From an uncultured Chloroflexia bacterium (GTDB lineage Bacteria > Chloroflexota > Anaerolineae > Anaerolineales > Anaerolineaceae), in NCBI GenBank assembly GCA_963704755.1, contig OY969938.1, positions 2,160,001 through 2,192,000 of the forward strand: a stretch of 32,000 nucleotides of DNA, given 5' to 3'. Positions 1 through 32,000 of this stretch are shown here, piece after piece. Position 1 is the first letter of the stretch. Every line of letters starts with the position of its first letter. The translations under genes were made by a program, and so were the position numbers. The notes beneath the pieces were generated by a model, which saw nothing but the letters and a program-made list of their open reading frames with translations, was not told the origin of the DNA and did no database searches.

Positions 1-90
1 CAATGAGCCGGCTGTTCTTGATTATATCCAATAAGTGCTTTCTCGCAGAAATATGGATGTTTTTCGACACCCTTCCTGAATCGAAAGGTA

Positions 91-133
91 GGGATATGGG
101 ATGGCGCGGCGAAGCCGCGCCATCCCATATCCC
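91..133. repeat. Long perfect hairpin (20-bp stem, GAA loop) with GCGAAGC apex
   Basis: gggatatgggatggcgcggc-gaa-gccgcgccatcccatatccc. The arms are exact reverse complements and the apex heptamer GCGAAGC lies at 109-115. Same architecture as the hairpins at 9619, 22657 and 27974. Confidence 0.9.
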
Positions 134-182
134 CCATATTTCTTCAAGTGAAGGCGTTTTTCAACACCCTGTTCTTTTTTAC

Positions 183-218
183 TTGATTAGTTCAATCGAA
201 CCGGGGTAGAATCGATTC
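183..218 (+). promoter_or_regulatory. Candidate sigma70-type promoter with overlapping palindrome (possible Fur-type operator)
   Basis: TTGATT (183-188), 18-nt spacer, TAGAAT (207-212), ~50 nt upstream of the Fur-family ATG. The perfect palindrome GAATCGATTC (209-218) overlaps the -10, and AATCGA is also present at 194-199. Confidence 0.35.
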
Positions 219-260
219 ACTTGCCAATCAGGGCAACGTTTTGCGTGAAGGACAGGAACC

Positions 261-677
261 ATGAGGGCCTCATCGGTCACCAGCGCAATCAAAGAATTGC
301 TGGATCAAAACGGACCTACCCACTACTCGGCGGGTGAAATATACGAACGCATCCGCGACCGGCTTCCGGCTGTGAATCAGTCTACGGTATACCGTGCCCT
401 GGAGCGAATGGCAAAGGCAGGAGAAATTTCGGTATCCGATATGGGGACCGGATCAGCCGTGTATGAAGGGTTGGCCAACGGCATCCACCATCACCTGGTT
501 TGCCAGGTGTGTGGGCGGGTGATGACCATTGGCCACGAAGAAGTCGATACGTTTTTTTCTGCGGTGGAGCAGCGTCATAGCTTTCACGTCCTCACCAACC
601 ACCTGGTTCTTTTTGGGGTCTGTTCGAGCTGTCTGGCAGAAAACGGCCAAACCATCGACGAGGATGAATCCGAATAA
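261..677 (+). CDS. Fur-family metalloregulator (Fur/Zur/PerR type)
   Basis: 138 aa. Winged-helix segment STVYRALERMAKAGEI, His-rich HHHLVCQVCG (CxxC) and C-terminal CSSC (CxxC) are typical of Fur-family metal sites. Confidence 0.9.
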   Translation: MRASSVTSAIKELLDQNGPTHYSAGEIYERIRDRLPAVNQSTVYRALERMAKAGEISVSDMGTGSAVYEGLANGIHHHLVCQVCGRVMTIGHEEVDTFFSAVEQRHSFHVLTNHLVLFGVCSSCLAENGQTIDEDESE

Positions 678-680
678 AGG

Positions 681-707
681 TTTTGTTGCAATGCAGTTGC
701 AACAAAA
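681..707 (+). terminator. Hairpin immediately after the Fur-family stop codon (weak terminator candidate)
   Basis: ttttgttgcaa-tgcag-ttgcaacaaaa forms an 11-bp perfect stem starting 4 nt after TAA (675-677). No U-tract follows on the + strand, so terminator function is uncertain. Confidence 0.3.
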
Positions 708-815
708 AATGCAGATCGCAAGCCCTTTCTATTCGGCCTATAACCAGCGGATCTCTTCTGATTTCCCGGGTCTTCGACCACGGCGGTCATAATATTGGGA
801 GGATAGCAACATATA

Positions 816-1358
816 ATGGAGAGGCTCACGTTGATCCAACTCTCACCCGATTGGCGGCTGGCCTTGCTGGACATGGCCAGAGATTACCAGGCAGCCGGTG
901 AAGAGCGCTGCCAGTCTATCCTGGCCATGAACGACGAAGTTTTTTTCGCCTACCTGCGCGGCCTGGAAGACGAATTTAAAGAAGAAAATTTACCAGTCGA
1001 CATCGCTCCTCAAACCACTTACTGGCTGACCAGGGATGACCTGCTGGTTGGCTACGTGAACATCCGCCACCGGCTGACTCCGGCGCTGGAACAAGAAGGC
1101 GGCAACATCAACTACACTATACGCCCGTCCGAACGCGGCAAGGGTTATGGCAAGCAGCTATTAGCCCTGGCCATCCAACAGGCCGCCAGCCTGGGCCTGG
1201 AAACGGCCCTGGTCACCTGCGAAGAAGATAATCCTTCGGCAATCAGCGTGATCGAAGGCAACGGCGGTGAATTAATCGATACGGCCCCATCCAGGAAAAG
1301 CGGGAAAAACATCCGCCGTTATCGAATTTCCATCAATCCCTCAGCCAAGGGCGAGTAA
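816..1358 (+). CDS. GNAT-family N-acetyltransferase
   Basis: 180 aa. The acetyl-CoA-binding segment RGKGYGKQLLALAIQQAASLG is followed by a GNAT-like C-terminal segment. RBS-like gggagga at 797-803. Confidence 0.85.
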   Translation: MERLTLIQLSPDWRLALLDMARDYQAAGEERCQSILAMNDEVFFAYLRGLEDEFKEENLPVDIAPQTTYWLTRDDLLVGYVNIRHRLTPALEQEGGNINYTIRPSERGKGYGKQLLALAIQQAASLGLETALVTCEEDNPSAISVIEGNGGELIDTAPSRKSGKNIRRYRISINPSAKGE

Positions 1359-2350
1359 GCCGGCAGGTTTTCCCAGCCGGCCGCGTACCAGCGCAGGTAG
1401 GTTTGAACGTTGCTGCTCCAATATTCCGCGTCGTGCTCCCCGGGCAGGAGATGAAATTCGTGCGCAACGTTTAGTTTGGTCAACAGCGCATCGTATTCAC
1501 CGGCATTCTTCTTGGTCGGGTCCCGGTCGCCCACGTCGATCCAGATGCGCGGGCGCTCGTCCAGGGGTATATCCGCCAACCAGCGCGATGTGCTGGTATC
1601 GGTGCCATAAAAGGTCGGCAGCGAGTGGGCGCCGATCTCCCCGAAAAGCTGCCAGTGGGTAAGCCCCAGGTAAACCGCCCACGAGGCTCCGCGCGAAAGC
1701 CCACCCACTGCCCGGCATTGGCGCAACGAGCAGGTTGGAAAGGTCCTATCCACCAAAGGGATCACGCTATCGATCAAAGCTTCTTCATAGCCCGAGGTAA
1801 ACGGGTTGCCGGCTGAATTATTTTCCAGCGGCATCACGACCATAAACGGCTTGACCTCGCCGTGGGAGATCAGGTAGTCGGCCCAATCGGGAACGCCTAA
1901 ATCGACCCACTGGTCCTGGGTGAATAATTGCCCGTGCAGCAGGTACAATACCGGGTATCGCACTGCGCCATCCGCCTGAAAACAGGGCGGCAGGTATACG
2001 TTGAACTCGAGCGGCTTCTTCAGGTATTGTGTGTCGATCTTGTAAGCAACCACGTGGCCGTGTTTTTCCGTACAGGTCGTGCCAGGTGTGCTGCCGGAAG
2101 GCGCCGTCGCGGTTGCCGCCGGCAGCGGTGTGTTCGTACTCGTTGGCAGCCAGGTAGCGCTGGCCGCCGGGCCGGGTGTAGGGGCGGATGGCGGGGTCGC
2201 AGCGGTCGCCGGTTGAGACTCGGCTGTGACGTTTTTTGCCAGGCAGCCGCTTTGAATTGTCAATAAAATTGCGATACTTAAGAGGAAAAAGGTATGATGC
2301 GCTTGTACACGCCTGGGGTGTGCACAAGGGATTCCTTGACGGGTGTGCAT
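1319..2350 (-). CDS. Putative esterase-family alpha/beta hydrolase, probable lipoprotein
   Basis: The start was trimmed to the ATG at 2350 because the longer track ORF runs through the tRNA gene. N-terminal FFLLSIAILLTIQSGC resembles a lipobox, followed by a Thr/Pro/Ala-rich linker. YPVLYLLHG and GGLSRGA (GxSxG) resemble the putative-esterase/enterochelin-esterase-like fold. Confidence 0.8.
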   Translation of the reverse strand: MHTRQGIPCAHPRRVQAHHTFFLLSIAILLTIQSGCLAKNVTAESQPATAATPPSAPTPGPAASATWLPTSTNTPLPAATATAPSGSTPGTTCTEKHGHVVAYKIDTQYLKKPLEFNVYLPPCFQADGAVRYPVLYLLHGQLFTQDQWVDLGVPDWADYLISHGEVKPFMVVMPLENNSAGNPFTSGYEEALIDSVIPLVDRTFPTCSLRQCRAVGGLSRGASWAVYLGLTHWQLFGEIGAHSLPTFYGTDTSTSRWLADIPLDERPRIWIDVGDRDPTKKNAGEYDALLTKLNVAHEFHLLPGEHDAEYWSSNVQTYLRWYAAGWENLPAYSPLAEGLMEIR

Positions 2351-2373
2351 GGTCGGATTATACTCGATCCCGC

Positions 2374-2449
2374 CGGGGTGTAGCGCAGTTGGCAGCGCAC
2401 CGCGTTTGGGACGCGGGGGTCGGCGGTTCAAGTCCGCCCACCCCGACCA
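2374..2449 (+). tRNA. tRNA-Pro (anticodon TGG), CCA encoded
   Basis: Manual cloverleaf: acceptor cggggtg/caccccg, D arm gcgc-agttggca-gcgc, anticodon arm ccgcg-ttTGGga-cgcgg, variable loop gggtc, T arm ggcgg-ttcaagt-ccgcc, discriminator a, then cca. Total 76 nt. Confidence 0.93.
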
Positions 2450-2458
2450 CACGGGAAC

Positions 2459-2492
2459 TGACCGCCGAGTACCCTCGGCGGTCATCCTTTTT
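2459..2492 (+). terminator. Rho-independent terminator after tRNA-Pro
   Basis: 11-bp stem tgaccgccgag/ctcggcggtca with loop tacc, followed by tccttttt. Confidence 0.75.
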
Positions 2493-2523
2493 ATATAGCG
2501 CACTACGGTAAGGGGCAGTATTC

Positions 2524-2859
2524 ATGAAACAGTTATCCCAAACCAGTGACACAAATTCACTGCCGAAAAATTACGATGTCGTCATCGAGGCAGTTCGGCG
2601 TTCGGAAGATGGGCATATCCTGGTCGCTCGGATTTACGCCCGGCGCGGGCCCACCTGGTCCGACCGGCTTTTAGTCTCTCGCGACGAACTGATCCGCCGG
2701 ATCCGTTCTGGCAAAAAGGTCGTCATTGGCGAACGCAAAGAGTTTATGGCCAGCACCTTTGCCATCAAATCGGCTGTTCGACTGGATGGGCCCAATCTGG
2801 TTTCCAGCGGCCAGGGGGGCGACATCAGCCAGGAACTCAACCCGGCACCGCTATTTTGA
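2524..2859 (+). CDS. Small hypothetical protein (possibly DUF3892-like)
   Basis: 111-aa ORF with an ATG start and non-repetitive composition. The family resemblance is a weak recollection only. Confidence 0.55.
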   Translation: MKQLSQTSDTNSLPKNYDVVIEAVRRSEDGHILVARIYARRGPTWSDRLLVSRDELIRRIRSGKKVVIGERKEFMASTFAIKSAVRLDGPNLVSSGQGGDISQELNPAPLF

Positions 2860-2904
2860 TCTGCTTTTCCAGCCGGTATTTGCCCCGGCACCGATAGGAT
2901 TTTC

Positions 2905-3645
2905 GTGGACCGACCCCTGCTTTCCATCCTCATCCCTGCCTACAACGAAGAACAGCGCCTTCCGGGGACGCTGGAAAAGATTGTACAATTCCTTTCCGGA
3001 CAGTCTTATACCTATGAAGTCCTCATTATTGAAAATGGCAGCAGTGACGGTACCCTGGCTTTAGCCCAGGCGCAGGCCCAGCGTTATTCCTTTATAAAGG
3101 CGTTTCATATCGAGGGACGCGGCAAGGGTCTGGCCGTTCAACAGGGGATGCTGGCAGCCAGCGGGCAGTACCGCTTCATTTGCGACGCCGACCTTTCGAT
3201 GCCGATCGAGGAAGTCAACCGCTTCCTCCCGCCGCTGCTGCCCCAATCCGACGTGGTGATCGCCTCGCGTGAAGCCCGCGGTGCACAGCGCATCAATGAA
3301 CCGGCTTACCGCCATTTCACCGGCCGGCTGTTCAACTGGGTGGTCCAGTTGATCGCCCTGCCGGGCTTAAGCGATACCCAATGCGGCTTCAAATGTTTCC
3401 GGGCTGAAGTCGCCGAAGAAATTTTCCCGCTCCAAACCATCACCGGCTGGTCCTTTGATGTGGAAGTGCTCTACATTGCCCGCCGGAAGGGCTATAAAAT
3501 TCTGGAACTGCCGATTCACTGGTATTACAGTGCCGACACCAAAGTAAATATCTTAAAAGACCTGCGTAAAGTGCTGAATGACCTGTGGCAGATCCGCCAA
3601 AACGCGCGCAAGGGAGTTTACGATGCCGCGCCGCCTGCCCATTGA
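2905..3645 (+). CDS. Family 2 glycosyltransferase (dolichyl/polyprenyl-phosphate beta-glycosyltransferase-like)
   Basis: GTG start at 2905. LSILIPAYNEE, ENGSSDGT and the CDADLS (DxD-like) motif are typical of GT-A/GT2 enzymes. Confidence 0.88.
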   Translation: MDRPLLSILIPAYNEEQRLPGTLEKIVQFLSGQSYTYEVLIIENGSSDGTLALAQAQAQRYSFIKAFHIEGRGKGLAVQQGMLAASGQYRFICDADLSMPIEEVNRFLPPLLPQSDVVIASREARGAQRINEPAYRHFTGRLFNWVVQLIALPGLSDTQCGFKCFRAEVAEEIFPLQTITGWSFDVEVLYIARRKGYKILELPIHWYYSADTKVNILKDLRKVLNDLWQIRQNARKGVYDAAPPAH

Positions 3646-4276
3646 GGTTCCCCGTTACCCGGACCTGAGCCAGGAGCTGCCCCTCTGGCAGGCCGGCGAA
3701 GTGCTGGTCGCCGGCCTGGACGAAGCCGGCCGGGGCGCCTGGGCCGGGCCCGTATCCGCCGCCGCCGTGATTTTACCGGTAGACGCGCAGCTTTGCGGCC
3801 GCCTGCCGGGTGTCCGCGATTCCAAGCGAATGACCGCCCGCCAGCGCAGCCGCTGGGCCGAAGAAGTCCGCCAGGTCAGCCTGCATTGGGGGGTCGGGTT
3901 CGCCTCGGCCGAAGAGATCGACCGGATCGGCATCTTGCCATCTACCCGGCTGGCCATGCAGCGCGCGCTCGAACAATGCCACACCCAACCCCAGCATCTG
4001 CTGATCGACGCGCTGCGCCTGCCCGCGCTGGACTTGCCCCAAACCGCGCTCATTAAAGGTGACGCCCGCTCGCTCAGCATCGCGGCCGCCTCGGTACTGG
4101 CCAAAACCGCCCGGGACTCCCTCATGGTCGAAATGGACGGGCAGTTCCCCGGCTACGGCTTCGCCGCCCACAAAGGCTACGGCACCCGCCGCCACCAGGA
4201 TGCGCTCGAGCACCTGGGCCCCTGTCCGCAGCACCGCTTCAGTTATGCCCCGGTGGCGAGGGTGAGTAGCAGGTAG
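3623..4276 (+). CDS. rnhB: Ribonuclease HII
   Basis: ATG at 3623 preceded by agggag (3611-3616). It overlaps the GT2 stop by 23 nt. Motifs GLDEAGRGAWAGPV, DSKRMT, SIAAASVLAK and HKGYGT match RNase HII. Confidence 0.92.
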   Translation: MPRRLPIEVPRYPDLSQELPLWQAGEVLVAGLDEAGRGAWAGPVSAAAVILPVDAQLCGRLPGVRDSKRMTARQRSRWAEEVRQVSLHWGVGFASAEEIDRIGILPSTRLAMQRALEQCHTQPQHLLIDALRLPALDLPQTALIKGDARSLSIAAASVLAKTARDSLMVEMDGQFPGYGFAAHKGYGTRRHQDALEHLGPCPQHRFSYAPVARVSSR

Positions 4277-4298
4277 CTGTTAGCTTTTAGCGGTTAGC
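4267..4298 (+). repeat. Phase-exact TAGC heptamer array (5 units) containing the rnhB stop codon
   Basis: TAGC starts at 4267, 4274 (the rnhB TAG stop), 4281, 4288 and 4295, a spacing of exactly 7 nt. Confidence 0.9.
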
Positions 4299-4347
4299 CC
4301 CCCTTCCCCGCTTCCCCCCAAATCAAAAACCGATTCGGAGGGAAGGG
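4298..4347. repeat. ~45-nt dispersed motif (CCCCCCTTCCCNGCTTCCCCCCAAATCAAAAACCGATTNGGAGG)
   Basis: A near-identical inverted copy lies at 25279-25322. A partial copy (ccctccaaatcggtttttgatttg) lies at 30233-30256. Confidence 0.85.
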
Positions 4348-4392
4348 CCTGATTTTCAGCTTAAAATCCGAACTTTAGATTTACTCGTGTGC

Positions 4393-4470
4393 GAGCCCGA
4401 AAATTGTTGGGTTTCGCTATGCCGAAGGTGGTTGATGCAATGGGTAAATCCGCTCAACCCAACCTACGGG
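4393..4470. repeat. Degenerate remnant of the double-stem element family (right half)
   Basis: gagcccgaaaattgttgggtttcgc ... gctcaacccaacctacggg resembles the inner-right and outer-right arms of the elements at 25056, 29642 and 29937. Confidence 0.4.
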
Positions 4471-4565
4471 TAGCGGGCGATCTGACCCTTCTCTTCCCTT
4501 ATATCCTCGTTGACTGATCGACTTGTTGCCCGTTATGCCCGTCACCGGACACGCTCCTTCCCCCA

Positions 4566-5318
4566 TCATCTTTTCCGCCAGACCTGGTACAGCCCCAGGT
4601 CGCCGCTCTCACCATCCGAGGAAAACGTGTGTACGACCTGGAAGCCGGTTTCAGCGGCCAGTTCGGCCAGCTCGGCTTCGTCGAACAAGTGCACGTAGCG
4701 CAGGCCGGTTTGCTCGGGCTGGCCGGGTAAATTGTAGCGCCAGTCCAGCAGGGTATCCCCCGGTTCCAGGTCATTCTCATCCAACCCGATCCGGCTCCAG
4801 GGCTGGCGGCGCTCCATCAGGCGAGCCGAGTTCTGGAACTGCCACTCGGAATGGACGAACATGCCGCTCTCCCGCAGTAATCCGTTGACCTGGTGTAGCA
4901 CCTGCGTGCGCAGCGCGCGTCCCGGCAGATGGTGCAGCACCGCGAACGCCAGAACTGCGTCCACCGGCTGGGCGGCCGCCAGGTCAGTCCAGTCCGGGTC
5001 GGCCAGGTCAGCATGGGCAAAACGGAGGTCCACGCCGCCGGGCGTGGCCGCGTGCATGGCCCGGCGTGCTTCTGCCAGCAGCTCCTGGGAGGCGTCCAAC
5101 CCCAGGTACGAGCCGGTGATCCACAGGCGGTCCAGCTCCAGCGCCAGGGCTCCCGAGCCGCAGCCCAGATCGAGGATCCGCCCGCCGGCCGGCAGCATAG
5201 CGATGATCCGCCGCACCCCCGGCTGGATCCGTTTGCGCGTCGCTGCAAACGCCTCCCCGAAAGTCTGGTAAAATTGACGATTAAGATCAAGTAGCGTTTT
5301 AATGGTGTGTGGGTGCAT
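4566..5318 (-). CDS. Class I SAM-dependent methyltransferase
   Basis: Start trimmed to the ATG at 5318 (MHPHTIKT...), because the longer track ORF extends into the repeat arm. Motif I is ILDLGCGSGALALEL. Confidence 0.85.
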   Translation of the reverse strand: MHPHTIKTLLDLNRQFYQTFGEAFAATRKRIQPGVRRIIAMLPAGGRILDLGCGSGALALELDRLWITGSYLGLDASQELLAEARRAMHAATPGGVDLRFAHADLADPDWTDLAAAQPVDAVLAFAVLHHLPGRALRTQVLHQVNGLLRESGMFVHSEWQFQNSARLMERRQPWSRIGLDENDLEPGDTLLDWRYNLPGQPEQTGLRYVHLFDEAELAELAAETGFQVVHTFSSDGESGDLGLYQVWRKR

Positions 5319-5323
5319 GGTAT

Positions 5324-5576
5324 AAGGCAACAAGTTGAGAAGGCAAAAAGTCAATAAGTTGATGAGGCACGAAGGTATTTTATACCCTGCCATCCCTTGA
5401 GCCTAGACTTCGCAGATTTTCCCCGTCGATGGCCCCCCCTAACACCTCATCACCTTACCGACCAATTGCCTCCTTGCCTCATCGTCTTATCACCTCGTCG
5501 CCTTTGACTTATTGACTTATCCCCTTATCGCCTCGTCGCCTCATTGACTTATTGACTTATTGACTTATTGACTTCT
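5324..5576. repeat. Inverted low-complexity arms (GAGGCAA/AGTCAAT versus TTGCCTC/ATTGACT) in a divergent promoter region
   Basis: The left arm (5324-5375) reads aaggcaacaagttgagaaggcaaaaagtcaataagttgatgaggcac. The right arm (5443-5576) carries the complementary words ttgcctc, cctcgtcgcc and ttgacttattgactt. In each gene's sense the leader reads TTGCCTC/TTGACTT. Confidence 0.75.
5543..5574 (+). repeat. Perfect tandem octamer (ATTGACTT) x4
   Basis: ATTGACTT at 5543, 5551, 5559 and 5567, with two more copies at 5503-5518. It lies ~40 nt upstream of the Elp3 ATG. Confidence 0.95.
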
Positions 5577-5614
5577 TACTAATTTCTAATCTCTCTTCTC
5601 TATCTGGACTTCAC

Positions 5615-7198
5615 ATGGATAAACTCACCTGGCAGCAAGCGCGCCAGCTAACCCCCGAAAAAATTGAGCCCGCCCGCGCGGTATTGGAAGCCATCCGCGA
5701 CGGGGCGGACGTATTTAAAACGATCCGCCATTATCCCCTGCCGGGAGGGGGCTACCTGGCCAAGTCAGTGCTGGTGGCGGTGTACGACCAGCTCGTCGCC
5801 AGCGGTGAATGGTCCCCTAACGAAGATCTGCTCGGCCGCATCCGCATGAAACCGGTGCGCACCCTATCGGGCGTCACCACTGTGACCGTGCTGACCAAGC
5901 CCTACCCGTGCCCGGGCAAGTGCATCTTCTGCCCCACCGACGTGCGCATGCCCAAGAGCTACCTGCCGGACGAGCCCGGCGCGGCCCGCGCCTTTCAAAA
6001 TGACTTCGACCCGTATGCCCAGGTCGCTTCCCGCCTGGAGTCGTACAGGGCCAACGGCCACCCGATCGATAAGATCGAGCTGCTCATCCTGGGCGGCACC
6101 TGGAGTTCCTACCGCCGGGATTACCAGTCCTGGTTCATCCAGCGCTGCTTCGATGCCATGAACGGGGTCAACTCGCAAACCCTGGCCGAAGCCCAGGAAC
6201 GCAACGAGACCGCCGAGCACCGCAACGTCGGCCTGGTGATCGAGACCCGCCCGGACGAGATCGACCGGCGCGAGATCATCTGGCTGCGCACCCTGGGGGT
6301 GACCAAGGTGCAAATGGGGGCCCAATCGCTGGACGACCGTATTTTAGCTTTGAACGAGCGCGGCCACACCGCCGCTCGGACTTTACAGGCTACCGCCATG
6401 CTGCGCGCAGCCGGTTTCAAGGTGGTGCTGCACTGGATGCCCAACCTGTTAGGCGCCACGCCTGAGTCGGATCGCGAAGATTTCCTGCGCCTGTGGGAGG
6501 GCTACTGCCCGGACGAGATCAAGATTTACCCTTGCCAGTTGCTGGAGGATACCGGCTTGTACGAACACTGGCAGCGCGGGGAGTACCGCCCCTACACCAC
6601 CCAGGAGCTGGTGGACCTGATCGCCGACGTCAACCCGGGCATCCCGCCGTATTGCCGGGTCAACCGCATCATCCGCGACATCCCCTCCACGCATGTGGTC
6701 GAGGGCAACAAGCGCACCAGCCTGCGCCAGGACGTGATGGCCGAACTGGCCCGCCGCGGACAGGAATGCGGCTGCATCCGCTGCCATGAGGTCCGCGGCC
6801 AGCAAGTGGACCCGAGCGACCTGCGCCTGGAAGATTACATCTACCCGGCCGCCAGCGCCGAGGAACATTTTCTGCATTACCGCACCCCGGATGGCAAGAT
6901 TGCCGGCTTTTTACGCCTGTCACTGCCCCAACCCGGCGCTCCCGAACTGGGACTGGCCGATCTGGAAGGCGCTGCTTTGATCCGCGAAGTGCATGTGTAC
7001 GGCCAATCCCTGCACGTCGGGGCCGACCAGGCCGGGGCCGCCCAACACAGCGGCCTGGGCACACACCTGCTGGAGCGGGCCGAACAGATCGCCCAACAGG
7101 CGGGCTTCCGGCACATGGCCGTCATCGCCGCCATTGGCACCCGGCGTTATTATCAAGACCGGGGGTTCCGTAAGGGGGAACTGTACCTAATTAAGTGA
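5615..7198 (+). CDS. elp3: Bacterial Elp3 homologue: radical-SAM / GNAT tRNA U34 carboxymethyl-modification enzyme
   Basis: 527 aa. Radical-SAM cluster CPGKCIFCP, a central radical-SAM barrel (ELLILGGTWS, VGLVIETRPD), a Cys-rich CGCIRC segment, and a C-terminal GNAT part (REVHVYG ... GLGTHLLERAEQIA). Confidence 0.9.
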   Translation: MDKLTWQQARQLTPEKIEPARAVLEAIRDGADVFKTIRHYPLPGGGYLAKSVLVAVYDQLVASGEWSPNEDLLGRIRMKPVRTLSGVTTVTVLTKPYPCPGKCIFCPTDVRMPKSYLPDEPGAARAFQNDFDPYAQVASRLESYRANGHPIDKIELLILGGTWSSYRRDYQSWFIQRCFDAMNGVNSQTLAEAQERNETAEHRNVGLVIETRPDEIDRREIIWLRTLGVTKVQMGAQSLDDRILALNERGHTAARTLQATAMLRAAGFKVVLHWMPNLLGATPESDREDFLRLWEGYCPDEIKIYPCQLLEDTGLYEHWQRGEYRPYTTQELVDLIADVNPGIPPYCRVNRIIRDIPSTHVVEGNKRTSLRQDVMAELARRGQECGCIRCHEVRGQQVDPSDLRLEDYIYPAASAEEHFLHYRTPDGKIAGFLRLSLPQPGAPELGLADLEGAALIREVHVYGQSLHVGADQAGAAQHSGLGTHLLERAEQIAQQAGFRHMAVIAAIGTRRYYQDRGFRKGELYLIK

Positions 7199-7673
7199 TA
7201 CAGTGATTCGGTGATACAGTGTTTCAGTGTTGCAACAAATAGTCTCAGGGGGCGGTTTCAAGTGTCAGGTGTCAAGTGTCTGGATTTGTGATATTTCAGG
7301 CCAGCCTAAATTGGCTTCGGCTTTATTTTATGTAATCGCCGTAAACTACCCAATTTTACCAGCCCATCGTTTGTCAAGTTCCTGACAACCATGGCTTTCT
7401 TAAGAAAAGGTTTGTTACTGCGAAGGCAGCGTTTTTTGCTGCCTGTGGCAATCTCAATGCCAGTGTTGCCGAAGGCACCATGCCCTGGTGCGTAGCATGC
7501 CCCTTGATCAAGAAGCGGCCAGGGCTCGCAATGACAAAGTTCCTGGTTTTGTCAAGTGAACATGAGAAAACCATAACCTGACATCAGGCACTTGACTTGA
7601 CACTCGACACCTGACACTTGAAACCTGACACAATTCACTGAAACACCCAAACACAGTAAAACCGTATCACTGG
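7197..7673. repeat. Composite element: imperfect inverted arms of CAGTGNT/GTGTCAG heptamer-like words flanking a ~290-bp core
   Basis: The left arm (7197-7282) reads gatacagtgattcggtgatacagtgtttcagtg...tttcaagtgtcaggtgtcaagtgtc. The right arm (7577-7673) carries the reverse complements (gacacctgacacttgaaa, cactgaaacac, tatcac). The core is homologous to that of the element at 15816-16058. Confidence 0.8.
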
Positions 7674-7697
7674 TTTATACACAATTCTGATACAAAA

Positions 7698-7725
7698 TTG
7701 ACGAATTTTCGCTATGATTTAATAG
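7698..7725 (+). promoter_or_regulatory. Candidate promoter for the M50 protease gene
   Basis: TTGACG (7698-7703), 16-nt spacer, TAATAG (7720-7725). The match is weak. Confidence 0.3.
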
Positions 7726-7839
7726 GTCGTTAATTATCGAAACCTATAATAGGGTTTAGCTGGTTGAGTTGAAGACGTGACCGCACGCACACGAACGGCG
7801 GTCTGAGAGGCTCACCACTTTGGAGAAAGGATAGAGGAC

Positions 7840-8964
7840 ATGAGTTGGTCCTGGAAGATTACCCGTGTCGCGGGGATTGACCTCAAAATCCACGTGACCT
7901 TTTTACTGATTCTGGCCTGGTTTGGGATTAGCTATTACGTCACCGGGGGCACGATCGCCGCCGCAATGGTGGGGATCGCATTTATCCTGGCGGTTTTCCT
8001 GTTTGTCATCCTGCACGAACTGGGTCACGCGCTGACCGCGCGCAAGTTCGGCATCAAAACCATCGACATCACCTTGCTGCCCATCGGTGGGCTGGCCCAC
8101 ATCGAAAAGATGCCGGATAAACCCATCGAGGAATTCTGGGTAGCAATCGCCGGCCCGGCCGTCAATTTTTTCTTTGCCGTAGCCTTCGGGGCTGCCATCG
8201 CGCTGAGCGGCAGTCTGAGCAGTCTTACTCTGGCCAATATCTTCTCGCTCAACAGCACTTCCTTCCTGGGACAGTTGGCCGCGGTCAACCTGTTCCTGGG
8301 ACTATTCAATTTGATCCCGGCCTTTCCCATGGACGGCGGGCGCATCTTGCGCGCCCTGCTGGCCACGCGCATGCCGTATGCCCGTGCTACCCGCACGGCC
8401 GCCCGCGTCGGCCAGGGCATCGCCTTCCTGTTTGGCCTGATCGGCCTGTTCACCGACCCGATGCTGCTCTTCATCGCCTTCTTCGTGTACATCGGCGCGG
8501 CAGCCGAGGCCAGTACCGTCGAGACCAAGTCGGCCTTGAGCGGCGCGACCGTTTCCAACGCCATGTTGACCGAGTTCCATTCCCTCAGTGAAGGCGACCC
8601 GCTTTCGCACGCCATCAACCTGATCATGAGCGGCTCGCAGGCCGAGTTCCCGGTGCTTTCGGGTGAACGCGTGGTGGGCATACTCACCCGCAAGGGCCTG
8701 ATCGAGGCCATCCGCCGCCTGGGTGAACGGGCACCCGTTTCGGCCGCCATGGAGCGCAACTTCGAAGCGGTGAATACCGCCGATCCGCTCGAAACGGTTT
8801 CGGGCAAGCTGCAATCGCATGAGTACCACACCCTGCCGGTCATTGCCGACGGGCAGTTGGTTGGGCTGATCACTATGGAGAACATCGGCGAGTATATGAT
8901 GATTCATTCGGCCCTGGAGAGCTCCAAGCAGACCCCGCCCAGCGCCTGGCCGATGCCAAGATAA
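7840..8964 (+). CDS. Site-2 protease family (M50) zinc metalloprotease with C-terminal CBS pair
   Basis: HELGHAL (HExxH), NLIPAFPMDGGRILRA (LDG-type motif) and several TM helices. The C-terminal ~140 aa have a tandem CBS-like pattern (FPVLSGERVVGILT, LPVIADGQLVGLIT). Confidence 0.9.
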   Translation: MSWSWKITRVAGIDLKIHVTFLLILAWFGISYYVTGGTIAAAMVGIAFILAVFLFVILHELGHALTARKFGIKTIDITLLPIGGLAHIEKMPDKPIEEFWVAIAGPAVNFFFAVAFGAAIALSGSLSSLTLANIFSLNSTSFLGQLAAVNLFLGLFNLIPAFPMDGGRILRALLATRMPYARATRTAARVGQGIAFLFGLIGLFTDPMLLFIAFFVYIGAAAEASTVETKSALSGATVSNAMLTEFHSLSEGDPLSHAINLIMSGSQAEFPVLSGERVVGILTRKGLIEAIRRLGERAPVSAAMERNFEAVNTADPLETVSGKLQSHEYHTLPVIADGQLVGLITMENIGEYMMIHSALESSKQTPPSAWPMPR

Positions 8965-9132
8965 ACCGCTCTACGCGCAGCGTAGTGTCAAGAGGGGCTC
9001 TATGGTCCGGCTTGCGTGCAGGCCGAACGTAGGGCCCCTCCCAATTTAATAAATAAAATTAACTTCTCATCTGTTGCAGGAAAACAGGGTGTTCTTCTAA
9101 ACCTGCCTGAGTTGTTACAAATAAAATATTTC

Positions 9133-9552
9133 TCACCTTTTATGCAAATTGCGGGCTTCGTCCTGCAGCGCCACGTCCTCAGGCGTCTCGGCCGTAATGG
9201 TCAGCCCGTGCGGCTGTGATTGGCCCTCGGCATCGACGTTAATAAACGTGATAAAGCCACGGACGATTTCCGCGTCCTGTACTTTCATCACGATGAAACA
9301 CACCAGGCTGGTGCGTCCGGCCAGGACGGCTTTGCTGGTAAAGGAAGCGATTTCCCCCAGGTGCACCGGGTGTTGAAAGGTCATGCCATGCACGTTGCGA
9401 CAATAGACCATCTCCGGGCGCAAATGCTGCGCCGCGGCGATGAACCCGGCTTCGACGAACCATTCCGAGGCGCGGCCCGCGTAAAGCGTGCCGTGGTGAT
9501 TCAAATCTTCTGTCTTAACCAAATGCTGCATTGTGCAGGTGATATAGGCCAA
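9133..9552 (-). CDS. Hotdog-fold acyl-CoA thioesterase
   Basis: 139 aa. TEDLNHHGTLYAGRASEWFVEAGFIAA and the following beta-rich segment are typical of acyl-CoA hydrolase/YciA-like hotdog proteins. Confidence 0.75.
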   Translation of the reverse strand: MAYITCTMQHLVKTEDLNHHGTLYAGRASEWFVEAGFIAAAQHLRPEMVYCRNVHGMTFQHPVHLGEIASFTSKAVLAGRTSLVCFIVMKVQDAEIVRGFITFINVDAEGQSQPHGLTITAETPEDVALQDEARNLHKR

Positions 9553-9618
9553 GGGATTATCTCCAGGAAAAGGATCGTTCCATTTGATTGTACCAGGAAC
9601 TGATCCGGCGGATAAAAA

Positions 9619-9671
9619 CCGAATTTGAGATGTTTACGAGGGCTTCGCCTTCGCAAACATCTCAAATTCGG
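9619..9671. repeat. Long hairpin (25-bp arms, 2 imperfect pairs) with GCTTCGC apex
   Basis: ccgaatttgagatgtttacgagggc-ttc-gccttcgcaaacatctcaaattcgg. The arms are homologous to the hairpin at 12019 and to the half-sites at 27837 and 28179. Confidence 0.9.
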
Positions 9672-9722
9672 AAATTTTCAGCACGATTTGCATTCTGCCC
9701 CGCATGACTTTATGATAGGGCC

Positions 9723-10547
9723 ATGGGTACCATCTTTGCACATCCTCTCACGGACACATTCGCCCGCCTGGCCGGGCTCAACAAACGATACCCGCCCCTG
9801 GTGCTGACTTCACCCACCGAGCAGGAGGGCTGGTTTCCTGTCGCCGGCCTGCCGGCCCAGGGCAATGCCCGCATGGTCACAGCCCTGGACAACTATCGCA
9901 TGGCCCACCCGGCCAGCGACAACCTGGCGCCGGCTTCGCGCTGGTTTGCCGGCTACCTCAACGATTTGATGATCGTCGTTTTCGGCTGCTACCTCAGTGA
10001 CCAACGCCTGCCGGACCTGCGCCCCGAGCAAGTCTGGGTGCGCTTCGATCCGCATGGTGAAGTGGCCGGCCTGGCCTGGCCCGGTGCGCAAGTGAGTGGG
10101 TTGGCCGAAAACAATAACGTTACGTTATCCTATGGTGTCGTCCTGGATACAATCGACGCTTTACGCGAGCACTTGCAAGATGAATTGATCCGCCACCTGG
10201 AGCCGGTCAGTGAAGCGCTGGCCGCCAGCTCGGTCTTTAAAAAGCCGGCCATCTGGGCCCTGGCGGCTGACTATGTGGCCAAGACCATGCAGTGGACCGC
10301 TCGCCTGTTGGGAGATGAATTACTGGGTATCCAGGAGGCGCGCCTGGTCAATGCATCGGTCTCTAAACTGCACCGCAACCGGGGTTTCATCGAAGTCGAA
10401 GGCCCTTCCGGGCCGATCTATTTCGTCGAACGGGCGGCCTGCTGCCAGAAACGCTATATCCTGGGGAAGACCAACTGCGCCACCTGCCCTAACCGGCCCC
10501 TGGAGGAGCGTATCGAGATGGCCAGGGGGAAGGCGGAGAAGGAATAA
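9723..10547 (+). CDS. FhuF-like siderophore-iron reductase / (2Fe-2S)-binding protein
   Basis: 274 aa. The C-terminal CCQKRYILGKTNCATC matches the C-C-x10-C-x2-C motif characteristic of FhuF. Confidence 0.7.
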   Translation: MGTIFAHPLTDTFARLAGLNKRYPPLVLTSPTEQEGWFPVAGLPAQGNARMVTALDNYRMAHPASDNLAPASRWFAGYLNDLMIVVFGCYLSDQRLPDLRPEQVWVRFDPHGEVAGLAWPGAQVSGLAENNNVTLSYGVVLDTIDALREHLQDELIRHLEPVSEALAASSVFKKPAIWALAADYVAKTMQWTARLLGDELLGIQEARLVNASVSKLHRNRGFIEVEGPSGPIYFVERAACCQKRYILGKTNCATCPNRPLEERIEMARGKAEKE

Positions 10548-10637
10548 GGTGACGAGGCAACAAGTAAAGAGGCAATGAGGTGACAAGGCAACCAGGTAGG
10601 AGGGCAATAAGGCGGCGAGGCAACCAGTGAAGAGGGG
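10546..10637 (+). repeat. Purine-rich GAGGCAA/GGTGAC word array between convergent genes
   Basis: aaggtgacgaggcaacaagtaaagaggcaatgaggtgacaaggcaaccaggtaggagggcaataaggcggcgaggcaaccagtgaag. It uses the same word set as the arms at 5324-5576 and is dense in TGA/TAA/TAG on the + strand. Confidence 0.8.
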
Positions 10638-10640
10638 GCA

Positions 10641-11789
10641 CTATTCCTGGATTGCTTTTAATATCTCGTCCGACTGGTAAATGCGGTTGCGGGCTTTACC
10701 GGTGATTTCGCGCAGCACGCCGGCATGCTCGAGTTTTTCTATGTAGTCAACGGCGGTTTTGAATGGGATACCCAATCCATCGGCAACTTGACGCGCCGAC
10801 AATATTGGCCGGGAGAAGGTAAAATCGATCAACTTCCCCATGCGGTCCGGGTTCCGGTCGGCTTTTACGATGGCTTGCTGCTGCTCATGCATTTCACGCA
10901 GGTGTTCCATCCGGCCGACGCTGCCCCGGGCCTGCTCGCTGATGCCGCGTAAAAAGAAGCGCAGCCAGGGTTCCCAATTCCCTTTTTGGGAAACCGCCAT
11001 CAATAGGTCATAATATTCCTGCCGGTAGTGTTCGATATAAACGCTCAAATTGAGCAGCGGCCGAGAGAGCAGCCCCCATTCGTGCAGCAAAACCGTGACC
11101 AGCAGACGTCCGACCCGGCCATTACCATCCAAAAAGGGGTGGATGGCCTCGAATTGGTAATGGATCATCCCAATCCGCACCAGCGGTGGAACCTGCGTCT
11201 CAGCATGGATAAACGTTTCAAGTGCAGCCAGGGCCTGGTGCATCTCATCCATGGGCGGCGGTACATAGGGTGCGTCAGAGGGGGTGCTTCCGGCCGGGCC
11301 GATCCAGTTCTGGCTGCGCCGGAATTCGCCGGGAATCAACGCGCCGCCGCGTACGTTTTTCATCAAAATCTCGTGCAGCTCGCGGATCAGGCGCAAACTG
11401 AGTGGCAGTGTTTTGAGCCGCTCCAGGCCATAATCCGTGGCCTGGACGTAGTTGTAAACTTCACCCACTTCGTTGGCCGTTTCGAAAAAAGAAAGTTGGG
11501 TCGTTTCGTATGCATAAAGATCCGCCAATGAAGAACGTATGCCTTCGATGCGCGAGGATAGCACCGCCTCATTGCGGACAAACGGCTGGATCAGCAGACG
11601 CGGGAAGGGAAAGGTATTGGCCAATGTAGAAAGCCGGCTCAAATCCCGCACGGCCTCCGCCAGGGCGGAAACCAGGGGCAGCGACCAGCCCAGGTCCGGC
11701 GGCAACGGTTCCGGAATGAATGTCCAGAAGCCACCCCGGGCTAAGGCGGGCCTGCCCGCAGCCCGGTTTTGAAAACTTTTAGGATCCAT
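10641..11789 (-). CDS. Fic/DOC family protein (class II: N-terminal inhibitory helix, C-terminal winged-helix)
   Basis: Fic core HPFLDGNGRVGRLL. SSRIEG fits the (S/T)xxxE(G/N) auto-inhibitory motif upstream of the core. The C-terminal ~70 aa look HTH-like (ARQVADGLGIPFKTAVDYIEKLEHAGVL). Confidence 0.92.
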   Translation of the reverse strand: MDPKSFQNRAAGRPALARGGFWTFIPEPLPPDLGWSLPLVSALAEAVRDLSRLSTLANTFPFPRLLIQPFVRNEAVLSSRIEGIRSSLADLYAYETTQLSFFETANEVGEVYNYVQATDYGLERLKTLPLSLRLIRELHEILMKNVRGGALIPGEFRRSQNWIGPAGSTPSDAPYVPPPMDEMHQALAALETFIHAETQVPPLVRIGMIHYQFEAIHPFLDGNGRVGRLLVTVLLHEWGLLSRPLLNLSVYIEHYRQEYYDLLMAVSQKGNWEPWLRFFLRGISEQARGSVGRMEHLREMHEQQQAIVKADRNPDRMGKLIDFTFSRPILSARQVADGLGIPFKTAVDYIEKLEHAGVLREITGKARNRIYQSDEILKAIQE

Positions 11790-11816
11790 AGCGTAATTTT
11801 AAAATCAGCGCCAAAG

Positions 11817-11905
11817 TGTAAATAAGGTCCTTTTATATTAACACTTTTGGCTCTAAATGTAAATAACGGAGCGTGTAATTTACACCTTGACCATCAAATG
11901 TAAAT
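11817..11905. promoter_or_regulatory. Four TGTAAAT/TGTAATT boxes, two embedded in palindromes (candidate operator cluster)
   Basis: Boxes at 11817-11823, 11858-11864, 11874-11880 and 11899-11905. GTGTAA-T-TTACAC (11873-11885) and GTAA-A-TTAC (11900-11908) are perfect palindromes. They lie in the Fic/NurA divergent intergenic region. Confidence 0.4.
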
Positions 11906-11954
11906 TACCTGGCCCGCATATAGAGCCAGGCTACAGGTCACAGGCGATCTTTTC

Positions 11955-11983
11955 TTGCCCTACCCTGCCAATTCCGCTATAAT
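11955..11983 (+). promoter_or_regulatory. Candidate sigma70-type promoter for the NurA-like operon
   Basis: TTGCCC (11955-11960), 17-nt spacer, TATAAT (11978-11983). Confidence 0.5.
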
Positions 11984-12018
11984 CCAAACAAATGTTCGAG
12001 TAAGGTAACTGAGCCCCC

Positions 12019-12066
12019 AATTTGAGGTGTTTGCGGGTGAAGATTCGCCCGCAAACACCTCAAATT
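12019..12066. repeat. Hairpin of the CCGAATTTGAGRTGTTTGC arm family, located in the predicted 5' UTR of the NurA-like gene
   Basis: aatttgaggtgtttgcggg-tgaagattc-gcccgcaaacacctcaaatt, a 19-20-bp stem. It is the only family member with a larger loop. Confidence 0.85.
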
Positions 12067-12098
12067 CGAGAACGCTTCAGGATAATCAGGTTTTTTTC

Positions 12099-13289
12099 AT
12101 GCCGGTCAATTACGCCCAGGTCCAACAGAAGATTCGCGAAAAGAGCGGGCAAGCCCGCACCCGCCAGGTAGAGGCGCGCCAGAAGCTCGAACGCGCCTGC
12201 AACTTGCTGCGCGAACAGGCCGGCAACCTGGACGAGCTGCGCGCACGGGTCAATGCCCTGGCGGCCCGCGAGCGCAACCTGCGCTGCGCCGTTCCGCTGG
12301 ACGAGAACCTGGACACGGCCCATCTGGCCCCTGTGCCGGAGGAATACCCCCACCTGCTGGCCGCCGATGGCTCACAAATCAACCCGGACCGGCACAACCC
12401 GGTCGAGTTTGCCCTGGTCAACCTGGGCATCATCCACATGACGCCGGGCAAGGCCCAGGTTCCGGACGAAACGGTCCACACCCAGCTTTTCCTCTACGAC
12501 GATGTGGAAAGCAGCCACGGGCCATTAACCGAAGAACAGGTCGCCTTACAGCGCGACCTCGAAGAGCGCCAGGTGCTGGCCGACATGGCCGCCCGCCTGC
12601 CCGGCCTGCTGCCGGTATTGACCCTGACCGATGGCCCCCTGGAGCTGTACCGCGAGCCCAAAGAAAACCGCGCCTTCGAGGAGGCCTTCAAGCAATACCT
12701 GGACGTTTTGGAGCGCATGGCCGGCACCAATGTGATCGCGGCCGGCTACGTGGATAAGCCCGCCAGCGATCTGGTGGTGCGCCTGCTGGAGCTGGCGCTG
12801 TATAAACCCGAGCAGCTTGAGCAGGCCAGCCAGGAGCGGCAGCTCTTTGGTGTACCCGACCGGACCTTGTTCGCCGGCCTGCTGCCGCCGGGGGCGCGCA
12901 GCGCCTTGTTCGCCATCCAGTCCAGCGGCGCCGAGCGCTTCCGCACGCGCAGCCAGGGATTGAGCCCCTGCTTTTTCTACCTCAACGTGGGCCGCGAAAA
13001 TTATCCCTGGCCGGTACGGGTCGAAATTCCCCTATGGGTTGCGCGCCACCCCCCAATGGTGGATTTGCTGCACGCTACCTTGCTGCAGCAGTGCCGCCAG
13101 ATGGGCGCCGGGAGCTTTCCATATGCCCTGCACCGCGCTCACGAGATCGCGGTGGTTTCGTATCAGGATGCCCAACAGGTGCAAACCCTGATCGAACTGG
13201 AATTGCGCCGGCTGGGCCTGGACGTGGGCGACAAATCGTACAAACAATCCGCAAAAGACCTGGAGGGCCGCACGGTTTATAAAGCATGA
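12099..13289 (+). CDS. NurA-like nuclease domain protein
   Basis: Start trimmed to the ATG at 12099, because the track start at 12027 is a GTG inside the palindrome. LLAADGSQINP (DGS motif), LTLTDGPLELY, AAGYVDKPASD and FPYALHRAHEIAVVS follow the conserved NurA motif order as I recall it. Confidence 0.65.
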   Translation: MPVNYAQVQQKIREKSGQARTRQVEARQKLERACNLLREQAGNLDELRARVNALAARERNLRCAVPLDENLDTAHLAPVPEEYPHLLAADGSQINPDRHNPVEFALVNLGIIHMTPGKAQVPDETVHTQLFLYDDVESSHGPLTEEQVALQRDLEERQVLADMAARLPGLLPVLTLTDGPLELYREPKENRAFEEAFKQYLDVLERMAGTNVIAAGYVDKPASDLVVRLLELALYKPEQLEQASQERQLFGVPDRTLFAGLLPPGARSALFAIQSSGAERFRTRSQGLSPCFFYLNVGRENYPWPVRVEIPLWVARHPPMVDLLHATLLQQCRQMGAGSFPYALHRAHEIAVVSYQDAQQVQTLIELELRRLGLDVGDKSYKQSAKDLEGRTVYKA

Positions 13290-13897
13290 ACGCGATCGAA
13301 ATTGGACGCCTGTTAAGGGCCGGTACGACCGGCTGTGTGATCGGCTGCCGGGTGACGCAATTGAGCGTCCCGGCCTTCGGCGGGATGGTGCGTATCCCCC
13401 TGGAAGACGGCAGCCAGGTCTATGGCCTGATCCACGACATTCACATCGACGACGACGGGCTGGTGCGCCAGTTGGTCACCGCCGGCGAGGTCAGCGAGGA
13501 CGTCCTGCTCGACAACCGCGTCAACCGCAACGTCCCGGTCGAAATCGAAGTTATTTTTATCGGCTACGAGAGCGATGGCCGGCTCAGTCACCTGCTGCCG
13601 CCCCGCCCGCCGCTGACCCTGGACAAGATCTTTACTTGCGACGATGCGGAAATCGTGCGTTTTACCGCTGCCGGCCGCTTTGGCTACTTCCGCCACGTGC
13701 TGCGCAACACCGACCTGCCCCAGGGCGAACTGCTGGCGGCTCACTTGCAGCAGGCCCAAGAGGCCCAGGCCAGCCTGGGCGATTCGGACTGGGGCCGCCG
13801 GGCCACCCAGGAACTAATCACCCTGCTGCGCGATGATTACCCCACCTTAATGAGCGTGCTCAGCGCCGTAGCGGATGGCGGGTTGTTTGTGGAGTAG
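13286..13897 (+). CDS. Hypothetical protein resembling an isolated HerA N-terminal HAS-barrel domain (no ATPase domain)
   Basis: ATGA overlap with the upstream stop (13286-13289). The beta-rich pattern IGRLLRAGTTGCVIGCRV...GGMVRIPLEDGSQVYGLIHDIHIDDD...VEIEVIFIGYESDG...LDKIFTCDDAEIVRF resembles HAS-barrel sequences. There is no Walker A motif. The CDS itself is confident; the fold assignment is tentative. Confidence 0.5.
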   Translation: MNAIEIGRLLRAGTTGCVIGCRVTQLSVPAFGGMVRIPLEDGSQVYGLIHDIHIDDDGLVRQLVTAGEVSEDVLLDNRVNRNVPVEIEVIFIGYESDGRLSHLLPPRPPLTLDKIFTCDDAEIVRFTAAGRFGYFRHVLRNTDLPQGELLAAHLQQAQEAQASLGDSDWGRRATQELITLLRDDYPTLMSVLSAVADGGLFVE

Positions 13898-13948
13898 CAA
13901 AAGTCCAACGCGACTTACACAAGACATAAATTTTCATATTCATTCAAT

Positions 13949-13983
13949 ACTAAAAGCTAAGAGCTAAAAGCTAAACGCTATTC
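13949..13983 (+). repeat. Phase-exact GCTAA heptamer array (5 units)
   Basis: ACTAA at 13949, GCTAA at 13956, 13963 and 13970, and GCTAT at 13977, a spacing of exactly 7 nt. It lies just upstream of the DMT gene. Confidence 0.85.
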
Positions 13984-13996
13984 GCTCTTCCTGCTT

Positions 13997-14002
13997 TATA
14001 AT
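13997..14002 (+). promoter_or_regulatory. TATAAT box only 9 nt upstream of the ATG (possible leaderless transcript)
   Basis: TATAAT at 13997-14002 and ATG at 14012. No purine-rich RBS lies between them (gtttccctt), and no good -35 was found. Confidence 0.3.
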
Positions 14003-14011
14003 GTTTCCCTT

Positions 14012-14917
14012 ATGAACTCCAAGCGGACCCTCATCATCCTCACCACCCTCTTCGCGGTTATTTCCTGGGGAGCATCTTTTATCGCCACCAAGATTGCGCT
14101 ACGCTATGTGCAGCCCTTCACGGTGGTGTGGGTTCGTTTTGGTATTGGGGTGGTGATATTGGGGATCGCGGCCATTGCCCGCGGGCAGATCCGCCAACGG
14201 CCGGCGGCGAACGACCTGCTCTATTTTGCCCTGTTAGGCGCTCAGGGGATCACCTTCCACCAGTGGCTCCAGTCCAGCGGACTGGTCACCAGCCAGGCCA
14301 CCAGCACGGCCTGGATCGTCGCCACCACGCCGGTATTCATTGCCCTGCTGGGTTGGATTTTTCTCAAAGAGCGCTTTGCGGTCCTGCGTTGGGCCGGCAT
14401 CCTTTTGGCTGCCCTGGGGGTACTGCTGGTGGTTGCCCACGGCGACCTGAGCAGCATCTTCCGCGGCGGGTTTGGCGAGCCCGGTGACCTGCTCATTCTA
14501 ATCAGTGCGCCCAACTGGGCCATTTTCACCATCCTATCCCGCCGGGGCCTGAGTTGTTATCCGGCTGCGTTGATGATGCTGTACGTCATGGTCTTTGGCT
14601 GGCTGTTCACGTCGATCTTCTTCTTCAGCGGTCCCGGCCTGGCCGACCTGGCCCGCCTGCGCCTGGACGGAATCCTGGCGCTGCTCTTCCTGGGGATCTT
14701 TTGCTCGGGCCTGGCCTATATCTTCTGGTACGACGCGCTGCAGGCTCTGCCGGCCGCCCAGGTCGGCGCTTTCCTCTACCTGGAACCGTTGATCACGGTC
14801 CTGGTAGCCGGCACCATATTGCTGGAGCCGCTCTATTGGAGCACCTTGATCGGTGGCGTGATTATCCTGGCCGGGGTATGGCTGGTCAATCGCCCGGCTC
14901 AGCGAGCCGGCGCGTAA
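14012..14917 (+). CDS. DMT-superfamily (EamA-like) transporter
   Basis: 301 aa with ~10 predicted TM helices in two similar halves. ISWGASFIATK and the overall pattern are typical of EamA domains. Confidence 0.88.
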   Translation: MNSKRTLIILTTLFAVISWGASFIATKIALRYVQPFTVVWVRFGIGVVILGIAAIARGQIRQRPAANDLLYFALLGAQGITFHQWLQSSGLVTSQATSTAWIVATTPVFIALLGWIFLKERFAVLRWAGILLAALGVLLVVAHGDLSSIFRGGFGEPGDLLILISAPNWAIFTILSRRGLSCYPAALMMLYVMVFGWLFTSIFFFSGPGLADLARLRLDGILALLFLGIFCSGLAYIFWYDALQALPAAQVGAFLYLEPLITVLVAGTILLEPLYWSTLIGGVIILAGVWLVNRPAQRAGA

Positions 14918-15498
14918 ATATCGATTTCATCACCGGCATCGATCGAGAGGCACTCGGCCGGCGAGCGCAACAAGAGCACCGCCGCCCAGATATCCCCCAC
15001 CGCACCGGAGGCGTTCATCACCGCCGCCAGGATGACCCCGGCCAGCATCTGCGCCGGCACGATGGCGATGAGCCAGATACACACCAGGCTGATCACCACC
15101 AGGGGCGCCAGGGCGATGGGAAAATAGCGCGGGCGGGGGATATACCAGCCGGGTGCGGCCGCATAAGCATAGGTTCCGCGGAAGGCGAACACCGGCCGGA
15201 CACGGGCCAACAGCAGGAATCCCAGGCCATGGATGGCCTCGTGGACGACCAGCACCACCAGCACGATCACGACCATCTCCAGGATGAAAATCAACGGGCT
15301 CCAGCCGCTCCAGGTGATACTGGAAAACTGGCCGATGTCCTGCGGACGCAGCCAGGCTGTAATGAGCAAAAACAGCCAGCCGAATGCGACCAGCAGCACC
15401 AGCCCGACGATGTTCATGGCGAGCATGACGCGGGTATTGGCGATCGACAGGTGATGGATTTGGCGGTAATTATCGGGTAGGATGCGAGTGGATTGCAT
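14899..15498 (-). CDS. DUF3267-like membrane protein (putative zincin peptidase)
   Basis: 199 aa with 4-5 TM helices and VHEAIHGL (HExxH). It converges on the DMT gene with a 19-nt overlap. Confidence 0.75.
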   Translation of the reverse strand: MQSTRILPDNYRQIHHLSIANTRVMLAMNIVGLVLLVAFGWLFLLITAWLRPQDIGQFSSITWSGWSPLIFILEMVVIVLVVLVVHEAIHGLGFLLLARVRPVFAFRGTYAYAAAPGWYIPRPRYFPIALAPLVVISLVCIWLIAIVPAQMLAGVILAAVMNASGAVGDIWAAVLLLRSPAECLSIDAGDEIDIYAPAR

Positions 15499-15815
15499 AG
15501 GGATTTGGTTTGGAAAAGATATTCCTGGCGTAATTGCTCAGCTTTCCAAAAAGGATTGGGTAGTTACATCCTAGCATACCGGCAGAGCCGCGCGGTGTCA
15601 ATGGAAGGGAACAAGCTCAAAGTTCAACCCCAGGGATTTTGAAACCAAGCCCATGCAGGTAGCCCATAGCGCTTTGGTTGGGCAGCTCGGGTTTCGAACC
15701 CGAGAAAGCGCCGGCGCGGCAGAATTCCGGCCAGGGGACGGATCTGCCTCGAAAGGGAGACACACGGTGGAATCATCCACTTTGCCCAGGTCATGGTAGG
15801 GCCATAGGGGGAGGC

Positions 15816-16058
15816 GATTCAGTGTCTCGGTGTTTCGGTTTTTCAGTGATTAAGTGAAAAAGTGTCAGGTGTCAGGTGCCAGGTGTCAGGGCTTGTGATT
15901 ATTTAGGTTAATCTCGACAACATTCGACTTTAGTTGTGGTAACGCCGAAGGATATACGCTTTCATCCATGCCCGCTGTGGTCAAGCACTTGACACACGAC
16001 ACTTGATACCTGACACTTCCTCACCGAGACACCGCAACACCGAGTCACTGCATCACTG
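15816..16058. repeat. Composite element (short version): inverted CAGTG/GTGTCAGG arms flanking a ~95-bp core
   Basis: The left arm (15816-15890) reads attcagtgtctcggtgtttcgg...gtgtcaggtgtcaggtgccaggtgtcagg. The right arm (15986-16058) reads cacttgacacacgacacttgatacctgacac...caccgagacac...cactg. Core words (ttgtgattatttagg, ggtaacgccgaag, gtggtcaag) match those at 7283-7378. Confidence 0.8.
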
Positions 16059-16757
16059 TAACACTTTCACCATCTTTTCCGTATCCTCACGCTCGCGCCA
16101 GAGCGCCCGGCGCAGAAATTTGCGCGGGCTCCAGAATTCACCCCGCACACCAACCACCCGCATATCGCCTTCCAGTTCGGTCAGCACGGCCAGGGTGCGC
16201 CGCCGCACCACGTCCAGGCGCTCGAAGGCGTCTTCGGGCAGCTCCCGGCGGGCCATACCGGCCAACCCCAGGTTATTCAGGTAGCCCCACTCCGTCCCGC
16301 CGGCCTGTTCCAATATCCCGCGGATGCTCCAACGTTCACCCGGGTAAACCCGATCCAGTGCCTCAGTGCTCAAGTTTTGCGCGACGTCCAGCAGGTCGGC
16401 CCGGCTGAAATCCAAAAGTTGCAGCCCGCGTTTGACCTCCAGGCGAGTGAGCGGCTTCCAATCGTGGCGGAACCAGGCCTGGATCGTATTCACGCTGGAC
16501 GGTACGGTTTCATAATCGTCATCGATATCGTAGTCCTCCCAGGTCTCAATCAGGCGCACATCCACGTCGCGTGCATCCTCCAGCCACGAGTTAGCCGTAT
16601 GCCCTCTTACCCAGTTTTTATAGCCGATAAACCCCCGGGCCGCCTCGATCAGGGCGGTCGGCCCGTCTTCGCCGTAGGCAAAACAGCCCGGGTAATCCAG
16701 CGCCCAGGCCAGCGAGCGGCCCTTCGTGTTGTTTTCCAGCCCAATCCTGATTTGCAT
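16053..16757 (-). CDS. Hypothetical protein with an N-terminal HicB/UPF0150-like fold fused to a DinB-like helical domain
   Basis: 234 aa. The N-terminal RSLAWALDYPGCFAYGEDGPTALIEAARGF is typical of HicB-like domains. The C-terminal half resembles DinB-family four-helix proteins. Both assignments are by eye. Confidence 0.6.
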   Translation of the reverse strand: MQIRIGLENNTKGRSLAWALDYPGCFAYGEDGPTALIEAARGFIGYKNWVRGHTANSWLEDARDVDVRLIETWEDYDIDDDYETVPSSVNTIQAWFRHDWKPLTRLEVKRGLQLLDFSRADLLDVAQNLSTEALDRVYPGERWSIRGILEQAGGTEWGYLNNLGLAGMARRELPEDAFERLDVVRRRTLAVLTELEGDMRVVGVRGEFWSPRKFLRRALWREREDTEKMVKVLQ

Positions 16758-16800
16758 AAAGAATCCTTAATGTGCTTCTTATTCTAAATACAATCCGAAG

Positions 16801-17206
16801 AATCCCCCCTGCCCCCCTTTCCCAAGGGGGGAAAAACCCAGTAGATCCTTGGATAAGGAGATCAGGACCAAAAATTTACCCCTTTTTCAAGGGGAAAAGC
16901 CAAACCCAGTATAAGTCTTGAATCAATGGAAGTACGGTGAGCCTGGAAGCACCCCCCTTTCTCAAGGGGAAAAGCCAAACCCAGTATAAGTCTTGAATCA
17001 ATGGAAGTACGGTGAGCCTGGAAGCACCCCCCTTTCTCAAGGGGAAAAGCCAAACCCAGTATAAGTCTTGAATCAATGAAAGTACGGTGAGCCTGGAAGC
17101 CTTTCCTTTCTCAAGGGGAAAAGTCAAACCCAGTTAAAGCCTTGAATAATGAAAGTACGGTGAGCCCGGGAGCACCCCCCCTTCTCAAGGGGGGCCAGGG
17201 GGGATT
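16801..17206. repeat. Tandem array of a 74-75-bp unit (~4.3 good copies plus one degenerate copy), each unit carrying a CCCCTT-loop-AAGGGG hairpin
   Basis: The unit landmark ctcaa/ttcaa recurs at 16886, 16961, 17036, 17110 and 17184. The units at 16951-17100 are almost identical. The unit is ...cccctttctcaaggggaaaagccaaacccagtataagtcttgaatcaatggaagtacggtgagcctggaagcac. Confidence 0.92.
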
Positions 17207-17592
17207 CTTTTATCAACCCCGGTAATTGCGACAATCTGTTGGTATACGCCATCCAGGTTTTCCAAGACTTCCTGATTGGTAAAACGGATAATGGATAAAC
17301 CGTAACCTTGCAGAATTTTACTCCGAGCTTCATCATATTCCTGAGCGTCTTTGCCTGCATGCGTATCTCCATCAATTTCTATCACAAGCCTCAAGGCAGG
17401 AATATAAAAATCGACAATAAAATTATCGATCGGCCGCTGGCGTAAAACACGCAGGGGAAAATTTCGGAGCACAGAGAACCACAGCTTTTTCTCAGCCGGA
17501 GTTTGATTCGCACGCAAATATTTTGCCCGCTCGACCAGGTTTGGGTTATACGGCAAGAAAAAATTTGAACGGATTAGGTTGCCGGAAGGCAT
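17185..17592 (-). CDS. DUF559 (Vsr-like endonuclease fold) domain protein
   Basis: 135 aa. LRQRPIDNFIVDFYIPALRLVIEIDGDTH...ARSKILQGYGLSIIRFTNQEV matches the DUF559 pattern. The last ~9 codons and the TGA stop (17185-17187) lie inside the G/C hairpin repeat. Confidence 0.88.
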   Translation of the reverse strand: MPSGNLIRSNFFLPYNPNLVERAKYLRANQTPAEKKLWFSVLRNFPLRVLRQRPIDNFIVDFYIPALRLVIEIDGDTHAGKDAQEYDEARSKILQGYGLSIIRFTNQEVLENLDGVYQQIVAITGVDKRIPPGPP

Positions 17593-17680
17593 TTCCCACC
17601 TTTTTTCCCAAAGGAATTAGTAATTACCTCAATTTATTATAGGCGAGCAAAAAATCCGCATAATGCTGACTTTTGCCAAG

Positions 17681-17715
17681 AATCCCCCCTGCCCCCCTTT
17701 CTCAAGGGGGGAAAG
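17681..17715. repeat. 35-nt G/C hairpin motif AATCCCCCCTGCCCCCCTTTCTCAAGGGGGGAAAG
   Basis: A direct copy lies at 16801-16836 (2 differences) and an inverted copy at 17175-17206 (ccccccc-ttctcaa-gggggg-ccaggggggatt). Together they bracket the tandem array and the DUF559 gene. Confidence 0.9.
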
Positions 17716-18140
17716 ATAACACGGTTCCGCACCTAAAAGATAGTCTGTTCAAAACTATTCATCTCCTACTTTTGACGGATTAATGGTAAATTTAATTTTC
17801 ATCTGCTTTTAAGTTTAGCGTATTTTCTTCCAGCAGTACCGGTATACGAAATAAACAAATACCTCAAGCATGACAGGACCACCCAAACTTTTTCTGGAAC
17901 TTTTCAACGACCGCCTACGTCCTATTGCAGTAGCACCCAGGTGCCGCGGATTAATCACGCCTGCCTGCGTGCCACCGTCGTCCTTATCGGGAATGTAATC
18001 TGCATAAAGCACAAATTCAAAGGGGCAGCTCATAATACCATTGCCGCTTCTGTCAGGCTGAACAGCCTGGGGTGCCCTTGCATCTACGTCTCTTACCGAA
18101 GATCCATCCTGGAGAAAAATGGAGTACACAAAAGACAAAT

Positions 18141-18932
18141 ATGATTGAGACTGACTTCGCTTCAATTGAAGATACCCGGCCCCGTAGCTGGCATTTTGAA
18201 TGGGCACTCCCCATCCTTTTCCGCCCCGCCCGGACGTTGAAATCCATTGCCGAGAAAGAACACGGCGTGTGGCTGGCCCCGCTGACGATCCTGAGTATCC
18301 TGGCGATTGTTTTCGTCTTGATCGGCGGCCCGGTCCGCACTGCGACCACTTCTCAAACCACCCCTGAGCTGCCCCAGGATTATCAATATTGGTCGCCAGA
18401 CCAACAGCAGCAATATTTGAGCGGGCAAGCCAACAAAGTCAGCCCATTGTTTATTTATGTCTTCCCGGGGCTGCTCGAACTGGCCGGCATCTGGATCCCA
18501 TGGCTGCTGCTCGGGCTGATCCTGAACCTGTCCTTCACGCTCAGCGGCAGTCGTAGCAACGGTACCGGTGTGCTCAACCTGGCCAGTTGGTCCTTTATGC
18601 CTTTTGCGATCCGTTACATTGTGCGCGGCATCAGCCTGCTGGCTACCCACGCGGCCATCCAGGCGCCGGGCCTCTCCGGCTTCTTTGACTCGACCGCGGG
18701 CGGATTGACCGCCTTCATGCGCGCGGCCATGGTCAACGTCGATTTCTACCTGGTTTGGGTTACCGTCCTGTTAATGGTCGGCGCCTTGCCCCTGACCGGC
18801 CTCAAGCGCGGAAAAGCCTGGCTGGCGGTCATTATTACCATTTTGATCGTGTTGGCCTTGCAGGCCCTGCCGGGCTATATTGGTACCCGCCTGACCGGGA
18901 TCGGTATGGCCGCCACCCCGATGTTCCTCTAG
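18141..18932 (+). CDS. Yip1-like multi-pass membrane protein
   Basis: Start trimmed to the ATG at 18141. Five predicted TM helices follow a soluble N-terminus. This is the first gene of a tightly spaced four-gene cluster. The family call is by eye. Confidence 0.6.
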   Translation: MIETDFASIEDTRPRSWHFEWALPILFRPARTLKSIAEKEHGVWLAPLTILSILAIVFVLIGGPVRTATTSQTTPELPQDYQYWSPDQQQQYLSGQANKVSPLFIYVFPGLLELAGIWIPWLLLGLILNLSFTLSGSRSNGTGVLNLASWSFMPFAIRYIVRGISLLATHAAIQAPGLSGFFDSTAGGLTAFMRAAMVNVDFYLVWVTVLLMVGALPLTGLKRGKAWLAVIITILIVLALQALPGYIGTRLTGIGMAATPMFL

Positions 18933-18940
18933 CGGCAAAA

Positions 18941-19678
<738 letters not shown>

Positions 19679-19679
19679 T

Positions 19680-21302
19680 ATGCGTGTAAAACTGATAACG
19701 ATTTTTGTGCTGGCGGCCCTGGCGTTCAGTGCGCTGCCGGCGCATACCGGCCAGGCTGAGGATGCCACTGCCACCCCTGGGCAAACCGCCATCGTCCAGG
19801 CGGATACCCCCACCCCTACCGAGACCGTACTTGCAACGACCGAACCGGCCCCAACTGCAGCACCCACCAACACACCAACGGCTACTGCGGTCAGCCGGCC
19901 TGTGCGCCCGCTGGTCAGCCTGGATTTATACGGTGTTTCCGGCGATAGTGCAATCAAACCCGGCCAAAATTTTGAACTGCGTTTTACCATCTCCAACAAA
20001 GGCAACGATTACGCTGAAAATGTTACCTTTGCCTTCAGCGGCACAGATTTCCTGCCCACCGGAAGTGGCGGAGTAATCGTGCAGGGTGAGATCGACCCAA
20101 ACGAGTCAATCAATTTCACTCAACACCTGACGGCCAGCCCTGCCCTGGAAGGACAAAGTGTAGCCACGACCACCATTACTGCCACGTATGCGGCCCTTAC
20201 GGATGGCGCCAGCTACTCGGAAACGTTCACGGTCACGATTAACCTGAATAATGCGCAGCCTACCTACGGACCTGCCGTTCCCACCGCCACACCGACCGCC
20301 ATCAGCCGGCCGCAACTGGTAGTCAGCTCCTACAACAGTGACGTGGATCCCCTTCAGCCAGGCAGCATGTTCAACCTGGAAATGGACGTGCAGAACCTGG
20401 GCAGCGCCGATGCCCGCTCGGTGACCATGGTGTTGGGCGGCGGCGTGACCACCGATAGCAGCGGTACGGCCGTCCCGGGCGACATTTCCGGCGGCAACGG
20501 CGACCTGGCCACGTTCGCTCCGCTGGGTTCCTCCAACCTGGTTTACCTGGGAAATATTCCCCTGGGAACCAAAGTCTCGACCAGCCAGAAACTGATCGTC
20601 AACGTGACCGCCAATCCCGGTGCCTATGCCTTCAAAGTTTCCTTTGTTTATGACGACACCCAGGGTAACCGCCTGATCAACGACCAGGTCATCACCCTGC
20701 TGGTCTATCAGCTTCCGCAGTTGGACATTAATTTTTACAGCGACCCGGGCGTTTTCTTTACCGGGCAGCCCGGCACGCTCCCGCTGCAGGTCAACAACCT
20801 GGGCCATAACTCCTGTGTGCTAGGCAACATGAAGGTCAGCTCACCGGCCGGCCAGATTACCAACGATGTATCGCTGGTCGGCGCGTTGGATCCCGGTGGT
20901 TACTTCCCCCTGGACGCCAGTTTCATCCCCGCCCAGCCCGGCCCGGCCGAAATCGATGTGACCATTAATTACACCGACGACTTCAACCAGGCCAGAGAGT
21001 TTACCCAAACTTTGAACGTAGACGTCCAGGAGATGCCCACTCCCGAGCCGATGCCGGAAGGAAGTACCGGTATGTACCCCGGAGACGGCGGTATGGTCCA
21101 ACCCGTTCAGGAAACCACCTGGGACAAGGTCGTGCGGGCCTTCAAGGGCCTGATCGGCCTGGATAGCGCACAGTCCACGCCCAGCCTGTTGAACGGCATG
21201 CCCTCCGAGAGCGCCCCGTTGGAAGGCGGCTCCGAGTTCGACCGAACCTCCCGTCAAAGTTGTCCCCATCCCCAAGGGTTGATGGCAGAACTGCGAATTT
21301 GA
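19680..21302 (+). CDS. Secreted protein with three CARDB/COG1361-like beta-sandwich repeats
   Basis: The ATG at 19680 follows the upstream stop after 1 nt, with RBS agaggga. Signal peptide MRVKLITIFVLAALAFSALPAHTGQAE is followed by a Thr/Pro linker. Three ~110-aa modules follow the pattern PGxxFxLxxxxxNxGxxxAxxV. Confidence 0.7.
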   Translation: MRVKLITIFVLAALAFSALPAHTGQAEDATATPGQTAIVQADTPTPTETVLATTEPAPTAAPTNTPTATAVSRPVRPLVSLDLYGVSGDSAIKPGQNFELRFTISNKGNDYAENVTFAFSGTDFLPTGSGGVIVQGEIDPNESINFTQHLTASPALEGQSVATTTITATYAALTDGASYSETFTVTINLNNAQPTYGPAVPTATPTAISRPQLVVSSYNSDVDPLQPGSMFNLEMDVQNLGSADARSVTMVLGGGVTTDSSGTAVPGDISGGNGDLATFAPLGSSNLVYLGNIPLGTKVSTSQKLIVNVTANPGAYAFKVSFVYDDTQGNRLINDQVITLLVYQLPQLDINFYSDPGVFFTGQPGTLPLQVNNLGHNSCVLGNMKVSSPAGQITNDVSLVGALDPGGYFPLDASFIPAQPGPAEIDVTINYTDDFNQAREFTQTLNVDVQEMPTPEPMPEGSTGMYPGDGGMVQPVQETTWDKVVRAFKGLIGLDSAQSTPSLLNGMPSESAPLEGGSEFDRTSRQSCPHPQGLMAELRI

Positions 21303-21314
21303 GAGCGATAAGAC

Positions 21315-22652
21315 ATGAGATTTATTGATTTAGTTGCCCTGATTCTGGACAACCTGGGCAGGCGCAAAGGCCGGGTGGTCTTGACCGCTGTCGGCGTGGT
21401 CATTGGCACGGCTTCGGTCGTGCTGCTGATCTCGCTGGCCATCGGCTTGCAGCAAAGCGCCACCAGCCAGTTGTGGGGCATCAGTGATTTGAGACGTATC
21501 GATGTGTACCCCGGCTACAACGATGTGGGCGCGAGCAGCGGTGGAGGCATGGTTATCAGCAAAGCGGTGGGCGGTGGAGGGGGTTCGACGCCCGGTGTCA
21601 AACTGCTCACCCCCGCGACCATCGATGAAATCAAGGCCATCCCCGGGGTGGACATGGTTATCCCCCGCCAGGGCTTGAGCGGCGGCGCCACTCTGGAGGT
21701 GGGACGTTTGCAGAGCTCACCTTACGTCCAGGGCGTTGGCGCGGACGATCTGTCCGTATTCGATTATCCGCTCGATTCCGGCACAACTAAAATCGGCCAC
21801 GGCACGGCCGTATTGGGCTATTGGGCCGCCACCCAGTTCTATGACCCCAAGCAGCGCCCCGGCCAGGATCCTCCTGACCAGCCCGATCTGCTCGACCAGA
21901 CCGTCAAACTCGTCCTGACCCGCTGGACGCAGGATGGGCAGACCTCCACGAAGACGGTCAACCTGAAAATCGTCGGTATCCTGGCCGAATCACGGGCCGA
22001 GCAGGACAGTATGATGCTGGTTAACATGGACGACCTGGTCTCGTGGGAAGGCTGGCTGCGCGGGCAGCGGGTGAACTTCAACCGCGACGGTTACAACCAA
22101 CTGGTCGTGCGTGCCACCAGCCCGGATAATGTGGTGGACATCTCCGACCAGATCAATACCATGGGCTACCAGGCCTCGGCGGCCCAAAGCTACGTGCAAA
22201 GCATCAACAGCTTCTTCGTGGTTCTGCAGATTGTGTTCGGCGGGATCGGTGCGATTTCACTGCTGGTAGCCGCCATCGGCATCGCCAACACCATGACCAT
22301 GGCCATTCTGGAGCGCACCCGTGAGATCGGGTTGATGAAGGCCATCGGCGCCACCAATCGCAATGTGCTCAGCATTTTCCTGGGTGAATCGGCCGGGATT
22401 GGCTTCGTGGGCGGCCTGGGGGGTGTCGCCCTGGGCTGGATCGGCGGCTATGTGATCAACATTGTGGCCAGTACGTACCTTTCCGGGCAGAGTAGTTATA
22501 TCGGCGTAGGCGGCACGCTGACCGCCTCAACCCCGGTCTGGCTGCCGCCTTTTGCCTTGCTCTTCGCCACCCTGGTGGGGCTGCTTTCCGGGCTGTACCC
22601 GTCATTGCGCGCCGCCAGCCTGGTGCCGGTCACCGCACTGAAGTACGAATAG
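21315..22652 (+). CDS. ABC transporter permease, FtsX/MacB family with large extracytoplasmic domain
   Basis: 445 aa. An N-terminal TM helix (VVLTAVGVVIGTASVVLLISLAIG) is followed by a ~230-aa soluble loop and a C-terminal FtsX domain (TMTMAILERTREIGLMKAIGAT). Confidence 0.9.
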   Translation: MRFIDLVALILDNLGRRKGRVVLTAVGVVIGTASVVLLISLAIGLQQSATSQLWGISDLRRIDVYPGYNDVGASSGGGMVISKAVGGGGGSTPGVKLLTPATIDEIKAIPGVDMVIPRQGLSGGATLEVGRLQSSPYVQGVGADDLSVFDYPLDSGTTKIGHGTAVLGYWAATQFYDPKQRPGQDPPDQPDLLDQTVKLVLTRWTQDGQTSTKTVNLKIVGILAESRAEQDSMMLVNMDDLVSWEGWLRGQRVNFNRDGYNQLVVRATSPDNVVDISDQINTMGYQASAAQSYVQSINSFFVVLQIVFGGIGAISLLVAAIGIANTMTMAILERTREIGLMKAIGATNRNVLSIFLGESAGIGFVGGLGGVALGWIGGYVINIVASTYLSGQSSYIGVGGTLTASTPVWLPPFALLFATLVGLLSGLYPSLRAASLVPVTALKYE

Positions 22653-22656
22653 AAAT

Positions 22657-22709
22657 CCGAAAATAAGATAATCGCGGGGGCTTCGCCCCCGCGATTATCT
22701 TATTTTCGG
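22657..22709. repeat. Long perfect hairpin (25-bp stem, TTC loop) with GCTTCGC apex, 5 nt after the permease stop
   Basis: ccgaaaataagataatcgcgggggc-ttc-gcccccgcgattatcttattttcgg. It may act as the operon terminator, but no U-tract follows. Confidence 0.9.
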
Positions 22710-22873
22710 AAGTTGTGTTCATCTGTGGCAACTATCCAAAACGTGGACAAATCTGGTATATTTACCAAAAGTTTGTCGATCGGTCTCACCTGATGGATCG
22801 ACCGGTTCATGAACCGGTCTTTCTTTTTAGTTGGCCTTCAGCAAACCAACCCTGTAGAAAGGACCCATACTCT

Positions 22874-23272
22874 ATGCCTGCCACAATTCCAGATAACTTC
22901 CTGGATCTATTCAAGAAAAAGTCGTTCGCCCACCTGGCCACACTCATGCCGGATGGGTCACCGCAAGTCTCGCCGGTCTGGATCGATTACGACGGCACCT
23001 ATATCCTGGTCAACTCGGCCAAGGGTCGCCAGAAAGACCACAACATGATCTCGCGGCCCAAGGTGGCCTTGAGCATCATCGACCCGGAAAATCCCTACCG
23101 GACCCTGCTGATACGCGGCACGGTAGTTGACCAGACCACAGATGGCGCCCGCGACCACATCGACAGCCTGGCCCAACGCTACCGCGGCGCGGCCAAATAC
23201 CAGAGTGTCCGGCCCGACGAAATCCGCGTCATCTACAAAATCCGTCCGGAGCACGTTAGCGCACACGGCTAA
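22874..23272 (+). CDS. PPOX-class (pyridoxamine 5'-phosphate oxidase-like) probable F420-dependent oxidoreductase
   Basis: ATG at 22874 with gaaagga upstream. FAHLATLMPDGSPQVSPVWIDYDGTYILVNSAKGRQKDHN is typical of the split-barrel PPOX family. Confidence 0.8.
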   Translation: MPATIPDNFLDLFKKKSFAHLATLMPDGSPQVSPVWIDYDGTYILVNSAKGRQKDHNMISRPKVALSIIDPENPYRTLLIRGTVVDQTTDGARDHIDSLAQRYRGAAKYQSVRPDEIRVIYKIRPEHVSAHG

Positions 23273-23313
23273 ACGTATTTTGGCGGATAGCATAAAGGTT
23301 CCGCTTTCAGACT

Positions 23314-23356
23314 AAAAATAAAACCGGCTTCCCTTGGGAAGGCCGGTTTTATTTTT
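23314..23356. terminator. Bidirectional rho-independent terminator between convergent genes
   Basis: aaaaataaaaccggcttccc-tt-gggaaggccggttttattttt. The GC-rich stem has one bulge and is flanked by an A-run and a T-run, so either strand reads hairpin plus U-tract. Confidence 0.75.
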
Positions 23357-24122
23357 ATAGCTTCAGCGCCCGGGTGGCGATGTAGCCAGGACAATATTCC
23401 GAGAGGGCTTCGTATGGATTTGAATCCTCGTAGAAGCCGCTCAGCATAAACCCGGCCGCAATCTGCCCGCCAATTTGCTCGTCTAGCGTGTGGCTCCACT
23501 CCAGCGGGTAGCCCTCTGCCTGGTATACTTCCAAATCGGCCGGCGACAGGTGATCCAGGTCAGAATAGGGCAGGCGGTAACGTGCAACCGGCCGTCCATG
23601 GACCATTTCTTTGAGATCGAAGAGGTAAGTGACCGGGTTGTTGAAACCGGCCAGCAGCACACCGCCCGGGCGCAGCACCCGGTAGGCCTCACGCCAGACC
23701 GGCATCACCTCCGGAACAAAAACGTTAGCGACCGGATGAAAAACCAGGTCGAAGGCCTCATCGGGCAGTACGGACAGATCGCGCATGTCGCCCTCGACCG
23801 TAGCAATTTCCAGGCCTTCACGGTCGGCCACTTCGCGGTCGCGGGCGAGTTGCGCGGTGGAGTTATCGTAAACGGTCACGTGCGCCCCGGCCGCCGCCAG
23901 GATGGGGCCCTGCTGACCACCCCCCGAAGCCAGGCAAAGCACATCGGCGCCGGCTAAAGGCGGGTACCACTCCCGCGGAACCGGGATAGAGGGGGTCAGC
24001 AGCAGGCTCCAATCATCCTGGCGCGCCGCCAATACCTGCTCATGGCTGACCGGTACAGTCCAGGGATTACCTTTCGCTACCTGGGCATCCCAGGCACGGC
24101 GGTTGAAGGCGCGAACATCCAC
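23355..24122 (-). CDS. Class I SAM-dependent methyltransferase
   Basis: The start was set to the GTG at 24122, 1 nt after the upstream TAA (24124-24126). The longer track ORF overlaps the upstream gene. Motif I-like [19 protein letters not shown], and VFHPVANVF. Confidence 0.8.
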
Positions 24123-24123
24123 G

Positions 24124-24717
24124 TTACCTGCGCCGGCTCCGCCGGCGTGGGCGGAAGAGCAGCAGCCAGGCAAACGCCACCGGCCACAGCCAGGCCAGGT
24201 CCACGTCCAGCCCAGCCGGGCAGGGCTCATCGGTCGGTTCGAAGCCGAGGATGTAAATCTTGTCTTTGTTGGCCAGCACACTCGCCACGTCCACCGGTAC
24301 GTCCAGTGACTTGAGGTACCAGTTCGTCAGCGGCGCGTCCTTACGTAGGAACAGCTTGAATACCTCGGCCAGTTCAGCGTCGTCCGTCACGCGGTAAGCC
24401 TTGCAAGATTGGGTGCCATCCGCCGACTGGACCGTCACGTGCGGGTTGGCTGCCAGGTTCTTGTACCAGTCCGCCTTGGCGCCCAGGGCCACCACAGAAT
24501 ATTTCTTGCCATTCAGGCCGTAAAATTCCGCCGCCGTCCGGCGGCGCTGGCCGCTGGTCCGGCCGGTCATCGTCATCACCAGAACGATCTTGCCGAAAAG
24601 CGGTCCCAGCCCCAGCCGCCAGAGCAGGATCGGCGCTTTGAAAGCCTGTTTCATCAACGGGCTGTTCGCGTTCATGACGTCCTGCATTTTCCACTGTTTG
24701 GGTTGCATTTTTGCCAT
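24124..24717 (-). CDS. Deazaflavin (F420H2)-dependent nitroreductase-family oxidoreductase (DDN/DUF385-like) with C-terminal hydrophobic tail
   Basis: ATG at 24717, with an alternative GTG at 24720. RBS GGGAGG lies on the minus strand at 24728-24733. [43 protein letters not shown] fits the DDN family. The C-terminus is [13 protein letters not shown] followed by an Arg-rich end. Confidence 0.78.
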
Positions 24718-24899
24718 CACCAGCAATCCTCCCTTCTGTTTGCACCAATCCACATGCCTCACCGGCATGATCCACTCAACCTAGCCCGGCTGCACCTGCA
24801 CCACCGGCCTCTTCTATTGTAGCCCATTCCGGAGCCGGTTTTGGAATTTTTGCTTGATTCTGATCGCAATTTAATAACCGGCGCTATGCTCCCATCTGG

Positions 24900-24936
24900 C
24901 CTCCCCCAAAATCCAAAATGCGGATTTTAGGGGAGG
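24900..24936. repeat. Hairpin cctcccc(c)aaaatcc-loop-ggatttt(a)ggggagg
   Basis: 14 paired positions with one mismatch. The related words attttaggggagg/cctcc recur at 30208-30238. Confidence 0.8.
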
Positions 24937-24971
24937 AATCTGGCCAAAAGCGGCCTTCCGGTAGCAAGGCT

Positions 24972-25012
24972 CCCCTTCCCCTGCTCTGGGGGAAGGGGCC
25001 GGGGGATGAGGG
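24972..25012. repeat. G/C hairpin plus GGGGATGAGGG tail
   Basis: ccccttcccc-tgctctg-ggggaagggg followed by ccgggggatgaggg. It has the same architecture as 30258-30303. Confidence 0.85.
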
Positions 25013-25055
25013 CTCTTGGCGATGGTGGGTTACGGGTAGCCAGCGACGAGCTGCT

Positions 25056-25241
25056 GTAGGTTGGGTTGCGGGCTCTACTGCAACATTAATTATTGAACAA
25101 AACATATACACACCCAGGCTTTGCCCGTAACCCAACAACGGCAATACCCAAGCTCAATGTTGGGTTACGGGCAGAGCCTGGAACTTTACACAATCCAACA
25201 AATTACCGGCGTTTTGAATGAGCCCGAAACCCAACCTCTAC
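25056..25241. repeat. Double-stem ~185-nt element, copy C
   Basis: The outer arms are gtaggttgggttgcgggctc (25056-25075) and gagcccgaaacccaacctctac (25220-25241). The inner arms are cccaggctttgcccgtaacccaa (25113-25135) and ttgggttacgggcagagcctgg (25160-25181). The two stems are separated by ~37-nt unpaired segments. Confidence 0.88.
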
Positions 25242-25278
25242 AGGCTTAGCGTTCCGGCGAGCGCAACTTAACGCCTTA

Positions 25279-25322
25279 CCTCCAAATCGGTTTTTGATTT
25301 GGGGGGAAGCAGGGAAGGGGGG
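25279..25322. repeat. ~45-nt dispersed motif, inverted copy of 4298-4341
   Basis: cctccaaatcggtttttgatttggggggaagcagggaagggggg is the reverse complement of 4298-4341 with 2 differences. Confidence 0.88.
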
Positions 25323-25351
25323 CGTAGCGCTTGCCGGCAGGAACACGCGAG

Positions 25352-25435
25352 GATGGTGGGTTACGGGCATAACCCGGTTTACCACGCCGGCCTTTGATTC
25401 ACCGGCGCAATCGATGAGCCCTCCACCCACCCTAC
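25352..25435. repeat. Diverged right half of a double-stem element (GGTGGGT variant)
   Basis: gatggtgggttacgggcataacccgg ... gagccctccacccaccctac. The same gatggtgggttacggg word occurs at 25021-25036. Confidence 0.55.
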
Positions 25436-25437
25436 AA

Positions 25438-25477
25438 GCTAAGCGCTAAAAGCTAATCGCTAAACGTTACCAGCTAA
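25438..25477. repeat. Phase-exact GCTAA heptamer array (TTAGC in the sense of the minus-strand gene) containing that gene's stop codon
   Basis: GCTAA at 25438, 25445, 25452, 25459 and 25473, with a variant GTTAC at 25466. CTA at 25474-25476 is the TAG stop of the minus-strand CDS 25474-27033. Confidence 0.9.
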
Positions 25478-27033
25478 TGGCTTGCCGGCTTCCGGGGCGC
25501 ATCGGGCACATAAATAAACAGATCACCCTGGCGGTAGATCGGTGTGTAATTATCCACAATGGGGATGCTGACGTAATGCACCCAGGCGTTCTCTTCCGGG
25601 GCCAGGATGTCGGTTTTTACGTCGCGGGTGTCGTAATACTGGCCGGTCGCGATGATCAAGGCATAATCATGGTTATAGATATGGTCGTTGAAAGTGTTCA
25701 GGTAGGCGGTCTGGTTAGCCATGATCATTTCCATCAGGATCACCTTGTCGTACGGCAGGTACAGGTTGGCTTGGGCCTCCTTGAATGCCAAAAGGTCGCG
25801 ATAATCCAGGAAAAGGACCGGCTTGCCCGACAGGCCGTAGTTCCGGATGATCGTCTGGACTACCCGGTCGTCGATATGGACCGGCGCGGCAGTGGCCGGC
25901 TTGTTCATGAACCCCACGTAGAACAAGGGGATCAGCACCACAGCCGTTTGCCAGGCCAGCCTGGCCGGGCCGGCAAATATCGGCCCGGCCGGAAGGTCAT
26001 GATCGGGACGAAAGCGCTCCAGGTAAACATAAAAAGTGATCACCAGCAGCAAGAGGAAAAAGCCATCCAGGTTGTGCAGGTTGAAGGTGCCCCCGATGCG
26101 CATGCTGACCAGCAGCCCGCCCGCGCCAAAGGCTGCCAGCGCCAACGCCAAACCCACCAGGCGCAGCCAGACATAGCCGCGCCACTTACGGATTACAAAA
26201 CCGGCCAGGAAAACCAGAAAAGGGGCAGAAAGGAGCAGCAACCCGCCCAGCACCCCCAGTGGATAGAAGTTATTGGGCAGCAGGCGCAGCGGCCAGAAGG
26301 AATAGTTATAGCGCGGGTCCAGGGCCAGCATTGGGTCAGCACTGGCCCGGGAGTATACCAGGTAGCTCCCCAGGGCGGCGATGCTTCCGCCGGCAGCCAG
26401 CCCCAGCGGATGCCGGACGTAACGCATCCTGCTTTGCTCGCCCTGCTCCTGCTCCAGCAAAAACAGGCAAGCCGCCAGGACCCCCGGCAGAGGGAACCAG
26501 TTGATCCGGCAAATTCCCTCCCACAGCGAGGCCAAAATCACCACCAGGTACGTGCGGGACATCTTTTTGCGGTCGAATAAAGCCAGCACCAGGATAGGCC
26601 CCAGGAGCAAATGGTAATAAATCGGGCCGGCTTCGAAGATCAGCACGCTAAAAAGCACCAGCGCCAGCCCTTTTTTCCAGGAAATCGGGCGCAGCCGGCG
26701 GACCAGCGCCACGGCCGTGGCCAATGGCAGCAGCAGGCTGAGAACCTGCACCCAGGCGCGGAACAGGATCAAGGAAGCGTTGGGCAGCAAGAAGACCAGG
26801 CCATCCAGGAGCGCCCGGCCAGGGTCCAGCACCGGCCAGGCCGGTCTGGCGCCATATACTACCGGTGCAAAGATCATCGACGCGTCGAAGATGTGGCTGA
26901 ATTCAGACCAGGCCTCGGGGCTGTCGCTCGAGTTGATCGCCGCCAGGTGGTAGCTGAGAATAAAGACATACCCGGCTGCCAGCGCAAGGGCCAGTAAATA
27001 TTTAAAAAGGGTTTCTTTGGTTATTCGCTTCAT
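25474..27033 (-). CDS. Large multi-pass membrane protein with C-terminal soluble domain (possible GT-C-type glycosyltransferase; function unknown)
   Basis: 519 aa. About 11 hydrophobic helices occupy the first ~390 aa, followed by a ~130-aa soluble tail. The ATG at 27033 is preceded by aggcttcctttt (RBS-like aaggaag on the coding strand). No catalytic motif was recognised. Confidence 0.7.
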   Translation of the reverse strand: MKRITKETLFKYLLALALAAGYVFILSYHLAAINSSDSPEAWSEFSHIFDASMIFAPVVYGARPAWPVLDPGRALLDGLVFLLPNASLILFRAWVQVLSLLLPLATAVALVRRLRPISWKKGLALVLFSVLIFEAGPIYYHLLLGPILVLALFDRKKMSRTYLVVILASLWEGICRINWFPLPGVLAACLFLLEQEQGEQSRMRYVRHPLGLAAGGSIAALGSYLVYSRASADPMLALDPRYNYSFWPLRLLPNNFYPLGVLGGLLLLSAPFLVFLAGFVIRKWRGYVWLRLVGLALALAAFGAGGLLVSMRIGGTFNLHNLDGFFLLLLVITFYVYLERFRPDHDLPAGPIFAGPARLAWQTAVVLIPLFYVGFMNKPATAAPVHIDDRVVQTIIRNYGLSGKPVLFLDYRDLLAFKEAQANLYLPYDKVILMEMIMANQTAYLNTFNDHIYNHDYALIIATGQYYDTRDVKTDILAPEENAWVHYVSIPIVDNYTPIYRQGDLFIYVPDAPRKPASH

Positions 27034-27096
27034 GCAAAAAAGGAAGCCTAATCGAAAATGGCCTGCCCGGCTGACATCCGCCAGGCGGCCGGTGTT

Positions 27097-27777
27097 TCAG
27101 GCCTGGTAAACTTCCTTGAACTCAGTCTGGGCCTGCGGTGCGACCAGGCGCACGTAGGTCTCGATGTCTCCCAGGTGCTGCACCACCGCCTCAGCCGCGA
27201 TACCCGGTGGGGCATACACCGTAAAAAGCACCCGCTGGGTCCCCCCCAGGATGCAGGTGCGCTGGTCCGGCCCGTAGATGATGCTCGAAAGCACCCCAGC
27301 CTGGTCGCTGATATACATGTCGCCCGGCTTCAGGCTCTGCTCCTGCCCGTTGATGAGTATATAGCGCTGGCTGCCGTCCGACACATCCAGGCTGACCCGC
27401 CCATGGAGCTTGTCCAGGTCGTGACCGGCGGTCAGGAGCATATTTTTTAGCTCGGCCATGAACATGGCTTCTACCAGGGCGGCCACATTGGGGATCGATT
27501 TGCCTTTGAACAGGATCGACTCGAGCTGGAGTTGGACGTGATATGTTTTTTTGAACTGCTTGTAGTAGTCCCGATAAGCCCCCAGCGCTGCCAGGGCAGA
27601 TAGCCGCGGGCGATCCCAGTCGCCGTAGCGGGCGCGCAAATCGACCTCCAGGGCAGTTTTTTGGTCATCCAGGGCCGGGTTGGCAGGCGGATTCACCACC
27701 CCCTGCATGGCCAGGAAACCGGCCGCTGCTCCTGGGTAGCCGGCTTTCCAATTGGACGATACGAGCACAGATTCCAC
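27097..27777 (-). CDS. B3/B4 tRNA-binding-domain protein (COG3382-like)
   Basis: GTG start at 27777 with a strong GGAGG RBS (27783-27787 on the + strand as cctcc). IPNVAALVEAMFMAELKNMLLTAGHDLDKL and SSIIYGPDQRT are typical of the PheT B3/B4-like family. Confidence 0.78.
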   Translation of the reverse strand: MESVLVSSNWKAGYPGAAAGFLAMQGVVNPPANPALDDQKTALEVDLRARYGDWDRPRLSALAALGAYRDYYKQFKKTYHVQLQLESILFKGKSIPNVAALVEAMFMAELKNMLLTAGHDLDKLHGRVSLDVSDGSQRYILINGQEQSLKPGDMYISDQAGVLSSIIYGPDQRTCILGGTQRVLFTVYAPPGIAAEAVVQHLGDIETYVRLVAPQAQTEFKEVYQA

Positions 27778-27836
27778 AGTATCCTCCTCACGATTTTATG
27801 TCATTTTGAAACTGCCCAGCCGGATGTGTTCGGATC

Positions 27837-28196
27837 CCGGAATTGAGGTGTTTGCAATGAGAACGCCACCTTAACCCCTCAGTTCGGGAATTCTTTAACT
27901 TGAGCCTGAGTAGTAAAAGTCTTTGGAAAGAATCGATTGAACAGTTGTAACTACTCAGCTACTGCAGAGGATTAGGGTGTTTTTATTATTTTTTGCGCGC
28001 TTCGCGCGCAAAAAATAATAAAAACACCCTCACCTTGCGCACTTGCCTGAGCACTTACGAACAGTTAATCATTATCCATGTTTTTGGATCGGCGACAAGG
28101 GTAAAATAAACATTCTGTTTGTTCGGTATGTACAGAACATACAGAAACAGCTATACTATATTTGCGGTATGGGAACCCGCAAATATCTCAAATTCG
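27837..28196. repeat. Split palindrome: left and right arms of the CCGAATTTGAGRTGTTTGC family separated by ~320 bp
   Basis: The left arm is ccggaattgaggtgtttgc (27837-27855). The right arm is gcaaatatctcaaattcg (28179-28196). The interval contains another long hairpin (27974-28030) and the GbsR-type gene's upstream region. Confidence 0.5.
27974..28030. repeat. Long perfect hairpin (27-bp stem, TTC loop) with GCTTCGC apex
   Basis: agggtgtttttattattttttgcgcgc-ttc-gcgcgcaaaaaataataaaaacaccct. The arms are exact reverse complements. Confidence 0.92.
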
Positions 28197-28223
28197 AAGG
28201 GCTTCCTGCCGGGAGAGGAAAAG

Positions 28224-28685
28224 ATGATCCTGGATGAAGAAAGCGCTTTTGTCGAAAAAGTCGGCCTGTATTTTGAAAAGCTAACCCTGCCGCGCATGGC
28301 CGGGCGCATTTTCGGCTGGCTGCTGATCTCCGAGCAGCCTTTGGTCAGCCTGGGTGAACTGGTTGAGGCCTTGCAGGCCAGCAAAAGCTCGATCAGCAGC
28401 ACGGTGCGCCTGTTGATCCAGATCGACCTGGTCGAACTGGTCAGCCTGCCGGGCGACCGGCGCGACTATTACCGCATCCACCCGGATGCCTGGGCCAATT
28501 CGCTCCAGGAGCGCCTCGACCAGGCCCGTGCCTTCCGCCTGCTGGCCGAGCAAGGCCTGGATTTGCTCGCTTCCGCGCCGCCCCAGCGCCGCGAGCGCCT
28601 GGAGGAGATGCGCAGCCTGTATGGGATGCTCGAACGCGAGATCCCCCGGCTGATGGAATACTGGCAAAAAGAGCGAGGCAAATAA
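28224..28685 (+). CDS. GbsR/MarR-family winged-helix transcriptional regulator
   Basis: ATG at 28224 with RBS gggagagg (28211-28218). GLYFEKLTLPRMAGRIFGWLLISEQPLVSLGELVEALQASKSSISSTVRLL matches the GbsR-type pattern. Confidence 0.8.
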   Translation: MILDEESAFVEKVGLYFEKLTLPRMAGRIFGWLLISEQPLVSLGELVEALQASKSSISSTVRLLIQIDLVELVSLPGDRRDYYRIHPDAWANSLQERLDQARAFRLLAEQGLDLLASAPPQRRERLEEMRSLYGMLEREIPRLMEYWQKERGK

Positions 28686-29452
28686 TGCTATACACTTACG
28701 AAAATGGACCTGAAGATGGCCCGGCCATCGTTTTTCTGCATGCCGGCGGTTTGAGCAGCAAATCCTGGCTGCCGGTGATCGAACGCCTGCCCGAATTCCA
28801 CTGCCTGGCCCCGGACCTGCCCGAGCAGGGCCAGAGCAAAGCCATACCATACAGCATCAACGGCAGCGCGCAGGAAGTAGCCGAGATCATTCGCCAGCGC
28901 CTGCCGGGCCAGAAGGCTCACCTGGTGGCCCTCTCGCTGGGCGGGCCGGTGGCGCTGACCCTGCTGCGCATCACCCCCGAGCTGATCGATCATGTCCTCC
29001 TTTCCGGCAGTTCCGGGCATTTCTCGCGCTGGTTGTCCGAGGTGGGCAAAGCCTCGATCTGGATGTACCGGCTCTACAAGCCGGACTACCTCATTCGCCA
29101 GACGATCCACCAGCACGGCATACCGGAAGAATATGCCGATCTGGTGCGCGATGACATCGCCCAATCGCTCTCGCCCGATTTCATGCGCCGCTACATGACC
29201 GACCTGTCCACCTGGGAACTGCCAGAGCAGATAGAAAGCCCGCTGTTGATTGTAGTCGGCGAGCAGGAAATGAAAGCCGCCCGCTCGATCGCCCGAGGAT
29301 ATCTCAAGCGCTATCCTACCGCCCAGGGCGTGCTCGCCCCCAACGCCAGACATGCCTGGTCCCTGCAATACCCGGACCTCTTCGCCAGCCTGGTCCGTGC
29401 CTGGGTCAGCGATCAGCCTATCCCCGGGGAGTTTATAGCTTTTAGCTGTTAG
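28685..29452 (+). CDS. Alpha/beta-fold hydrolase
   Basis: TAATG overlap with the regulator gene. IVFLHAGG (oxyanion region) and the nucleophile elbow ALSLGG (GxSxG-like), with a late His (ARHAW). Confidence 0.85.
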   Translation: MLYTYENGPEDGPAIVFLHAGGLSSKSWLPVIERLPEFHCLAPDLPEQGQSKAIPYSINGSAQEVAEIIRQRLPGQKAHLVALSLGGPVALTLLRITPELIDHVLLSGSSGHFSRWLSEVGKASIWMYRLYKPDYLIRQTIHQHGIPEEYADLVRDDIAQSLSPDFMRRYMTDLSTWELPEQIESPLLIVVGEQEMKAARSIARGYLKRYPTAQGVLAPNARHAWSLQYPDLFASLVRAWVSDQPIPGEFIAFSC

Positions 29453-29467
29453 CTGTTAGCTGTTAGC
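29436..29467 (+). repeat. Phase-exact TAGC heptamer array (5 units) containing the hydrolase stop codon
   Basis: TAGC at 29436, 29443, 29450 (the TAG stop), 29457 and 29464. The last five codons (IAFSC) are array-encoded. Confidence 0.92.
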
Positions 29468-29724
29468 CCGTAGGTTGGGTTGCGGGCTCTATCGCAACCA
29501 TGGCGATTGGAAAGAATGTATAAAAGCCCAGGCTCCGCCCGTAACCCAACAGCCCGTAGGTTGGGTTGCGGGCTCTATTGCAACCATGGCGATTGGAAAG
29601 AATGTATGAATGCCCAGGCTCTGCCCGTAACCCAACAGCCCATAGGTTGGGTTGCGGGCTCTATTGCAACCAAGGCGATTGGAAAGAATGTATGAATGCC
29701 CAGGCTCCGCCCGTAACCCAACAG
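29467..29724 (+). repeat. Three tandem 86-bp copies of the left half of the double-stem element
   Basis: (g/a)tagg starts at 29470, 29556 and 29642. The unit is gtaggttgggttgcgggctc-N37-gcccaggctc(c/t)gcccgtaacccaacagccc. Confidence 0.92.
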
Positions 29725-29824
29725 GGGTAATACTGAGCGCAATATTGGGTTACGGGCAGAGCCTGGAATGTTACACAATCCAGCAATTTATCGGCGTTCT
29801 GAATGAGCCCGCAACCCAACCTAC
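29642..29824. repeat. Double-stem ~185-nt element, copy A
   Basis: Outer arms 29642-29661 and 29805-29824. Inner arms 29699-29721 and 29745-29766. Apical loop ggggtaatactgagcgcaata. Confidence 0.9.
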
Positions 29825-29830
29825 AGACTG

Positions 29831-29856
29831 TTAGCGATTAGCTTTAGGCGGTTAGC
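29831..29856 (+). repeat. TTAGC heptamer array (4 units)
   Basis: TTAGC at 29831, 29838 and 29852, and TTAGG at 29845. The duplicated copy at 30125-30136 has only 2 units. Confidence 0.85.
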
Positions 29857-29936
29857 TCCTGTTCGTAGCCCGGCTTTCTAAGCCGGGGGGTAGCTGAACC
29901 TACCGGCCGGGAAAACCGCGACGCAGCCCGTAGCCC

Positions 29937-30119
29937 GTAGGTTGGGTTGCGGGCTCTATCGCAACAATGGCGATTGGAAAGAATGTATAAAAGCCCAGGC
30001 TCCGCCCGTAACCCAACAGAGGTAATACTGAGCGCAATATTGGGTTACGGGCAGAGCCTGGAATGTTACGCAATCCAGCAATTTATCGGCGTTCTGAATG
30101 AGCCCGCAACCCAACCTAC
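29937..30119. repeat. Double-stem ~185-nt element, copy B
   Basis: Outer arms 29937-29956 and 30100-30119. Near-identical to copy A. Confidence 0.9.
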
Positions 30120-30257
30120 AGACTGTTAGCGATTAGCTCCTGTTCGTAGCCCGGCTTTCTAAGCCGGGGGGTAGCTGAACCTACCGGCCGGGAAAACCGC
30201 GGCGTAGATTTTAGGGGAGGAATTTGTCTCTTCCCTCCAAATCGGTTTTTGATTTGA

Positions 30258-30303
30258 GCCCCTCTCCCAGAAGCGGGAGAGGGGCTGGGGTGAGGGCGAA
30301 GCG
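30258..30303. repeat. G/C hairpin plus GGGGTGAGGG tail, ending in GCGAAGC
   Basis: gcccctctccc-agaagc-gggagaggggc, then tggggtgaggg, then GCGAAGC at 30296-30302. Confidence 0.88.
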
Positions 30304-30335
30304 CCGGCCAATACGCGAGTTCTTGACAGCCAACC

Positions 30336-30384
30336 GCTAATCGCCAATAGCTAACAGCTACCCGCTAACCGCTATCAGCTATTT
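30336..30384 (+). repeat. Phase-exact GCTAA-type heptamer array (7 units) abutting a promoter
   Basis: GC(T/C)A(A/C/T) units start at 30336, 30343, 30350, 30357, 30364, 30371 and 30378, a spacing of exactly 7 nt. The array ends where the -35 box begins. Confidence 0.9.
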
Positions 30385-30410
30385 GACTTCCGCCCCGCTT
30401 TTTCTATAAT
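30383..30410 (+). promoter_or_regulatory. Near-consensus sigma70-type promoter for the protease-nuclease gene
   Basis: TTGACT (30383-30388), 16-nt spacer, TATAAT (30405-30410). The RBS agggagg (30455-30461) lies 5 nt before the ATG at 30467. Confidence 0.65.
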
Positions 30411-30466
30411 AAACGAAAACAAGCAACGATCCATAACCAGTACTTTTCGCTTATAGGGAGGCAGCC

Positions 30467-32000
30467 ATGCTCATCCATCCTGACGTCATCGCAGCAGCAG
30501 AAAGGCGCATGCCGGCCGGGATGGCCGCGCCCGCCCCGCGCCGGGTCACCCCGGCCGCTGATTTATCCTTCGCTATCGCGCCTACCCCGGCGCCACCCCC
30601 GCCGGTCGATACGGCTTCCTTCGCCGGGCGGGCGGCCAACCTGTCCTTCGGCGGCGCCCATCCCAGCACGATCGAGCTCGAGCGCCTGATCGGCAACAAC
30701 GACCTGGTGGACGAGTTCTATCTCCAGCGCGCGCTGGTCGCCGCCGGGCCGGTGATGCGCATCACCTTGCGCGACCCGGCCGGCCGCGAGCGTGGCTGGG
30801 CGACCGGGTTCATGGTCTCGCCCCACCTGCTGCTGACCAACTGGCACGTCTTCCCCAACCTGGATGAAGCCCAAAACGCCATCGCCGAGGCCAATTACGT
30901 CCTGGATATCGCCGGCAACCCGGCACCCTCTTATCGCTTCGACGTCCACGCCGAACAGTATTACCTGGCCAATCAGCAGCTCGATTTTGCCCTGGTCGGC
31001 GTAACGCCGCTCGCCCAGGATGGCAGCACCCCGCTCAGCCGCTTTGGCTACCACCGCCTGGTAGCAGAGCCTAACAAGATCCGCGAAGGCGAATGTATCA
31101 CCATTATCGAGCACCCTGGCGGGGAGCGCCGCCAGTGCGCCATCCGCGAGAACAACCTGGTCAAAATTTTGGATCAGTTCCTCTGGTACCAGAGTGACAC
31201 CGCCCCTGGCTCATCCGGTGCGCCGGCCTTCAACGATTCGTTCCAGGTTGTCGCCCTGCACCACTCCGGGGCCGCCAAGCGGGATGAGGACGGCAAATAC
31301 GTGCTCAAAGACGGCAGCCTGCGCGATTCGTTGGACGGGGTGGACGAAAGCCAGGTAATCTGGGTGGCCAACGAAGGGCTGCGCATCAGCGTGCTGTGCA
31401 CCTACCTCCAGTCTACCCTCGACCCGGGCAAACCGGTCGAGCAGGAGCTGCTGCAAGCCATGCGCGGCGGGGACGTGCTGGCGGCTGCACTCAAAAATGC
31501 CGCTGTCACCCCCACCCCGGTCGAGGCCGGGCCGGCCCCTTCCGCCCCGGCGCATACCGACCTGCCGGCTGCTCCAGGTACTACCCTGACCATCCCCCTG
31601 CAACTGCAAATTTCGCTGGGCTGGGGCGGGCCGGTCGGGTTGACGGTCACGCCGCAGGCAGGCCAAACCCCGTCCAGCCTGAATCTCGCGCCGTCCGGCC
31701 TTATCGGCGAGGAAGCCCTGCGCTACCCGGTGGTGGACCGCGACTATTCCTCACGCACCGGCTACGACACCGGCTTCCTGGGGATCGATGCCCCGCTGCC
31801 CCAGGTCAGCGACACTTCCCTGGTGGCGGTCATGGCCGACGGGAAGTATGCCATCCCCTACGAACATTTCACCGTAGTGCTCAACAAAAAGCGCCGCCTG
31901 GCCTTGTTTACCGCCTCCAACGTGGATTACGCCCCGGCCAAACGCGAACCCGAGCCGGGCGATTACAGCCGCGACGGCCTGACCGGCCTTGGCCCGCACG
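30467..32000 (+). CDS. Trypsin-like (S1, V8/Glu-endopeptidase-like) serine protease fused to a DNA/RNA non-specific endonuclease domain; 3' end outside the window
   Basis: Not in the ORF track because it has no stop in the window. I translated 511 codons manually from the ATG at 30467 and found no stop. Catalytic-triad contexts are LLLTNWHVF (His codon 30845-30847), QQLDFALVGV (Asp 30983-30985) and DTAPGSSGAP (Ser 31214-31216). A Pro/Ala linker is followed by GYDTGFLG...IPYEHFTVVLNKKRRLALFTASNVDY, typical of the N-terminal part of Endonuclease_NS/NUC-type domains. The DRGH-type active site would lie beyond 32000. Confidence 0.85.
   Translation, partial: MLIHPDVIAAAERRMPAGMAAPAPRRVTPAADLSFAIAPTPAPPPPVDTASFAGRAANLSFGGAHPSTIELERLIGNNDLVDEFYLQRALVAAGPVMRITLRDPAGRERGWATGFMVSPHLLLTNWHVFPNLDEAQNAIAEANYVLDIAGNPAPSYRFDVHAEQYYLANQQLDFALVGVTPLAQDGSTPLSRFGYHRLVAEPNKIREGECITIIEHPGGERRQCAIRENNLVKILDQFLWYQSDTAPGSSGAPAFNDSFQVVALHHSGAAKRDEDGKYVLKDGSLRDSLDGVDESQVIWVANEGLRISVLCTYLQSTLDPGKPVEQELLQAMRGGDVLAAALKNAAVTPTPVEAGPAPSAPAHTDLPAAPGTTLTIPLQLQISLGWGGPVGLTVTPQAGQTPSSLNLAPSGLIGEEALRYPVVDRDYSSRTGYDTGFLGIDAPLPQVSDTSLVAVMADGKYAIPYEHFTVVLNKKRRLALFTASNVDYAPAKREPEPGDYSRDGLTGLGPH

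Follow-up and report, generated by a model that had tools for sequence, protein, structure and literature searches.

Background

To our knowledge, NurA-HerA has so far been regarded as a resection machine of two proteins, and the solved complexes that we know of are all binary. Archaeal HerA and NurA are usually encoded together with Mre11-Rad50. HerA ATPases also recur in anti-phage defence, where the N-terminal face of the hexamer serves as the assembly platform for the effectors; SIR2-HerA, DUF4297-HerA and TdpAB are two-gene systems, and none of them, as far as we know, includes NurA or a separate barrel subunit. The HAS barrel (PF09378) is the N-terminal barrel common to HerA and the F1-ATPase subunits.

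In Deinococcus radiodurans, a NurA-family nuclease and the hexameric ATPase HerA are encoded in one operon as a two-component system (PDB 7F6D; PMC9960219). NurA docks on the HAS-barrel face of HerA, its basic face binding the acidic patch D78/E80/D81 of the barrel (PMC9960219).

In this work, sequence, structure and gene-order comparisons were applied to a nurA locus from the Anaerolineae (Chloroflexota) within a window of 32,000 nucleotides, the whole stretch of DNA that was analyzed. The pair of genes found there had been read, in a preliminary description, as a NurA nuclease coupled to an orphan barrel protein. We report that NurA-HerA in this bacterium probably has a third, previously undescribed subunit, a HAS-barrel-like protein designated X, which is predicted to dock NurA. 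No third NurA-HerA component and no archaeal counterpart of X were found described in the literature searched, which for the third component did not cover the original FtsK-HerA comparative-genomics paper.

Results and discussion

The nurA-X locus

The locus and its flanks comprise the following features:

10641 to 11789, minus strand: Fic gene, the upstream flank of nurA
11955 to 11983, plus strand: candidate sigma-70-like promoter, TTGCCC-N17-TATAAT (consensus scan, 10 of 12 positions)
12019 to 12066, plus strand: palindromic hairpin in the nurA 5' UTR, arms of ~22-23 nt, dG -45.6 kcal/mol, z = -5.1
12099 to 13289, plus strand: nurA, encoding a NurA-family nuclease of 396 aa with a basic helical N-terminal extension of ~85 aa
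13286 to 13289, plus strand: ATGA stop/start overlap of nurA and X, read from the sequence
13286 to 13897, plus strand: X, encoding an acidic protein of 203 aa with a predicted HAS-barrel-like beta-barrel (residues ~9-117), a C-terminal helical domain (120-197) and no P-loop
14012 to 14917: EamA/DMT transporter gene, the downstream flank of X

The assignment of the first protein to NurA was borne out by the Pfam search, in which PF09376 matched the ORF over the whole domain (E 3.5e-18; profile positions 3-254 of 254) with 66.4 bits against a curated cut-off of 21 bits. The four motifs quoted for it, LLAADGSQ, LTLTDGPLE, GYVDKPASD and FPYALHRAHEIAVVS, are all present in the translation. The longest form of the ORF starts with GTG at 12027; 27 orthologues start MPVNY... 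at the ATG at 12099, the start given by the ORF analysis together with a stop at 13289. Among these orthologues, which reach down to 30 % identity, D90 (AADGSQ), E156 and E349 are invariant, and D178 (TDGPLE), D219 (YVDKP) and both H345 and H348 (ALHRAHE) are nearly so. They are the motif residues expected of a nuclease active site and are putatively catalytic. Compared with the D. radiodurans protein, the NurA of the window carries an additional basic N-terminal extension (pI 8.8 for residues 1-85), and it is too divergent for a sequence match to any solved NurA: neither phmmer nor a profile search reached one among the PDB sequences, and the matches to a kinesin coiled coil and to homeodomains that these searches returned are spurious. 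A long helix in the N-terminal part is the sole confident portion of the single-sequence structure model, whose overall pLDDT of 40 makes the rest unusable.

The promoter-like site reported ahead of nurA is present in the divergent Fic/nurA intergenic region; the scan found 5 sites in the region scanned against a background expectation of 0.8. The 5' UTR hairpin also exists and is strong, but its inclusion as a feature of the system did not hold. It was not found upstream of nurA in any of six relatives checked, and related palindromes occupy other intergenic regions of the window (9624-9666 and 28176-28192); on these grounds we rejected the idea that it acts on nurA as a conserved riboregulator or operator. 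The hairpin probably belongs to a family of dispersed palindromic repeats rather than being a specific part of the system. The overlap of nurA and X recurs among relatives, a 4-nt overlap being present in 42 of 79 related loci (40 ATGA and 2 GTGA).

A free-standing barrel protein resembling the N-terminal domain of HerA

Motif scanning found no Walker A pattern in X and Pfam no match to DUF87 (PF01935); judged by its sequence, X is not a HerA, since it lacks the P-loop ATPase core and its 203 aa are too short. Its conserved motifs are DIHIDDDGLVRQL, DNRxNRN and LPPRPPL, the DIHIDDDG motif is invariant, and the protein has a pI of 4.75. When the AlphaFold2 model of X (pLDDT 82, pTM 0.80) was compared with the PDB using Foldseek, all 50 matches listed were HerA chains, from seven different systems, with E-values of 4.5e-5 to 2.4e-3, a probability of 1.00 and ~130 aligned columns of the 203 residues. 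TM-scores normalised to X were modest (~0.42). A viral structure library, used as a negative control, gave zero matches at E <= 1e-3. The matched chains include the HerAs of the archaeal NurA-HerA systems of Sulfolobus (4D2I) and Thermococcus kodakarensis (9X1L), which consist of the same two enzymatic families, and those of the anti-phage systems SIR2-HerA (8WOD/8WLD), DUF4297-HerA (8ZIQ/9C1M) and TdpAB (8WET) are among the best.

At the sequence level, the PF09378 profile aligned residues 22-57 of X with its positions 16-56 of 90, in the expected register, at E 0.034 and 14.7 bits, below the cut-off of 25.2, and hhalign placed residues 11-55 on residues 10-62 of the cognate HerA N-terminus (E 0.003-0.04; probability at most 11 %). 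Three such independent weak signals agree on one register. The resemblance of X to HerA in fold is thus established by structural comparison, and the model indicates a HAS-barrel-like fold similar to the N-terminal domain of HerA, the N-terminal placement resting on hhalign. These results uphold the earlier reading of the second protein as HAS-barrel-like and devoid of an ATPase. In the HerAs examined, the HAS barrel is fused to a P-loop ATPase, whereas X is free-standing and bears an extra helical domain. The sub-threshold profile score and the modest TM-scores might alternatively suggest a generic small beta-barrel whose likeness to HerA is coincidental and which has an unrelated role in a shared operon; given the exclusively HerA matches among those listed, the empty control and the concordant register, we regard this as extremely unlikely.

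Proteins of the X family form 560 clusters at 50 % identity, almost all of them free-standing and of ~200 aa; no family in Pfam, NCBIfam or PADLOC covers X, and where sources give its relatives a name at all, that name is 'hypothetical'. A search with the X alignment yielded 572 confirmed stretches in species-representative genomes, and all 80 loci examined bear Chloroflexota names, mostly of Anaerolineales and Anaerolineaceae. In related loci, the mean identity to the proteins of this genome is 67.5 % for X, 69.7 % for HerA and 45.3 % for NurA. X is therefore conserved to the same degree as the HerA motor, which suggests more than one constrained interface.

Conserved nurA-X-herA gene order in Anaerolineae

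The gene-order survey covered 80 species-representative X loci, and counts are given over the assessable ones. NurA is encoded directly upstream of X in 71 of 72 loci, so that the pairing seen in the window is conserved and homologues of the two genes do co-occur; X without an upstream NurA was seen at one locus (L060). HerA is encoded directly downstream of X in 53 of 64 loci, with X always between nurA and herA, and is missing from that position in the other 11. Intact, translationally coupled nurA-X-herA loci include L003/L004, L091, L092 and, in a distant subfamily, L093-L098, and at the X-herA junction the stop and start codons overlap or nearly overlap in most genomes. Cultured species with the intact operon include Longilinea arvoryzae KOME-1 and Leptolinea sp. 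HRD-7. In Anaerolineae, X thus occupies the central position of a conserved operon, nurA-X-herA. That this order, with X translationally coupled to both of its neighbours, is maintained down to ~30 % identity is a further point against a merely coincidental barrel.

In a Bellilinea lineage in which the operon is split, herA stands alone and is still followed by DUF212-xseB-xseA, as in the intact L003 locus. Retention of the xseAB neighbours by herA in split lineages implies that the nurA-X pair moved as a unit. Relative to D. radiodurans, the Anaerolineae operon contains a third conserved gene of ~200 aa product between nurA and herA, coupled to nurA, and in the genome analyzed here the operon is split. 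Unlike the archaeal systems, the nurA-X neighbourhoods examined contained no mre11 or rad50.

Apparent single-ORF NurA+X proteins were observed among the representatives (P0282, P0266, P0357 and P0369). A NurA-X fusion at L074 was rejected as a probable assembly frameshift, a normal NurA C-terminus being readable in another frame.

A full-length HerA outside the window

As the preliminary description stated, there is no HerA ATPase nearby: no HerA-like sequence was found in any frame of the 32-kb window (tblastn, best E = 1.5) or by Pfam on its large ORFs, and nurA and herA are accordingly not adjacent in it. The suggested check for a detached HerA elsewhere in the genome recovered one. The protein P0124 has 571 aa, the PF01935 and PF09378 domains and an intact Walker A motif (GATGTGKS), is 79 % identical to an operon-encoded HerA, and combines a HAS barrel with a RecA-like core as in D. 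radiodurans. It is listed with the same 4,871,623-bp longest contig and the same sources as the X (P0001) and NurA (P0391) of the window. By this indirect assignment, the genome encodes a full-length HerA orthologue outside the window. Since this HerA contains a HAS barrel of its own, an additional one is not obviously required.

The preliminary description had favoured a minimal or split NurA-HerA derivative, in which NurA and a barrel-only module work without any HerA ATPase. The empty window and the 11 related loci that also lack an adjacent HerA would fit such an arrangement, but the contig listing shared by P0124, NurA and X, the ancestral and majority status of the nurA-X-herA order (the distant subfamily included) and the retention of herA in its old neighbourhood by split-lineage genomes largely refute it, and we give it very little credence. 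A simple deletion scar beside X was also considered and rejected: the EamA protein of the window shares 35 % identity over 119 aa with the one whose gene follows herA in L091 and is not its orthologue.

A probable role in repair rather than defence

The genes flanking the pair, Fic upstream and the DMT transporter downstream, are as first described; nurA-X loci are flanked by metabolic or translation genes of housekeeping character, and the GC content of the locus is ordinary. A horizontally acquired island was rejected on the GC content and the flanking genes. Neither NurA nor X matched any family of PADLOC-DB v2, and P0124 matches generic PADLOC HerA models over the ATPase core only. In some genomes herA is separated from X by inserted small selfish genes and a restriction-modification-like pair, and in Longilinea the locus has a Gabija-like pair of genes nearby.

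Defence islands are typically patchy and fast-evolving. An anti-phage system of the HerA-plus-effector type, comparable to SIR2-HerA, DUF4297-HerA or TdpAB, in which NurA would be the effector and X an accessory protein, could be proposed from the recurrence of HerA in defence, the presence of those HerAs among the nearest structural matches of X, the PADLOC matches of P0124 and the insertions and Gabija-like pair just mentioned. None of the defence hallmarks tested was seen at the locus, however, and the limitation of the HerA matches to the generic core, the strong conservation of X across its 572 stretches, the partial synteny to xseAB and the ordinary composition all speak against it. The conservation and synteny of nurA-X-herA depart from the pattern of defence islands, and we consider such a system highly unlikely. 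The housekeeping flanks and unremarkable GC content favour repair over defence, and the pair does not appear to be the small accessory or defence module that had been suggested. The system is apparently vertically inherited in Anaerolineae.

A proposed role for X

Taken as a whole, the pair in the window is probably the displaced nurA-X part of a conserved three-component NurA-X-HerA system, with HerA encoded elsewhere, X as a likely NurA-docking or adaptor subunit and a function in housekeeping repair. The ATGA overlap would coordinate the synthesis of X with that of NurA, and in the lineage of this genome the pair has moved away from herA. X is predicted to bind NurA and may link the nuclease dimer to the hexameric motor as a docking subunit, meeting HerA at its HAS-barrel face; the Deinococcus complex suggests, by analogy, that a basic surface of NurA may be contacted by an acidic surface of the X barrel, such as the DIHIDDDG motif. 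The resulting NurA-X-HerA complex would perform ATP-driven DNA-end resection in housekeeping repair and not in anti-phage defence.

X might instead be a regulator or decoy that mimics the NurA-docking barrel of HerA and holds NurA in an inactive or stable state pending its transfer to HerA; genomes with a separately transcribed herA would benefit particularly from such a role. The joint retention and movement of nurA and X while herA can lie elsewhere is consistent with this role, as is the resemblance of X to the NurA-binding domain of Deinococcus HerA, whose acidic character it shares; moreover, since HerA keeps its own barrel, a bridge is not obviously needed. Against it, X is also tightly coupled to herA in most genomes, and its conservation to the level of HerA suggests more interfaces than one, so that we think this role unlikely.

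An extension of the docking model is tentative and, in our estimate, falls short of probable: X may be obligatory as the third subunit, may derive from a duplicated N-terminal barrel of HerA, and may form a ring or collar of its own that mediates between the two-fold symmetry of dimeric NurA and the six-fold symmetry of hexameric HerA.

Conclusions

Where a short window shows NurA without a HerA, annotators should not conclude that the nuclease is independent of HerA. The survey provides a functional context for a large protein family that has no Pfam or NCBIfam family, and the way in which a free HAS-barrel protein fits between a nuclease dimer on one side and a motor hexamer on the other presents a target for structural work. 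If the ring or collar arrangement were true, it would explain how nurA-X can be encoded apart from herA, and X would define a Chloroflexota-specific three-component class of bacterial DNA-end-resection machine. If X is a third subunit, conserved like the motor itself, a large and environmentally abundant bacterial class would assemble or regulate NurA-HerA differently.

Structure of the nurA-X locus

The two co-directional ORFs overlapping in ATGA, their promoter-like site and 5' UTR hairpin, and the Fic and DMT transporter flanks, as reported in the preliminary description, are all present in the window; the neighbours of the pair are a Fic/DOC gene (minus strand) and an EamA transporter gene.

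Features of the nurA-X locus
11955-11983: promoter-like site TTGCCC-N17-TATAAT, 10/12 positions match
12019-12066: 5'-UTR hairpin, arms ~22-23 nt, dG -45.6 kcal/mol, z = -5.1
12099-13289, + strand: nurA, 396-aa ORF, ATG start at 12099
13286-13897, + strand: X, 203-aa ORF, same direction as nurA; its ATG and the nurA end share ATGA

The ATG start of nurA is backed by 27 orthologues, all beginning MPVNY..., and an alternative GTG at 12027 would give a longer ORF. The first ORF belongs to the NurA family, as initially proposed: PF09376 was recovered over the entire profile (66.4 bits vs a cut-off of 21, E 3.5e-18), and the four quoted NurA motifs all occur in the translation. Among orthologues down to 30 % identity, three residues (D90, E156, E349) never vary and four more (D178, D219, H345, H348) are almost invariant; the window NurA is too divergent for sequence searches to reach any solved NurA. 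About 85 residues at its N-terminus form a helical, basic extension (pI 8.8). No HerA-like sequence was found in any frame of the whole 32-kb window, in agreement with the earlier observation that no HerA ATPase lies nearby.

Within the divergent Fic/nurA intergenic region, the motif TGTAAAT(TAC) occurs three times in alternating orientation (11855-11908), with the inverted repeat GTAATTTACA/TGTAAATTAC among the copies. These overlap weak promoter-like sites and could form a putative operator for the HTH-bearing Fic protein.

The hairpin is a member of a dispersed REP-like repeat. Its arm recurs in a second palindrome (9624-9666) and, incompletely, at 28176-28192; the arm AATTTGAGrTrTTTGCGGG has 5 matches in the window vs 0.08 expected, and the family includes two full hairpins (12019-12066 and 9624-9666) in separate intergenic regions. 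A role as dedicated nurA regulator was rejected, given these copies and the absence of the hairpin upstream of nurA in the 6 relatives examined; it could have a local influence on mRNA stability. Other repeats, all intergenic, were also observed, and a 519-aa ORF (25474-27033, minus strand) matched no Pfam family at E <= 1e-3.

Other intergenic repeats in the window
10543-10636: tandem repeat, three copies of 31-32 nt, following the FhuF-like gene
13940-13985 (just downstream of X) and 25432-25464: CTAAAAGCTAA-type short tandem repeats
16879-17192: tandem repeat, 75 bp x 4.2 copies, 92 % matches
29465-29724: tandem repeat, 86 bp x 3.0 copies, 95 % matches

Fold of the X protein

No curated Pfam family matched X, its similarity to the Pfam HAS-barrel being sub-threshold (E 0.034, residues 22-57 only), and NCBIfam and PADLOC gave no relevant match. 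The AlphaFold2 model of X, built with 34 homologues as input (pLDDT 82, pTM 0.80), contains a beta-barrel at approximately residues 9-117 followed by five helices. In a PDB structure search with this model, 50/50 listed matches were HerA chains, including Sulfolobus, Thermococcus and Deinococcus HerA-NurA, SIR2-HerA, DUF4297-HerA and TdpAB (best E 4.5e-5, probability 1.00, ~130 aligned columns); a viral structure library yielded nothing at E <= 1e-3. The original HAS-barrel assignment therefore holds at the level of the fold only, and not as membership of a curated family. Aligning the profiles of X and of the cognate HerA family gave weak matches (E 0.04, and 0.003 when the X profile was made more diverse) that consistently placed X 11-55 on HerA 10-62, with a common YGL(I/V)xD(I/L) strand. 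X lacks a P-loop; with a pI of 4.75 (family median 5.2) it is an acidic protein. DIHIDDDGLVRQL is its best-conserved motif, and LPPxPPL is almost invariant.

Conservation of the gene neighbourhood

At 90 % identity X has matches in over 6000 clusters, and at 50 % identity the family forms 560 clusters, nearly all of free-standing ~200-aa proteins. The best 120 matches are 68-100 % identical to the window's X, their named sources being Bellilinea, Levilinea, Longilinea and Anaerolineaceae. Species-representative genomes hold at least 572 confirmed stretches; among the best 80 of these loci every name is Chloroflexota, mostly Anaerolineales or Anaerolineaceae. The neighbourhood survey used these 80 loci, and only those with an assessable flank entered each ratio.

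Neighbourhood of X in the best 80 loci
NurA directly upstream, same strand: 71/72 assessable loci
HerA downstream, same strand: 53/64 assessable loci
HerA within 100 bp of X: 40 loci
HerA after X, past a 0.5-2.5 kb insertion: 13 loci
Downstream flank without HerA: 11/64 assessable loci
4-nt overlap of nurA stop and X start: 42/79 loci (40 ATGA, 2 GTGA)

The nurA-X pairing is thus conserved beyond the window. At L003/L004, from a 76 %-identical relative, nurA (396 aa), X (207 aa) and herA (571 aa, DUF87) are consecutive and translationally coupled, and the same order is found at L091 and L092 and in a distant X subfamily (L093-L098, sharing 28-40 % identity with the X of the window). In 8/11 HerA-less loci X is 71-75 % identical to that of the window, near the top of the range, and the window's closest relatives (L007-L010, X 83-85 % identical) have the nurA-X pair with herA absent beside it.

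At L060 (7158-8945), the sole assessable locus without NurA preceding X, a cation-diffusion-facilitator-like gene (by translation) lies upstream. NurA and X form one 592-aa ORF at L074 (8822-10600, metagenome-assembled genome MFD02979.bin.2.70), probably an indel error, since a different frame still encodes the usual NurA C-terminus intact; they are also combined in a single ORF in the metagenomic representatives P0282, P0266, P0357 and P0369. L014 and L027, different contigs of one MAG (SMAG_U7858), each bear an X 66 % identical to the window's, so either the system is duplicated or the bin is mixed.

A detached HerA and relocation of the nurA-X pair

The preliminary description had left room for a detached HerA elsewhere in the genome. 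A search with an operon-encoded HerA found P0124 (571 aa, PF01935 + PF09378, 79 % identical to the query, Walker A GATGTGKS), listed with a single contig of 4,871,623 bp and with NCBI and ENA as sources, the very values given for the window's X (P0001) and NurA (P0391). These shared values argue that the genome carries an orthologous HerA beyond the 32-kb window. With P0124 listed, and herA downstream of X in most assessable relatives, the notion of an orphan barrel without HerA is not upheld.

In the split Bellilinea lineage (L099-L101, 7001-10655) herA stands alone, yet DUF212, xseB and xseA still follow it on the opposite strand, as they do at the intact locus L003 (10621-16300). The retention of these neighbours indicates that herA remained in place and that the nurA-X pair relocated as a unit; this joint move ties X closest to NurA.

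Small genes of an apparently selfish kind have also inserted repeatedly at the X-herA junction (L021, L031, L038, L040, L047, L048, L051, L056, L065, L074, L078, L079, L085, L091). One insert gene (L001/L038, L091) was called PF05635 23S_rRNA_IVP; by translation, others are GxxExxY/PD-(D/E)XK-like or GIY-YIG-like, and that of L056 is a putative methyltransferase/restriction pair.

Repair or defence

A housekeeping DNA-repair role is favoured over a defence island because conservation is strong, X is present in at least 572 confirmed stretches of species-representative genomes, the flanks are housekeeping genes (guaA, thyX, ABC transporters, asnS), synteny with exonuclease VII genes is partial, GC content is ordinary, and PADLOC found no match for NurA or X and matched HerA to generic models alone, by its ATPase core only. 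In Longilinea arvoryzae (L001, 3574-7393), an OLD-family ATPase/TOPRIM nuclease and a UvrD-like helicase form a Gabija-like pair ~1.4 kb upstream of nurA.

Proposed role of X

The NurA dimer of D. radiodurans uses its basic face to bind HerA, at an acidic patch (D78/E80/D81) on the ring of HAS barrels (PMC9960219). X, acidic and HAS-barrel-like, would be made together with a NurA bearing a basic N-terminal extension, and most likely binds NurA as the docking or adaptor subunit in a three-protein resection machine, NurA-X-HerA. Relatives are on average 67.5 % identical to the window protein for X, 69.7 % for HerA and 45.3 % for NurA; that X is conserved like HerA, and NurA far less, is consistent with constraint on X from several interfaces. 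Alternatively, X may be a decoy or regulator occupying the HerA-binding face of NurA until hand-over.

The closest known system, the two-gene NurA-HerA of Deinococcus, has no free-standing barrel subunit, unlike the X locus; neither have archaeal HerA-NurA, the next closest, nor HerA-based defence systems. In the literature searched, which did not extend to the founding comparative-genomics paper, neither such a subunit nor HerA or NurA in Anaerolineae is described. NurA-X-HerA is therefore a new NurA-HerA variant with a probable third subunit, none such having been found in that literature. The finding is lineage-specific, with a mechanism that we infer; it poses a concrete, testable structural question and gives functional context to a large family of unannotated proteins.

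What the first reader, a model, noticed from the sequence alone, without database searches (positions are those of the whole stretch)
30467..32000. Unlisted open-ended gene: serine protease fused to a non-specific endonuclease
Seen in sequence: an uninterrupted + strand reading frame runs from ATG 30467 (RBS AGGGAGG) to the window edge. It is missing from the ORF track, which lists only antisense shadow ORFs there. The N-terminal ~100 aa are Pro/Ala-rich with no obvious signal peptide. Residues ~100-330 carry an S1 protease His/Asp/Ser triad in canonical contexts. After a Pro-rich linker, the sequence turns into the characteristic opening of a DNA/RNA non-specific endonuclease domain. Established knowledge: each domain is common alone. 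Trypsin-like domains preceded by a conserved helical region (here ELERLIGNNDLVDEFYLQRALVAAGPVMRI) occur as effectors in NTPase-linked conflict systems of multicellular bacteria. Inference: a protease-nuclease dual effector driven by a consensus promoter suggests a toxin or abortive-infection-type effector, or a secreted nutrient-scavenging enzyme. Any partner genes would lie beyond 32000.
Basis: partly seen in the sequence, partly recalled or inferred. Interest (0 to 1): 0.65.

Follow-up and report, generated by a model that had tools for sequence, protein, structure and literature searches.

The report
Stand-alone trypsin-protease / NucA-nuclease fusion gene
The window ends inside a real 733-residue gene that fuses a serine protease to a non-specific DNA/RNA nuclease; it belongs to a large family already predicted in 2020, but never tested, to be a self-activating cell-killing or defence enzyme, so it is a sound but not new finding.

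Summary
An open + strand frame runs from ATG 30467 to the window edge. ATG 30467 is the first start after an in-frame TAA, it has an AGGGAGG ribosome-binding site, and an 11/12 sigma-70-like promoter lies 57 nt upstream. The complete product was recovered from the protein database: 733 aa, with Trypsin_2 at 112-264 and Endonuclease_NS at 460-696. The protease triad (H127, D173, S250) and the nuclease DKGH...N...E core (H544, N572, E594) are invariant in 60 homologues. The nuclease catalytic core lies about 100 nt beyond the window and is intact. The family is large (2,392 clusters at 50% identity with E<=1e-30) and spans many phyla and plasmids. It has no signal peptide, no conserved neighbour and no immunity gene. 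The architecture was noted by Jablonska et al. 2017 and described by Kaur et al. 2020 as the predicted 'NucA-trypsin' conflict system. I found no experimental test. The most likely function is a latent cytoplasmic pro-enzyme whose protease unmasks the nuclease and kills or arrests the cell. This is inferred, and defence-island association is weak. Verdict: a new member of a known, uncharacterised kind, of moderate to low interest.

The parts
30383..30410 (+). Sigma-70-like promoter candidate, TTGACT-16 nt-TATAAT
   Evidence: 11 of 12 matches. It ends 57 nt upstream of the ATG. One site found against 0.8 expected by chance, so it is suggestive only.
30455..30461 (+). Ribosome-binding site AGGGAGG, 5 nt before the start codon
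   Evidence: Read directly.
30467..32000 (+). Coding sequence for residues 1-511 of a 733-aa protease-nuclease. It runs off the window; by calculation the stop would be near 32668.
30467..30508 (+). Conserved N-terminal peptide (aa 1-14, consensus MxIxxxxxxAxExR), predicted to dock on the protease domain
   Evidence: M1 and R14 at 90% or more. pLDDT is 82-87 with a beta-bridge at residue 2 in both the full-length model and the model lacking the nuclease.
30509..30628 (+). Variable Pro/Ala-rich spacer (aa 15-54), 21-83 aa long across the family, predicted disordered
30629..30766 (+). Very highly conserved pre-protease block (aa 55-100), three short helices. Contains invariant E70, E72, R73 and D79. 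R73 aligns with the mature N-terminus of V8 protease.
   Evidence: The V8 alignment is a lead only.
30719..31501 (+). Trypsin-fold serine protease domain (fold aa 85-345; Pfam Trypsin_2 aa 112-264). His127 at 30845-30847, Asp173 at 30983-30985, Ser250 at 31214-31216.
31502..31711 (+). Variable, disordered inter-domain linker (aa 346-415), 43-86 aa long across the family
31577..31621 (+). Conserved hydrophobic hairpin-like motif inside the linker (aa 371-385, GTTLTIPLQLQISLG); candidate cleavage or latch element
   Evidence: the pattern is present in 58 of 60 homologues, and position 380 is L in 49 of 60.
31712..32000 (+). Start of the nuclease domain (aa 416-511 of 416-733). Begins at invariant E416. 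The catalytic His544 (about nt 32096), Asn572 and Glu594 lie beyond the window.

Best explanation
The gene encodes a cytoplasmic, single-polypeptide member of the NucA-trypsin family. It has an S1B-type (V8/Esp-like) serine protease joined by a flexible linker to an EndoG/NucA-type beta-beta-alpha-metal nuclease. Shown here: both domains are present with every catalytic residue invariant; there is no export signal; there is no conserved neighbour or immunity gene; the phyletic distribution is patchy and includes plasmids; and some family members add sensor-type and extra effector domains. Inferred: because a non-specific nuclease is lethal in the cytoplasm and no inhibitor gene accompanies it, the full-length protein must be latent. 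The protease is probably held as a zymogen by its own N-terminal region. That region comprises residues 1-14, which are predicted to dock on the protease, and the invariant ELER|LIGNND junction, which sits at the position of the V8/Esp propeptide cut. On an unknown trigger (phage infection or another stress) the protease would become active and cut at or near the domain boundaries. Candidate sites are the invariant E70/E72, the invariant E416, and the conserved linker hairpin 371-385. This would free or unmask the nuclease, which degrades DNA and RNA indiscriminately and kills or arrests the cell (abortive infection or programmed death).
For: Domains and active sites: Trypsin_2 E = 4e-16 and Endonuclease_NS E = 1e-31. 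H127, D173, S250, D541, G543, H544, N572 and E594 are invariant in 60 sequences of 45-66% identity. FDKGH, TNCSPQV and WGDLE align with EndoG FDRG(H), SNVAPQV and WNNLE. Folds: the closest matches are pro-Esp, V8 and FAM111A for the protease, and EXOG and EndoG for the nuclease. Cytoplasmic location: no signal-peptide-like or TM segment in 120 homologues. No partner: only the gene itself is shared among loci, and tblastx finds no hits in 1.5-kb flanks of 15 loci. Mobility: 64-73% identity between proteins of Chloroflexi, Burkholderiales and Acidobacteriota MAGs. The gene is on 27 plasmids. In Pseudomonas Q1-7 it lies in an AlpA/YfjJ island next to QatA/QatB. In P. chlororaphis it lies next to an IS element and near RES-Xre. 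Conflict-system vocabulary in longer members: TPR-S sensor plus a second trypsin, Peptidase_C25, Metallophos, Lipase_3, alpha/beta-hydrolase. Published prediction of proteolytic deployment of NucA: Kaur et al. 2020. Experimental precedent for a trypsin-like protease unmasking a pro-nuclease: Tuck et al. 2025 and PMC12642450. Zymogen hints: the N-terminal peptide stays confidently predicted without the nuclease domain; there is a conserved linker motif; V8 Val1 aligns at R73.
Against: There is no experimental evidence for this family at all. Most sampled contexts are plain metabolic neighbourhoods, not defence islands (and the window itself). The protein matches no PADLOC defence model apart from generic protease similarity. 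No sensor domain is recognisable in the 733-aa form. The alignment of the V8 N-terminus is not significant on its own (p = 0.13). The downstream neighbours in the source genome were not seen.
Confidence: 0.55

Rival explanations
1. It is a regulated cell-death or stress effector unrelated to phage, for example sacrificing damaged or starved cells in filaments or biofilms. The protease-activates-nuclease logic is the same but the trigger is endogenous.
For: Kaur et al. [quoted passage not shown] Most contexts are not defence islands. The closest sequence relatives include filamentous-type phyla such as Chloroflexi and cyanobacteria.
Against: No regulator or developmental gene is linked to it. 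The source organism and its habit are unknown. The patchy, HGT-like distribution and plasmid carriage are more typical of conflict genes.
Confidence: 0.15
2. It is an extracellular or released digestive enzyme that degrades protein and nucleic acid for nutrient scavenging, predation or biofilm remodelling. Export would be by a non-classical route or by lysis.
For: Canonical NucA, Serratia nuclease and V8/Spl/Esp proteases are all secreted enzymes (established knowledge). Some relatives sit beside other peptidase genes, namely S8 peptidases in B. cereus and matrixin in Stanieria. Longer members add a lipase or a phosphoesterase. Jablonska et al. 2017 suggested a virulence or secretion link.
Against: No signal peptide or TM segment is present in 120 of 120 homologues from both Gram-negative and Gram-positive type phyla. 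No secretion-system genes are linked. A TPR-S sensor fusion does not fit a digestive enzyme.
Confidence: 0.12
3. It is a DNA-metabolism or repair enzyme, for example for DNA-protein crosslink processing. A FAM111A-like protease would remove the protein adduct and an EXOG-like nuclease would process the DNA.
For: FAM111A (E = 1e-10, TM 0.65) and EXOG (E = 6e-10) are among the best structural matches. In Paraburkholderia the gene lies between Ku and an ImuB / DnaE2 / SRAP cluster.
Against: That context was seen in only one genome. The FAM111A similarity is no better than the similarity to V8/Esp. Sequence searches place the nuclease nearest to the non-specific NucA. The patchy distribution is unlike a core repair function.
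Confidence: 0.08
4. It is an inter-bacterial polymorphic-toxin-like protein. The trypsin domain would be a releasing peptidase and the nuclease would be the delivered toxin.
For: Endonuclease_NS-type domains occur as C-terminal toxins of Rhs, CDI and YxiD proteins, and releasing peptidases are a known theme (established knowledge from Zhang et al. 2012, recalled rather than re-read here).
Against: There is no N-terminal trafficking domain, no adjacent immunity gene in any of 15 loci, and no linked secretion system.
Confidence: 0.05

Closest known systems
NucA-trypsin (NucA-peptidase) conflict system, 'System 3' of Kaur, Burroughs, Iyer & Aravind 2020 (eLife 9:e52696, PMC7159879)
   Same: It has the same two core domains (trypsin-like peptidase plus NucA/Endonuclease_NS), which the paper explicitly says are sometimes fused in one protein. 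The proposed logic is the same: proteolysis deploys the nuclease. Alphaproteobacterial plasmid relatives (Rhizobium, Sinorhizobium) match the window protein over 80-90% of its length (E = 1e-88). Relatives with extra peptidases nearby or fused fit the 'multiple peptidases' description.
   Different: The window's subfamily is a solitary gene. The protein has no TM segment and no EAD1, and relatives have no STAND or Death-like partner and no second peptidase gene. The paper counted 45 organisms, mostly alphaproteobacteria. Here the family has 2,392 clusters at 50% identity across many phyla. The published system is a computational prediction without experimental test.
Protease-gated pro-nuclease modules of Hachiman, AVAST and Canu (Tuck et al. 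2025, Science, PMC12799240; also PMC12642450)
   Same: A trypsin-like serine protease is coupled to a latent, non-specific DNA-degrading enzyme that becomes lethal after site-specific cleavage. The protease domain shows weak similarity to defence RT-protease models.
   Different: In those modules the nuclease is MBL-fold, is encoded by a separate gene, and the protease is fused to a sensor (HamA, Avs, caspase partner). Here the nuclease is a beta-beta-alpha-metal (His-Me finger) enzyme, it is covalently fused to the protease, and no sensor is recognisable. Gating insertions were not demonstrated here.
Sugar-non-specific nucleases: Anabaena NucA (with inhibitor NuiA), Serratia nuclease, mitochondrial EndoG and EXOG
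   Same: Same fold and catalytic motif, with His544, Asn572 and Glu594 aligned to the EndoG catalytic residues.
   Different: Those enzymes are kept harmless by secretion, compartmentation or a dedicated inhibitor (NuiA, EndoGI). This protein has no signal peptide and no inhibitor gene. Its motif is DKGH rather than DRGH, and it has a family-specific 45-residue N-terminal extension (aa 416-460).
S1B serine proteases made as zymogens (S. aureus V8/SspA, S. epidermidis Esp, Spl proteases) and human FAM111A
   Same: These are the best structural and sequence matches of the protease domain, with pro-Esp as the top hit. The triad maps onto V8 H51/D93/S169, and an NND motif lies near the V8 mature N-terminus.
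   Different: Those bacterial enzymes are secreted single-domain proteases with cleavable signal peptides and pro-peptides. Here a 70-100-residue cytoplasmic N-terminal extension and a C-terminal nuclease are attached.

Membership tests
Pfam PF13365 Trypsin_2 / MEROPS clan PA, family S1 | Profile score above the curated cut-off | tested here: met
   61.4 bits against a cut-off of 27.6 on the window fragment; 60.4 bits on P0001.
Pfam PF13365 Trypsin_2 / MEROPS clan PA, family S1 | Catalytic triad in the order His, Asp, Ser, with a GxSGxP serine motif | tested here: met
   H127, D173 and S250 (in GSSGAP) are invariant in 60 homologues. They map onto V8 H51/D93/S169.
Pfam PF13365 Trypsin_2 / MEROPS clan PA, family S1 | Double beta-barrel trypsin fold | tested here: met
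   AF2 pLDDT exceeds 90 over most of residues 95-345. Foldseek matches pro-Esp, V8 and SplA with TM 0.70-0.76 normalised by target length.
Pfam PF01223 Endonuclease_NS (His-Me finger, NucA/EndoG type) | Profile score above the curated cut-off | tested here: met
   110.7 bits against a cut-off of 23 on the full product P0001. The in-window 511-aa fragment alone gives no hit.
Pfam PF01223 Endonuclease_NS (His-Me finger, NucA/EndoG type) | Catalytic His in the DRGH motif and the Asn metal ligand | tested here: met
   D541-K-G543-H544 (a K-for-R variant), N572 and E594 are invariant and align with the EndoG FDRG(H), SNVAPQ and NLE motifs. All lie beyond nt 32000.
NucA-trypsin conflict system (Kaur et al. 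2020) | NucA-type endonuclease and trypsin-like peptidase in one protein or one operon | tested here: met
   Both domains are in one 733-aa polypeptide. The definition was read.
NucA-trypsin conflict system (Kaur et al. 2020) | Additional peptidase copies, TM segments, EAD1, or STAND / Death-like partners (present in subsets, not in all members) | tested here: not met
   The protein has no further Pfam domain and no TM segment. Relatives of at least 45% identity have no conserved partner. Distant relatives and long variants do show extra peptidases or TPR-S. The source genome downstream of 32000 was not seen.
NucA-trypsin conflict system (Kaur et al. 2020) | Nuclease deployed by proteolysis; role in biological conflict | not testable with these tools
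   This is a prediction in the source paper as well. No experimental paper was found.
Protease-gated MBL pro-nuclease modules (Tuck et al. 2025) | Nuclease of the metallo-beta-lactamase fold, encoded as a separate gene next to a sensor-fused protease | tested here: not met
   The nuclease is Endonuclease_NS, it is fused to the protease, and there is no sensor. Module features were read.
Protease-gated MBL pro-nuclease modules (Tuck et al. 2025) | Regulatory insertions that block the nuclease active site until cleaved | tested here: inconclusive
   Low-confidence loops at 584-587 and 666-672 and a conserved linker motif exist, but model coordinates could not be inspected.
Secreted sugar-non-specific nucleases (Serratia nuclease, NucA) | N-terminal signal peptide, or a cognate inhibitor gene (NuiA-like) | tested here: not met
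   No signal-peptide-like segment in 120 homologues. No conserved adjacent ORF or sequence.
Catalogued anti-phage defence systems (PADLOC-DB v2.0.0) | Match to a defence-system protein model over the whole protein | tested here: not met
   Only a protease-domain similarity to RT-Protease_XI (E = 1e-6); no hit for the nuclease.

The most novel reading that the evidence does not exclude
The 733-aa protein is a complete one-gene immune or suicide device: sensor, zymogen protease and pro-nuclease in a single chain. The conserved N-terminal peptide (aa 1-14) would act as a latch on the protease. Self-cleavage at the invariant Glu sites (E70/E72 and E416) or at the linker hairpin (aa 371-385) would both mature the protease in the V8 manner and liberate an EndoG-type nuclease. 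That would be a bacterial protein uniting the two activities (an HtrA/Omi-class serine protease and EndoG) that mitochondria release separately in apoptosis. It would also extend the newly established protease-gated nuclease principle to a second, unrelated nuclease fold without any partner gene.
Probability: 0.3. Interest if true: 0.6.

Novelty: new member of a known kind. Interest (0 to 1): 0.35.

Why it matters
If the inferred mechanism holds, this family would be the simplest known protease-gated nuclease: one gene, no partner, thousands of variants across bacterial phyla. It would use a different nuclease fold from the MBL pro-nucleases shown experimentally in 2025. That would make a five-year-old computational prediction (NucA-trypsin) directly testable with a single construct. 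It could also show how a lethal non-specific nuclease is kept silent in the cytoplasm without an inhibitor. For the genome scan itself, the result is mainly a corrected annotation: a real, intact gene cut by the window edge and named only 'DNA/RNA non-specific endonuclease' in public records.

Tried and rejected
1. Recovering the source contig beyond 32000. An exact look-up of P0001 found no record, and the genome-contig scan returned only relatives of at most 67% identity. The downstream neighbours of this particular copy therefore remain unseen.
2. Conserved partner or immunity gene. All-against-all BLASTP of ORFs of at least 80 aa in six loci and tblastx of 1.5-kb flanks in 15 loci found nothing.
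3. Secreted enzyme. A hydrophobicity scan of 120 N-termini found only Ala-rich low-complexity peaks, so this reading was rejected as the leading one.
4. Trypco identity of the N-terminal helices. Rejected: Trypco1/2 (also called Pepco) are separate small proteins.
5. Known defence system. PADLOC gives only generic protease hits, NCBIfam gives nothing, and PHROGs gives one unknown-function protease family. No phage genome carries the fusion.
6. Riboswitch, sRNA or tRNA in the 1-kb upstream spacer. Rfam and ARAGORN found none.
7. Using invariant D244 (six residues before Ser250, like trypsin D189) to predict Arg/Lys specificity. Considered and dropped, because a conserved Asp in this stretch is a generic feature of Trypsin_2 / HtrA-type motifs and the register cannot be fixed without coordinates.
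8. Defence-island enrichment. Only about 2 of 10 chromosomal contexts (the Pseudomonas Q1-7 island; P. chlororaphis IS/TA) look defence-like or mobile. I do not claim enrichment.
9. V8-type propeptide junction at R73. The alignment is consistent but the N-terminal segment alone is not significant (p = 0.13).
Full report
OBSERVATION. The + strand frame starting at ATG 30467 is open for 511 codons up to the window edge. An in-frame TAA lies at 30434-30436, and no ATG, GTG or TTG occurs between it and 30467, so this ATG is the first possible start. AGGGAGG (30455-30461) precedes it by 5 nt. A TTGACT-16-TATAAT site lies at 30383-30410 (11/12). One such site per 1.2 kb is about what chance gives (0.8 expected), so the promoter is plausible by position only. 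The ORF tool does not list ORFs that run off the window. That is why only antisense shadow ORFs appear there. Those shadows are 'conserved' between loci only because the sense strand is conserved.

IDENTITY. Pfam gives Trypsin_2 at residues 112-264 (E = 2e-16) for the in-window fragment, but no Endonuclease_NS hit. The homology search returned P0001, a 733-aa protein that is 100% identical over all 511 residues and comes from a 4.87-Mb contig. This is the complete product of this gene. On P0001, Endonuclease_NS scores E = 1.1e-31 at residues 460-696. In an alignment of 60 homologues (45-66% identical), the protease triad H127, D173, S250 and the nuclease residues D541, G543, H544, N572 and E594 are all invariant. 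FDKGH, VTNCSPQV and WGDLE align with the EndoG motifs FDRG(H), LSNVAPQV and WNNLE. The motif is DKGH rather than the classical DRGH. I verified the triad codons in the DNA (cac 30845, gat 30983, tcc 31214). The nuclease catalytic His would be at about nt 32096, outside the window.

STRUCTURE. AlphaFold2 on the 60-sequence alignment (mean pLDDT 79) gives two confident domains: the protease at about 85-345 and the nuclease at about 418-730. They are joined by a disordered linker (346-415). Upstream lie a disordered Pro/Ala spacer (25-43) and a short, confidently predicted N-terminal helix (residues 5-14, pLDDT 83-87) with a beta-bridge at residue 2. Foldseek against the PDB matches the protease to pro-Esp, V8, exfoliative toxin, Spl and FAM111A, and the nuclease to EXOG and EndoG. 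Profile-to-PDB sequence search agrees, with NucA, Spl, V8 and EndoG as hits. No solved structure contains the fusion. A second model of residues 1-345 only keeps the N-terminal peptide at pLDDT 82-87 with the same beta-bridge. Its confident placement therefore does not depend on the nuclease, and it is predicted to pack on the protease domain.

FAMILY ANATOMY.
- Residues 1-14: conserved peptide MxIxxxxxxAxExR.
- Residues 15-54: variable spacer, 21-83 aa across the family.
- Residues 55-100: the most conserved stretch of the whole protein (RAxxLSxGGAxPSxTELERLxGTNDLVDEFYLERAL...PVCRI, with E70, E72, R73 and D79 invariant). It forms three short helices predicted with low confidence.
- Residues about 100-345: the protease barrel.
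- Residues 346-415: variable linker, 43-86 aa across the family. It contains a conserved alternating-hydrophobic motif (LTIPLQLQISL in this subfamily, R[LI]VLG[TS]LVLEL in others), present in 58 of 60 sequences.
- From the invariant E416 onward: the nuclease.
A semi-global alignment to V8 protease maps the triad onto H51/D93/S169, as known for V8. The alignment puts V8's mature N-terminus at R73 and aligns N77-N78-D79 with V8 N5-N6-D7. The N-terminal piece alone is not significant (p = 0.13). This gives a testable lead: residues 1-73 may act as a pro-region.

DISTRIBUTION AND CONTEXT. The family is large. A profile search of 1.84 billion cluster representatives found 2,392 with E <= 1e-30, and nearly all of the top 150 span both domains. 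Named members come from Chloroflexi, Acidobacteriota, Gemmatimonadota (Longimicrobium), Verrucomicrobiota (Chthoniobacterales), Bacteroidota, Burkholderiales and Pseudomonas. At 31-35% identity the fusion is also on 27 plasmids, of Rhizobium, Sinorhizobium (including pNGR234a), Nostoc, Stanieria and Bacillus cereus, and in a Nonomuraea record. Proteins from different phyla share 64-73% identity, which points to horizontal transfer. No phage genome carries it. None of 120 homologues has a signal-peptide-like or TM segment.

No neighbour is conserved. ORF-level BLASTP across six loci and tblastx of 1.5-kb flanks across 15 loci found nothing shared apart from the gene itself. Contexts are mixed:
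- Pseudomonas sp. Q1-7: the gene lies in an AlpA / YfjJ-type island beside QatA and QatB.
- P. chlororaphis: it lies beside an IS element and near RES-Xre.
- Nostoc plasmid: it lies near ParA and an integrase.
- Paraburkholderia and most metagenomic contigs: the neighbours are ordinary metabolic genes.
- In the window itself the upstream genes are a MarR regulator, an alpha/beta-hydrolase and a B3/4-domain protein, and further upstream there are assorted housekeeping and accessory genes.
- The last 2 kb of the window, which is mostly this gene, has 63% GC against about 58% elsewhere.
I therefore do not claim defence-island enrichment.

VARIANT ARCHITECTURES. Longer family members keep the trypsin-NucA core and add other domains: a TPR-S sensor domain plus a second trypsin (P0234), an N-terminal Peptidase_C25 with a caspase-like fold (P0187, P0197), a C-terminal Metallophos (P0183), Lipase_3 (P0154), a weak alpha/beta-hydrolase match (P0209) or DUF1353 (P0159). 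Some distant relatives have S8 or matrixin peptidase genes next door. This is the domain vocabulary of conflict and cell-death systems.

LITERATURE. Jablonska et al. [quoted passage not shown] Kaur et al. [quoted passage not shown] I found no experimental study of it. Experimental precedent for the logic exists with a different nuclease. Trypsin-like proteases of Hachiman and AVAST cut gating insertions out of an MBL-fold pro-nuclease, after specific Ile residues (Tuck et al. 2025). Other protease-effector modules (alpha/beta-hydrolase, Pepco also known as Trypco, EACC1) work in the same way (PMC12642450). Endonuclease_NS is not among the modules listed there. PADLOC-DB v2 has no model for the protein beyond generic protease similarity to RT-Protease_XI.

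INTERPRETATION. Firmly shown:
- The gene is real and intact, and encodes an S1B-like protease fused to a NucA/EndoG-type nuclease.
- Both active sites are conserved.
- The protein is cytoplasmic by sequence criteria, is solitary, and belongs to a large, horizontally mobile family.
Inferred: a non-specific nuclease without an export signal or an inhibitor must be latent, and the covalently attached protease is the obvious activator. The conserved N-terminal peptide, the ELER|LIGNND junction, the linker hairpin and the invariant E416 are candidate regulatory or cleavage elements. The trigger is unknown. I put 0.55 on the protease-gated suicide or defence nuclease reading. The remainder is spread over an endogenous cell-death role with the same chemistry (0.15), a released digestive enzyme (0.12), a repair function (0.08) and an inter-bacterial toxin (0.05).

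VERDICT. The expectation of partner genes and the secreted alternative are not supported. The architecture is already described in the literature. This copy is a new member of a known but experimentally untested kind. The stand-alone subfamily's breadth and its conserved N-terminal and linker elements are the only additions made here. Interest is moderate to low (0.35).

Noticed in passing
window 29430-30382: The 1-kb spacer between the alpha/beta-hydrolase gene and the protease-nuclease promoter is made of nested repeats. There are four copies of an 86-89-nt unit (three of them tandem) that folds into a strong hairpin (MFE -36 kcal/mol, z = -4.0). There is also a 207-nt pair (96%), a 79-nt pair (96%) and inverted partial copies. 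No Rfam or tRNA hit. It looks like a cluster of MITE/REP-like elements.
   Followed up: partly
window 25050-25251: A diverged copy (73%) of the 89-nt hairpin unit lies here with its 101-nt partner (84-85% to 29736-29836 and 30031-30131). The element is therefore dispersed, with at least two insertion areas in the window.
   Followed up: no
window 4267-4300, 13950-13980, 25432-25476, 29430-29467, 30323-30382: Short tandem heptamer arrays (TAGCTGT / TAGCTTT, which read AGCTAAN on the other strand) recur at gene boundaries. There are 12 matches to the 14-mer against 0.03 expected by chance. The two arrays flanking the repeat block upstream of the gene are in inverted orientation, and the right one abuts the -35 hexamer. 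They could be STRR-like repeats or regulator sites.
   Followed up: partly
window 5466-5581: An octamer tandem array (TTGACTTA and variants) lies immediately upstream of the radical-SAM/GNAT (ELP3-like) ORF at 5615-7198.
   Followed up: no
window 16798-17714: Four tandem copies with a period of 73-75 nt (103-nt register, 60-99% identity to the reference copy) lie at 16879-17204. They are flanked by a 37-nt pair (97%) of CCCCCC...GGGGGG hairpins at 16798-16834 and 17678-17714. This region also has the lowest GC of the window, at 51%.
   Followed up: no
window 10641-13897: A Fic/DOC-family gene with a C-terminal HTH (10641-11789, - strand) lies next to a NurA-domain nuclease gene (12027-13289, +). 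The NurA gene is followed by an overlapping 203-aa ORF (13286-13897) that was not scanned. This could be a toxin-like or defence-like pair unrelated to the finding.
   Followed up: no
window 25474-27033: A 519-aa - strand ORF with no Pfam hit overlaps a 367-aa + strand ORF (25477-26580). Which strand codes, if either, was not resolved.
   Followed up: no
window 1319-2503 and 2374-2449: The longest version of the esterase ORF (- strand, GTG start at 2503) overlaps the tRNA-Pro(TGG) gene on the + strand. The Pfam match covers only residues 159-367, so the true start is probably downstream of the tRNA.
   Followed up: no
L005 9923-12218 (uncultured Chloroflexia MAG, CAWBQF010000003.1): The homologue is split into two overlapping ORFs (9923-10741 and 10734-12218). 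This is either a frameshift pseudogene or an assembly indel.
   Followed up: no
L007 1-2623 (Pseudomonas sp. Q1-7, CP116304.1): QatB and a KAP-NTPase (QatA-like) lie 7-10 kb from the homologue, within an island that also carries DUF932, YqaJ, AlpA and YfjJ-type genes. This is the only clear defence-island context seen.
   Followed up: partly
proteins P0234, P0187, P0197, P0183, P0154, P0159, P0209: These are 900-1,700-aa family members that add other domains to the trypsin-NucA core: TPR-S plus a second trypsin, Peptidase_C25, Metallophos, Lipase_3, DUF1353 or a weak alpha/beta-hydrolase match. Their genomic contexts were not examined.
   Followed up: partly
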